Both the position numbers and the translations under genes were made by a program. This document shows, one piece after another, positions 1 through 64,000 of a DNA stretch of 64,000 nt. Each line of letters starts with the position of its first letter. Position 1 is the first letter of the stretch. The notes below the pieces were generated by a model that was given only the letters and a program-made list of their open reading frames with translations, searched no databases and was not told the DNA's origin. Origin of the DNA: Callorhinchus milii (Eukaryota); assembly GCF_018977255.1 (NCBI RefSeq), contig NW_024704743.1, forward strand, positions 4,342,001-4,406,000, read 5' to 3'.

Positions 1-93
1 TGAGAGGGTCAATGTAGTCAGCTACATTGTGACCTTCCCATATTTCTGGAATCCTATCTTGCTTCTCGAATTCATTCATCAAATCCCAATATT
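1..93 (-). CDS. GTPBP4: GTPBP4 exon 13, partial ([31 protein letters not shown]...)
   Basis: [16 protein letters not shown] motif of the NOG1 C-terminal region; CAG acceptor; runs off the window edge. Confidence 0.94.
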
Positions 94-240
94 CTGAGAG
101 AATGAAGAAACAATGGGTTAATGAAAATCACAACAAGCATATAAAAGGTAGCACGTGTTAAATCAAATCTTTTTTTTAAAAAAAACCTCAGAATAGAAAA
201 TTCTTTCATCTCCCAATACTGACATCACACTTTACATGAC

Positions 241-400
241 CGACTGTTTGTGGGGACGCCGCTGTGCGCAATTGGCTGCCGCGTTTCTCCTACAAATATA
301 CGGTCAATTCACTTGACAGTCTATTCTGTGAAGCGCTTTGAGACGTCGAGAAGACGTGAAAAGCGCTATATCGAATGCAAGGATTATTATTTATTATTAT
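241..400 (+). mobile_element. SINE 3' fragment (Deu-like domain + L2-type tail, (TTA)n end)
   Basis: GCTGTGCGCAATTGGCTGCCGCG...AAGCGCTTTGAGACGTC...TGCAAGGATTATT, repeated many times in the window. Confidence 0.85.
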
Positions 401-639
401 TTTACAATGTAAGAAACCCAAAGGAAAATAATGTCCCTAAATTTAAGAAACCCATTAATGAAAATAACATATCATTTGCTTCTGAATTTTATCACAGCAA
501 CTCGCATTTAATCTCGAGCCCTTCACCCGGGGTAACGCCTTGGAGAGCCAACACATTGGCGGTCAACATTCACAATACTAGTTATCATTCTTGTTACAGA
601 ACTTAAGTGTTGAAATGACTCAAAGCAATTCATAGGTAA

Positions 640-1050
640 GTATTGGACGTGTTCACGGTGGAAAGGAGAAGACTGAGAGGCGACGTGATTGCTGTCTGTA
701 AGATTCTAACGTGGCAAGACAATATAGATCATGAGAGGCTGTTTCAACTTGTCCAGAATAGTAAAACCAGAGGACACGGCCTGCGATTGAAGTGGGGGGA
801 AATTCAGAACCAATCTACGCAAACACTATTTCAGTGAGCGAATAGAGAACCTGTGGAACAGGCTCCCTGGGGAGACAGACGGCTGGAGCAGGAGGTGTTG
901 ATTCTTTCAAACACAGATTCGATAGTTTTCTTTTAGGAAACAACATTACGGGGTATCGTACGTGGGTAGTGCACCTTCCGCCAGGAAGGTGGGAGGCGAA
1001 CTAGATGGGGAGCTTGGTCTTTTTTCGTCTCGCATTTCTTATGTTCTTAT
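640..1050 (+). mobile_element. CR1 LINE 3' end
   Basis: Peptide ERRRLRGDVIAVCKIL...KTRGHGLRL is typical of the CR1 ORF2 C-terminus; ends TTTCTTATGTTCTTAT. Confidence 0.9.
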
Positions 1051-1059
1051 TGAAATGTA

Positions 1060-1385
1060 AAATTCCATTTGCAGCGGCCAATTTGAGTACAGCAGTGTTA
1101 CAAAGTGGATGATCAGTTTCATGTTGACGATTGCTGGCCACCACACCAGGAAAACCTATCCTTTTTTGAACAGCTTCATAGGATCTTTAAAGTTCACCTG
1201 GACAGGCAGATGGAACCCAGTCTAATGCCTCGTCGGAAAGACAGCGCGTCGGACAACTCAACACTCCCCCAGCATTGCACTGGAGTGTTGCTTTAATCTA
1301 TAAACTCAACTTCCCAAGATAGGACTTGAACCCACAACTCTCTTGACTCAGAAGCAAGAGTGCTACGAACAGAGCCTCGCTGACA
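1060..1385 (-). mobile_element. Older tRNA-headed Deu-domain SINE (SacSINE1/AmnSINE-like)
   Basis: GGACTTGAACCCACAACT...GACTCAGA head and CACCTGGACAGGCAGATGG body; related copies at ~3190-3470, 44150-44460, 45700-46035, 46990-47240. Confidence 0.75.
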
Positions 1386-2662
1386 AATGTATTTTATTTA
1401 AAGAGTGGGCCAATAATGTATAACTATGTAAAACAAAAGAGAGAAACAAGTAAATAAGACATTTCAGCTCATTTGATATCATCCTTCCAACAATGCAATA
1501 TGGAGCTGCCGAGGGAGGATCGTTGTGGGAAACATTGTGGAGAAGCAACCGAACACCAGGGTCATTTGCTCCCATGAAGGTATCAGTACGTTGGGAGCTT
1601 TACGTCATTGTTTATTCCTTTTCAAAACAAGTGCCGAGCCAGGCAAACGAGTTACCAAGTCACATTTGGTAAAATCCCATTGGTAGTTTGTTTTTGAGAT
1701 GTGGAGCCACTGGACGCGTGTAACGCATTATAATGAATAGGTGGACATAGACAGTCTCCAAAATGCCCATTTGAGAAATAAGCTCAATGTATTATAACTC
1801 GGGTTAGTTGAAATCGATTTTTATTTTTCTCATTTGTGATAGATAAAATCAATGTTTATTTCAATCAATCTTGTTGTCACTCATGTCATGTCCTCCACAC
1901 GTGCACAAGGCACAGGAAATCGTGTCTGTGGCAACCCACCTAACTGGAAGGCAGTCATTTTTGTTGTTAAAAAATTAATCCAAAATTTAAATCAACGAAA
2001 ATTTAGGCATTCACTACAGAATGCAGATGCAACTCTTCACAGGATATCCTGCAAAGTGTATCGGAACAGCCTCCTGATGTGAAAATATCTTATATCAAAT
2101 ATAAGGATTGTTATATTCTGTTAATATTGGACTCCAGAACCATCAGAAAAAATGACAAGTAGCAAGTGTTTATCGATTTCCACCAAACCTAATAATAACA
2201 CAAATCTTAAAAGAGGACACAAATTACAACTCAGAGAAAGCAATAGGAACAAGAGCGAGCAAGAAATCTCCTTTACCCTCCCTTGCCCAATTTTTCAGAA
2301 TAACTACAATTGCTCTTCCTAACGGTCATGTTCTAAAAAAAATTCACTTTCCCTCATAATTAATTGAAAGATTTTGCCACTGTACATTAACTTCTTTAGA
2401 CAGCGTAACTACTTAATTGATCATTTACCTCCTGGCTGTTAAGTGGGATCTTGGCTGTCCCAAATGCCTACAGAAATAGGCACTATGCGTGAGAATATTC
2501 ATGAAGCACTCAGGAGACGTCTCGCTGTAACAAAAGTGCTATAAAATTGCAAGTTCTTTCTTACTTTTCAAATTGCTTTTGAGAACCTTAATGGCAATGC
2601 TTCAGTTTAAAAGCTGCTGCAACTGTTGGCTTCGCACAAAATAAAAAATATGCTCTACTTAC

Positions 2663-2714
2663 TCTGAAGGTCAAGGACATAATCATCGCCCAGCTCCAAT
2701 TCCAAATCTCGCTC
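2663..2714 (-). CDS. GTPBP4: GTPBP4 exon 12 (ERDLELELGDDYVLDLQ)
   Basis: 52 nt, phase-1 GTAAGT donor; follows a 93-nt intron. Confidence 0.94.
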
Positions 2715-2807
2715 CTGTCAAAGAAATGCACTCGTATAAAATGAATAATTCAACAGATTTAGTTCATCTTTTTTTGAAAAAAAAGAAACATTCAGAACTG
2801 CACTAAC

Positions 2808-2882
2808 CGTTTTGCGCTTTGGTGCATCAGTCTCCATTTTCCTGCGTGTTGATGCTCCTTCGGGGATGTAGGGCGTCCTCTC
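2808..2882 (-). CDS. GTPBP4: GTPBP4 exon 11 (ERTPYIPEGASTRRKMETDAPKRKT)
   Basis: Similar to human ERPPFIPEG...RKRMET; AG/GT bounded; 75 nt. Confidence 0.92.
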
Positions 2883-3920
2883 CTAAACCAGCAAAACCAA
2901 GACAAAACTTCAAAATGTTAACGCAAGATTAACCAGACGTTGCAGCATTGCGCAAGTCTGCAAAATGGCCGTATACAGACCGACTCCGTTACAATCAGCA
3001 AGCCCACTTGTGAACTGTGGATTAGGAACGTGTTTTCTGGCTTCCTGCACCGACCGACCCCAGCCACAGGAACATAGTTGGCAGGTGCAGGAGTCCAGTG
3101 GTGACACAGCAGCCACCACAAACACTCACGATGAGGGTTGCTTCCCTGAACACGTACGAAGCAATATCGTCGACAACCTAACAAGGTGAATTTTACCCAC
3201 GGTAGCCAGGATCTCCGGAGAAATTAATTAGCTCCCTCTTTTCGAATATTGCCTTCGGAACTTTCAACATTCCCCGAGAACCAAACGGGCGGATGGGGCC
3301 TCAGTTTAACGTCTCGTCCAAAGGACAAGACTTAAAAAAAAAAAAAGCAGCACTCGCGCAGCAGTGTGCTGAAGCCACGACTATGAGTTTCAAAGTCGCG
3401 ATGTGGGGCTTGAACCCACAACCGCCGGAATAGAAGCGAGAGTGTGACCCACCAGGTTGGCCTGACACACACTTGGATGAAGTATAAGAACACTGCATCG
3501 TACGCATGTGTGTGTGTGGGGCGGGGGGGTGGAGGGGATAGATAAAGATAGTCATTGCCATTTAATCAGATGGGGTGGAAGGCAAGAGAGGAATTGTCTG
3601 TCACATTTCTAGACTGCTTTTACATGACAATATGACACGTCTCAACACTGCTTTAGTCAGAGGACATCCATTTTCCTCGAGCTGAATTACAGGCAGAAAG
3701 GACGACTTAAAATACTTCAAAATCTCGTCATTGTGAAAAAAGGCAGTCAATCTGGATTCCAAGTTGCTCAGTCCAAGTTACTATCAGTACAAAACCATAA
3801 GCGTTTCCATCGTATAGGTTTTGTCACTTAACCGACCGAACCAAGCCAATTCGGACATTGTTTTTTCACTGTTTCAGGTGAAGACTTATCATAATGTCGA
3901 GAATGCAACGCTAAACTTAC

Positions 3921-4031
3921 CCTGTCATCTCTCTTTGATGGGATTGCGAGATGGAGTCTGTTCAGCACATCATGTACCTTCTTGCCTTTCATTTTTGAAT
4001 CGACGCGATGAATAAGCAATGTATCGCAGGC
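3921..4031 (-). CDS. GTPBP4: GTPBP4 exon 10 ([37 protein letters not shown])
   Basis: AG/GTAAGT bounded; 111 nt; homologous peptide. Confidence 0.95.
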
Positions 4032-4548
4032 CTAAGAAGAAGAGGTTTTTTTTTAAAAATATCGAAGTCATACACTTTTAGAAATGCTATCCTGTGGTCA
4101 AGGTTAGTCACATTTTGGGCAAACATTATGGCATCATAAATTGGGAGATGGTTTACTCAGGTTGTTTGAATATGACAAGTCTCATCATGCAAAGAATTGA
4201 AGATTAACTGTTGCAATTAAGTTCTTTTTTTTACCACTCTTCATTTGTATTTTTAAATTCTCTATCCTTCGTTAAAATGCAGTAATTTGGTCACTCCTCA
4301 ACCCACTTTAACAGCAAAGCAAAATTAGATAGCAAGTCTTTGGATCAAAGACGTTAAAAAAAGTAAATCCAATACATCAAATACTATTCTAAAATATTAT
4401 TATGTAATAGTAATTCTTATATTTGTTATAGCGCCTCATCATGTCATTGAGACGTCTCAAAGCATTTCACAGAATATACTGTAAAATGACTATTTAAACT
4501 TTGCGGCTGAAATTCAAGGTTGAATTAAACCTAGTTAGAAAACTATAC

Positions 4549-4638
4549 CTCGGTTTTCACTTTGATGACTCCTTCCTCTGTCAGAGTACTTGTTTCTTTT
4601 ATTGCGACTCCATCAGCTGTTAAGTCTGCAAAGATTTT
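4549..4638 (-). CDS. GTPBP4: GTPBP4 exon 9 ([30 protein letters not shown])
   Basis: [16 protein letters not shown] matches the recalled human peptide; AG/GT bounded; 90 nt. Confidence 0.95.
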
Positions 4639-5647
4639 CTGTAGGAACAACAGATTAGCTGCTATTATAGTTCAAAAATTGAAATAATTCAGATTGGGCA
4701 GTGAAATATGACACCAAAAAAGCCCTTCTAAATCTAAATTGCAAGAGAAGTCAATCATAAGTCAAATTCCAATGCAAGTGTTTCTTCCCACCCTTTATTT
4801 AATAAGACAAGGCTAATTCTTCCCACCTGTTAGGAAAAATCTAATACACTCTCTGTAGAACTGCTCTGCTGCCCAAAAATGAGGTCAGTGAATTTGCCAA
4901 TAATTACACACGTAGTAATGACTACTTTAAACAAGCAGTTTGGGAGATGAAGTAATAATAAAAATATTATTGCCCTGAATCTCATACACACTCAGGTACA
5001 TTCAGAACCATAAGCAAGAACTAACGTTGCTAATCCAAAATGAGCTCATTCGTATTAGGAGCACATTTTTTTTTTAAAAAAAAGCAGGAATTGACATTTA
5101 TAGTTGCTTGAAAACTGGAAGTTTTCAAGGAAGGGGCCAGAGAGGGCACGATCACCACATCAGATAAAGATGAGAAGATCCACCTATCAGTCAGCTCACA
5201 CGAGGACCAACAAAAGAGATGAGAAGAACAATTGTTTTTACAAAAGAGGGTTGGAATGTGAAATAACTTCCCACAAGTGGCTCGTGAAACAGAGCCCATA
5301 CTGATAAACAGTCGAGGAAAAATACTAAAAAGATATGATCCAAGAACAGGGGAATAGGATTAGAGTTGGCAGTTTAAGTGGAGGTAACCAGCATAAGCCC
5401 AGACAGAATGGGCCAAACTCTCCTGTTCTGTAAACCTTCCATTATCAATCTGTAATAATTGAGGAAATGTTTTTGTTATTCGAAAAAATAAGCATAAATT
5501 AAGGAAATGCACCTGCGTGATACCAACTGTTGGATAAGACCTTTAACGTTTTATCCAATTCTCTCCAGTAGTGTTTTAGCACCAAGTTAATAATAAGTAA
5601 ATGCTGAAACTTTCAACTTTGATCAGCCAATTTTGGAAAACACTGAC

Positions 5648-5713
5648 CTGATGCTCTTCAGAAAGTTCATCTATCTTCTTCACATCACATTTGTTTGCAA
5701 CAATAATCAGAGG
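5648..5713 (-). CDS. GTPBP4: GTPBP4 exon 8 (PLIIVANKCDVKKIDELSEEHQ; G4)
   Basis: NKCD motif; AG/GT bounded; 66 nt. Confidence 0.95.
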
Positions 5714-7469
5714 CTGCGACAAAAAAAAATTATAATTACATTCCAATTTCTTTCTTACAAAAAACTAAAAATTATATTTTACAAGTCCATCATTTATCCA
5801 AACATTGTTGAAAAGCAAAAAAGGGGGAAAAAAATATTACAAATGAACATTATAATCGAGATTCCACTGTATTGCACAGAATGTGTTCCATACAGAAGTG
5901 CAAAACCCACCTGTACTGTGTCTTGCTATAATAACATTGTGGCTTAATAATAATAATAATCCTTGCATTTGATATAGCGCCTTATCACGTCTTCGAGACG
6001 TCTCAAAGAAGAAAAATCAGATAACGTTTCACGTTCGCATAGTTGTTTTCACTTTCATACAAATCTTTCACGTAAATGGGTTTAAACCATGAGTGATTTG
6101 AATGAACAAAAGATAGCAGCTTTCATGAGGTGAAGTTTAAAACATGTAATAAACAAACGTGTGAACCAATATCAAAAGACCTAGATTCGATCTTTATGGA
6201 ATCGAGCAGTGGGTAATCTGCTGAGTTGAGAGACAGAAAGAAAGTTGAGGAACTGTTTTCCACGAATGGAAAATAATGGGGGCCCCAATTATGTGGAGTT
6301 TCTATTTTAGCATCAATACTAAGGTAATTTGACATTCCAAAGTTAGAATGAGTACCAACTGTCTGATTTGGCTCTTCAGGTCCATGCACTAATGATCAGC
6401 TACGATTCTCCAATAAGATAGCCTTCGTCTACTTGCACAATCGCCATATGCGCACCAGAAGTAATTGTTAAAAGAACTGGCAAGAATTTCCACCTTCTCT
6501 TAATTAGAGAACGGAATTCTCTTTACAAAAGAAGAATAAAGAAACTGAATATAAAGAATAAAGGAACTGCTTTGACACAAGGCTGTCAATTGCACAGATT
6601 AATGAGTGGCATAGCAAACGACACTGATTTCGGAAGAAGTGGAATCTATGTACTGAACCGCACTTGAATGTTTCTACCAAAGATTTAATTGTCCATCAGA
6701 TTTGCAAAGTTGTTTGTTGTAATGCCACTTAATATATTGATTTTTAGCTTTGTTTGTATTCAGTACAGATGTAGCAAATGAATTATGGATTAGGTTAACA
6801 TAATCACATTTATTTATTTACTTATAATTGTGGCATTCCATAGGAATTAGCAGCAGAGTGCTAAATCATGTCCTTACTAATGCTGGGTTTCGACTGGACT
6901 TGTGGTTTTAATGTTAGGGCAAGCATTTAGTTTGCCATCAGGAAAAGGCCAGCATTAAATCTCGCTTTGAACCAAATGTGGTGCCATCTGTGTGAAACCC
7001 ACTTCAACACTCGCCATTGAAAACAACTTTGACATTCTGGTGTTATCAAATGCAGGGATTATTAGCTTTCTATTGCTATTTATTGAAGGAGGCAATCGTC
7101 CTGTTAGCTCTTCCAAACTGAGCGGAAGACCAGATCTTCAATCAAAGACCAGCAGGTGACCGAGTGCATGCAGGTTGAGCTCTGCCTCCTATCAAAGGCA
7201 ATGAAACCAAAGCTTGCTGTTCCCATCACTGCAAGATTTCTGTCACCATTTAACCTCACCCTTCCAATCGTCCCCAAAGGCATCAATGCACGTGGTGTCC
7301 CAATCAATCACCTAAACACACATTTATCTTTATGTGTAAGGCCGGACTGAATGCTGGAAGGCTAACATACAAAATACTTAAAAGCTATTTCCCAATGGCA
7401 GTCGAGGTTGTTACAGCTTAACTGAAGGTTATCATCGCAAAATAAATCATTGCGAAATAAAGACCCCAC

Positions 7470-7661
7470 CTTGTTAGCAAAAAGTGGTCTGATGTTGTTG
7501 AAGAGTTCCAGCTGTTCCTCCACGGTGTGGCCACATTGCTCAGAGACATCCATCATATACAGAACAGCGGCACGGAGATGCGCCAATGCGGTGATAGCCT
7601 GCATCTCGATGGTATTCCGTTCTTCCAAAGGGTGATCCAAGATACCTGGAGTATCCACTAC
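7470..7661 (-). CDS. GTPBP4: GTPBP4 exon 7 ([29 protein letters not shown]...RPLFANK; G3)
   Basis: DTPG motif; within ORF 7362..7658; AG/GT bounded; 192 nt. Confidence 0.97.
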
Positions 7662-7759
7662 CTAAACCAGCACAAGAGGTAGTACTGCATTGTATGCTTT
7701 TTTTTTTATTTCCAGGGTAAAGTAATTACAACAAGGAGCATGTAGGTGATAGATCCCCT

Positions 7760-8660
7760 ACAAGAACTTAGAACAGAATAATAGAATCAAAGAATATTAC
7801 AGCACAGAAGGAGGCCATTCGGCCCATCGTGCCTGTGCTGGCTCTTTGGAAGAGCTATCTAAACAGTCCCACCAACCCCCACCTGCTCTTTGCCCTTATC
7901 CTTGCAATTTTTTCTTTTTTATTGAATCTGTTTCCACCATCCGTTCAGGCAGTGCATTCCAGACCGCAACAACTCTCTGTGTAAAAAAAATTTTTCTCAC
8001 CTCCCTTCTGGTTCTTTTGCCAATTATCTTAAATCTATGTGCCTTGGTTACTGACTCACCTGCCGGTGGAAACAATTTCTCCCTATCTACTCTATCATAC
8101 CCCTCATAATGTGGAACACCTCTATTAAATCTCCCCTTAACCGTCTCTGCTCTAGGGAGAACAATCCCAGCTTCTCCAGACTCTCCACATAACTACAGTC
8201 CCTCATCCCTGGAACCATTTTGATAAATCTACTCTGCACCCTATTTAAGGCCTTGATATCTTTCCCACAGCGTGGTGCCTAGAATTGGACACAATACTCC
8301 AGCTGAAGCCTAACCAGCGGAACTTCCTTGCTTTTGTACTCAATGTCTCTATTTATAAACCAAAGGACCCCATATGATTTTTTTTATTCAAACAACTCTA
8401 TCAACCTATACTGCCACCTTCAAAGACCTGCGTATGTGAAACCCCAGGTCTCTCCTCCTGTACCACCTTTAAAACTGTACTGCTTATTTGTATTGCCTCT
8501 CCTCATTCTTCCTCTCAAAATGCATCACTTCACACTTCTCTGCAATAAACTTCATCTGCCATGTGTCTGCCCATTTCACCAGTCTCTTGCAGTCTGCTAC
8601 CATCTGTTTACCACATTCCCAAGTTTTGTGTTTATCTGCAAACTTAAAATATCGCTCTCT
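7760..8660 (-). mobile_element. CR1 LINE fragment
   Basis: CAGCACAGAAGGAGGCCATTCGGCCCATCGTGCC 3'UTR signature followed by degenerate RT sequence. Confidence 0.85.
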
Positions 8661-8666
8661 ATTCCC

Positions 8667-9012
8667 AATAATTCTTGCATTTGATACAGCGCCTTATCGT
8701 GTCTTTGAGACGTCTCAAAGCACTTCACAGAATATACAATAAATTTTAATTGACTGCATATTTTGTAGGCCAAACACGGCAGCCAATTGCTCACAGCAGT
8801 GTCCCACATCAATCGTGGATTGAGTGACCAAATTATTATTTATTTATTGGTAGGGAATATTAACCCCGGAAAAGCGATCTGCTAATCGACTAACAACCAG
8901 GTTCCTACTTACTGCTAGGTAATCAGAGGCGTGTGGAGTAAACAAACTTGCCCAGTGTTTCGCGCTGCCGGGAAGCGAGGCAAGTACTCTAACCACTAAA
9001 CTACAGGACTCC
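8667..9012 (-). mobile_element. Near full-length tRNA-head SINE
   Basis: Tail through to the tRNA-like head (CTAACCACTAAACTACAGGACTCC). Confidence 0.85.
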
Positions 9013-9120
9013 TACCCCAATCCAAGTCATTCACATATATCATAAAAGGGCAATTTGTAAAGTTTAACACAAAATTTGTGATAAAAAAACAAGAATGTGT
9101 AAAAGAAAAGTAAAACTAAC

Positions 9121-9213
9121 CTGCCAGCGCAGGTATTTGTAATCCATATGTCCCACGAACAGCGACTTTGTAGTAAAGGCATAAGGCTGCACTTCAACAT
9201 CCGCTCGAGTTAT
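9121..9213 (-). CDS. GTPBP4: GTPBP4 exon 6 ([32 protein letters not shown]2)
   Basis: OBG-family YAFTT motif; AG/GT bounded; 93 nt. Confidence 0.97.
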
Positions 9214-10399
9214 CTGAAAATAAAAAATAATTTAATACATCTTTAATACACAGAAAAAAATTGTTTGTAGAAAAATGTGTTGTTGCAATTTAATAAAATG
9301 TTGCAATAACACGTTATCTTGAGGTACTTTTTAAAAATGTCTCAGGGTTTCAGTGATGCTGTCCCTTCTATCTCAAATCACGCTGTGGCAATTCCAGTGT
9401 TAATCATCAAACTTAGAAATACCCCTCATCTTTGCACATATTCTGAATATAACAGCAAAGATTTAGAGTCCAGACACATCCATTACCTTTACATCTTGCC
9501 CATGTGTTGTGATTACAATGGATTATCTCGCCAATATGAAGTTTTGAACCCTATACAAGTATTCTTATAATACACCTTAACTATAACTTGTAACAAAAAT
9601 CAAAGTACGATCAAAATAACATCAATCTCTATTAAAAGTGAAGTTCGGAAATCCAGAAAGCGTATTCCCTTCAATTACTTTGGCAGGAATATGACTCATT
9701 CTTCATAATAGGCTAAATTAGCAAAAATAGATACGGATGCAGTGAAAGTACAGAAAAGGTTGATTCTACAATTTTTGTCAAGAGAAATAATATTTTTGTC
9801 AGTTTCAGCAGTGACAAAAAGTCATTTTCAGTGTTCAATTTAGTACTTAAGCCTTCTGGAGAGGAATTGCCAATTCTGGCTGGGCAAATATTTTAGGTGC
9901 CTATTTCAATTTTAGTCATTTAGGCTATCGAAGTCAGAAAAATCACATGAATTAAAAAAAAAACTAAACTCTGACTTCAAATGGAAAACCTTTAAAAGGA
10001 GTGAATTCTGCTTCAGATTTGTCAAGAGAAGCAGTAAATCATTACTCAAATTCAATCGAGCTGAAGAACACGCATGTCGGAGAAATTCACTTCAACATTA
10101 TATGCTGTGATAGCTTTGCTCATATATGAACACAAGAATTGGCAGACAAAAAAAATCAAGGGCCATCCAGTTCGCCTTCCACCACCGCTGGCAATCGAAT
10201 GCACGTGTCATGTCCCAAACTATATACTGTACACCGTGATATTATTTCCTGAAAAAATCTATCTAATTTGATTTGGAAAGAATCAACATTTTCTGCTTCC
10301 ATCATATACATTGTACAAGCACTCAAAAGTCTGTGTGCTGTCCTTATGAGTACGTTTCCACTGTAAATGCAATTTGTTCAATCAAAAGAGTTGGATGAG

Positions 10400-10952
10400 G
10401 CGTTGCTTGCTTGTCGGCCTCCCCAACTCCCCCCTCCACAGGCTGCAGATCATCCAGAACTCTGCAGCCCGGGTCCGCTCTCGCACCAGGCCCTGTGACC
10501 CCTATCAACCCCATCCTCACCCGACTCCACTGGCTTCCCATCACACAGAGGATACGGTTCAAGATCCCACCATTGGCGGGCCGGCCTTCTGCCACTCTGC
10601 CCCCACCCTCTGGAACTCCACCCCGCAGTCCCTCTGCCTCGTCCCCTCCCGTGCCTCCTTCAAGACCCATCTCAAGATCCTTCTCTTTGACCATGCCTTT
10701 GATCACCCTCCTTTCCCCCCTGCCCTCCATCCTCTCCAATCCCGACCCCCAACTCGGGTCCAAAACATTGACTGTCCTATACAAATGCGCTATACAAATG
10801 GAAGTTTTGTGTATGTGCGTCACCTCATAACCACAACAACAAAATTACAAGTACTATGAATGATTGTTGCGAGTTAATTGCTTTATTCCCACCGCCTTGG
10901 GACGCCCTTCCGACGTGAAAGGCGCTACACAGATATGTTGTTGGTCGTTGTT
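10400..10952 (+). mobile_element. L2 LINE 3' fragments
   Basis: Peptides RLQIIQNSAAR, LHWLPITQRIRFKI and FKTHLK typical of L2 ORF2; (GTT)n tail. Confidence 0.88.
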
Positions 10953-11011
10953 ACTTTTAAAACTAAAAAGGGCAACTTGGGCAAAAAAAAATTAGAAAAC
11001 GGTTCACATAC

Positions 11012-11112
11012 CTTGTTGATGAAGCTGGATTTTCCAACATTAGGATACCCACAGAGTAAGAGAGTTCTTGTGTTGGGGTCAATAGATGGCAGACGAGAAA
11101 GATGTTGCCGTA
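11012..11112 (-). CDS. GTPBP4: GTPBP4 exon 5 ([35 protein letters not shown]1/P-loop)
   Basis: GYPNVGKS P-loop; AG/GT bounded; 101 nt. Confidence 0.97.
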
Positions 11113-11949
11113 CTGAAAGAAAAATAAGTGAGCTTCAATATTGAGGGTTCAACCGACCATTCACTTGTGCAGAACATGACAACTGATCTTTCCCTCACTC
11201 AGTGTTTTATCAGTACACTTTTTAGCCCCTGGATGGGGGACAGTTGTTCCGTGATCAAGAGCAACAACATTCCCCAATTCCCCACCCACCCACTTCCTGG
11301 CCCTGGACCTCAAAGGTAACTATCGTATCCCAACCGAGATCTTGTAACAACAGTGTAATCAAACCTGCAACCTTCTTTCTTACTGATGCACTGGATAATA
11401 CCTTTACTCACTAAGCCATTGGAGGAGCCTTTAAATTCCATTTCTTTTTACTCGCTCCACCTTTTGGTGAGTCACAGGCCATCACATATTTAAATTAACC
11501 CGATCTCAGCTCCTAATGTCACAAGGAAATATGTAAAAGCCACCTATAGTTCATTCATACCCCTCTCCCTGCTGTGTAATAATAATAATCCTTGCACTAT
11601 GTCATCAAAACATCACAAGCACTTTACGGGATTTATTGTAAAGTGTAACGACTCCATTTTCTGGACAAACATGGCAGCCAATTTGTGCACTGCATCGCCC
11701 ACAAATATTTATGAAATTAATGACCAATTTTATCAGGGGGATTATTAGCCAGGAGAAACATCCGGAGAAACTCCCGTCACTTTTCAGAAAGTGCCATTGA
11801 ATCTTTAATATGCACTTAAATAGGAAGTCTGCACCCAAAACCTTACTCAGAAGTGACAGTGATAGTCATATCAACGTTATAGAAACGTTTTCTGAAAAAA
11901 ATAACATTTGCGCTTTCGTAAAGAGGTTTTATCAAACTTTGATACTTGC

Positions 11950-12086
11950 CTTGTTCTAAATACTCCAAACTCTGCTTCTGACGCTTGAGAATGGTACACA
12001 TACGCCCCAGCGCTGCACGTTTCAACTGTTTGCAACGGTACAGAGAATCGCCATACTTCATCAGACGGGTATAATCCTTACCAACG
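11950..12086 (-). CDS. GTPBP4: GTPBP4 exon 4 ([45 protein letters not shown]), GC donor
   Basis: 137 nt. The AG|GCAAGT donor keeps the frame into exon 5; the nearest GT does not. Confidence 0.94.
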
Positions 12087-12781
12087 CTACAGTTAAAAAT
12101 GAAGAGAGTCTGCTTAGATATCATTCAATTTGTGAGCCACAGGATGGTGTTGAAATTATGTCAGTCATTGATAGGAATAATATTTAAAGTACAATAAACT
12201 CAGCATACATTTCTTAGATACGTTTACAGCACAAGAGGAAGCCAGTCAGTCCACTGGGCCAATGGTGCAGCTAGTTCTTCACAGAAGCTACCTGCTCCAA
12301 TCATATTCCTCTGTTCTGGCCCCAAAGACCAATTTTACTTACAAATTTATCCAATTGCCCTCAAGATGCTGTTGTGGACTTGGCTTCAACAGCTCTCTGT
12401 GGTGCGGCACTCCACATTCTAACAGCTTCCATTGGTACAACCTCATTTTACTCATTCCTAAATACAATGAATGTGTACAGCAGGAAACCCACAACGGCTT
12501 CCATTGTTTTCACGGAAATATACAATTTGTCAAGCCATAAATTCGTAATGTCTAAATCTACCAATTTTTACGATTCCCTCCCTGAGTTTTCTTCACCTTC
12601 TCCACAGCCAGCAATAACACACTGAACTCGGTTCGAAGTTTTCAGGTTCTCCTGGTAAGAACACTCCATCGCCAGTGATATAATTCGACAAACAGAACTT
12701 GTCGTTTCTTGTATTCTCATTGTGAATTTTAAAAGACAAAGAAAAAAATGCTTTCATTGTGTGAAGAGAAGTGAATCTTAC

Positions 12782-12885
12782 TTGTCAATGAGGTTCTTGG
12801 CAATGTTGATCTGCCCTAACGCCAGCTTGTAGTGATCTTTGTCATACAGCACATTCATTAAATCAGCATAAAAAGGGTGGATATC
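12782..12885 (-). CDS. GTPBP4: GTPBP4 exon 3 ([34 protein letters not shown])
   Basis: 104 nt, AAG acceptor, GTAAG donor; frame continuous with neighbouring exons. Confidence 0.95.
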
Positions 12886-13612
12886 CTTTTTTAAAAAAAA
12901 GACAAAACAAGTCATTTTTAAACAACAATTCTTCTCTTTGAACCTTTTGTTTTAAAAAAAGTAAGAATGACATAACCAAATCGTAGCAAGGTGTTATACT
13001 GTCAGTTTAACAGGTCAAAGGTAAGGTCTCATGACAAATTATTCATTAGATTGTTGTTGATAATGTAGCGAAAGATATTTAACGCTCAACTTTCCAAATT
13101 ATAAAAAAAAAAGACCATTTTATCCTCAAATTACTCAACCACTCTTTTATTTAAAAAAAAATCATCTACAAGGGTTTGGGGTCTCTCAAGTAAAGAAAAT
13201 GTTACAGAACAATCCAAGACCCAAAATAGATCAATGAAATATCTAATAAAACATGCGCAAATACATAATACAGGGTGGCCTTGTTAGAAATGTGCCATGG
13301 TTGAACATAGGTTTCTGGACACCTAGTTTCTGGTTCTGATGAGCCAACTTCCCATGGCTAAAAAAAAAGGCCAACTACATGGCAGTTAAGACAGTTGCTG
13401 AGATCACTGGAGCTATGCATGGCACGCAACCTGCCAACCCAGAAGTGAACCATTTTTTCGTGCTTCATTATAATGCAGACTCTCAGTGACTGGATGCAGC
13501 CAACAGCATCGTAACAGCCTTACGGTACGTCAATGAACCAGTGCTTCAAACGGAATTGCAGCAGTGAAGATAATAGCTAATTTTACAAGGTAGGAAGCAA
13601 TAAGTAACTTAC

Positions 13613-13783
13613 ATCCAGTTTAGGGAAATCAGTTATAATCTGAGTGAGACGATCATGATAGTTTTGTTGAGTGAATTTAATTTTTCGCATATAAAAGTGG
13701 CGAATGCGGTTAATCTGATAATTTTTGTGAATCACAGTTGGGGTTTTCCGCTGGGTCTTCGATAATGTCAGGTCAATGAAGTC
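13613..13783 (-). CDS. GTPBP4: GTPBP4 exon 2 ([20 protein letters not shown]...DFPKLD)
   Basis: AG/GT bounded, 171 nt, near-identical to the recalled human peptide. Confidence 0.96.
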
Positions 13784-14091
13784 CTTAAAAAAAAAACATA
13801 CAAATGAATCGGTTATTGCATATAGAATAAAAACTAAAGAGCATCGTGTCAGAACTATGGTACTTTACATCTCAACAAGATCCTGCAGAGGCATACATTT
13901 TAAAACATCCTGCAGGTTAAACAAAAACCTATCATGCTGTCATCAACTGATCCGATTCTACCGTTTATATCTGAAGAGAGGTACAAATAAACTGAACCTC
14001 AATACGTTTAGAATTCGTCAGCTCAACAAGAGGAACAGACACAATCTCTGAAAAGGAAAGGTGAGCAAAGATGAAGACGCAAATTTAACAA

Positions 14092-14282
14092 ATAATAATA
14101 ATAATAACCCTTGCATTTGATATAGCGCTTTTCACGTCGGGAGGACGTCCCAAAGCGCTTCACAGAACACACTGTAAAGTGAATTGACTGTATATTTGTG
14201 GGCGAACGCGGCAGCCAATTGCGCACAGCAATGTCCCACAAACAGTCGTAGATTGAAAATGACCAATTTATTATTGTTTTTT
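14092..14282 (-). mobile_element. Young SINE 3' half
   Basis: Nearly identical to copies at 18772, 26124, 35252 and 41119. Confidence 0.9.
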
Positions 14283-14527
14283 TTTAACCTAGAACGTGTT
14301 GAAAATGCTGATAGATACACGATTGGTAACCCCGCAGACTGAACTGTAGTCTACTTACAATGTCGAGAAACAATTTATTGTTTCTAAAATGCCACAATGA
14401 TATAATATTGTGCAACAGCGTAAAAAAAAAAGTAATATTACGAAATAGAGCAGATTTCTAATAGGTGAGGTAGTGGCTTCGTGGTTTTTCTCCTTGGCTT
14501 TGGTTTGAGAGGATAATCTAATGATTG

Positions 14528-14900
14528 CCCTGTAGCTCAGGGTTAGCGCACTCGCCTCACAAACGAAGGACCTGGGTTTGATTCCCGGGCGGGGAGAAAC
14601 GTTGGGTAAGTTTCCTTACTCCACTCGCCTCTGTTTACCGAGCAGTAAGTAGGTAACCAGTTGTTTAGTCGATTGGCGGATCGCTTTTCCGGGGGCAATA
14701 GCTTCCACAGAAAAATAATAATAATAAATTGGTCGCTTCAACCCACGACCGTTTGCGGGACTCTGCCGTGCGGAATCGGCCGCCACGTTTTGCCCACAAA
14801 ACATGCAGTCGATTCGCTTCACGGCATATCCCGTGGAGCGCTTTGAGACGCCTCGAAGACGCGATAAGGCGCTGTATCAAACGTGAGGATCGTTATTGTG
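14528..14900 (+). mobile_element. Full-length SINE, GC-shifted copy
   Basis: tRNA-like head CTGTAGCTCAG...GGTTTGATTCCC through to the tail; many A/T>G/C changes. Confidence 0.85.
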
Positions 14901-15469
14901 ACACCGACCCTCAATTACTGCTCGACGTGCCATTGCATTGATTTTGCGACGGCGACGACGACGGCGGGTAAGGACGTTATTGATCGTTAGCCACACGTTA
15001 CGAGTCACCAAAACACTGCAGCCTTTTGCCCCTCCGATCTTACAGCTCTGTTGAAACTTTGCGCCGCAGAAAGCGTGAGATCCGAACTCGTAAAGACCAC
15101 CCCCTTTTGGATATGAAAGCAACACTCCCCTGCACCCCCTCCCTTCCCCTCTACCCCCACCCCCTCCCTCTCTCCCCCCCCCCCCCCCCCACAACCCTGT
15201 GCGTTTATAACTCGTAGCGTTCTGTCCGCAATTTTCCCACATGGCGGAAATCCCCGGTGGGGCTCGGAGTTCAGGCACCGACACAGCGAGAAAGCAACCG
15301 CCGGGGAGGGGGGGGTGTGAAGCCAGTTTTAATTTAGAGCCCCACAAACTCGAGAAGCTTCCTGGAAATTACAGCGATGACAACAACAACAACAACAAAA
15401 TTACGTTTACAGACATTTAATACACAGAAAGACCACCACCACCACCACCACCCCTTCTCTCCTCACCCC

Positions 15470-16060
15470 TCTCGCCCCCACCAACCCACTCTCTACCCCC
15501 CCCCCCGACCGCTCTCGTCCCCTTCCCCCACCAACCCCTCTCTCTCTCCCCTAAGTCCTCTCCTCCTCCTCTCCCTTACCTCCCCGCCCGCCCCTACACC
15601 TCCACTCTCCCATACCCCCCTTCACCCCCACAGTCCCCCTTCACCCCCACCCCCCCCCCACAGTCCCTCTCCCAGCCCCCCCCCTCTCTCTCCCCCACAC
15701 CCCTCTCCCACCCCCCTCTCCCCCCCACAACCCCCCCCTCTCCCCCCACAGCCCTCTCCCCCCCACACACCCCCTCTCTCCCCCACACACCCCTCTCCCC
15801 CACACCCTCTCTCCCCCCACACACCCCCCCACCCTCTCCCCCCACACCCCTCCCCCACAGCCCTTCCCCCACACCCCTCTCCCCCCACACACCCCTCTCC
15901 CACAGCCCTCTCCCCCCCACACCCCCCCTCTCCCCCACACCCCTCTCCCCCACAGCCCTCTTCTCCCCCCCACACACCCCCTCTCTTCCCCCACACCCCC
16001 TCCCCCACAGCCCTCCCCCCACAGCCCTCTCCCCCCCCACACACCCCCCTCTCCCCCCCA
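15470..16060. repeat. C-rich degenerate minisatellite (units like CCCCTCTCCCCCCACACA / CCCACAGCCCT) at the start of GTPBP4 intron 1
   Basis: Direct reading; G-rich on the transcribed (minus) strand. Confidence 0.9.
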
Positions 16061-16070
16061 GCGCCGGTAC

Positions 16071-16121
16071 CTTGGCGGTCGGCACTACGGTGATCTTCTT
16101 GAAGTTGTACAGCGCCGCCAT
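16071..16121 (-). CDS. GTPBP4: GTPBP4/NOG1 coding exon 1 (MAALYNFKKITVVPTAK)
   Basis: Matches the NOG1 N-terminus (human MAHYNFKKITVVPSAK). ATG in GCCATGG context; GT donor at 16070-16069; 51 nt. Confidence 0.96.
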
Positions 16122-16320
16122 GGCCACGCGCTCCCGGGCAGCAGCGGAGAGAGGAGCCGCACCACGTGGGACGCGCCAACGAGGCGACCGGAAAGGGCAA
16201 GAGGAGACGCCCGCGCGGACCTCCAGACCTCAGCGCCCTCTGCCGGTCAGCCTCCCACCCACAGGCTGGCACCCGGCGCCGGGTTGGGCGACTTCACGCC
16301 CAATTGGGCGGTTTTTAATA
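16122..16320 (-). promoter_or_regulatory. GTPBP4 5'UTR/CpG-rich promoter with E-box CACGTG (16163-16168) and CCAAT palindrome (16297-16310)
   Basis: CpG-dense sequence directly upstream of the ATG; motifs read directly. A full CRE (TGACGTCA) lies further out at 16727-16734. Confidence 0.7.
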
Positions 16321-16629
16321 ATTCCCCTCCTCCCCAAAAAAAAACTGGCACAAGTGAAACATTTTTTCCTGATTTCGTTTTTATTTTTTTTTAATTTTAA
16401 AATTCATTTGAAAAAACCTTCAAGAAAACCCCCCAAAAACCCTCTGTTCGCTCTCGGTTTCCGAAGCGCTGACCTAAATTGGCCGCTCCGCTCTCCCCGC
16501 GGGAGGCGTATTGGGCTACTTTTGGGCTGATGTTTGGTTTAGGGGGGGATTTTGGGGGTGTGGGGTGGTGGTGGTGGGTGGGGGGGGGGGGGGAGTGGGG
16601 TCTACAATTAACTCCTGGCAACCTTGACC

Positions 16630-16660
<31 letters not shown>

Positions 16661-17224
16661 TGGGGAGGGAAAAGAAGAAATGTTCCCTTGATGGGGTGGG
16701 ATGCGGGTGGGAGTGGGGGTGGGGGGTGACGTCAAATCCCACCACCGCTCCGTGCTCCAAGACAAGACGCTGTTCCACCTGAACGCTTTCGTTGCTGTTT
16801 CCCGCGTCGGAATGGAGCCCACCCTCGGTGGCGGTCTCGGTAATCCAGTTCCTGGGCCAGGAGGGTGTGCGGTATTCCAAGGCACTGCTCGCGACCGCAC
16901 CGCCCGTGCGCTGGGTTTCCATACAAATACAGTCTCAAGCCCACGGCACATCTGGTCTTTCCTCTGCGTCAAACTCCACTGGGTTCAGTGCTTCGAGACC
17001 CTACCCAACTCGAAGGGCTCCGTATGAATGCCAAGATGCTGTTGCTTGGTTTCCATAAGACGTAGGAGCAGGAGTAGGCCATTCGGCCCCTCGAGCCTGC
17101 CCCGCCATTTAGTAAGATTATGGCTTATCTTCTAACCTAATTCCATTTACCCGCCCTATCCCCATATTCCTTAATGCCTGTCATTTGGCCCATCATGTCC
17201 GTGCTGGCTGTGTTGGGGGACTCC

Positions 17225-17536
17225 TGGAGTCTAAAGCAGCATAACTTGCCATTACCACTGTCTGGAAAGCTTTCCTGCTGATTGTCCAGCGAGGACCACC
17301 CTACCTGTTAGGGCTTTGGTTTGCAGGGCTAAAGGGAGCTAAGCCGGGCAGGTACCAGTACTGCAGGGCACTGTTGATCACCGCACAGCCGGCCTGGCTC
17401 ATCAGCAGGACTTGTAAGAGCAGATCAGTCATAAGGGGGAGGAACTCTTCCCTCTCAGCTCTTGTTAACGCTGCAAGCCACAGGGAAGATGACCCTTGCT
17501 GGACAAGCGGTGGGAAGCTTGCCAGACAGTGCTCTC
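17225..17536. mobile_element. Two inverted fragments of an unclassified repeat family
   Basis: CACTGTCTGGAAAGCTTTCC...TTGTCCAGC and its reverse complement; homologous to 28700-28820 and 63720-63900. Confidence 0.7.
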
Positions 17537-18374
17537 AAACACACAACTACTGTGTGAAATGCTTTGAAAAATTTGGAAGAATTGACAAGGCGCTACATCA
17601 CATAGAAGAATTAGTATTATCTATTTATGTGCCTGGACAGCGAATAATAATAATCCTGGCATCTGATATAGTGCCATAATAGTGAGCAGTAGTCGTGGTG
17701 GTAGTGGGAGAGATGCATTATAATGCCTAAAAATAATCCTTGCATTTGACATAGCTCCTTACTATGTCGGTGAGATGTCTTAAACCGCTTCGCAGGATAT
17801 ATTGCTGCAAACGACAACAAGCATCTATAATTTTAAAATACAATCAATTCACTTTACAGTATATTCTGTGTAGCGCCTTGAGACGTCTCGAAGACGTGAT
17901 GAGGCGCTGTATCAGATGCAAGCCTCGGAGCGCTTAGCAGTGGCGGAGCCTGACGTCGAGCTGGTGGGTGAGGGGGCGGGGGAGGGAGGAGGTGACCGTA
18001 AGCAAGGTCGAAGAGGAAGGGACAAGTGGTGTGTTTGTGCGTTCGCTTGCGTGCATCCAGTCTGCGAAGAGCAAGTTACAGCTAAGTCGGGCGCAGTCGT
18101 CACCAAAGCCTCCGACGCAACCAACAATGGACGGTAACCAAGAGCAACAAAGTTGATTATCCCGTAGCGCAGCCCAAGGTCAGTCCGAGGCCCGTTGTAT
18201 CACCGTGGCTTTTGTTTGGTGACTTTGCGCAGGATTGCCCCTTACCGTACGATTTTTTTGTGTGGTGGAGGGAGGGGGCGATGCGTGGGAGGAGGGGGTT
18301 AGGCTTAACTTTGAGAAATTTGTAAGAGTGAATAAGGCGCTACATCAAATGCAGGATTATTATTGCACTATTAA

Positions 18375-18690
18375 CACCTCTTCTCCCCAGTTTTGTTTCA
18401 ACCTACCCCCCACCCCCCCCCCCCCCACCCTCCTTTTGTTTTGCAACCCCCCCCCCACTTTTGCTGTACGCCACCATCACCTCTTCGACCCATCAACTAA
18501 CACATTCTCTCCTTTGTCTTCTTTTTTGTCTTGTTTGTCGTCCTTGTCCTGCCTCCCCCCTCTCAACTCGTCCTTAAAAACCTCTCCCTCCCAACGTTCT
18601 GACGAAGGGTCGTGGACCCGAAACATTGACTCACTTTCCTTTCTCCATAGATGCTGCCTGACCCGCTGAGTTTTTTGTGTTTTGTGCAGG
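18375..18690 (+). mobile_element. Penelope-like element terminal remnant with minimal hammerhead motif
   Basis: TTCTGACGAAGGGTCGTGGACCCGAAAC...CATAGATGCTGCCTGACCCGCTGAG, resembling the abundant shark PLE tail (recalled, not searched). Confidence 0.75.
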
Positions 18691-18771
18691 ATTATTATAC
18701 CTCATTTATGTGCCAGTACAGTGAATAGTGAGCACAGGTAGGTGGTCGTGTTGGGAGATGCATTATCATAA

Positions 18772-18960
18772 ATAATAATAATAATAATCCTTGCATTTGA
18801 TATAGCGCTTTTCACGTTGGGAGGACGTCCCAAAGCGCTTCACAGAACACACTGTAAAGTGAATTGACTGTATATTTGTGGGCGAACGCGGCAGCCAATT
18901 GCGCACAGCAATGTCCCACAAACAGTCGTGGATTGAGTGACCAAATTATTATTATTATTT
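18772..18960 (-). mobile_element. Young SINE 3' half
   Basis: Near-identical to the 14092 copy. Confidence 0.9.
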
Positions 18961-19224
18961 TTTTCTTGAGGACCTATTATTTTTTTTCATCTTCGCCAAA
19001 AAGGCCAAACACATATATTTATTGGTGTGTGTGTGTGTAAAAAAATACATTTAATGGTACGTAAAAAAAAAATATTCTGCTTTCCTCAAGAAAAAACACA
19101 CCCGTGACAGAAAAGAGAACTTTCGCAAATCCTCTTCACTCCCGTTACAATCCGCAAAGAGGGGCTGTGGCAAACCTATAAATGTTTCCAAGCAAAGCTA
19201 TAAATTATTATACAAACAATACAT

Positions 19225-19395
19225 TGATAACCCTCGCGTTTGATACAGCCCCCCTTATCACGCCTTCCAGACGTCTCAAAGAGCTTCACAGAAGACGGTG
19301 CGAAGTGAATCGACTGTGTATTTTGTGGGCGAAACGCGGCAGCCGATTGCGCACGGCTGGAGTCCCGCAAACAGCCGTGGGTTGAAGTGACCAAA
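19225..19395 (-). mobile_element. SINE 3' half, GC-shifted copy
   Basis: Aligns to the family with predominantly A/T>G/C substitutions. Confidence 0.8.
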
Positions 19396-22300
19396 AGACA
19401 TTCCGCAAAAGACGCACGCTCGCAACGGGGGAAAAAACAAACCGCGCGACTGCTTCAAACCCGTGACACATGGTGCCCGTTTCCTTGCTGCGGCCTCTGT
19501 TGTCTCGCGCTCGGTCCTGCCTTCTGCTGCCTTTACCTGCAGCGGCGGAGCAGTTACACTCTGGGTCTGTTCCCAGTTCAGCCATCCTTCGCTTACTGGT
19601 CGGCGAGCCGACATTCCCCGCCCCGCTGCTCCCCACTTTATGAGGAGAGACTCACGCCCACCGCACGATCGCATTTTGCGACGCTCTTCCGTTACGAGGC
19701 CGAGCGTCCCTCTTTACAATCCCTACGTTAGACCCCTCGACTGAGCCGGTGCCCTGTTGTGTGGGGAGGTTGCAGCGAAGCGAGGGCACCTAGCGTTGGG
19801 TCAGACCCCCGTCTGTCCCTTTGCCTCGGCTGAACCGAGCTCCAGTGCCACTCCGTGCTTCTCCAAACCACCTTGGCGCACGCACACCGCAGGAAGCCGG
19901 ACTTGCGTCACGCGCAGCAGGCCAGAGATCACCTCACACTGGATCGCCAAGTTTGTCCCAGTGATGGACAATGTGCACAGTCGCCGCCTCCCTCGTTTCT
20001 CCCTCGCTAGCTGTAAACGCTCGGCCCAGTGTTTTACACCCGTGTTCAGGCCTCGCTTTTCCGTCGATTGACCCTGGAGCTCGAAGTGATCGCAGATGCC
20101 CGTCAGGCTCGCGATCGATCGATTGATCGATCGATGGTCGGTCAGAGCCAAAGGCTGTGACATCATCCGCGTACGGGGAAACCATGGCTGCATTCAGCAG
20201 TGATTTCCCTCCCCTCCAAAAAAACACCCAGAAATCTCCAATCTTCCTCTGGACCCCCTCCCTCTCTCCCCCCTCCTTCTCCCCACCCTCCCTCTCTCCA
20301 TCCTCCCCTGCCTCCCTCTCTTCCCCCTCCCTTTTACATGCTTACACCACATTATAATGCCAGCCTCATTTGCACTTGTTAACATATCTTAGTGAATACT
20401 AAATGGCTCAGTGTTGACTCCTACAGTATTCAGTATTACAGTATTCCAATTAGTTTCTAATTGGGTGCAATGGTGCATGACTAGTGTTAAGTTAGTTGTT
20501 GCTTGTTGGAAATTGCAGCTTTAGGTGCTGAGTGAATTCATTTGTAGTCGAAGACTAAGAAGTATTAACGCCCACAAGGGATAAAATCAGCCTTCAGTTC
20601 TTTAAGTACCGGACATGGAAATGCAAGGATTATTGTGACGTGCTTTACTGGTTTTTACATGTGTTATAGATTGCTGAGACAAAATGATTTCATCCAGAAT
20701 ATCTCCGTAGCTTTCATCCGTGAACAATCCATTTCATACATTTGTCATTTCCTGATCTTTCATAATATTTCTGCACAACCTTTAAATGACAGTGAATCCT
20801 GTGAATTGCTTTTTATTATAAAACACAGGACCGCAGGTGAGCTTCCACTTTACATTACGTAGCAACGGAAAGTATAACTTCTCCAGAACTCTCTTTAATC
20901 AGAGATGGCTTCTTCCCACCCCACACACCCACCCACCCACCTATTCTCTGTAGGAAGAGAAAATAAGAGGCTAAACTGTGAGGTTCCTCAACATTCGTTT
21001 GCTTGAGGAATGAGTGCAGCTTTCCATTGCGATAATTACCAAAGATGAATGTTCCTTGTGTTGTAATTCCCGATAGAAATGACCTTTCTTTTCTTGTTAG
21101 ACAATACACTCTCTCGCTCCTACAAGGGAGAGCTGCACTTGCCCCCTACATTTTATATCCCCCCCCACCACCCCGCGCACCACCACACACAACCATTTTG
21201 CCTACCAACCCCAGATCCTTTGACCTTTGCATCATTGACATCTTGCAGCTGAGAAGCTAAAGCAGGCAATCTGCTTCCAGGCTATTGCCCGTATCCCTCT
21301 TGGCTTCCTGCCAGGAGCTGCTTTAGAAAAGCCAACTGGATACTCCCTATCTGATGTTCCATTCTCCCCGGAGGCAGACATCTGACCTTTACTCAGTGCC
21401 AACCCACGCATTGCAGATCGGATCAGAGACTCGGTGAAGTGGGGAGCGGGAGGGACCAACAAACATGGGTCCATCCCTTTGCTCCTCCAAAGCACAAGCC
21501 CCACTGATCATTTCTTATTGGGGATAGATTCTTGCCATATATTAATCGGAAATGAACGGGTGTCTGAATAAAGCCTGAACTTCCCGTCGATTATGTTGTG
21601 CCAGCCTGCACGCAGCCCGATTATAGGTAAGGGCGTACGATGCGTCTCAGGAAAATCATGCAACGTAATTCAATTGAATATACGATAAACAGTACAGTGC
21701 TTTCAAGAATAACAGGTGGTTCATGCTGCATGATAGATTGTAACCTCCAACATGCGCCGACAAACCATTTTATTGTTCCTGAAGCTTGCAGAACTTCAAA
21801 ATAAACAATTGATAAAATAACAGGTGACACACTTACTGAGGTCTCAGTGTGATCACGGATCACATATTGTTATTCCGTGCATGTGGGCCAAAAATCAACT
21901 CAGAGTTAGGCACTGGAGTCAAGAGCTTCGTATAATAGCCTCTGTGATGCACGAAAGATGGCATTAAGTAGAACGTAAGCACAGAGTCCATAGGTCATCT
22001 TCAGTCACGCAGTCATCATTTCTCCCTGTGTAAACATAGAGCAGAGTCCAGAGAATTGACTAATGCAAAAGAAAACACATTGTTGGCAGTCGGACTTGTA
22101 TTAAAGAATTTACACAGTGCTTTTCGTGTTGGGAGGATGCCTCAAACTATTTCACCACAGCTACCTGGGAGCCGGAACTTGGAGAGGGTGCAGTGGTAAC
22201 ACATTCATCGGAGGCATAAATAGATCGGAAGCCCTGTAAGGTCGAGAGAAAGACGTCACATTTGTTTTAGAACTTGCAATTCTGCACTATCTTATCAAGT

Positions 22301-23705
22301 CGAAACGTCAAGTGTAGTGGCTGTGTTTTTCAGCCAACCTGCAACCATCAATCAATCGTGCGCACCGTAAAGTTGAACCCAGAGGAAAAAGGAGCAATTA
22401 ATTGTCAGCCAGGACACCGGGAGAAATTCTTCTTGTTTCGAATAATATTTGTCTACAAAATACACAGTCACTACTCTTTACAGTATATTCTGTGAAGTGT
22501 TTCGAGACACTCTCCAGACACGGAATGTACCAAATGCAAGCATTAGTATCATTATTAATATCATTAACATTAGTATTATAGTATAATGGATCTTTAATGT
22601 CCATGGTTCAACAACTCATCCAAAGAATGACACGACCACCCCGGTACAGAACTGGAATGTCAGCCAAGACTTTGAGCTCAAAATACTAAACCTGGTTTGG
22701 AATCCAGAAATCCTCAGACCCAGAAGGAAGAGTGTTACCAATAACAAGCTATTTCGGGAAAAGAACCAATCCTCAGGAGATGCTTGTAAGAATAAGTGCT
22801 AAAACCTACACGCTGGGGAATGCAAAGAAATAATAATAATAATCCTTGCATTCGACGGCGAATTTCATAAGGAAATCCTTACTTTATCATGTCGTTGAGA
22901 GGTCTCAAACGCTTCACAGAATAAATTGAAAGTGAATTGCTATGTATTTTGTGGGCGAAACGTGGCAGCCAATTGCTCCCAGCAGCGTCTCTACAAACAG
23001 CCGTGGATTGAGTGACCACGTTTTTGTCGTTTGGAGAGAATATTACCACCGGAAAGCGATTCGACAATCGACTGACAACCGGGTTCCTATTTACTGCCCG
23101 GTAAACCGGCGTGTGGAGTGAGGAAACTTGCCTCAGGTTTTGCCCAACCCGGGAAAGAAAATCAAAGAATGTCTCTTCAGTGACGATTATGGCAGCTGTG
23201 GAGACATCAAGAATCTGAAGCAGGGAATGCGTCATCCCAGGCCAACCGGTGACGATTCAAACTATGACAATGGTTTGCTGTCTGACTGATTGCTCGTGGC
23301 TGACCCCGGTTGAAAGCTGCTGTTGTCACTGAAATGTGAGAACTACTGTACAGTCATCTATTGTCAGCGCTGCTTACTTTGTGCGAGCAGAATCTTCCGT
23401 AGCTTTGAACCCCTCACCGAGGCCACGCAGGAGTTTCCTCTTCAATTTGCGTCTCTAAAAATCAGATCAAGGTACCCCCCACCCCAAAAAAAAAAATAAC
23501 ATGAGATCTTTAAATGCGGAGAGATAGATACCTTCGTGGACTTGTGCTGGATTTTGCCCTTATGAAATTGACAAGACATCTGAAAGGCAGCAGAAATTTG
23601 CATTCTCTGTCACCATTCACAATATATTATTCATGACACGTTGGTGTTGGCTGGAAACTAATCGTTGACATTATTGATTCAGCATTTCAGAGTGTCCAGA
23701 ACTTC

Positions 23706-24063
23706 TAATAATAATAATCCTTGCATTTGATATAGTGCCTTATTACGTCTTCGAGACGTCTCGAAGACGCTTCACAGAATATCCTGTAAAGTGTATTTTT
23801 GTGGGCGAAACGCAGCAGCCAGCAGCGTCCCACAAACAGCGGTGGATTAAAGTGACCAATTTATTCCTTTATTTTAAAAGGAATTATTACCCCCGGAAAA
23901 GCGATCCGCCAATCGACTAGCAACCGGGTTACTCTTTATTGCGAGGTAAACAGAGGTGTGTTGAGTAAGGAAACGCGCCCAACGTTTCGCCCGGCCCAGG
24001 AATCGAACCCAGGTCCTCTCGCTTGCGAGGCGAGCGCTCTGACCACTGAGCTACGGGACTCCA
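23706..24063 (-). mobile_element. Full-length tRNA-head SINE
   Basis: (TAA)n tail to head; on the minus strand TGGAGTCCCGTAGCTCAGTGG (A box) and GGTTCGATTCC (B box). Confidence 0.9.
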
Positions 24064-25279
24064 CATCATATTCAATATTTAATTCTGAAGCCGTTTTATC
24101 CAATAACTACAGGAGAAAGGGTCCAAAGTTTAAACATTTGCCACATCCTGCACACTGACATGTAACATAAACAGAGTATATCGAGACCCAGATGGAGGTC
24201 CTACCCTAACTTAACTAACTAAAACAACAACTACGACAACAGTTACTTGCATTTATATAGCGCTCGTCACACAGCGTAGTGTCTGGAAGTGTTTAAGAGT
24301 GGCATATTTTGTACTTTCGAAAATGTAGAGCAGAATATACCTGTACTTTAATTTGCCAATTTACTTCAGTCAGTTGAAAATTTTCTTTTCACTACGTTTA
24401 AAACTTTTTTCTTTCTTTTAAGAGAAGGAAGTTTCTCTCTCCCGGTGTCCTGGCCAACAATTCCCACCAAATAAAATTGGTCATTCATTTCATGGCGGTT
24501 TTAGTGGGATATTGCTGCGTGCAATTTACCTGTTGTGTTCGCCCGCAACAAATACACACAGTCGCTGCACTTTACAGTAAAATCCTGCGAAGCACTATGA
24601 CATACTCGACAATGTGATAAGGCGTTATAGAAAATGCAAGGGTTATTATTATTATAGTGATGGAAGATTACACAGATTACGATGATAGTTATGGAGGATT
24701 ACACGTCGCAGTTTACACTGACGTGTACACAGTTCAGTAAAGGCAGTAAAACAGATAATACCGTACTGTAAAACTGGATTAATAATACAAAACTACACTT
24801 CCCTGTAATAATCCTTGCAATCGCTATAGCATTTGAGCACATGTAGACCTCTCAAAGCACTTTCAATTGTTTTGCCTGTATTTAGCACAGTATCCGAAGG
24901 ATAGCACTTCCAACAATGCAGAAAGGCACGTGAACCACAGAACGCTCAGTGGAGTACAGTACATGAGCTTAGCGTCCTGTTGTGTGTCCAACTTTCCGAT
25001 TCAGAGTCGAGAGTGCTACCAACCGAGCCAAGCTGACACTTGAAAATTAATCAGTTACTTCTAGGCTATTTCTGCCTCGTGCGTTTGCTTATAAAAACAG
25101 TTACCCCACTTCACGGGCGATTGCTGCAAAGTGTTCTGAAGCATTTCGCCTGATGAAGTGCTATGGAAATGCAAGTTTGTTCCTTCTTGATCTACCAAAA
25201 GTTTGTTTTTAGTTAATAATTTTGGGTCCAATTTTGTAAAATAAATTCCTCTCCCGTATATACGTTAGCGAGAGGCACA

Positions 25280-25880
25280 TATAGAATCATAGAATATTAC
25301 AGCACAGGAGGAGGCCATTCGGCCCATTGTGCCTGTGCCGGCTCTTTGGAAGAGCTACACAATCAGTCCCACTCCCCCGTTCTTTTCCCATATCCTTGAA
25401 AATGTTTTCTTCTCAAGTACCTAGCCAATTCCCTTTTGAAAGACCTTATTGAATCTGTTTCCACCAGCCTTTCAGGCAGTGCGGTCCAGACCGTAACAAC
25501 TCTCTGTGTGTAAAAAAACGGTCTCCTCATCTCCCCCCTGCAGTTTACTCCCTATTTACTCGATGTCAAACCTGTCGTAATTTTGAACACCTCTATTAAA
25601 TCTGCATCACCTCACATTTTCTCTGCAATTATCTTCATCCTGCCGTGTGTCTGCCCATTTCGCCGGTCTGTCTATGATCTCCGGCTACCACCCTTCTCGC
25701 TGTACCCAAGTTTTGCGTCACCTGCAAACTTTAAAATTTTGCTCTCTATGTATCCAAGTCCAAGTCATTCGCCTCGCAAGCGAGAGACCCGGGTTCGATT
25801 CCCGGCTGGAAGAAACGTTGGGCAAGTTTCCTTACTCCACACGCCTTTGTTTACCTCGCAGTAAGTAGGAGCTCGGTCGT
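25280..25880. mobile_element. CR1 fragment (-) followed by a SINE 5' fragment (+)
   Basis: ATAGAATCATAGAATATTACAGCACAGGAGGAGGCCATTCGGCCC, then GGTTCGATTCCC...TTGGGCAAGTTTCC. Confidence 0.8.
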
Positions 25881-26123
25881 TAAATCTGCACAACTAAATC
25901 TTCTCCAAGATTTTTGATCAAGAACTTTGGTTAAGCAATCCTCTCAAAAACTACTCGGTTAGATTCCCGGGTGGGGTGAAACCTTAGGCAAGCTTTGTTA
26001 CTCCAGATTAATTGACTATAAGCTATGAAAAGAACTGCTGCTTCTATTACCTTCTTGCTTCATTGTCTTTCAGCACGATAGCACTTTGAAGAGGAGTGTC
26101 GACGCGCATAAAGGCTTCGTCGT

Positions 26124-26155
<32 letters not shown>

Positions 26156-26347
26156 CCTTGCATTTGATATAGCGCTTTTCACGTCGGGAGGACGTCCCAA
26201 AGCGCTTCACAGAATAGACTGTAAAGTGAATTGACTGTATATTTGTGGGCGAACGCGGCAGCCAATTGCGCACAGCAATGTCCCACAAACAGTCGTAGAT
26301 TGAAAATGACCAATTTATTATTGTTTTATTTTGGAGGGATTATTATT
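26124..26347 (-). mobile_element. Young SINE 3' half with long (TAA)n tail
   Basis: Near-identical to other young copies. Confidence 0.9.
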
Positions 26348-27329
26348 ACCCAAACTGTCACATGTATCAATGCTGTTGGGCTCTGTATGAAGCAGACTGT
26401 GGATTGAAAGAAATTCCAAATAATAATTTGATCACTCAATCCACGACTGCTTTTGGGGCACTGCTGTGCGCAATTGGCTGCCGCCTTTCGCCCGCAAAAA
26501 TATACGGTCAATTCACAGGACATTTACAGTATAGTCGTTGAGTGAAGCACTTTGAGACGTCGCAAAGATGTGATAAGGCGCATCTTAACCACAGGTCAGT
26601 CTAAAGATAACTTTAGGGGTAAATGGGGGAAGACTGACAAAACGGATTTTTGATTTTTTTTTAAACGGAGGCGGTGCCCGGTAATTATTGCACTGCTGGG
26701 TATTAACTTTTTAAAATAATTCAATTTCATTTTATTTTGGAGCGTTAAATAGTTTAGGGTGGCTGACAATCCAATATATTATTCAGAAATGCTCTCCTTC
26801 AGAGAATACTTTGAAGCAAGACCCTGTCTGCCTGCCTGTTCAGGTGAACATTATCATATTGTCATATTGTAATAATAATCTTTGCATTTGATATCGCAAT
26901 TTATCACGTATCAAATGCAAGGAATATTATGATATTATAATGTGAAATAGCACTTTGCAGAATATACTGTAAAGTGGATTGACCGTGTGTTTTGTGGGCG
27001 AAACGCAGCAGCCAGTTGCGCCCAGCGACGTCCCCACAAACGGTTGTGAATAGAGTGAGCCCCCCAAAATTTCGGGGATTATTCCCCCCCCCCCACCCCC
27101 CTCCCCCGGAAAGCGATCGGTCAAACATCCAACAACCGGTTTCTTACTTCTTAAGGAAACTTTTGTTTCACTAAGGAGTGGCACTTTGCTGATGTCAACG
27201 AACCACTTCAAATACTTTGGATGTAAGATATGGCCTCTAACTGTTACCCCACAAAATTCCAGTTCAAATCCTTACCCAAGTTTCGCCCCACACCCCACAT
27301 TGATTTTTCTAATGCTCTCCTAGCAGTCT

Positions 27330-28080
27330 CCCCAGCTCCACCACTCGTCAAATCCAATTGATTCAAACCTCTGCCACCCATATCCTCACGCTGTACCAAG
27401 CTTTGCTCTGTCATCACCCCAATCCTTGCCAGGCCCCAATGGCTCGCCATTGCAGAATGGATTGATTTCAGGATCCTCACACTCACTTACATATTACTTC
27501 AGGCCCTAGTTTCACCTCCCTACCTCTCTGACTTTCTCACACCCGCTCTCCTTCCGAGTGCCCTTCACTCAGCCGGCCTTCTGCATGCCTCTCGTCCCCT
27601 CCGCACCACTACATTGGCCATTCTTTCAGCCACTATTGCTTATTCTTCATTCCTTCCTTTCTCTTTGACCCTACCTTCAGTCAATATCCTGAAAGGCCCC
27701 CTCCTTCCCTTCCTGTTCAGTGGCCCCTGTTGTCTAACAGTACTTTCAGACATTCGTATGTTTTGAAAGGCATTGTATAATTCCAAGTTGGCATCCTGTG
27801 GTTGGATAAATTGGGTTTCACTACAAGAACAACAAATTTACAGGTTTATAGAGTCTTTCACGTTGGGAGGATGTCCCAAGGCACTGGACAGAGTAGGGTT
27901 TGGATAGGAGCTGGGGGTCGGGACCAAGGGGGAGGAGTAGGAGGAGGGCCGGGGGAGTGTGAACAAGGAAGATGACTAGAGGTACAGTCAAAAGGCAGGT
28001 TCCTGAGGGTAGTCTTCAAGGAGACGAGGCAAGGGGTGGGTTGTACGGTCAGGATGGAATTCCAGAAAGCTGGGTCACCA
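27330..28080. mobile_element. Older L2 fragments (+ then -)
   Basis: Degenerate L2 ORF2 end (CATCACCCCAATCCTTGCC...) and GGGAGGATGTCCCAAGGCACTGGACAG tail. Confidence 0.7.
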
Positions 28081-28384
28081 GCTCAGCTGCTAGGAATCTT
28101 GTGACGAGACGTTAAAAAACTGGGTCTTGTCTGCTTTAAAGATCCTATGGGACTATTTGAAAAGCGAAGGGAGTTTCTCCCTGTGCCCTGGCCAACAACC
28201 CCCCAGATAATATTGATCATTCTCTTTGTGGCTGGTTTGGGGATATTGTTGGGTGCAAATTTCCAGTCGAGTTCACTATAAGTTACGCAGACGTTACACA
28301 TTAAAGCCTGAGAAGTGTTTTGAGATGTTTTGGGGACATGATAAAGTGCCACGTCAAATTTAAGGATTATTTAATAAATCCAAA

Positions 28385-28820
28385 AAAAATTGATCACCAT
28401 GCTTAAGAGTATCCAAACCAAGCTGAGATCATCCATCCTCGCATTTGATATAGCGCCTTATCACGTCTTCGAGACATCTCAAAGCGCTTCGCAGAATATA
28501 CTGTAAAGTGAATTGGCTGTATATTTTGCGGACGGGATTTCCATGTGTGACACCTACACATGGAAATTCCAGAGGTAGATTGTTGGAATGGAATGGGCTC
28601 TTTCTCCCTGGAGGGCTGCATCCTCCTTAACTAATTCCAGAGAGTATAAGGCGCAGGTTCCCAAGGTTTGGGGACCCCAGAGTGTGCATTGGGTTAACCG
28701 CTGGAGACTAAGCAGCTAAAACCGCAGAGCTTGGCCATTGATATTGCTGTCTGGCAAGCTTTCCCGCTGCTTATCCAGCTAGGACCACCCGTTAGGGCTT
28801 TGGCTTGCTGGCTTAACAGG
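28385..28820 (-). mobile_element. Unclassified repeat with a nested SINE fragment (~28435-28530)
   Basis: CACCATGCTTAAGAGTATCCAAACC shared with 54403, 60015 and 63505 copies; interrupted by a SINE tail. Confidence 0.7.
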
Positions 28821-30939
28821 GAGGATAGTCAGATAAATAAATGGTAGCCAAAGAATATTTAGTGAGCAAAAGCAAGGATGTCACTTTTGTTCCAGCTGGA
28901 ATCACGGCACAATTCAGTCACACTGCAATTCATTACATTTCCAGTGATACCTATGAACTCTGGCAATCCAGAATGTGCTTATTAGCAGTAAGCTGTGCCC
29001 ATAACTATATCAGATAGCATTAATTTGTGAAACCATTGCTTTACGCGAAATGACCTTCCATTCCAATTAGCAATTAGGCCCCTTGTGAACTATTGAGAGA
29101 TGAACAGTCGGGAAGTTCCTTTGCATTAATATGGATGAATTGAAACATTTTTTTTGAAAACTACATGAAATAATACCAGCAAATTACTCATTCGGACACA
29201 TTATGCAAAATCTTGACACGTTAGTCAGATTACCTGCTGAGGGCTTATTATTATTAATAATAATAATATCATTGTTGCATTTGATAAACTGTCCTTTCTC
29301 CCCCACATCCATGCCATGACCCGCTCTGCCTTCCCCAACCTCCACAACATTGCCCGACTCCGTCACTCCCTCACCCCTCAGGCCACTGAAACCCTCATAC
29401 ATGCCTTCATTATATCTAGGCTTGACTATTCCAACTCGCTATTTGTCGGCTCCCAGTGGGATTCGCACGTAAAAATAGCAAGTCAGTAAGGGTTCGCATT
29501 CGGACTAGATGTGCGACCCTAAAAAATGTCTCAAGGAATATAACTCAGAGCAAGGAACTATTTCTAAAATTGAATCGATGTGATTGTCAGGGATTTCACT
29601 GCACATCCAAATGAATGTGCTCAGAATAATGTTGGAATAAAAGAGCTCTAAAGAAATATCCTTTGATAAGGCTGCTGTGTTGTTGGCCGCATAGCTTCCC
29701 ACTTAATGACCCACGTGATGAATTCCTGATTAGAGTAATTTGACAAATGAAGACTCTCAGTTCGGCCGTCACAGACCAGGCTTCAAGCAAATGTTTGCTG
29801 CTTCCCCACGAAGCAGAGAGGGAAATTAAAGGGGTGAGCCTGCTCCGAAAGCAAAAACAGCGGGTGTTTTGGTGCTGAAATTCCGTGCGCGAGATAGCAA
29901 ACGTGAATTCGGATTGGGTATGTAATTTAGGGTCTGTAATTCCAAGGAGCTGGGTAAATGTACAGTAAATGTACAGTGTTATATTCCTGACATCATTGTC
30001 CGTTATTGCTTCCTGTAGATAAAGGCAGCAGAACACAGGAGTGAGGAAGCCCCGATCCCTCAGTTCGAGGAGAGCGTGAGAAACCCGTAGCCCCCGCAGG
30101 AGATGGGGCACTATGTTGAAGTCGTTTTTTTTTTCTGTTACGGGTGTGATTTCTTCCACGAGGCAAGTGGCTGTATCGTCTATGTATTTGCTTGGGAAAC
30201 GAAAGGATGGGGTCATAGTGCACTGTCATGGGTTTGAAGAGTATTTGCGAATGTCTTTCTTTTTCCGGAGAGGGCTGTGTGTTTTTTTTTTATGAGGAAA
30301 GTTGAATTTTTTTTTAATACACCAATGAAGGCATATTTGTTTTAAAAAAATCTATCATTGCAGCACGTGACTATCAGGTTGGCAGAAGGGGAACAAGATG
30401 TCTAGCAATTCCTGTTTTTCCTAAATCCTTGTCAGTTTTTCCCCCGTATCCAAAAATGGCCACAGACTTTCACCTGTCTTGGGAATTGAATTACGTAAGA
30501 AATTGCGCCATTTTGAAAGCAACTTGGGCAACGTATAGATACGGTGCGGGAGGCTGGAGCCGGCCGAGCAAAAGGGGAAGGTAGTGGAGTGAGGTGTGAG
30601 CAGTTTGAAGAGGTAGGAAGATGCGAGGGTGAGTGCGAGGATCTTGAAATCGATCCATACTGCGACAGGAAGTCAATGCCAGCCTGGCAAGGACTGGGGT
30701 GATGGAAAACCTCTGTAAGCCGTTCACTCGTGGACTTATCGCGATAGTGAAAAAACATTAGAAGTATTTGTGATTGGGACGGTGGAGTTTCCTTCTGGTT
30801 AGTTGTTGCGATATTGCCCGGAGAGCCGAGTGATTGGGAGGGAATCCTCGCTTCTGAAACCCCAAGAATAGGTTCTATCTGAACGGTCCTCGAACGATTC
30901 AGAAAGATAAATGCACCACTGGTCAAGCGTTCTAATGTT

Positions 30940-31330
30940 TCTTTGACCGTGCCTTCAGCTCCCCTCTCGACTCTCTACCCCCTCCTCGCTCCCTCCCTTC
31001 CCTCCCCTCACCCTGACCATTTCCCCCCCTGCTCGGGTCCTGACCCAACTGTCCAGCGCCTTGGGGCGTCCTCCCGACGTGAAAGGCGCTCTATACATGG
31101 AATCTTGTTGTTGTTGTTTCATGTCGGGAGGACGTTCCAAAGTGCTGGATAGTGAAGGGTTCTCCCCCGAGCTGGGGGGGTTGAAATCAAGAGTGATGGA
31201 GGGCAAGTGGGGTGGGAAGGTGACCGAAGGCACGGCCAAAGAGGAAGGGCTTGAGACGGTCCTTGAAGAAGGCAAGGGAGGGGGCAAAGCAGAGGGGCAG
31301 AGGATGGAGTTCCAGAGGGTGAGGGCAGAA
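30940..31330. mobile_element. Tail-to-tail pair of L2 3' ends
   Basis: A + copy ends GGCGCTCT...GTTGTTGTTG and is directly followed by a - copy. The + copy is nearly identical to 39228-39420. Confidence 0.82.
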
Positions 31331-31783
31331 CTGGGAGGTGAGGGGAGGGAAGTTAGTTGTAGAGACCAAATGTGCAGAAGTAAAGTTTAGATACATTGCT
31401 TTCATATTTCTGTAAGTTTTTTTTCACAAAAATAATAATGGTTTTTAATCAGTCAGATTTAATTTAGATTATATCACCTCCCTCTGTTTTTAAAAAGATC
31501 CGTCTTTTTCAATGTGCCTTCAGTCACCTCTAAATATTTGCACTTCCTGCTGTGTGTTCACCTCTCTCACTGCTAAGCGCTTTTATGTAAATAGCACTAC
31601 ATAAATGCCAGTTCTTTTCATTAGAAGTACCAGTTTTAGATTAGCTATGGGTGCGTAATCATCCACTAATCTGCTTTTTTTTTGTAATTTGGGTAAAAGA
31701 TAAGTCCGTTCCATAAACTAAGACTATCTGGGAATATGTGAGCAGGGCATGTCCCTCCAGGGAGAGAGGACACACTCTAATCC

Positions 31784-33200
31784 AACAACAACAACAACGA
31801 AATTACATTTACAATTACAAAGCGCCTTTCACATCGGGAGGACGTCCCAAGGCGCTGGACAGACAAAGTTACGGAACCGAGCTGGGGGTCGGAGTGAGGG
31901 AGGGTGGAGGGCGGGGGGGGGGGGGGGGGAGGCAGGGAGATCGACAGCAAAGTCGAAGAGGAGGGTCTTGAGGTGGGTCCTGAAAGTGGCGAGGGAGGGG
32001 GCGAAATGGAGGGACTGTGGGATGGAGTTCCAGAATGGCGGAAGGCCCGCCCACCAACAGTGGGGGCGAGCAAGGCGGGGGACGTGAAGCAGGCCGGAGC
32101 CCGCTGGGCGGAGGGAGCAAACAGGGTGGTGGGGGAGTTAGGAGGACGGAGAGGTAGTGGGGGAGCAAGACCGTGGAGGGCTTTGAAGGTGAGGACCAGG
32201 ATCTTGAACTGTATCCTCTGTGTGATGGGAAGCCAGTGGAGTCGGGCGAGGATGGGGGCGACAGGGTTTTGAATACAGCAAAACGGTAAAACAAGATGAC
32301 ATAGGATTGGAATCGAAAAACAATTTCGGGAGAGAACGCAGTAAACCTTTTCTTAGCCAAAGAATATTCAACACCTGGAACATATTAATAATAACCCTTG
32401 CATTTGATATAGCGCCTCATGGAATATATTGTAAAATGAATTGGCTTTGTATTTTGTGGGCGAAACGAAACAGCCAATTGCTAGGAACTGGACACTTTTT
32501 TTTAAAAAAAAGCTTGATGCTGTGATAGGAAGATGATAGGGCGGGTATTCTGGAAGGATGAGATGAAATGGGTCGAGTGGCCATCTTCATTTGAACCAAT
32601 CTTGTGTGTCGGACACTCGGCCAAAACAAAATCTATCAAGTAACCTGCAGTATCATCTAATATTCTGTCATTTTACGGCAACTCTTTGTGCAATCCTTCT
32701 TGGAGGAAAAATGAAACTCCAAATACCCTTTGCATTCTTTAACTTGTCAATCAGCCACGTGGGGTAAGAAACCCACAACCTGATAAACTGTCGAAGAAGT
32801 AGGTCTCGAGACAGACCTTGAACAATGCAACACAAAATGACATTTACACAGCGCCTTTCACATCGGGAGGACGTCCCAAGGCGCTGGACAGTGGGGGATT
32901 TGTACCCAAGCTGGGGGGGAGGGGTTGGGATCAGGGAAGACGGAAGACAGGGGGGGTGGCTGAAGGTGCAGTTGAAGAGGAGTCTTGAGACGAGCCTTGA
33001 AGGAGGCGAGGGAGGGAGCGAGGCAAAGGGAATGTGGGATGGAGTTCCAAAGGGTGGGCGCAGAGAGGCTGAAGGCCCGGCTGCCAATGGTGGGGTGGGT
33101 AGGGCCGAGGGGGGGACATGAAGCAGGCTGGTTCTCGCTTAGCAAAGGGAGCAGCCGGGTTGGTAATGTTTGAGGGGGTTACAGAGGTAGAGTGGGCACT
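31784..33200 (-). mobile_element. Two L2 3' fragments (31784-32270, 32825-33200) with a SINE piece between
   Basis: (CAA)n tail; GGGAGGACGTCCCAAGGCGCTGGACAG; peptide RAFSLSAPTLWNSIP. Confidence 0.85.
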
Positions 33201-33939
33201 TTGCAGGATTTTACCCTGAAGTGTAATGATGGGGCATTTGTAGGTGGATGTGGTAAGTCAATTTGCTCTCAGCCCAAACAGCCATGAAATGTATGATCGA
33301 TTTCATCGGAATAATGCCATGGAATCTTTAACACCCACCTGGACAGGTAGACCTCACCAACTTTCCAGCGCCTTGTGACGTCCTCCCGACGTGAAAGGCG
33401 TTGTACAAATGTAATTCTGTTGACGTTGTTGTGGTTGTTAACTCTCTGTTAGCCAACTTTTCGGCCTCTGAGCAAGATCGTCAATTCGGTGCTCATCAGT
33501 TCTAAATTTGATGCGACTGTTTCGCACTCAGTCGGAACTACAGAAAAGTCCGGCTGCTCGTTTCACAATAATAAGTATTAGTAATCGTGCAATCGCGTTA
33601 ATCGTGCATCTTGCACCTCATCACATCATCAAAACATCTCACAGGAAGGGCTGTAAAGTGGCATCTTTTGTATGTGAAAGCGGCAGCCAATTTGCACAAA
33701 GCAATGTCCCACAAACAAGCGAAACAATTCTGAATTTTATCTGGAGCAGCGGTGGTTAAAAAGTAGCCCGTGGGGCTGTCAAGAAACAGCCCCCACTCCA
33801 CCCCACCCCCATCTCGATTTATAGCATAAATCAAGAAACATTCAATCAAGAAAATTTATTTTGTTTTTCCGACCATAAAAGTCCTCCTGACGTGAAAGGC
33901 GTTATACAAATGTAATTTGTTGTTGTTGTTGTTGTTGGA

Positions 33940-34210
33940 TTCCTGGGTTCGATTCCCGGCAGGGGGCGAAACCTCGGGCCAGTTTCCTTACTCCACACGT
34001 CTGATAATAATCCCTCAAGAAAAAGAAACAATAATACATTGGTCACTTCAATCCACGACTGTTTGTGGGACGCCGCTGTGCGCAATTGGCTGCCGCGTTT
34101 CGCCCACAAATACACAGTCAATTCACTTTACAGTCTATTTTGTGAAGCGCTTTGAGACGTCGAGAAGACGCGAAAAGCGCTATGTCAAATGCAAGGATTA
34201 TTATTTATTA
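33940..34210 (+). mobile_element. SINE, internally deleted variant
   Basis: The head joins TTACTCCACAC to ATAATAATCCCTC, omitting the central segment. Confidence 0.82.
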
Positions 34211-35251
34211 TTGTGTCATTGGCCAAGGCACTCCCATAAGAAATTCTTCCTTCTCTTTTCGAATAGTGCTGCTGGACCTTTAACTTTCACCTGAAGACAG
34301 ACTGCACCTCGAAACAATTCCCACCCCCTCCTCCCCCCCCAAACTTTATTGGAGCGTCAACCTCGACTAAAGTCCCGACTTGGGGCTTGCACTCACAATT
34401 TCCTGACTCAGAGGGCGAGAGTGCTGCAAACCGAGCCGAGCGGACACCTGACACCATTTTCAATTATTGAACCGGATCTCTCCTCCGCAGCCACGATATG
34501 AATAGTTGGCTAAATTGTACAACTCTTCTTCTGATGACTAATGCAGTAGATTGCTCAGCAGGGAACAAGTGATCTGCGAATCCGTAAATGAGAACAAACG
34601 TGCTGCCCTAAATCCACTCTTAAACCACGTTCAACGGGTTACGTTGACACAGTTTGCACGAAAGCACAGGCATTTGAGAAAATACCTATCACCAATGCCT
34701 TTCAGTGAGTTTCCTCGATGAGTATTTTGATCTGGAAACTATTTAAATAATGTTGTTGTTTTTTTTTTCAGGAGGAAACCGTGTCTTACGCGGATTAACG
34801 TAATCCTCTTCAGGTTATTCATTACCGCAGTGACAAAGCAGCCGCACAAAGATCCTCTTGAGGTGAAGAATGATGGAGAAGGATTTGAGAGGGCTTATTG
34901 AAAAGGACTGAAAATGCGAAGTTAATCTTGTTTTTGATCTGGGTTGCGCAGAGCGATCTGGGATTAGGCTATTTTTGTGGAAACAAACTAAACACGGTGC
35001 GAGCTTCAAAAGTGCTGTAGTAACAGTTATTTTAGGAGGTAGACATTCAATTGTTGGCCAACCTACTTTGAAAAAGAAAATTTGTGACAAAACCGTCCAA
35101 ATACAATCGTGTATTTCAGGCACGCAGGCTGAAAAAAAACGATTCTTTATCAAAGGTAACATGACAGGTGCTATTTGAATCAAGTCCTTACATTGCCATT
35201 TATTGTGATTCATTTTTAAACGTGCAAACAAACCCTCAAGCTTAAGAACAA

Positions 35252-36318
35252 AATAATAATAATAATAATCCTTCATTTGATACAGCGCTTTTCACGTCGG
35301 GAGGACGTCCCAAAGCGCTTCACAGAACACACTGTAAAGTGAATTGACTGTATATTTGTGGGCGAACGCGGCAGCCAATTGCGCACAGCAATGTCCCACA
35401 AACAGTCGTAGATGAAAATGACCAATTTATTATTGTTTTTGGTTTGGGAGGGATTATTATTAGGCTCTGTGTGGAGTAAGGAAACTTGCCCAAGGTTTCG
35501 CCCTCTGCCTGGAATTGAACTCAGGCCTCTCGCTCGCAAAGCGAGTGCTCTAACCACTGAGCTACAGGACTCCACTAGTAATAAGAATTTGCGAGGCGAA
35601 AGATGACCGAGAAGATCCAGTTTGTTTTCCACCATTCAGGCAATCGCTTAACGTGTCATTTCCCAAACTATGTACTGGATCCCGAAATATTATTCGTGGA
35701 GTCCTGTAGCTCAATTGGCTGCCGCGTTCGCCCACAAATATACAGTCAATTCACTTTACAGTGTGTTCTGTGAAGCGCTTTGGGACGTCCTCCCAACGTG
35801 AAAACCGTTATATCAAATGCAAGGATTATTATTATTATTATTACTTCTTGACAGAAATCTATCAAATTGGTTCTTGAAACAAACAACATGTTCTGCTTCC
35901 ACCGTCTCCCCGGGGAGCCCGTTCCACAGGTTTATTATTTTCTCACTGAAGTAATGTTACTGCAGATTTGTTCCGCATTTAACCCGCCCTTCAATCGCAG
36001 GCCGTGCCCTCTGGTTCTACGGTTCAGTACAAGACAAAACAGCTTATCGTGGTCGACAGCATCTAGTCCGTTCAGAATTGACCCAAACACCCGCCGACCT
36101 CCTTCCTATTTTACCCTTTTATTCTTATTTTTGATCCTAACGCAGACAGCCCTTACGATAATTGTCTCGCTTGAGGGCAGGCAGTTGACCTGTTTCTCAA
36201 TATATATTAATAATAATAATCCTTGCATTTGATATAGCGCTTTTCACGTCGGGAGAGGACGTCCCAAAGCGCTTCACAGAACACACTGTAAAGTGAATTG
36301 ACTGTATATTTGTGGGCA
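35252..36318. mobile_element. Cluster of three young SINEs: 35252-35574 (-), 35696-35842 (+), 36207-36318 (-)
   Basis: Near-identical 3' halves in alternating orientation. Confidence 0.88.
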
Positions 36319-37070
36319 ATATCAGTATTACGAGCTATTTGTACTTGTTCACGGTCGCCTACACTTGGATCTTGCTGCTGCATACGGTTGCAATAAAAGC
36401 GTCTTGCTCATAACTGGACTGCCGGTTTGCTCGCTTGCCGGGATTGAATGATTGTATCTCGCCTCGCGCGCAGCTGCGAGCGAAATCGCAAAAATACAAA
36501 GCCAAACCGTTCGATTGCGCTTCTTGCGACTGTTGACGCGCGACGCTGCCAGACGCTCGCGAGGGAATTGGATGTCGGCTCGGAAAAAACTTTCCAAGGC
36601 CACGGGGAAAGAGCGGAGGAGCGGGGCCGACTGGATGGCTCTTTCAAAGAGCTGACGTAGGCACGATGGGGCCGAATGGCTTCCTCTTCTGTACTGTAGG
36701 AGTAGTTGAGTCTATGGTACGGTGTTTACCTTGACCCTGCAACACCGCTGATCCTCTGACCAGCGCCACTCCTAATCTCCCGCCAACGCCCCGCTAATCC
36801 CTTTGCCAAGAGCCCTCCAAATCTCTTCTCCCTCGTCCACGTACTTGTCTTATCTCTTAAATAATATGCAATTTAGACGATTAGCCCCCAGCAGTTCCCC
36901 CCCCCCGCCCCACCAACGCACGCACCCAAAGCCTTGGCTCTTGCGATGGGTTTCCGCACATGTCAGATACCCTCCTGATCCCTCCCCGCACCCCCTCCCC
37001 CCCCACCCCCCCCCCCACCCGAAACAATCTTAAATCCAATGATTTTTCTTTTGCTTCAACTTCAGCAAAG

Positions 37071-37074
37071 TGAG

Positions 37075-37112
<38 letters not shown>
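37071..37112. repeat. (GA)n microsatellite
   Basis: Direct reading. Confidence 0.95.
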
Positions 37113-37118
<6 letters not shown>

Positions 37119-37569
37119 GGTGTCGTCTTCAAATCCCTTCGTGCCGTGGGCACCTCCGTGCTTCTCCGACCTGCTTAACCCCCCCCCCCCCACTCCCACC
37201 CCACCCCACCCCACCACCAACCCACAACCCGCTGCCTCCGCTCGACCGGTCCTCCCGCACGTCCTCCCGCGCCCTCCGTTCCACCATCGGTGGCCGCGCT
37301 TTCAGCCACTACGCCTCCGAAACTCCGGAACACTCTCCCTCTTATCCCCCGCCTCGCGCCCCCCCCTCCCACCCCCCCCCACCCCCCTTCTCAACCCATC
37401 GTCCCCACCTTCCTCTTCGACCGCGCCGACGGTCACCTTCCCCCCGGCTCAGGTCGTGCTCTGCCACTGTCAAGCGCTCTGGGAGACTCCGACAACGACG
37501 ACTTGCATTTATATATAGTGCCCCTCACACGGGGTCACGTCCCAGACTACATCAATGCCCGTTGCACAT

Positions 37570-37697
37570 TTCACATACACACGCATACACATACACATAC
37601 ACGTGCAATACACACACACACACACATAATACACACACACACATGCAATACACACACACATACACACGCAATACGCACACACACATACACAAGCAAC
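37570..37697. repeat. Imperfect (CA)n microsatellite abutting a 25-N assembly gap (37698-37722)
   Basis: Direct reading. Confidence 0.95.
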
Positions 37698-37722
37698 NNN
37701 NNNNNNNNNNNNNNNNNNNNNN

Positions 37723-38014
37723 CACCCCTCCCCTCCGTTGTTTGTCGGCGGCCATCACTCGAGCGGCCTGAGGAGGAGGAGGAGGAGGAGGCCCAGGCCA
37801 GACCGGCAGGTGGGTGTTGAGGCCTCGCCGCCTGCGACGCAGGGTAGATGGGGGCGGCCGGGGTTGGTGGGTTGGGTGGGTGGGTGGAGGAGGGATGGGC
37901 GTTGTGGGGGAGGATCGGGCAGTCAGTGTGTACCCGCTCTCCTCCTCCTCCTCCCCCTTCTCCCGAGGCTTTCAACAGCCGCCCCGGCGGCATGGCGGCC
38001 GCCATGTTCCCGGG
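37723..38014 (+). promoter_or_regulatory. LARP4B: LARP4B CpG island with candidate non-coding first exons (donors CAG|GTGGGT after 37809 and GG|GTAACT after 38014)
   Basis: CpG-rich, (GGA)n tract, YY1-like GCCGCCATGTT, two donor-like sites, upstream of the LARP4B start exon. An N gap lies immediately 5'. Confidence 0.6.
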
Positions 38015-38049
38015 GTAACTGATAACTGATACCGCCGAGGCCTAGTCAC

Positions 38050-39225
38050 TGCCCCCCCCCCGCACCCCCCCCCTCCCCACTCCCCCCGCACCCCCCCTCC
38101 TCCCCACTCCCCACCCCCCCCCCACACCCTCCTCCCCACTCCCCCCCCCCACCTCCCCATCTTCTCAGGTCTGTGTGTGTTTCTGTTTCTTCCTCTCCGA
38201 CAGTCTGTGTTTTTTTTTCCCCATCCGAGTGTTCTCCCTCCACCCCCCACCCCCCCTCCATCCACTCAGGCTTGTGCGTTGTTGTCCCCTCTTCCCCCCC
38301 CCCCCACCTGTTTACCCCCAGGGTTGTATGTTCTCCCCCCCCACCATCATACAAATCTGTGTGTTGTTTGCTTCCCTCCCCCCCCCAGGTTTGTGTGTTG
38401 TTTGTACACCCCTCCCCTTCCCCCCCGTTACAGATCTGTGTGTTGTTTCTCTCCCCACCCCCCCAGGTTTGTGTGTTGTTTGTATCCCCCCCCCCGTTAC
38501 AGATCTGTGTGTTGTTTCTCCCCCCCTCAGGTCTGTGTTTTGTTCCCCCAACCCCTTCCAGGTCTACAAGTCATTCTCCCCCTCCCCCCCACCTTCCGAT
38601 TATGGGACGTGAAGTGTAATTTTGTTTTTTGTTGTTGTGTGATTCTCTCCTCCCCCCCCCCCCCCCCCCGATCACCGCCACAAACACACAGATCTGAGTG
38701 TTGTGTTCCCCCCCCCCCCCCGTCTTATGTTTTTCAAAGTTTTCTTATGCGGTCCATCATCCTTTCAGGTTTGTGTCTTTCTCTCCCCCCTGTCTGTTAA
38801 TCCCATGTTTGTTTGTTGTGTTCTCTCCCTCCACCCCCCCCCTCCCGCCTTGTCTTTATGTTGGTACCCCCCCCCCCATATACACACACTTTCAGGTCTG
38901 TGTGCTGTTTCCCCCCTTCCCCCTCGTCTGTTTTTACTCTTTTCCCCCCATCTGTGTGTTCTTTCCCCATTTCTCCATCCTCTCAAGTTTGTGTGTTGTT
39001 TTTCTCCCCCTTGTGAGTTCACTCCAGTTCTGTTTGTTGTGTGCCCCTCCCCCCAGGTCTACAGATCTGTTTGTTGTTCCTCCCCAAATAAAAAAAAAGG
39101 TCTGTAGTTGTATTTCTTCCACCCACCAGTCTGTGTTTTTCCTCTATCTGGAGTCCCACCTATGCCTTCCCCCTTCCACCTACCCTCTCTCGGCCTTTTC
39201 TCTCATCCCCTCCCCCATTTCCCTT
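38050..39225 (+). repeat. Pyrimidine-rich degenerate minisatellite (unit ~CCCCCCCAGGTCTGTGTGTTGTTTCT) at the start of LARP4B intron 1
   Basis: CAGGTYTGT / CAGATCTGT cores recur between C runs. Confidence 0.85.
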
Positions 39226-39227
39226 TT

Positions 39228-39485
39228 CAACAACAACAACAACAAGATTTAATTTATAGAGCGCCTTTCACGTCGGGAGGACGTCCCAAGGTGCTGGATA
39301 GTTGGGTCAGGACCCGAGCAGGGGAGAAATGGTCAGGGTGAAGTAAGGGGAGGGAAGGGAGGGAGCGAGGAGGGGGAAGAGAGTCGAGAGGGGAGCTGAA
39401 GGCACGGTCAAAGAGAAAGGTCTTGAGACCAGCCTTGAAGAAGGAAAGGGAGGAAGCGGCGAAGGCACTGGGGGATGGAGTTCCC
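39228..39485 (-). mobile_element. L2 3' end
   Basis: (CAA)n tail and GCGCCTTTCACGTCGGGAGGACGTCCC. Confidence 0.85.
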
Positions 39486-41118
39486 TCTGTTATACTCTTC
39501 CCCCCCCCCTCCCCGATTTTCCTTCCCACCCTGTCCCGTTTTCCCCTCACCCCTTTTGTTTTTCCATTCCACCCTTGTTTTTTCCTCAATGTATCACCCC
39601 ATCACTTGAAGTGTCTTCTTGTCCCCGACCCTTATCTCAATCACCGTTGTAAATTCAAATTTATATTGGAAAACTAGAAGTGCTCTTGGAATAAATAGCT
39701 TTCTTCCGTGAAGTACAGTAAACTCCTGATAAGACCTTGGCTTATCTTGTAACTACCACCTAAGTATCCATGCTGTCAATATCCCGGCCTCCTCCCATGC
39801 AAAATCTTAATAAGGGACTTACCTATAACTAGTTGCATTCAAGAAATTCTTGTAACTACTTACTTTAGATATCTTATTCTATAAGATGGCGTCTTGCATT
39901 GCAGAGGCTTCTGGTCTAGTGGAGGGCCACAGTGCGGCCCTGCACGAAACCAGACGTCTTCTGCAATGCATCTGATCTTGTGCATCGAACTTCTGCCGAA
40001 CGCCCACACCAGTCACAACACCCCGCCGTGGCCCGGGAGGACCTATTCCCGATTCGCCACTCCTGATAACTCGCCACTGAGCCCTTTTCCCTCGGATCGA
40101 AGCGTTGTCAGGAGTTTACTGTATATAACCTGCTCCTCAAAAAGAATGCTATGAAAAAAAAGTCTACCAGCCAAATAAGTCATTGTCCAACAATCAGTTG
40201 TGAAATTAGTGTGTCGAATAATTTGAACTGTTCGAATGAATGAAGCATGTGTTCATTCGAACACTCAAGTTAATTGTCTCTCAAATCATTAGAACTTGTG
40301 TTGTAATTCTTAGAGGCTGTTGTTAATGGCTTCCTTGCTGTACTGCTTGCAATTGTACTGTGCGTCTGTATCACTGTCAGGGTTCCAATTGTACACAATT
40401 GTTCACGTTGAAAAGGATGTAAAATATTCAAGAGTTTACCATATGCAAATGTTTGTGTATCATTTTGTGATCATCAACAAAAGTTGTTGCTGGTGGAGGG
40501 AATTGGAACATTTTCTTGTTTGAGGCCATCGGAATTTGATTCGAGCACACCTAGGTTAGCAATTGCACAGCCATGTGCACAGTACAGTCTCGCCCAACCC
40601 ATTCTTGGAAGAGCGTGTGGCACTGAAATAATATATTTTTGCGTTTTTCACGTCAGCTATCGATTAAGTTTAACGGGGTTTGAGCTACCTGGACTGCACA
40701 ATATCCCAGGAAACATTTTAAAATTTTAGTCTGCCATATGTGACCTGATCAGATCAGATGATTCCGGTGGATTATTTTGGGGTATATTTTTTTCCAAAAG
40801 AAGCATTGCAACATGCTGATTCAACCTACATAATGAAATATTTTATAATAAGCAAATGTGTGCTGTAACGTAGCTCATTGTGGAGGTCTCAAATCATTTG
40901 TTTTCCCTCAATAATCAGAAAATATTTGTTGGAAAGGTTTTAAGCATCAGTCATATGCATCTGAATGGTATATGTGGAATTATACTCCACAATAAAAACA
41001 ACACCTTCAAGTAATGATGGGTCAAAATTGAGAACTACATATTCATGAGGTTTAAAAATTAAAAGGAATGACTGCTGTATTGGGAGTGCAAGTGCAAGTT
41101 ATTTCTGTATTTCATATT

Positions 41119-41327
41119 TATAATAATAATCCCTCCAAAACCCAAAACAATAATAAATTGGTCATTTTCAATCCACGACTGTTTGTGGGACATTGCTGTG
41201 CGCAATTGGCTGCCGCGTTCGCCCACAAATATACAGTCAATTCACTTTACAGTGTGTTCTGTGAAGCGCTTTGGGACGTCCTCCCAACGTGAAAAGCGCT
41301 ATATCAAATGCAAGGATTATTATTATT
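41119..41327 (+). mobile_element. Young SINE 3' half
   Basis: Near-identical to the 14092/35252 copies. Confidence 0.9.
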
Positions 41328-42957
41328 GTTTGCTGTAAATTTGACCATGTTGCGAGTTCTACATTCTGAATTCAGTGTTTGTTTGACGTGAAATTTCTAA
41401 TGAAGCACTCGCAAGCTAACATTCATTTAGATTTCAAAACTTGTGGAAAATGATTTCTCAATGTTTTTCCCCTCATCACTTGAAGGTGTTGATTTTATTG
41501 TGGCCTATGATTCACCAGGCACCAGAAGTATTTTGGGATTCGCCGAAAGGGAGAATGAAGTGGCTAAATGGGGTAGAAGGGGAGGTGAACGTGCAGCAAG
41601 CCTCATTCTGTGTTGCGGAGGGAGTGGGACTGCGCAGATAAGGGCTTATGTGCATTTGGAAGCAAGAGTTAGAATCTTGATATCAAACCATTGGGCAATC
41701 GAGAGGTGGTGGGCTCTGTTGAGGATGATGAATTTCTGAAAGAAGGGAAGGAATACTACCGAGTTCTGAATAAGCTAGAGCTTAGAGAGAATTTATTTGG
41801 TAAGGCTGGTGAGGAAAGCACTGGAGCATTCGCCTGGAGGTTACTGAAGTGTGAATAAGGTTTTGGTTGTATTGAAATGGACAGAGGTGGAGGAAAGCAG
41901 CCTTTATCAAGGACCGGATGCAAGCCTGAACCGAGATCTGGGGATTGAATTTTTTTAAAAAAATATCAAGCTAGTTAATCATTCTGAGTCAGCTTTTTGA
42001 TAGGCGTTTAGGATTTTAAAGGGGAGTTTAGAATGGGAATGAGCTGGAGCTTCACGGTAAAGCCTGGTCCGAGCTTTGCTCAACATCAACACATTTTGTG
42101 AACATCTCTCAACTGAGAGCCCTGATGATGATCAGTAATAAGAATACTGACTTTTTGTGCTCCTAAATGGGAGCCATTTCAAGATTATGCTGATCGAGAT
42201 TGGTGAATTTAGTAACTGGGCTGAGCTCCACCATTGCACTACATTTGTATCCTGAAACCTTGCAAACTGTGTTCAGGGTTGGAAGTTGGAAGCCTGGATG
42301 AGAAATCATGATTTAAAATTTTAATTTGCATTGTTCAGTCTTATGAAAATGAAATTAACAATGGCTGTAATCAACCCTGTTTAGGGGACTGTTATTGATA
42401 GTCCCGTCTTTCTCGTTTCGGTGGGTGTTAATGATGCTATGGAACTATTTAAGTAGTTGCATTTGATATAATGCCTTTCACTTCAGGAAGACCTCTCAAG
42501 GCACTTCATAGAAATACTGCAGAGTAACTATATTTAGTGCGCGAACACATCAATCAATTTTGGGCACGGAAACGTCCACAAACTACTGAAGTGAGTGATC
42601 AAAAGACAAAAGCACACAAAGGAGGGGTCTTGGAGACTGAAAGCCTACAGGTTCCCCTCCTGTAAGCTTTAGGTGCTTTTTTTTAAAATAAGGTTACTTT
42701 TGGAAGAGTGGAGGGAAGATAAAAGAGGGATATACTGTATAAACTCTTGACTAACCAAATTTTATATCTTAACTGTTGAACACTAAACAACAATACAGTT
42801 CCAATTATTGTAGATATTGGGCTCTATTACAATCTCAACTAAGGCACAACTTGGGGGAGAAGAGAGGTTTACATAGTTTTAGGAGAATTATTACTTTAGA
42901 TTCATACTAAGGTTGAGAGAAGGTAGGTACAATATGGGTAGCATCAGTAAGGGGAGG

Positions 42958-44945
42958 ACAACAACAACAAAATTACATTTATAGAGCACCTTTCATATCG
43001 GGAGGACTTCCCAAAGCGCTGAACAGTCAGGTGTCGGGGCCCGAGCATGAGGGATGGGGAGTGTGTAGGGGTGAGGGAAGGCAGAGAGGTGGGAGGGAGA
43101 CCAAAGGCACGATTGAAGAGAAAGGTCTTGAGACCGGCCTTGAAGGAGGCGAGGGAGGAAGCGAGGCGAAGGCACCATGGGATGGAGTTCCAGAGTGTGG
43201 GGGCAGAGAGGCTGAAAGCCCGGCCTGCTCCATGTCTCGGGCGGGAGACATGGAGCAGGCCGAAGCCCGATGAATGGAGGGAGTGGGCAGGCTCGTAGGG
43301 AGTCAGCAGGTCAGGAGGGGGCAAGGCCATGGAAGGCCATACAGTAAGGGGAGGAGCAATAGTACTCGTCTTAGGAAGGTTGCTTGGGTATGGGTTAGCA
43401 TCCTGTTGATGCCCTCAACCTTTTCATAAAACCAAACAAGACATGCCAAAGATGGGATTATACAATTCTGATTTAATTTTTTTTCTCTGTGATACAAATC
43501 AATGGCACATTAAATAGAATAAAAAGCTCATGTGAGGAACAGCACTCGGCAAATTGGAAGCAGCAAAAAGTACTGTATATTTCCTGCCTTTACGCAATTG
43601 ATTCCCCTCAATCTTGTCGGGCAACCCGAATTATAATAAAAGCCACAACTTGGATTTATATAACGCCCTCCACGCTGAACGGCGTCTCAGAGCACTTCAC
43701 AATAATGGATCCCGGGGCCGAACAAGGGAGAGGGGGAGGAAGGTGACCAAAGGCGCGTTTGAAAAGAAAGGTCTTCAGCCGAGATCTGAAAATAGGAAGA
43801 GAGGGGGCGAGGCGAAGGGAGTGAGGAAGGGAGTTCCAGAGCATTGGTTTACACGCGATGAAGCTGAAAATGATTGAATAGCATTTTTTTTTATATATTG
43901 CGAAAACTCAGTGAAAGGCTGAGGACTATATTCTAGTTAGAGAGAAGAGGTGAATATTCTGTTAATAAATGTTGGGTCAGTGCGCATGAATCTTGTCAGA
44001 TTATCTGGTCAAATTGAGAACTTGCTTTATAATAGGAAACCAAAGCTGTGTTCATGGCGAGAGATTAGCAGAATCTTGCAAATATGTTTTGTGGCACCAT
44101 CCACACTTGCTGTAAATGACTTTTGAGAGCAATTAACCCTGCGTGTAAGGCTGGTAGCACTCTTATCTTTGAGTCAGAAAGTTGTGGGTACATGCCTCAA
44201 ATTGAAAGTTTAAACTCATCTTGCCTGACACTCGACCTCAGTGCTGGGGTTGCGGGACATTGTTGGAGGTGGTGTATTTCAGATGAAATGTTTAACTGAG
44301 ACCCGCAGCTGCCTGTTCCAGTTCCATAACAGGATATCGGTTGTGGGGGAGTGAGTTTCACTCGGTGTTCTGGCAAACAATCCCCCGAAGAAAATTGGTC
44401 ATTTATTTTGTGGCTGCTTGTGGGACATTACTGTGCGCAAATGGCTGTCATGCCTACAAGATGCTTATTTTTAATATTATGAAATTTACTTTTACGATTT
44501 GCGACAAAAATAATACGCTGTTTCAGGAGAATAAATAGTATATAAGATTATCTGAACCAGTTAAGCATATGAGCCATCGATTGGCAAAAGCATTTGAATG
44601 TAGACAATCAACAACAACAAGATTACTTTTATAGAGCGCCTTTCACGTCGGGAGGACGTCCCAAGGCGCTGGACCGTCAGGTGTCGGGGTCCGAACATGG
44701 GAGAGGGGTGGTGTAGGGGTGAGGGAAGGCAGAGAGGTGGGAGAGAGACCAAAGGCACAGTCGAAGAGAAGGGTCTTGAGACCGGCCTTGAAGGAGGCGA
44801 GGGAGGAAGCGAGGCGAAGAGTCCGTGGGATGGAGTTCCAGAGTGCGGGGGCAGAGAGGCTGAAAGCCCGGACACTGATGGTCGGGCGGGAGACTTGGAG
44901 CAGACCGGAGCCTAATGAACGGAGTGAGTGGGCAGGTTGGTAGGG
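42958..44945 (-). mobile_element. L2 3' fragments (42958-43345, 43620-43845, 44608-44945) plus an older SINE
   Basis: Peptides RAFSLSAPTLWNSIP and FKAGLKTFLF; the 42958 and 44608 copies are closely similar. Confidence 0.85.
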
Positions 44946-47900
44946 AGAAGGAAGTGATATGTGTCAAAAAAGCGAATCAAACATTAGGTTGACATTCAAA
45001 TATAATTCAAAATATTCTTTATTTTATAGATCATTCGTAAGCCAAATTTGGTATAGGCACAATTCTCGACACCCTTCCTTAAAACGACATTGATTGATTC
45101 TGGAGAGTGAAAGGGCAAGTTTGAATATTGAAAGCCATTATTTAATGGGAGATGGAGTAGTAGGATCAAGTCCTACCGAATGGAGTTTGCGGTCTTGAAA
45201 CAGTGGGCGTGAAAAGCCTTTTTCTTCTGTGATTTGTTATACCACTGAATCTCTAGATGTGTTTTAGTCTTAACGAAAGAAACCTGTTAGCTTAGGGTGT
45301 CTGTTTCTTGATGTCTGACTTAACCTTTTACCATCCTGGCAAGGCAATTGTGGAAAAACTCGGGTTATAGCATTAAGTTTACTGTACTGTTTGATCTTGA
45401 ACAATTTGGAGCTGGTTAGAGAAGCAGGGAGAATGTGTTGAGGTGTGTTAAATTTTTTGTGTGCAATTTTTCGCAACAAATTGTAAAATCCGAGAATGTT
45501 AAATTAAAACTTTGCGTTTCATTCAGCACCTTGTCATAAACAAGAAGTCTTGCATGTGATGTAGTGGCTTATCACGTCGTCAAAATGTCTCCGAGCACTT
45601 CACAGGAAATGGGTATGATTCTGTTAAGCATAATAGACTAAAAATTCTATCCAGTTAATATAATTCCAATTTGGTATTGCGTCTTTCACATCAGGGAGAC
45701 AGTTCTAAGCACTTCATAGGATACCATGTAAAGTGCTGTGACTTTTTTGTGGGAGAATGCAACAGCTAATTCATGCACAATGTCCCACAAACAGCCTTAA
45801 CGTGTGTTACCCATTTTATTTGGGGTGTTGTTGGCCAGGACACCGGGAGAAACTCCCTTCTGTTTTTGAATAGTGCCATAGGATCATTAATATCCATCTG
45901 AACAGGCAGATGGGACCTTGGTTCAACATCTCATCTGAAGGACAGTACTTCCCTCAGCACTGCGTTGGGAGTATCAATTCAGACTATATGACTTCCAGGA
46001 ACCCACAACCCAACCTTCTGGTACCAACTGAGCCAGTAGGGTAGTGAAATGGTGGAGCATATTTTGAGATGCTCTCGAGTATACTCTATGATCAGCGAAG
46101 AAGACATGACCAAGATTAGCAGGAGTGTTTGAGCAATCAAAATGTTTGCTCACTAATCTGTTGGAATTTCTTAAGGTGCTAACTAATTTGGTAAAAAGCA
46201 ATCCAGTGAACATAATCTACTTGGATTTTCAGAAAACATTTGATGTGGTACTGCATTCAGCGAAAATTAAGACCATTCATAATTAATGACATCAGCCAAA
46301 TCAGCTTTCTAATCACTCTTGTCCACAGAGATAGTTAGCAGCATACAGTACAGTGAGCAGTTTTGCTGGTTTTAGATCCTAAAGACCCCACTTGGGACCT
46401 GATCTTCAGTTGCTTCCATATTGTGAACATCTGATTCTGAAGCAAGTAGACCATCGATGTTCTGACCGTTCTGTGGTCGTCTTGATACAATTCATTGTCC
46501 TCATGCCAAATATACTGCTGCCATCATTTGACTTGGGGACACCACAAAAGAGCTCTTAAAGTTGTTACGCGTATGTATGTGAGTGTTTCGATGTTACCAT
46601 GATACATGAGCTTTGACCTCAACCTACACCTATCCCTGCATAGGTCTAACATTTAATCCACGGTGTCTTTGGAAGCCATATAAGCCTGCTTCGCACCATC
46701 CTCTCGACCTACGAGCTTCCGTGTACTGCAATATAAAAGCAGAAAAAGTCGATTGTTTGCAAGGGAAGTGATTCACAAAGCTTCAAATGATTTTAAATGG
46801 CAGAAATTGGTAAAATTCAATTCTGTTCTGTGTCCTCTCTGTTAACTCTGATTACTGCAAATTTTTCTAATATTGTTTTACTGCATGTTCTGCGACCAGT
46901 TTGTGTGTTGTGAATTTTGTGTATGACTCCAGGAATAGGACAAGGATTTTAATACAAATTTGCACACAATAATTTCCCAGAGACCTGAAGTGAGAGACCA
47001 ATTTTATTTGGGGATTGTTAAAGACAGTACACTGGGTTAAACAACCTTCTATTGAATCATGCCATAAGGGCTATAACAACTACCTGAATGGGCAGATGAG
47101 AACTTAGTTTAACATCTCATCCAAAGGTCAACATCTCCTTCAATGCAGCACATCTCCAGCGCTACATTGGCATTGGATTATCAGACAGAGCCCACAACCT
47201 TCTGATTCAACCTCAAGAGCGCTGCTAACTGAACCAGGCTGATATGTTATGGAATGCATATGTGGAGCTTTCCCTGGATAGAGTACTCTCAAGGGCTTCC
47301 TTGTGATAGTCTTCCTCGTGTCAAGACATACGGTTGCCCGAAAACAAAATTCCAATAGAATTTTGCACTACAGTGTAAAATTACACCAAATTCATTTAGA
47401 CTTTCGGTGGATGTTAAATGTGCAACTTGGTGAGGGCAGTTTCTGCATCACAGCAATCTCTGAGACGGATGAAGTCCTGCCCACTTATCTCAAAACCGTT
47501 TATATCGAAATCCCGCTTAATGGAAGGCAATCCGGGCAAAAAGTTGCAGTCCCTGTCCCTTCCCCACATAGGAACACACTAAATTTACTGCGTATGTTGA
47601 TGTTGACATAGACTTTGGCATGCTTATATTGACACATTTTTCAAATCCCTAACAGCGTTATGTTCATTGTGTCCTTACCGCTTATGTTGACAGGCCCTTA
47701 TCCTCACGCATGAGTGATTGGGTAAGTGTGGCTCATGCATGCGTGAGTCATTGCACAAAGTGCCTTGTGCTGATCTTGCTGGGTAGGTCTAATTACGGTA
47801 CTGGGAAAATCTTTAGATCCTTCCCTTTGAGCTCCTTTGGGGTTCTCAATTGTTCTAAACAGTCTGCATTGTAGTCCGTTTAAGTCAAAAAACGCTTACG

Positions 47901-50869
47901 TTCCCAAAATCCACTCCGCTCGTGCCATGTTACCAAAAATGGTTAGGATTGTACTGAGAATTTTAAAATTGTAAGAACCGTAGCATGTGATTCTACCCCC
48001 ACCCCCTCCATCGGACTATTTTTTATTGTGGTACTGAACCAAATTTGACTTTGTCATTTTAGTTGGCTAGGCCGGCTGTTTGACCCATTATATTATTTGT
48101 ATTATTGGCATTGTCCCCATTTCAGAATTGCTTTGTGGAAAACTGATGTGGTTTTTGATGGGCCAAATTGCTGCCTTCTGCACTAAATTTCTAATTCTGT
48201 AAAGGTGGTGTTATTGGAGGTATTTCAATTGAAGAATGTCACTACCTTGCAAAATGTTATCACAGGACAGGGATTACAAAACAAATGCGGAGACTTGAGG
48301 CAGATGGGTGTGTACCAAGTGTTTCACAACTTTTTTTGTGTAATTGAAGCAAGGGTGTAACAGCTCATTAGTGTAAGATGCACATTTAGGATATCGCAAC
48401 TGGATTTTTGAACCCTGTTCTGTAAATTCCTCATCTGATATGGTTTCGGTCGTTGCCAAAACCAATTTTAAAGTTAGGTGCCAGAAGTTATCTGGAAATG
48501 GAATGGAGCAAATTACCTGAATGATGGTGGATGAGCTTCACTTTCATTTCTATCAAGTCAGTCTAGGTGTGAAGCCAGTGCTGGGAATAGAACTTTTCCT
48601 CATTCTTTATACTGGTGTCAACAATAAGATAATGTTTGTTCTTTGTAAACACTTCTCAGAGCAGAACATTAACACTTTTCTATTCGAGTCCTTGAATTGG
48701 ATATGGAAATCTGACTAGATCTTGGGTTATAGAATTTAGATTTAAAGATGCATAGATTCCAAGCACCTTCCTGTATCAGGATAGCGTTTCCACTTTATGA
48801 TGAAGCCGACAGTTGTGAATTTTAGACAGTTTCTCAACCTGACACTTTTGCCAAAATACAATACAAATGTACATTTTATAGAGTGCTTTGCGCGTCAGGA
48901 AGATGTCCCACAGTGCTTACTGGAGTGGGAAAGGACACCATCTGCAAAGCCATTTTTTAAAGCTGAAAGCCTGTACAACTACTACTTGCATTTATATAGT
49001 CCCCTTCTCATAGGATAGCATCTTGGAGTGCCTCACAATTAGGGATCCTGGTGCATTTTCTGCACCCTGGTATTTTAATGCACCGGACTGTGGGTGTTAT
49101 ATCTCACCTTGGAGGATGCGCTGCAACCCGTCGCAGAGTGAGAAGGGGGTGGGAAAAAGTGACCAAGGGTGGGTTTGAAGAGGCTGCACATGCTCTGGTT
49201 CAGATTCTCTGAACAGCAAATTTTTAGACCGTCTTGTCATGGGCCTTGGAAGTGAACCTCTCTATCCTTTTTATCGAGTAAAAGGAATTGGTAAAATTTG
49301 ATGCCTCGTATGTATGAGACTTTCTGTGGAATTGTAGTTGAGGGGGAGCTGCCTGTAGACTATCTGCCTGTCTGGATACTGAGAAGTATTAATGGACAGT
49401 GGAAAGAATGTTGAATCTCTTAATGAAAGGCGTGAGTGAGGCAGGCACGAGCCTGTTTATTCTGGAAGCCAAACACCACAACATACTGTTAGACTGCTAG
49501 CTCAAGAAATTTCTACATAGATGTAAGGCTACTTATTGAAAGTATCCTGGATAAATGTACAGGGAATATGTTATGGCCCTGTGGCCTAGTTTCAGCACTT
49601 CGTGTATTACTGCCTTTGACTTCAGCACGTACATGTCCTTGTTGGAAAGACTGATTTACCCGATCTGTTTCTGAAGTGCTCAGTTCTGAACATCTCCTAG
49701 ACATAGTCTTCACTGTGACATAGTTATGGAATTACTCATCTTAAATTCTCCATTACTCTGGTCTGCTATTTGCAGATCCTATGATAAGTACAGCTGCTTT
49801 TGAGGTTCTGGATGTCCCTTTTGAGCCATCCGTTATGTCTAACCTTGCTCTGAAGCAGATTTCACTACTTCAGAATAATAGATACAGAATTGAAAAATGG
49901 TGATTGGGTTTGAAGAGAGAATTAAAATGATAAACTTCATCTGCACTTTATTCTGCTGACGAATTACTCCCTTGCATCGTGGCATATCTAGCTAGAGGAG
50001 ATCTGAATCTGGTCACAAGGTAGTTGAATGCACAAGTTTCTTTTATATAAAAACGTGTTGCTCTGATGTTGAGACTGATGAGGTTGATATTCTAGAAGGA
50101 TGGAATCAAATGGGTCTCCTTCATCTAAACTTATCTGGGGATGATTTGACAACTCAATTTCAAAATGCGTTTCCAATAATTTTAAGATTTTTTTNGTAAG
50201 ATTTTTTCCTTTGTGTTCAGAATTTTTTTGGGGGTGATGGGGGCAGAATATCTGAGGACTATACACAGATGAAGAATTAAAGATGATGCTTATGGTTGAA
50301 ATGAGTGCTGGAGGTGTGCCATAGTAGACCTGATGTCAGAACAAAATTCATCAGTTTACAAGTTACTGTTTAATGTTTTGGCTTTTTTTTGCCTAAATAA
50401 ACAATTTGCAATAACCATGTTGGATTTGTGTACTACAAGCAGATTCCCTTGACCTACGTCATCCATACAAGTCCATTTAACAGTAAAATGTAGATTGTAT
50501 TAGATCGAATCGTTGTCTTACAAAGGAAAATTCTTTGGGAATATCTTTTAGGGGTTGGGGGAAGAACAGAGTTTTTGCTAATAAATTTACAGAATAATTC
50601 TGGAAACGGTGAATTTGTCTGCTTTAAACCACTTGCCTTTTAGAGACTTGTGTATTTATCTTGACGTATCAGCACATAAATGGAAATCACGACTATTAAT
50701 TAAGTATTCAACAAAATGTGTAAATATCTTATATATCCGCTGCCATGAATAGACATCCCAAAATAGTATTTTTAAAAAAATATGGATTAGATTGAACAGC
50801 TGCATCTTACTTGGGCTGGATTTCTTGTTATGGTGGGTTTGCGTGCTGAAATGTAGTATTAATAATATG

Positions 50870-51227
50870 TGATAATCCTTGCATTTGATATAACACCTTA
50901 TTGAGTCTTCGAGATGTCCCAAAGTACTTCACAGAATATAATGTAAAGCAAATTGACTGTATATTTTGTGGGCGAAACGTTGCAGCCATTGCGCACAGCA
51001 GCGTCCCACAAACAATTGTGGATTGAAGTGACCAATTTTTTTNGAAGGAATTATTACCCCCGGAAAAATGATCCGACAGTCAACTTAACAACTGGATTCC
51101 TACTTACTACTAGGTAAACAGGCGTGTGGAGTAAGGAAACTTGCCCAACATTTCACCCTGCCTGGGAATTGGACCCAGGTCTCGCTTGCGAGGCGAGTGC
51201 TCTTAACCTCTGAGCTACAGGACTCCA
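50870..51227 (-). mobile_element. Full-length tRNA-head SINE ending ~50 nt before the LARP4B start exon
   Basis: Tail-to-head match to the family. Confidence 0.88.
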
Positions 51228-51325
51228 TTAGTATTGTAGTTCTGAAATGTAACAGCTTGTATTTTGTCCCACAGATCTTGCTGAGCAGAAAAATTCTCTC
51301 TGCAGAGCCAGAAAGCAGACGGCTC

Positions 51326-51406
51326 ATGACTTCTGACCAGGACACTAAAGTTGTGGCTGAACCGCAGGTGCAGCAAGTGCAAGAAGTTGTAGACAGTTCC
51401 CCTCTG
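51326..51406 (+). CDS. LARP4B: LARP4B canonical start exon, coding part (MTSDQDTKVVAEPQVQQVQEVVDSSPL); exon 51275-51406
   Basis: Matches human LARP4B N-terminus MTSDQDAKVVAEPQ; acceptor ttttgtcccacag; phase-0 donor GTAAGA. Confidence 0.93.
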
Positions 51407-52167
51407 GTAAGATGCTGAAAGATTAATTACAGTCCATTTCCTTTGGACCGGCAAATTATTTATGGTTACAGGAAAAACATTCTTTGTTGCAGCGTGGTTT
51501 GTGCCATTTGGGTCCGTTCTAGTTCTCTCCGGGAGGGAGCAAATCGGAGGGAGTCCAGGATGCAGTTCCAGTGAGCGGGGGCAGAAAGGCGAAAAGTTTG
51601 CCACCACTTGTGGTTTGGGTGTGGAAGGCGGTGTGGGGATATAAAACTTGTTGGTCTGATGTTGAGGCTGATATGTCTGACAGGCAATCGTCAGAACAGT
51701 GCAACTGAGGGTTGAGGCAGTGAGATAGTTGGGTGTCATCTATGGAAGTTTGGATGTTGTAACCAGGTGGGAGCACATTGATTGTGAGGAGGAGAGGGCT
51801 GAGGATAGAGCCCCGAGGAATGCCGCATGTGGCAGTGCAGGGGTGGGCGGTGAAGCTGGTTCATGTCTACCCAGAACTTTTTATTTGTTGGGAAGATTGA
51901 GATGGGGGCATGATCCAGGTTTTTAAAATTCTTAATAGGCGTGAAGTAATTTGAAGACTAAGGAAAGAGATCATATTGGACGATTATATTTTGGGCATCT
52001 CATGATGGAAAGGATGGCAACTTAGGATGATATCAGTGCTGACAGGTTATAGTTCTGTGGAGATACTAGAAAAGTTGGGACCTTTTCACTGATTAGAGGA
52101 AACTCGGAAGAGATCTAAAATGATTTCAAAATTATGAATGGTTGTTGTTATGGTAAATAGAATAGTA

Positions 52168-52515
52168 GTAACCCTTGCATTTGATATAGCGGCTTATCAT
52201 GTCTTCGGGACGTCTCAAAGTGCTTCACAGTATATATTGTAAAGTGAATTGACTTGACTATATATTGTATGGGCGAAACACGGCAGCCAATTGTGCAAAC
52301 CAGCGTCCCATTTTATTAGGTTTTTTTTGGAAGGAATTATTATCCCCGGAAAAGCAATCCACCAATCAACTAACATCCGGGTTCCTACTTCCTGCTAGGT
52401 AAACAGAGGCATGTGGAGTAAGGAAACTTGCCCAACATTTTGCCCCACCGGGAATTGAACCCAGATCTCTCGCTTTCAAAGCGAGTGCTCTTATCACTGA
52501 GTTACAGGATTCCAC
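52168..52515 (-). mobile_element. Full-length tRNA-head SINE
   Basis: Tail-to-head match to the family. Confidence 0.88.
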
Positions 52516-53841
52516 AGTCCAGATTGTACAGAATGATGCAACGCGTCTATGCCAGTAGTGAAGTGTTGTAACTTGAGGATCATGACCAGAAGAAAAAAAA
52601 GGTTAGGAATATTTTTTCAGTGGGTTGTTAAATGCCTTACTAAAATGACTGTTAAAACCGAGCCATAACCACAGTTGAAGGAGAATTAGATAAATAAATA
52701 ATATTTATGGGGAAAAGAGCAGAAAATTGGGATTAGAGAAGACGGCATTCAATGTGGGGAATCTTACTTCAGGACATATGTAAACTCTGCTGCTTTTGAC
52801 ACAGTGACGTCATCTGCAGCTGTGGTCTACTTCCACACATATGCAGATCTACTTCTCTAACCGCAACCTTAGACAGGACACCATCAGTGTTCTGTCGACT
52901 TGCCTGTAAGGACTGGATGAATGGCAACCCTCTGCAGCTCCTTCTTGGTTTCAGTCAATGTCTTCTCATCTATGGCTCCACCCTTCTGGCGTATCTCTCA
53001 GATTCACTGAACCTGGGTGCAATGTGGGGTTGAGTCTGCGCTGTCCTAAGACCCCCACATCCGGTCCTTGACTAGGACTGCTTTCTTCCGCCTCTGCCAT
53101 ATCACCCGCCTCCGACCATCCCTCATACCCAACGCAGCTGAAACCTTTATCCAAGCATTTGTTTCCAGTACCCTCCTCGGGTGTCTTGCTAGCTCCACCA
53201 ATCATCCAATCCAGCCTCTGACCTGCGTACACCCCACTCTTCTTCCCACCCCCTTCCATCAGCCTTTTGCACGTTCCCTCATCCCCTCTGCTTCAGCCAC
53301 TCTCTCCCATAATCCTTGTGCCATCGTTTCCTGAACAGAGGTTTCATCATGATGATACAGCTTTAGCTTTCTAGGTAAAATTATAGGGAGTAGTGAATAC
53401 AGTAGACCCTGTTATAATGGGATGCATTATAATGTGTGTTTGATTATAGCATAATTGGGATGGAAACATTCAGAATGCACCCAGGTAGTTGGCTCACTTC
53501 AAATCGTGCTGTCTTGTTTCAAAATGCTGGCTGTTTTCTCGTGCTTTTTTTTCACAAAGGCTAGTTTCCAGTCTTCAGGTTGCTGCCTGATGCAATGTGT
53601 AGGAACTGTTGTCAGTCACAACCCGATGGTCTGGAAGTCTGCCAAATGTTGTGCAGGTTGCTGGCCAGCTTTCTGGTTTGTGTAGTGAATGCAGACGAGC
53701 TGACTGGCAGTCAATCCCTTTATGATGCTGGTTAGGATTTTTCAAACACACAAATACTATTACAACTTCAGCATCTGAGTTAAACCCATCAATATGCACA
53801 AGTTCACAGATTGGGAAGTAGGATAAAGGATACCACGTGTT

Positions 53842-54270
53842 AACCTGGCTCAGTGATAGCAGTCTCGTCCATTAAATCGGAAAGTTGTGAGTTCAAGACC
53901 CATGGACTCGTAGACTAAGATGACACTCCAGTGGAGTCCTGAGGGTGTGTTGCATTGTCAGAGATGACATCCTTTGGATGAGATGTTAAACCGAGGTCCC
54001 GTTTGCCTATTTAGGAGGACATTAAAGATCAAATGGCACTATTTAAAAAGAGATGGGAGTTCCTCCTGTTATTCTGGCCAACAATCCCTCAAAATAAAAT
54101 TGGTCATTCACTTCATGGCTGTTCATGGAATATTGCTGTGTGCAAATTGGTTGACGCATTCCTTGACAAAAACAAAGTCACTTCAGTAACTTCTGTGAAA
54201 AGCTTTGGCATGAAGCTCTTGACATGAATAAGGCACAAAACCAAATGCGAGGATGATGATTATTATTAAC
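53842..54270 (+). mobile_element. Older Deu-domain SINE, near full length
   Basis: TGGCTCAGTG...GTTCAAGAC head; GGATGAGATGTTAAACCGAGGTCCC body; GCTGTGTGCAAATTGG Deu-like segment. Confidence 0.8.
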
Positions 54271-55186
54271 TTATGCTGCTGTTTGGCTGGCGAAGAACAC
54301 CAGTGAGATTGAAATGCATTTTATGCTGTGCCTTTTTTGGCCGAGGTTTTCTGAACACTATTTAGGACAGAAAATCATAATTTGAAAGAGAATTTTTTTT
54401 TCTTGGTCAGCCGGGTGTCTGACACATGTGGAAACCCATCACTATGCTTCAGATTATCCAAACCAAATGGAGAATTCCATGCATCCCATCTACACATGGA
54501 ATTATCAGAGATGGATACCGGAAATAAAAATAAGTTGATTGATCGAAGTACAGTAGTTCTATTGTAGCTCTAACTTGGACACTTGGAATTCTCTCATCTC
54601 CCCATCGCAAAAGTGGTCCAGTCCAATAGTATACATTTGGGAAGTGTCTGGGGCAAAACTTTCATAGTATAAAGTTAATTTAGTGCCAGAAGGAAGAGTC
54701 AGCAGGGTTCAAAATCCCCCCCCCCCCCAATCACTTTGAAGTTGGCCAAATTCAGCAAAAAGTCGGCTGGATCTGACTCAATTACTTGTACTTTTTCACG
54801 ATCGCATTGCTGTTTAAGCGCCTTCAGCCACTGACTGACTGACTGGCAGCTCAGTCCCCAAATCGTGGCATCTCAATCGTCAGCCGACTGCCAGTCAAAG
54901 GCTGGACATTGCCAACAGCCCGTCTGACTGACTGGCAGCCCAGTCTTGTTGGGAGCAGACAGAGGGGTGAAGCCAAGTGATCTCAGCCCCTCCCCAATCC
55001 TTCGACCTTAAATCCTGCCCCTGACCGACCTCTGGAACGAGGTTTGATTGACAGGAGCACATGAATCTCAGCGCAGATTTTCATCAGCACTATTTTTGGT
55101 ACTTGGGTGTTGGCTCGTCTGTAGAGCAGTTAGTTCATTTCATAAGTTCTGAGCTTCAGTGTGTAGTGGCAGTGTCGTGACTCAGC

Positions 55187-58100
55187 ATGGGCTGCTGCTT
55201 CAGTAAAGAGAGGGGCCCTGTGGTGCCTGACCAGGTCGATGAGAAAACAAGCTTGTTGCAGAAGACGAGGAGAGAAACAGCTGAAAGCATTCAAATCGGT
55301 AGTGCCGATGTCATTGAAAAAAGTGACTTGGACGAGCAAGCTAAGGAATTCAGTAAGATGGAAACTCCACGTGCTTTCAAGAGAGGATGTGCTGGTGCTG
55401 ACCAGGGGCAAGGAGAGCTCAAGTCTAACCGGAGGAGAGTCTGGCCTTGGTTAAGTAATGAATGCTCTTACCAGAATGCAGATCATTTTCAGCACCCTGA
55501 GAATCTTGCAGAAGTCAGTGATTACTTCCTTACAAATGACTGTTCCCAATCAAATATGCAGAGGACACTGTGGGATATCTTTGGTTTGCCAAAGAGAAAA
55601 TACTCTATTAAAGCAGAGAATGGCACCTCAAAGAGTAAATGGCGAAAGTTGTGCACTTCTGCTGCTCCGTTGGAGGGGAATCCTGAAATGGTTGAAATTG
55701 CTGAGAACGTAACTGAAGGAATGCCTAATTCAACTGCTGAGAGTGATTCTCCTGGGAATGAGAAACTGCTTCGAACCCCAGAAGAAGTTCCAAGTGGAGA
55801 ATGTATGGAGAGTTGTCAAACGAGTGGTGAGATTTCCCGCGCACAGCAGCAAAATATTTCATGTCATTTAGTGACTGAGTTTCATTTTGCTAAAAATAAA
55901 AAGCCCGAGGAAATTGAAGGGATTAAAACGTGGAGGCAAAACGTGCAAGAGAACACCTTGGATACCAGTCATCTGGCCTCTGAAATAAATATAAAACCCA
56001 GACCAAATGAATTCTACAGTATCTGCACAATAGATGTAGAAGATGTCGAACTAGATGAGGGTGCACCTGCTTTTACTTGTAGCACTGTTCCAGATATGCA
56101 TTGTTCAGCTGTTGCAGTGGAGAGAAAGCACAACCTAACATGGTCTGTCGATCATGGTGTGGACTTTTCAACACGGCCTATAAGCAGAGCAGCTGTATCT
56201 GAGCAAGGGGAGGCAGTTGAGCCTGAAGTAACGGAGCAAATAGAGGCAGGCATAATGACACCGCGCATTGTTTCCGCAGAAATGGACACTGACGGGCAAG
56301 CTTCTTCTGTATTGTCAAACCACAGGTTGAGTGTAGTACGGCTGCTTGCAGAGACAACTGAACGTGATACAGAAACTCTCAATGGCCAACCTAAACATGG
56401 AATGAAAGGCAACTTTGCGGAGCCTTCAGTTGCTGAGAAAACTTGCTTGTCCAAGAGGAACAACTTTATTAGTTCAGGGGACAATGCTTCGAAATACTCC
56501 AATGTTAGCAAGTTGTTAGAATACTCTGGTTGTGAGGGAAGGCAGATAACGACGGGATCTCTTGCACAAAATAACACTATTAAAGATACAGATGTGACTG
56601 CATATTTACCAACAGAAAGTGAACAAGTTATGAAACTTTGCGATGGAGATTGTCATATATATGGAGCGAATGCTAACAGTGGAATGCACTTGCAATGTTC
56701 TGATCCTCCTCCAAGGCCCACAATTCCAGATCCTGCATCAAAATCTGTAATTGGAGTTGAAAAAGTTTTCGAACCGTCACTTATGTTTGCTGATTCGGAA
56801 ACCTCTGACACGGTTTGCAAAGATGCTTGTACACAGAGGCTTGATGAGAAAAATTCAGAATCTAAAACTCTGCTGGATCTGAACTCAACTGAACAACTGC
56901 ACGGCAATGAAGAGATAGCGCCATGCAATCATGCGAATGACGAAAATCTGCCCAATGGTTTAACTGTAATGGGACTGGAAGAATCACCGAAGTTGAATCA
57001 ACCGTTGCATTGTAATTCCCTGGCTGAAGGGATGCCTAATTCATACTTTACAGGAATTTCAAGCTGTTACTTCAGTCAATCTCTTTGTGATGAGCGAGCT
57101 CATAACCATTTAATTTGTATGCCAACTACTTTGCAAAGAGACTGCAGTGATCAAGGAGAGTTTGCCGATCGGCAGATTGAAACGGATGTATTCCAAAAAG
57201 GGGGACAAAATACTGAGTTTGATGCAAGTATAAACGGTTTGTACTCTGAGCCTCCAGAAGATAAACGTTTGGATTTCATGCAGCCAAGCAACCAATTGAA
57301 TGACTATTTGGAATCGATACCCACATTTGCTGTTCGACAGCAGCTTGAATCCAAAGTGAAGATTTTGAAACTCGATCCACATGCTAATGACAGGGTGCTT
57401 TCTTCTGATGATGACAGTGATTCTATCATTGTTGAGCAGCTGCAGAATCAAAACGACAGTTGCCAAGATGGGGAAAATCTTGACGCTATTTGCACACAGA
57501 ATGTTTTGCAAACTGGTATTACATTCGGTGTATCCGATACTGACTGCCATTCCAGCCTGGCTTCCTTAGAATCTGATGCCCCTAACCATTATGAATTGAA
57601 TAATTTGTGGAACTCTGAAAAGTTGTTCACGAACGCAACTAATCACCAAAGAAAAGATGAGCTCGATTACAGTGGCGCAAACATCAATAAGGTGAAACTG
57701 GATCACCAAGATACTTTGGCTTTAGCTGTTGATTCTACTTCTGAAGTAGGCAGTGAAGAGGATTTCACCATTCAGAAATGTTCTGTAATTCCTGACGTAC
57801 TGGAAAGCTATATGGACGTGTGCTCCAATTCAGGTGGAGATTTAGGCAGCCTGAAAGACCTTAAGAAAGAAATGGTCTTGAATGAAATAACTGAACAGAG
57901 TCTTCAAAGCAGTGAATCTGTATCCGAGCAGAACGCACCTGATTGGGAAGAAAAAGTGACACTTGGAGGTTCTGAAACTGTGGAAAATGCACAACTGAAG
58001 AGCAGAATTAACGGAAATATAAACGTGAATCTGTCAGAATACTGCAACAAAGGGACAAGTGAAGGCTTGAACCAAATATTTAGTACAGAGTTGACACAGT

Positions 58101-58840
58101 GCCCAGTTCTATGCAGGATGGAAAATGAAGTTCCACAAGTCCTATGTGACACAAGTGATAGAACCATGGAGGTCTCAGTCAAGAGTAGTAGTCTGTGCAG
58201 CTTCAAAACTGATTCAAAAAAGGGTGTTGAGTGTTTAAAAACGTCTGTATCATTGGAAAAAGGTGAGGCTTTTCCTTTTTCTAGCACTCCAGAAGATGTA
58301 TATGATTCTACTGAATTCTGTACATCCACAGAACTTTCTATAGATGAAAGGCAGATCGACCGCTATGCATCAACCCCTTCATATGAAATACCCCAAGTCT
58401 CAAACTTCACAGATGGTGATGAAAAAGAGAGATGTTTGTCTGAAACATCCACAAATAGTGAGAGATGTGTCATGGGGATGATGGAAGTTATTTTAGGGGA
58501 GTCTGGGGACAAACCTAAATTAGATGGACACGGTTTACAAAGTGAAATAGCCCCATCGTGGGCAGTCAATCAAGTTTTTGATACCGTGGCCAAAGATAGA
58601 TCTATGCATACATTTTCTGAACAGCTGAAGACTGATTCAGTCGACCAGCCAAGCTGTTTGTGGAATACCTGCTTCTCTGAAATTATGAAAGAGGTCAACC
58701 TACAACAAATGGGTGTAACCCAAGAATCGGTATCAAAGAATGTTGACACTTCAGTAGCTCTTATGGGAATATATCCCTACCCACTTTCCCTCTCCGAAAC
58801 CAGTGATGTTTGGGGATGGATTAATGAATATGACCAGACT
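55187..58840 (+). CDS. LARP4B: Giant alternative first coding exon of LARP4B (1218 codons; MGCCFSKE N-terminus; acidic, Ser-rich, probably disordered)
   Basis: ORF 55187..58855 is uninterrupted. Kozak AGCATGG; in-frame TGA at 55178-55180 upstream; donor ACT|GTGAGT at 58841 in phase 0, matching the phase-0 acceptor at 60244. Assignment to LARP4B is inferred from splice phase and position. Confidence 0.78.
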
Positions 58841-59406
58841 GTGAGTATCTCTTAACTCTGGTTTAAATCTGATTTGGGCTTTTTGCCATTTTAAAAAATG
58901 TCAATGCTGGTTTGCCTTTTCTGCTCAGCGCTTTATTTAAGATGTTTTGTGATTTCATTTGTGGATGACCAATCCCAAACTTAATCGCTTCAAATATTAT
59001 TTGAACTAAGTGCACTTTAGAAATAGAAATCAACATGGAATCAGAATTGCATTACTCTTTTAACTGCTAGATTTTTTNGTGTGTGTAAAGTAATTTACTG
59101 CGCAGTTTGACTAACTCCATGATGGAGTACAACATTTTACGTGACTATTACCCTGGTGTATATGAAAACAATGAATCTTTGTTATCTTGGTAGAAATTTA
59201 CACATCAATATTGTCCATTGTGTCAACTGTATTTTCTATTTCTGATGTTGCAGTGACGTGTTTGGGGTGAGGCTTGCTCACCACACATTTCCTGTTGGTA
59301 AATGGGTTTCCTAGACTAGTCTGCACTTTAGTGAGATTGATAGGTGGGAGTACAACAATTGACTATTGTGGTCTCCTGGAAGAAGAAACAATGAGACATG
59401 GAGTTA

Positions 59407-59793
59407 TGATAATAATATTCCTTGCATTTGGTATAGCACCTTATCACGTCGCCGTGACATCTCGAAGTGCTTCACAGAATATGTTGTAAACTGAATTGAC
59501 TGGGTATTTGTGGGCAACAAGGCAGCAGCCACTTCCACACAGCAGTGTCCCACAAACAGTCGTGAATTGAGTGACCAATTCCTTTTCTCTTTGGGGATGG
59601 GGGAGAGATTATAACCCTCGAAAAGCAGTCTGCCAATCGATGAGCAACCGGGTTCCTACTTACTGCTGGGTAAACGGAGGCGTGTGGAGTAAGGGAACTT
59701 GCCTGAGGTTCCCCCCCCCCCCGCTCAGGAATCAAACCAAGGTCCTCTTGCTTGCGAGGCGAGCGTGCTAACCATTACGCTACGGGACTCCAC
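59407..59793 (-). mobile_element. Full-length tRNA-head SINE
   Basis: Tail-to-head match to the family. Confidence 0.87.
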
Positions 59794-60243
59794 TAATCAC
59801 AAGAAAGCTCCTAAACATTTTATTTCTTATATAAGGAGATGGGTGGCAGTTAGAAATTGATAGCTTGCTATCATGGTTGCGAAATGTATTGTATTTGAAG
59901 GTGAATGTTATGAGAAAAATGGTTCAGATGTTCATGTTGCATCGTCAGGCAAGCAAGCAGTTCAAGCACTTTTTCTGAGACTATAGAGCCTATATTAATC
60001 TAGGGTTATCTTTGGAGTTTCCATGTGTCGGTGGGATGCGTGGAATTCTCAGTTTGGTTTGGATACTCTTAAGCACGGTGATGGGTTTCTGTATGCGTCA
60101 AAGACCCGGCTGACCAATTTTTTTTTTAAAAAAAGGTTCATGTAAAAGGTTTTACTTTTTTTGTTGAGAAATGCTGCAGATGCATTGGTCTTTAATAACA
60201 GCAAAAGTTTTAAATGCACATTAACAGTTTTCTGTTTTTGCAG

Positions 60244-60379
60244 GACTCGGCCAAGGTTTCTGATTTGAATCCTAATGCCAAGGTATGGGCAAATCACGTG
60301 CTAAATCTTGATGCTGCTGCTAGCAATGCCTGTGAGACATGGGAAGAACCATTGGCAACTCCTGACACCTGCTCAGAGG
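60244..60379 (+). CDS. LARP4B: LARP4B PAM2w exon (DSAKVSDLNPNAKVWANHVLNLDA...DTCSE)
   Basis: SDLNPNAKVW is the LARP4-family variant PAM2 (human LARP4B SELNPNAEVW); ttttgcag acceptor; phase-1 GTATGT donor. Confidence 0.94.
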
Positions 60380-61651
60380 GTATGTATGTCCTGTGAATTT
60401 AATTAAAAAATAATAATCCTAGCATTTGCTATAGAGGCCTGATCACACCTTCGAGACATCTCAAAGCGCTTCACCGAATATACCCTAATATAGATTGACT
60501 GTATATATTTCTGTGTGGGGGAAAAGCAAAATTGAGCACAGAAGTGTCCCACAAACGGTCGTGGATTGAGTGACCAATTTATTATGTTTTTTTGGAAGGA
60601 AGAAATTATTTTACTTTGTTCTTCCCCTTCCCCTTATTACTAGAGTGATTCAGAGTGGTAATTAGTTACTTGTAACTGTTGTGTATATAATAATCCTTGT
60701 ACTGGGTATAACACCTTTAACAATGGGAGGAAACGAGTGTTACAGGGAATATTGTGAAGTGTGATAACCACTTTGGATGTAATGTATATAATTTATCATA
60801 CATGTAGAATTTATATTGGATGTAAATGTGACAATATGCTATAAATTATAAAGTACACACTTTAGTCTGTCTTCTGATCAATGGTTCATGAGGCAACTAT
60901 TTTGAACCAGCCCTTTTCAAGGCTGTCTTCGATTCCTGGCATTGTGTATTGATTCTAGATAGAACAAACGTCAATTTAAATCAATATGACTGGGTGACTG
61001 TAGATTGCAGATTAAAGATGCGACCTACAGTGAGTTGCTTTTGTGCATCTTGGCACTGTAAAATCCTAATTCTAGTTGACAATAAAATAAAAATGTGGCC
61101 GGTCTGTCCTTGTGCGATCAGCGTAACATCCCACATTCAAAAGTCTGGCTAGAATGTTACACGGCTATGTTTAACGTAGAATTAGAGATCAGTATGAATG
61201 GGTATTGGGGATTAATGGATTATAAATAATGGTTTGTCCTATATAAAAATAGTTGCCGTGTCCTCATTCTCCTGCCCAATTGAAGCTTCAGATATTACCA
61301 GGAAAATATTATGCTGGAGCCTTTCGGAAATTGAGAGCACGAGCTGCCCTTGGTAATGCTTAAGCAGGAGTAAGGAAACTTGTCTAAGGTTTTGCTCCGC
61401 CCAGAAATCGAACCGAGTCATTCGTGAGAGCATGGCTCAACCAAAGATCCTACTCAAATCCGCAAAGCCAAATATTTTCTAGGATTTTTTTATCACTGAA
61501 TGGAATAGGTACTCTGCAATAGATTCTGAGACTGTAACATAATTGGCAACCTGCTGCTACAACACAGTGTAGTTTAGCTGTAGGGAGGATTGGGTACAGA
61601 CAGCGAGCGTCTCCTCCATGGTGCAGTTTGTTAGAGTGTTCTTAATGATGA

Positions 61652-62013
61652 TAATAATCCTTACATTTGATATAGTGCCTTATCATGTCTTCGAAACGTC
61701 TCAAAACGCTTCACATAATAGACTGTAAAGTGAATTGACTATTTTGTGTGGTGAAACACGGCAGCCAATTGCACACAGCAGCGTGCCACAAACAGTCATG
61801 GATTTAGTGACCCAATTTCTTTTTAAGGGATTATTACCCCCAGGAAAGCAATCTGCCTGTTGTTGACTTAACAACCGTGTTCCTACTTATTGCTAATAAA
61901 GAGAGGCGTGTGGAGTAAGGAAACTTGCCCTATCATTCGCCCTGCCTAGGAATCGAACCCAGGTCCTCTCGCTTGCAAGGCGAGTGTTCTAACCACTGAG
62001 CTACAGGACTCCA
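61652..62013 (-). mobile_element. Full-length tRNA-head SINE
   Basis: Tail-to-head match; on the minus strand TGGAGTCCTGTAGCTCAGTGG and GGTTCGATTCC. Confidence 0.88.
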
Positions 62014-62207
62014 TTCTTTGAATGGGGTGGGGGTGGAGGGGGGGGGGCTCAAGTTGCCCCTGTAGTGAGCCAAAGTGTGTACATCTTGGTTTGTGAGCTG
62101 TTGAGCATACACTCCATCGTGGGTGTCTGGAATAATGTAGCGTAAAGCATAAATGAATAGATAATTTATATATTTTTAAATTATAATACACTTCAATGTG
62201 ATTTCAG

Positions 62208-62372
62208 GATTTGAAGCCATTGGTGATGCTGACAAGTCCTTCCAGAGTCCGTCACAGGAGCCCACCTTGATCGTTTCTCCCACTGAGCCTCCAGACCCGA
62301 ACGTTGTGACACTTCAATGTCCTGACTCTAGTTTTTCAGAATACGAGACGATGCATGGAACCAAGCAGACAG
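62208..62372 (+). CDS. LARP4B: LARP4B next exon (GFEAIGDADKSFQ...SEYETMHGTKQT)
   Basis: Phase 1-1, 165 nt; resembles human GSDANGDGDQ...SEYDSLPENSETG. Confidence 0.85.
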
Positions 62373-63504
62373 GTAGATCTTGACCCTGTGGTCTAGATTT
62401 CGCCAAGTACACTCAATACATTTTAATCGGCAAGCTATAAATGCACTGCAAAAAATGTGCAAAGAGCAATAAGTCTGATGCCACATGTTTAGGGAATGAG
62501 GTAAAATTGAAGAAACGTGAGCTTTGCTGCCTAGAAGAAGCTGGGAGGGGAGGAGACATTATTGAAATGAATGAAATATTGAAATTGGTTATTTGGTCTT
62601 TCTCTTCCCCCCATCTTAAAATACTGATCTGTACTGGGCTACAGTTTTCAAGACTTAGGTAGATAGATTTTTTTTTATAAGTGAAGGGCATTGCGGGGTA
62701 AAGGCGAGTATTCGGAGTTGAAGTACAGATCAGCCATGATCCGAGAGAATAACGGAACAGGCTTGAGGGCTACTCCTGTTCCTAAGATACTTCCTGCCCA
62801 AAAGTGCCTCACACAATGACGGTTAATTTAGTTGTATCCTCACTTTCAGAGGGACTTCCTCTTTTGATATCTATCAGATAAATCTTTCAGAACACAAGAC
62901 ATGCATTATATCTACAGTATTGTGCAATTAACAAACAAAATGTCACCATCATAGTAGCCATTATTGCTTTGTGCAGTCTTCAGAGATATTTTGTGGCGGG
63001 AGAGAGGTATTCTGAAAACAATATATTGCAGTCTTTCTCAAAATATTATTAATCTTCAGTTCCACAGTTAGCTGATATTTGATATCAGTTAAATGTTTTG
63101 TAAAGTATTTTGACTCGTACACATCAATTGAAAAATAAGGCTTTGTAACGTGTCCAGTCATTCCAGAATGAATCACTAATTTTAACGTTTAGAAAATTTT
63201 GAGTTTGGTGCTTTTTATTTGCTTTTCTTTCCCCCATTTGTATGTCAGGCAAACTGTGGTCTGATGGGCAGTTTTGCCCCCAAAAAAACACGGCCAAAAA
63301 AGTAAATTCTGTTTAAATAAGGAAGTGGACTTGGTTTGAGTATCATTTTAAATCCAGCATCCAATATAACTATTGTCGTAGGGAGATTATTGTTTGTTGT
63401 TGATGCAAATAAACACAGTCTGCTATTTTTATTAGTTGTTGTATCTTTGAATAATAATATAACAACACAGATGTGAAAAACTAAATCTTGGTAAAAGAGG
63501 GCCT

Positions 63505-63915
63505 TTTTGGGGCTAGCCACGTGTCTAACCAGTGGAAATAGTCACCATGCTTAAGGGTATCCAACCCACACTGTGAATCCCACATATGTACGCCACCTAC
63601 ATGTGGAAATTTCACCGTCTGGAATGGAATGCAGAAATTTTCCCTGCTGGCTTAATACTGGCGAGCATTAGGTTCAGGTTGGTGAGAGTCAAAGTGTTGG
63701 AGAATTGCTCAAATTCAACCAGCTAAAGCTGCATAGTTTGCCATTGAGAGCACTGTCTGGCAAGATTCCCACGAGTTGTCCAGCTAGGACTGTGCCATCT
63801 GTTCAGGATTTGGCTTGTAAGGTAAACTGGAGCTGAGTGGGAAGAGTCTCTGTTCCGAAGCCAAGTCCTGCTGATAAGCCAGACTGGATGCTCTTGATTC
63901 TGACATTCCTCTGCG
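63505..63915 (-). mobile_element. Unclassified repeat (same family as 17225, 28385, 54403, 60015)
   Basis: CACCATGCTTAAGGGTATCCAA...CACTGTCTGGCAAGATTCCC...GTCCTGCTGATAAGCCAG. Confidence 0.7.
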
Positions 63916-64000
63916 AAGCACATCTGTTACCTCCCGCCTTCTCTCTCCACCCCCGCCCCCTCCAGCCGTAGGATAATCACTTTATTGGGCATGGAAGATA

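Follow-up and report, generated by a model that had tools for sequence, protein, structure and literature searches.

A giant alternative first coding exon of LARP4B, conserved from chimaera to human, encodes a putative LAMTOR1-like lipid anchor

The LARP4B locus of Callorhinchus milii is best explained by two alternative first coding exons, of which the giant one yields an isoform of ~1700-1930 aa. This giant LARP4B isoform is real, spliced and ancient, and it is already annotated as sequence. The part that apparently has gone unremarked in the literature is a conserved, predicted LAMTOR1-like anchor on an mRNA-binding protein. Two reviews, in the text available, put LARP4B at 738 aa and give it a conserved N-terminus that is short (PMC4693254, PMC7928011). 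Our literature search turned up no account of a LARP4B isoform that is long or lipidated; subscription papers and supplements may hold one.

The window, which is the whole 64-kb stretch of DNA that was analysed, contains the following LARP4B features:

37723..37809, + strand: probable non-coding upstream LARP4B exon (inferred; its 5' side adjoins an N gap)
51275..51406, + strand: MTSDQD canonical first coding exon of the short isoform (27 codons from the ATG at 51326; phase-0 donor; joint 51406>60244; RefSeq isoforms X6/X7)
55125..55186, + strand: candidate 5' untranslated part of the giant exon, after a putative acceptor (sequence)
55187..58840, + strand: coding part of the giant alternative first coding exon of LARP4B (1218 codons; frame, RefSeq identity and cover by contigs of run X4)
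58841..58855, + strand: GTGAGT donor and four-codon read-through to an intronic stop (sequence)
60244..60379, + strand: shared PAM2w exon (sequence, contigs)
62208..62373, + strand: next shared LARP4B exon (contigs; in frame with the predicted protein P0003)

A 1222-codon open frame runs from the ATG at 55187 to the TAA at 58855. Exactly 1218 codons lie between the ATG and the phase-0 GTGAGT donor after 58840, and four more lead to the stop; the acceptor preceding 60244 shares this phase, and splicing of the giant exon to it reads on into the PAM2w exon. The ATG lies in an AGCATGG context, with an in-frame TGA starting at 55178, 9 nt upstream. All these elements had been reported in the initial annotation and are present in the sequence as described there, as is the candidate acceptor at 55125. 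The initial annotation further held the two start exons to be mutually exclusive. This is the case in the chimaera, in which joining the MTSDQD exon to the 55125 acceptor leads to a stop after two codons and the short form skips the giant exon, but it does not extend to the quail and whale models, in which the MTSDQD exon is spliced to acceptors inside the giant exon.

Outside the giant frame, no stop-free stretch of the window exceeds 369 codons, and in 200 shuffles of the exon the longest open stretch averaged 113 codons and reached 205 at most, which indicates that the giant frame is not due to chance. The giant exon has no blastn match to the rest of the window, whereas matches to the window cover 1034 of 3718 nt (28%) of the upstream intron and 510 of 1403 nt (36%) of the downstream intron, in agreement with the earlier description of a repeat-free exon between repeat-dense introns. 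A transposon origin of the frame was rejected, because there is no repeat match in the window and a Pfam search with the arm, the 1218-aa product of the exon, returned 0 families.

By source labels, the window is Callorhinchus milii LARP4B. The predicted protein P0001 carries PF05383 and PF26088, and a PAM2w motif is present upstream of the La module in the locus product, the PAM2w exon being joined in frame. The chimaera and human LARP4B cores are 63% identical, which, together with the MTSDQD exon and the source names, supports orthology to human LARP4B. A GTPBP4-like first exon lies near the LARP4B locus in the window, a neighbourhood that we take to be syntenic with human. The exon at 37723..37809 was assigned because it ends in CAG and the alignments of the short-form contigs reach 3 nt (CAG) beyond the 51275 acceptor on its upstream side; the donor at 38014 ends in GGG, unlike the 37809 end. 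The CpG observed/expected ratio is 0.86-0.88 at 36.5-37.5 kb. No CpG enrichment is found at 54.5-55.5 kb, where the ratio is 0.39-0.46, and a private CpG-island promoter at 55 kb, which was considered, is thus not seen.

The exon had been called hidden, which does not hold. RefSeq XP_007899383.2, isoform X1 of Callorhinchus milii LARP4B (1933 aa), has letter for letter the same 1218-aa arm and the same junction. RefSeq isoforms X2-X5 also carry the identical arm and X6/X7 begin with MTSDQD, so the isoform is already part of the automated annotation. Long isoforms are annotated from coelacanth to mammals; by cluster look-up, human UniProt A0A8I5KVU2 (1735 aa) shares the layout of the chimaera isoform X1. 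These entries depict the same isoform, but, as far as the records show, they are database entries with a name only.

A word search with the whole arm found matches in the same species only, phmmer with the arm against 1.84 billion representatives gave 3 matches (coelacanth, crocodile and turtle), and the ESM Atlas had no usable match to the N-terminal 45 aa or to human residues 1-300. The arm is too diverged for direct search, and relatives were therefore collected via the core with a length filter, the query being the arm end plus core and the targets proteins of 1063-3383 aa. Among the best 120 of the 277 matches, long forms occur in coelacanth, sturgeon, paddlefish, basal teleosts, frogs, newts, turtles, many birds, monotremes, marsupials and placentals, and no shark, ray or jawless-fish long form is found. 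A search with the capuchin arm added 57 rows, some of them repeated. Arm length has a median of 1060 aa over 124 models. Five conserved elements were recognized in the arm:

55187..55210, + strand: MGCCFSKE N-terminus, with a Gly2 myristoylation pattern (Ser6, Lys7) and a Cys3/Cys4 palmitoylation pattern; the modifications are predicted
55241..55258, + strand: acidic dileucine EKTSLL, residues 19-24 (16-21 in most species), in 93/97 MGCC proteins
56009..56047, + strand: FYSIC-x-x-D-x-E-D island, a candidate short linear motif, kept in 91/97
58337..58399, + strand: D-x-Y-A-x-T-P-S-Y-E island, with YxxTPSY in 64/97; weaker in placental mammals
58763..58834, + strand: YPY...WGW island, directly upstream of PAM2w in the spliced protein, with W-x-W in 76/97

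The MGCC start is present in 97 of the 119 long relatives listed, a set that is dominated by birds and whose rows are not independent; most of the other 22 are models that start at an internal Met, and two owe their length to something else. Within the MGCC proteins, Ser6 is found in 96/97 and Lys or Arg at position 7 in 97/97. An [DE]xxxL[LI] motif falls within the first 30 residues in 93/97, at position 16 in 92 of them, compared with 68 of 3082 other 30-aa windows of the arm (2.2%). The four exceptions are one pigeon model and three frogs in which L-F replaces L-L. An in-frame upstream ATG occurs in eight records. The same N-terminal pattern as in the bird-heavy counts appears in an alignment whose 28 species were picked to span the tree, and the E and the first L of the dileucine are invariant in alignment A1. 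Human long LARP4B starts with MGCCFSR and has EKTGLL at residues 16-21. Between the chimaera and human arms only the N-terminus aligns significantly (E 3e-4), and identity to the chimaera arm in alignment A2 is 15-21%. At the level of sequence, MGCC and the acidic dileucine are thus shown to be conserved, from chimaera to human, more than any other part of the arm, which evolves fast.

The initial annotation overlooked this acylation-plus-dileucine N-terminus, which is both the main functional clue and the most conserved feature. Its description of an acidic, low-complexity arm is half correct. The arm is acidic (202 D+E vs 105 K+R), but its entropy is 4.13 bits vs 4.09 bits in the core and it has no internal repeat, so it is not low-complexity. 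AlphaFold2 prediction of residues 19-1218 with a 54-row alignment yields a mean pLDDT of 37.7 with 1178/1200 residues below 50 and no confident fold, which fits a probably disordered arm, though the alignment is shallow and diverged. The remainder of the giant exon probably encodes an acidic, disordered arm of ~1,000-1,200 residues with three short conserved islands. Within the species, 28 single-nucleotide variants fall in the frame among 40 of the 61 listed; 9 are synonymous, 19 missense and 0 nonsense, and the pN/pS of 0.56 for these 28 suggests that constraint on the arm is weak. Fixed ends, a roughly fixed length and charge, and a free middle form the pattern of a putative anchor, a spacer and a few docking motifs.

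The N-terminus resembles the anchor of LAMTOR1/p18, Ego1 and Lam1, which have in common Gly2, Cys3/Cys4 and, ~16-22 residues into the protein, an acidic dileucine. LAMTOR1 is described as myristoylated at Gly2 and palmitoylated at Cys3/4, with a D/EXXXLL motif at residues 17-22 (PMC2882324); it begins with MGCCYSS and has EERKLLL at 17-23 (sequence printed in the supplement of PMC4200515), and its first 39 aa are reported to suffice for lysosomal placement of fusions (PMC7039192). In fission yeast, loss of the acyl sites is described to disperse Lam1, and an LL-AA change spreads it to the plasma membrane (PMC5752196). What distinguishes LARP4B is that the anchor would be joined by exon choice to an RNA-binding protein rather than to the Ragulator scaffold. 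When a profile of 15 N-termini was compared with 177,635 PDB sequences, LAMTOR1 residues 1-22 gave the sole start-to-start match, at a non-significant E of 0.74; it ranks below an internal match to glycoprotein hormone alpha and was missed by the single-sequence search. The hormone match was set aside as chance, because it lies within a secreted chain and has no dileucine. The N-termini do not match the LAMTOR family in Pfam. These two results indicate a likeness of design and not homology, which is probably convergent.

From this N-terminal pattern, it is very likely that long LARP4B is membrane-anchored, with Gly2 myristoylated and Cys3/4 palmitoylated. In six supplements of a human N-myristoylome study of cell lines (PMC4200515), LARP4B has 0 occurrences and LAMTOR1 is present. 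This absence is a real negative for those cells and may be compatible with a restricted expression of the long isoform. The cells are reportedly HeLa. A neuronal S-acylation supplement contains neither LARP4B nor the control Lamtor1 and is therefore uninformative. By analogy with LAMTOR1, the dileucine would probably sort long LARP4B to late endosomes, lysosomes or related organelles.

The LARP4B core binds PABP and 40S/RACK1 and stimulates translation, according to the available text of PMC4693254. Because the long isoform retains this core, we infer that membrane-anchored LARP4B would tether mRNPs. In the proposed mechanism, myristoylation of Gly2 and palmitoylation of Cys3/4 would fix the protein to the cytosolic face of a membrane, and the dileucine would be read by AP adaptors that direct the protein, like LAMTOR1, Ego1 and Lam1, to late endosomes, lysosomes or related organelles. 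The acidic disordered arm of ~1000-1200 aa would serve as a spacer with a few docking motifs and present the PABP-, RNA- and RACK1/40S-binding core away from the membrane, so that translating mRNPs would be tethered and stabilized on vesicles. We give an even chance to this full reading, that is, a sample-dependent isoform which holds the PABP- and mRNA-binding core on late endosomes or lysosomes, where it would tether and stabilize translating mRNPs.

Several AP complexes read [DE]xxxL[LI] motifs, and a lipid-anchored LARP4B might therefore act on another membrane, cycling through AP-2 or AP-1 between the plasma membrane, the TGN and recycling endosomes and supporting translation at the cortex or Golgi. 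Dual acylation by itself gives plasma-membrane targeting in the LL-AA form of Lam1 (PMC5752196), in line with such a location, but the spacing between anchor and dileucine (16-21 vs 17-22) matches the lysosomal signal of LAMTOR1, and we consider another membrane unlikely.

Slightly less probable is a role in endolysosomal disposal or sequestration, in which PABP-bound mRNPs or stress-granule material would be delivered to lysosomes or autophagosomes, or PABP would be withdrawn from the cytosol. The F-Y-S-I of the FYSIC island, followed by acidic residues and kept in 91/97, may be an ATG8-binding motif; we take its F-x-x-I to be a LIR-like candidate. LARP4B has been found in stress granules, which is compatible with disposal, but the known LARP4B core promotes translation (both PMC4693254, in the text available), which speaks against it.

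Evidence from transcripts consists of contigs from 4 (X1, X3, X4 and X6) of 13 listed public runs, and run depths are crude since all data are contigs. None of the runs is recorded as RNA; the RNA nature of X1, X3 and X4 was taken from GT..AG joints, of which X6, which behaves as DNA, has none of those listed. X1 and X3 are from one study and X4 from another. Record 17 of run X4 joins 58606-58840 to 60244-60378 and to 62207-62373, with no break in the coordinates of the record, and continues for 2045 nt, which shows that splicing attaches the long form to the LARP4B core. In X4 the giant exon has a depth of ~18-24, with 44 in the bin that also holds record 17, and the repeat-free intron bins have zero depth. 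The short-form joint 51406>60244 has a depth of 98.7 in X1, 185.5 in X3 and 6.9 in X4 and is absent from X6. The long joint 58840>60244, which the initial annotation had named as the junction to look for, is seen in one of the three RNA-like runs (X4), among the joints listed (1601 more exist). A joint into the 55125 acceptor, also expected there, is absent among the joints listed in the four runs; the X4 contig over the giant exon begins at 55157 and the X1 contig is unspliced from 54765. One X4 contig carries an extra T at 58275 in a T run, with which the frame would end near codon 1032; the insertion is absent from X1, X3, X6 and both RefSeq versions. The giant exon is thus joined in frame with the PAM2w/La-module core by splicing, and samples differ in their share of this isoform. 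The earlier proposal of an alternative first coding exon that swaps a 27-aa N-terminus for a ~1200-aa arm is borne out by the X4 contig and the short-form joint.

The initial annotation had also raised the prospect of transcripts that end just past 58855, and the data are divided on this point. The X1 and X3 contigs both end at 58879, 39 nt past the donor, where X6 continues, whereas the X4 contig is spliced on. The exon might accordingly encode mainly a stand-alone acylated protein of ~1220 aa, with an intronic stop and polyadenylation past the donor and the LARP4B fusion as a minor by-product. Such transcripts would agree with a weak TTTAAA at 58862 that is followed by a T-rich stretch, with arm-only 'uncharacterized' UniRef proteins in crocodile, a turtle, gelada and a colobus, and with the human RefSeq model X11 (552 aa), which is without the LARP4B core. 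The giant-exon depth of 5-14 in X1/X3 (22 in one X3 bin) stands, however, over an intronic background of ~3-6, so these contigs may be unspliced RNA or DNA; in X4 the form is spliced and the intron bin past the donor has no cover. The position and phase of the donor are conserved across species and the tails beyond it are not. In 37 of 39 arm-only open frames of other species, many of them near-identical, V-S/R follows 5-10 residues past the WGW island, in line with a donor whose position is conserved. Long fused models are present in all the major groups listed, and a mainly stand-alone product is, in our view, improbable, a little more so than disposal. That the exon is transcribed but untranslated or non-functional, and its annotation an artefact, is highly improbable. 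The one contig with a frameshifting insertion and the low arm identity in A2 agree with it, but the frame stays open over ~1000-1200 codons and keeps near-invariant N-terminal motifs in chimaera, bony fish, amphibians, reptiles, birds and mammals, and there are 0 stops among the 28 listed variants.

In giant ankyrins and big tau, one very large exon adds a long disordered region, and in AKAP7 and ABL1b an alternative first exon adds acylation and changes location. LARP4B, an mRNA-binding protein, differs in that a single exon would bring the two features together. A review from 2025 on vesicle-coupled mRNA transport tabulates Rrm4/Upa1, FERRY, ANXA11 and plant systems, and the word 'myristoyl' has 0 occurrences in its available text (PMC12852828). 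Upa1 is described as a FYVE protein that was found by a search including PAM2 (PMC4466420). Upa1/Rrm4 of Ustilago, FERRY and ANXA11 couple mRNPs to endosomes or lysosomes (PMC12852828), as proposed here for long LARP4B; they attach via lipid-binding domains or Rab5, whereas LARP4B would carry its own covalent lipid anchor.

According to the same review, the attachment of mRNA to animal endosomes and lysosomes is still being worked out, and FERRY and ANXA11 bind RNA non-canonically or via granules (PMC12852828). With marginally less assurance than for the full reading above, we suggest that jawed vertebrates, including humans, have a lipid-anchored LARP4B with LAMTOR1-like sorting, which would act as an exon-switched tether of poly(A)/PABP-bound translating mRNAs on vesicles. 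The giant exon can be removed alone, leaving canonical LARP4B intact, and the anchor is open to simple point mutants. If the proposal is true, ~1000 human coding residues escape any LARP4B knock-down study or interpretation of variants that starts from the 738-aa form. A lysosome-type lipid anchor on a PABP- and ribosome-binding protein would then be a direct candidate for a vesicle-mRNA linker and would supply vesicle-coupled mRNA transport and local translation with a linker that binds RNA canonically.

The giant alternative first coding exon of LARP4B contains internal splice sites that alter the length of its product (the arm), since models from other species use such sites as both acceptors and donors. 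In quail and whale models, the canonical first coding exon (the MTSDQD exon) is spliced to acceptors that lie inside the big exon, and in many bird models a donor at about residue 645, also within it, is used (protein models P0049, P0220, P0223 and P0225; P0090-P0109). Four entries (P0135, P0136, P0143 and P0144), from crocodile, a turtle, gelada and a colobus, present the arm as an 'uncharacterized protein' in its own right and not as a portion of LARP4B. Sharks and rays should be the closest relatives, yet no long isoform from either appears among the matches listed from searches with the arm and with the arm end plus core; the isoform may have been lost there, may lack annotation or may be masked by clustering.

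A minus-strand gene, which we take to be GTPBP4/NOG1-like, lies divergent from LARP4B, with its first coding exon lying within a CpG-rich stretch and beginning MAALYNFKKITVVPTAK. The start of a listed GTPBP4-LARP4B fusion model (P0123) resembles that of this exon.

The features concerned are as follows:
16121, first coding exon of the GTPBP4/NOG1-like gene, minus strand
55061-55180, upstream open reading frame of 39 codons
55187..58840, plus strand, coding part of the big exon (1218 codons)
58275, T run with an extra T in one contig
58879, shared contig end

The extra T, which would shift the big-exon frame, occurs in one contig of run X4 and in none of the other three runs (X1, X3 and X6); it is either an error or a rare allele.

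The upstream open reading frame has its ATG in frame with the main ATG, ends at a TGA before it, and is limited to transcripts that hold sequence upstream of the candidate acceptor at 55125. In eight records (P0159, P0161, P0163-P0166, P0213 and P0214), an in-frame ATG lies 6–21 codons upstream of the conserved MGCC N-terminus and, if used, would mask Gly2.

Past the big-exon donor, contigs from X1 and X3, two RNA-like runs of one study, extend through 58841-58879 and share their end, with a weak TTTAAA 12 nt before it and a T-rich run directly after. These ends weakly hint at intronic polyadenylation, which would yield an arm-only protein.

Follow-up and report, generated by a model that had tools for sequence, protein, structure and literature searches.

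The window, which is the whole 64-kb stretch of Callorhinchus milii DNA that was analyzed, is by its matches the elephant-shark LARP4B locus, because an exon search matched the RefSeq protein "la-related protein 4B isoform X1." With the last 114 coding residues (1105 to 1218) as the query, one of 15 candidates was this C. milii protein. The locus contains a giant alternative exon on the plus strand (55160 to 58840; 3,681 nt, with 27 nt of 5′ untranslated region and 1,218 codons), which is supported by RefSeq and by assembled contigs and is bounded by an acceptor ending in CTTCAG and by the donor GTGAGT (AG/GT). The open reading frame opened at 55187 spans 1,222 codons (55187 to 58852). In the long LARP4B isoform, this exon is used instead of the canonical one (51275 to 51406, plus strand; ATG at 51326, protein start MTSDQD...), which is labeled both "first coding exon" and "coding exon 2." Both alternatives end in phase 0. 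The exons shared by both forms, also on the plus strand, are the PAM2w exon (60244 to 60379, encoding KVSDLNPNAKVW; labeled from the motif and from excerpts of PMC7928011) and a further one at 62208 to 62372, with the La module lying beyond the window. The MTSDQD... N-terminus is described as part of "P2+" in excerpts of PMC7928011. Joined by their coordinates, the exons give residues 1 to 1,318 of the 1,933-aa RefSeq model XP_007899383.2, which agrees exactly with the giant-exon coordinates, and residues 1 to 127 of the 742-aa model. The shark RefSeq cluster holds long models of 1,933, 1,929, 1,568, 1,558, and 1,554 aa, all five of which start with MGCCFSKE, together with the canonical 742/738-aa LARP4B forms.

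An in-frame TGA (55178 to 55180, plus strand) lies 6 nt before the ATG at 55187, which is the sole ATG in the 5′ part of the giant exon and has A at −3 and G at +4. Therefore, MGCC is N-terminal and never internal, and Gly2 directly follows the initiator in every transcript. Were exon 2 spliced to the giant exon, positions 55160 to 55186 would complete a 33-codon upstream frame whose stop is 6 nt before the MGCC ATG. Some other features of the locus were apparent. CpG-rich stretches at 16001 to 17000, 19001 to 20000, and 36001 to 38000 are candidates for the LARP4B promoter or noncoding exons, and contigs contain 75 to 105 nt of an upstream exon that falls outside the mapped exons. A minus-strand exon (16071 to 16121), divergent from LARP4B, reads MAALYNFKKITVVPTAK and then GT; we take it to resemble the start of GTPBP4/NOG1. 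The introns carry many interspersed repeat copies, presumably LINE-end and SINE-like (for example, at 10350 to 10859, 31777 to 32352, 59410 to 59800, and 61650 to 62010), and these drew most of the aligned contigs.

Contigs of four of the 13 listed sequencing runs (X1 to X4), all four guessed to be RNA and none recorded as RNA, were aligned to the window. Four of the 13 contained almost none of the searched words, which is no proof of absence. In two of the four aligned runs (X1 and X3, from different studies), contigs join the giant exon in frame to the PAM2w exon: one 4,719-nt contig of X1 passes from 55159-58840 through 60244-60378 to 62207-62373 without a gap, and a contig of X3 joins 58840 to 60244. 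Since these are spliced GT-AG joints, they represent processed RNA. The canonical joint 51405-60243 was seen in X2, X3, and X4 and, among the joints listed, not in X1; such run-to-run differences are at most a weak hint of regulated exon inclusion. The contigs of X1 and X3 begin at 55159 and 55157, respectively, on the acceptor CAG, which would fit a merging of upstream paths, and no joint from an upstream exon to 55160 is among those listed in the aligned contigs. Exon pieces in X2 and X4 read past the donor into the intron, to 58879. One X3 contig has a one-base insertion at window position 58275, which is either an allele or an assembly error. Some RefSeq models of other species are built differently. 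For instance, the MGCC anchor of the guinea pig model reaches the core via only about 90 residues by means of splice sites internal to the exon, and in the whale and quail models the canonical start is joined to the 3′ end of the giant exon; the models with internal splices are P0217, P0092, P0200, P0205, and P0040. The anchor, the spacer, and the WGW motif described below may be spliced in separately.

By its domains and its junctions, the long isoform belongs to LARP4B. Pfam finds a La motif at residues 1340 to 1395 of the long protein P0004 (E = 5e-16), beside which lies an RRM-like domain (PF26088, precomputed) modeled as an alpha/beta unit with a pLDDT of about 90, and the La module matches the LARP4 La module structure 6i9b (E = 2e-80). 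PAM2w, KVS(D/E)LNPNAKxW, is present in 20 of 20 taxa, and the phase-0 junction between the giant exon and PAM2w recurs in models from chimaera to placentals. Contigs, RefSeq, and Pfam together thus bear out the first-pass annotation, in which the MGCC peptide begins a spliced LARP4B isoform with PAM2w and the La module retained. LARP4B stabilizes mRNAs. The canonical human protein binds PABP, RACK1/40S, and AU-rich 3′ UTRs (excerpts of PMC4693254, PMC4478348, and PMC13759317). The same annotation had LARP4B binding RNA via its La module, which is an assumption because PMC4478348 assigns no RNA-binding part; in the excerpt, the region of LARP4B that binds RNA is stated as unknown. The core is not equally conserved everywhere. 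Among 24 long forms compared, La module identity was 52 to 74% in several teleost-type forms compared to 83 to 91% in the others, and P0183 to P0185, P0187, and P0190 to P0194, all teleost-type, keep MGCC and ExxxLL with a diverged PAM2w and La module. At several positions P0184 is, by eye, LARP4B-like rather than LARP4A-like. These diverged long forms are possibly a specialized duplicate or a fast-evolving orthologue, and their drifted La module may reflect relaxed RNA binding.

The translation of 55187 to 55258, MGCCFSKERGPVVPDQVDEKTSLL, has G2, C3, C4, S6, K7, and E19-x-x-x-L23-L24, just as first annotated. Its beginning, MGCCFSKE (55187 to 55210, plus strand), is a predicted anchor with N-myristoylation at G2 and S-palmitoylation at C3 and C4. 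The N-myristoylation consensus is Gly2 with S/T at position 6; here Gly directly follows Met, S/T is at position 6, and Cys is at positions 3 and 4, as expected for dual acylation. ATG-GGN-TGY-TGY occurs a single time in the window, with both strands scanned. The first 7 residues of MGCCFSKE are those of a published membrane tag, MGCCFSKT, the tag of mT/mG mice, which is described as myristoylated and palmitoylated, as enough by itself to target membranes, and as directed to the plasma membrane (excerpts of bioRxiv 2020.09.18.303743 and PMC9183799). Because MGCCFSKT is a published acylation tag, it is very likely that the long isoform is anchored to membranes by the predicted acylation, and by analogy this tag is the best evidence for acylation of the N-terminus. 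The second signal, EKTSLL (55241 to 55258, plus strand), is an acidic dileucine of the form [DE]xxxL[LI], placed at E19 to L24 in the shark and at E16 to L21 in most bony vertebrates. AlphaFold predicts no secondary structure for residues 1 to 60, and the dileucine therein lies in a disordered, membrane-near stretch. Composition alone produced [DE]xxxL[LI] within residues 9 to 30 in 2.6% of 20,000 shuffles; across the orthologous sequences, conservation is the stronger test of this motif.

Conservation was assessed by searching with residues 1185 to 1540 (the last 34 residues of the exon plus the core) against proteins of 1,063 to 3,383 aa. This gave 282 matches, of which 120, not selected for their N-termini, were analyzed, with the 1,933-aa model substituted for its older truncated version. 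An MGCC start was found in 98 of the 120, and 94 of these 98 read exactly MGCCFSKE. Of the remaining 22 proteins, 21 hold part of the giant exon with a different start and 1 is of the canonical type. The dileucine is ExxxLL in 94 of the MGCC starters, ExxxLF in 3, which are all three of the frog proteins with an MGCC start among the 120, and missing in 1 (the pigeon model P0063); of the 97 that have the motif, 95 place its E at position 16. Conservation of MGCC and ExxxLL in orthologous exons had been set in advance as the test, and with 98/120 for MGCC and 97/98 for ExxxL[LF] both signals passed it. The taxa among these proteins include chimaera, sturgeon, paddlefish, tarpon, eel, coelacanth, newts, frogs, turtles, and birds, the last over-represented, and, among mammals, monotremes, marsupials, anteater, tenrec, rodents, bats, fox, and donkey. 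Both signals are thus kept, as far as the compared sequences go, across jawed vertebrates from chimaera to placentals. Primates were absent from the 120 matches listed of the 282 and from 10 clusters looked up. A second set consisted of 117 distinct N-terminal 32-mers that were chosen for MGCC and are biased because part was found via a motif profile; among them, positions 5 to 8 were 96 to 99% identical compared to 24 to 46% at positions 10 to 15, S6 was present in 113, and ExxxL followed by a hydrophobic residue was present in 115 (LL in 109, LF in 4, and LI in 2), leaving 2 with none. The dileucine is missing from the Pelobates (spadefoot toad) protein P0195, which, together with the frog-type proteins P0071, P0108, P0110, and P0180 (LF), makes a natural test of the sorting signal.

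These data bear on whether the isoform is an annotation artefact or an untranslated transcript with chance motifs. The protein records of the long isoform that we saw are automated predictions throughout, and a single-sequence search with residues 1 to 45 returned none of 47 candidates at E ≤ 10, the query being too short. The exon-only open reading frame was not found in the protein collection, and two ESM Atlas searches gave no usable match. Against an artefact stand a frame of about 1,000 to 1,200 codons with the same first 8 residues and an ExxxLL at a fixed position in 20 taxa, which span all major jawed-vertebrate groups sampled, as well as the spliced contigs. We consider an artefact extremely unlikely, and the conservation in essence refutes it.

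The first-pass annotation had likened the N-terminus to that of LAMTOR1, and this likeness emerged again from an unbiased library search. A 45-column profile built from 15 N-termini and run against 1.84 billion representative proteins (E ≤ 0.001) gave 65 matches, of which 62 match the LARP4B exon past residue 30 and 2 are short fragments with LARP4B-type starts. The remaining match, P0186 (170 aa; E = 1.2e-4), is LAMTOR1 (Pfam LAMTOR, E = 5e-13) and hence the sole other family. It is identical to the shark N-terminus at 18 of 37 positions, with nothing beyond residue 37. In a profile search of the PDB, all 10 matches were nonsignificant (E = 0.39 to 2.5), among them human LAMTOR1 (residues 1 to 24), which ranked ninth (E = 0.9); seven others, glycoprotein-hormone alpha chains with an internal MGCCFS, are chance matches. 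Membership of the LAMTOR1 family was considered and rejected: no LAMTOR domain (PF15454) was detected on the giant exon or on P0004 or P0119, in both of which Pfam finds La only, and the BLASTP likeness of P0186 to long LARP4B is confined to residues 1 to 35. Convergence, rather than a possible shared origin with LAMTOR1, is the simplest account of the MGCC-dileucine likeness.

Where such an anchor would go is a separate question. Since MGCCFSKT alone directs a protein to the plasma membrane, the destination of the isoform depends on the dileucine, and on this signal lysosomal-type sorting is reasonably probable. Signals of the [DE]xxxL[LI] type are common to AP-1, AP-2, and AP-3. Because AP-1 and AP-2 also read them, the motif fixes no one organelle, and the isoform could instead reside at the plasma membrane or cortex, the trans-Golgi network (TGN), or recycling endosomes, with the dileucine driving AP-2/AP-1 cycling and the protein still serving as an mRNP tether. 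The ExxxLF of frogs and the one anuran protein with no motif would suit such an address, as would the plasma-membrane location of the tag. We nevertheless regard it as unlikely: the dileucine spacing equals that of LAMTOR1 within one or two residues (E16/L20-L21 in LARP4B compared to E17-E18/L21-L23 in LAMTOR1), and LAMTOR1 was the one other family in the profile search.

Behind the anchor lies a spacer of about 1,100 aa that is acidic, disordered, and about 20 to 30% conserved. The long flexible spacer postulated earlier agrees with the AlphaFold2 models (alignments of 29 and 42 rows), which show no folded domain in the exon and a pLDDT mostly below 55, and Pfam finds no domain on it. Across 20 of 20 taxa, the exon-derived part is 843 to 1,218 aa long with a net charge of −37 to −125 (−97 for the shark product), and its Cys content is 2.2 to 4.2% compared to 0.7 to 1.6% in the core, an uncommon feature in a disordered region of the cytosol. 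In the 20-taxon alignment, the top-residue frequency averages 0.19 to 0.29 in most of the 100-column spacer blocks; conserved columns are concentrated at 1 to 8, 19 to 24, 272 to 309, 1056 to 1066, W1159, and 1197 to 1211. Three spacer motifs, overlooked in the first-pass annotation, probably recruit extra partners. First, FYSICxxDxxxL (residues 276 to 289; 56012 to 56053, plus strand) keeps F, Y, S, C, and D unchanged across all 29 aligned rows, and residues 271 to 290 have a pLDDT of 77, the top value of the N-terminal model. Second, Q(V/I)DxYAxTPSYEI (residues 1056 to 1068; 58352 to 58390, plus strand) is conserved, with erosion in some placentals. Third, YPY...WGW (residues 1196 to 1211; 58772 to 58819, plus strand) abuts PAM2w and has W1209 and W1211 in 20 of 20 taxa. 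Adjoining PAM2w, WGW might alter PABP binding. Endosome binding by Upa2 uses a GWW motif (excerpt of PMC9249222), and the likeness to WGW is probably coincidence.

Two further readings turn on the exon product itself. In one, it is a membrane scaffold in its own right that acts through short motifs, with the core incidental, or else it is also translated by itself from RNA that is unspliced or ends in the intron. Conservation of the four motif islands does not depend on the core, the X2 and X4 contigs pass the donor, and some teleost proteins have a diverged La module, all of which would fit; however, pre-mRNA or DNA in the runs accounts for the contigs that read past the donor, and the widely kept phase-0 junction to PAM2w and the WGW island lying against PAM2w speak against this reading, which we find very unlikely. 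In the other, LARP4B-PABP-mRNA complexes would be degraded at lysosomes, or PABP withdrawn from the soluble pool, and target activity lowered, by microautophagy or selective RNA autophagy and possibly with the FYSI island as an ATG8-binding motif. We take this island to fit the LIR pattern F-x-x-I; F-Y-S-I is nearly invariant with acidic flanks, and membrane-bound lysosomal cargo can be taken in. Disposal seems quite unlikely even so, in that the invariant C and D and a downstream SAV are superfluous for a LIR and a spacer of about 1,100 aa and steady length suits reach over engulfment.

The reading that we prefer, at a probability of roughly 55%, is that the long isoform is acylated, undergoes AP-3-type sorting, and holds out its PABP/mRNA/ribosome-binding core on a long acidic tether. 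Its acylation, sorting, and tethering steps are taken from established pathways and laid over the observed sequence, splicing, conservation, and predicted disorder. Depending on exon choice, LARP4B would be either a soluble protein of 742 aa or a peripheral membrane protein of about 1,900 aa. With high likelihood, Met1 would be removed, G2 cotranslationally myristoylated, and C3/C4 palmitoylated. It is fairly probable that an AP adaptor, most likely AP-3, would then read the dileucine, which lies some 15 residues away from the bilayer, and send the protein to late endosomes, lysosomes, or a lysosome-related organelle instead of its default destination, the plasma membrane. The acidic spacer of about 1,100 residues would extend PAM2w, the La module, and the PABP/RACK1-binding core tens of nanometers into the cytosol, and given this location the core would quite likely bind PABP-coated AU-rich mRNPs and ribosomes and stabilize, translate, or carry them on the organelle. 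The wider proposal, that since the origin of jawed vertebrates a splicing-switched, lipid-anchored poly(A)/PABP-binding protein has docked mRNAs and ribosomes on late endosomes and lysosomes, is tentative and falls slightly short of even odds. If it is true, particular tissues could switch on organelle-surface translation or mRNA transport by one exon.

The literature searched, mainly open-access and without supplements, yielded in the portions seen no description of a long acylated LARP4B isoform. Excerpts of a family survey (PMC7928011) and of PMC13648372, PMC4693254, PMC4478348, and PMC13759317 contain no mention of the long isoform, and none of the papers listed with the peptide string MGCCFSK is on LARP4B by title; supplementary tables of myristoylomes, palmitoylomes, and lysosome proteomes lay outside this search and could list it. 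The union of known parts in a conserved, splicing-controlled isoform appears undescribed, and the literature searched contains no N-terminally acylated LARP, whatever its membrane address. Few linkers are known that hold mRNAs or ribosomes on vertebrate endosomes or lysosomes (ANXA11 and FERRY; excerpt of PMC9249222), and long LARP4B is a candidate linker that already carries PABP- and RNA-binding parts. The giant exon could be deleted without touching canonical LARP4B, and model organisms are at hand because the isoform is present in rodents, birds, Xenopus, and teleosts. Knockout phenotypes of LARP4B, which have been studied for the 738-aa form, may involve a second, membrane-bound protein.

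Comparison with known systems places these features in context. Canonical LARP4B (738 aa in human, 742 aa in shark) comes from the same gene, and the long form keeps its PAM2w, La motif, RRM-like domain, and C-terminal part; the short MTSDQD... N-terminus is replaced by about 1,200 acidic disordered residues with a predicted lipid anchor. The mT/mG tag MGCCFSKT is a synthetic sequence, made from the MARCKS N-terminus by the addition of two Cys; it lacks a dileucine and is directed to the plasma membrane. Closer are the anchors of LAMTOR1/p18 and yeast Ego1, which share MGCC, an aromatic residue and S at positions 5 and 6, E8, and a dileucine at nearly equal distance. Residues 1 to 39 of LAMTOR1, with acylation sites and an acidic dileucine (MGCC and E17/E18...L21-L23 in the published sequence), suffice as a lysosome-surface tag (excerpt of PMC7039192), LAMTOR1 Gly2 myristoylation supports lysosomal localization (excerpt of PMC10940682), and lipidated AP-3 cargo of yeast such as Ego1 is at the plasma membrane without AP-3 (excerpt of PMC8859911). 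By this analogy, the long LARP4B N-terminus probably works like the LAMTOR1 anchor, with the difference that it carries an mRNA-binding core and not Ragulator/Rag. Membrane binding by ANXA11 is via its annexin domains. ANXA11 and FERRY link lysosomes or endosomes with RNA granules or mRNAs (excerpt of PMC9249222). Both bind reversibly, FERRY via Rab5; neither is known to be acylated in the way predicted for long LARP4B, and neither is a LARP. In Ustilago, Upa1 and Upa2 likewise join a PAM2-type PABP-binding motif to an endosome-binding part (excerpt of PMC9249222), with Upa1 binding via a FYVE domain and Upa2 needing GWW, whereas LARP4B would use a predicted covalent lipid and, unlike them, would itself be an RNA-binding protein made a linker by exon choice. 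No homology is claimed here. Pfam finds neither a FYVE nor an annexin domain in P0004 and P0119, only La, and long LARP4B is at most a functional analogue of the Upa1/ANXA11-type linkers. If the proposal is true, long LARP4B would have the role of Upa1 and ANXA11 but with a covalent anchor, held on the Ragulator/mTORC1 membrane by the same type of signal.
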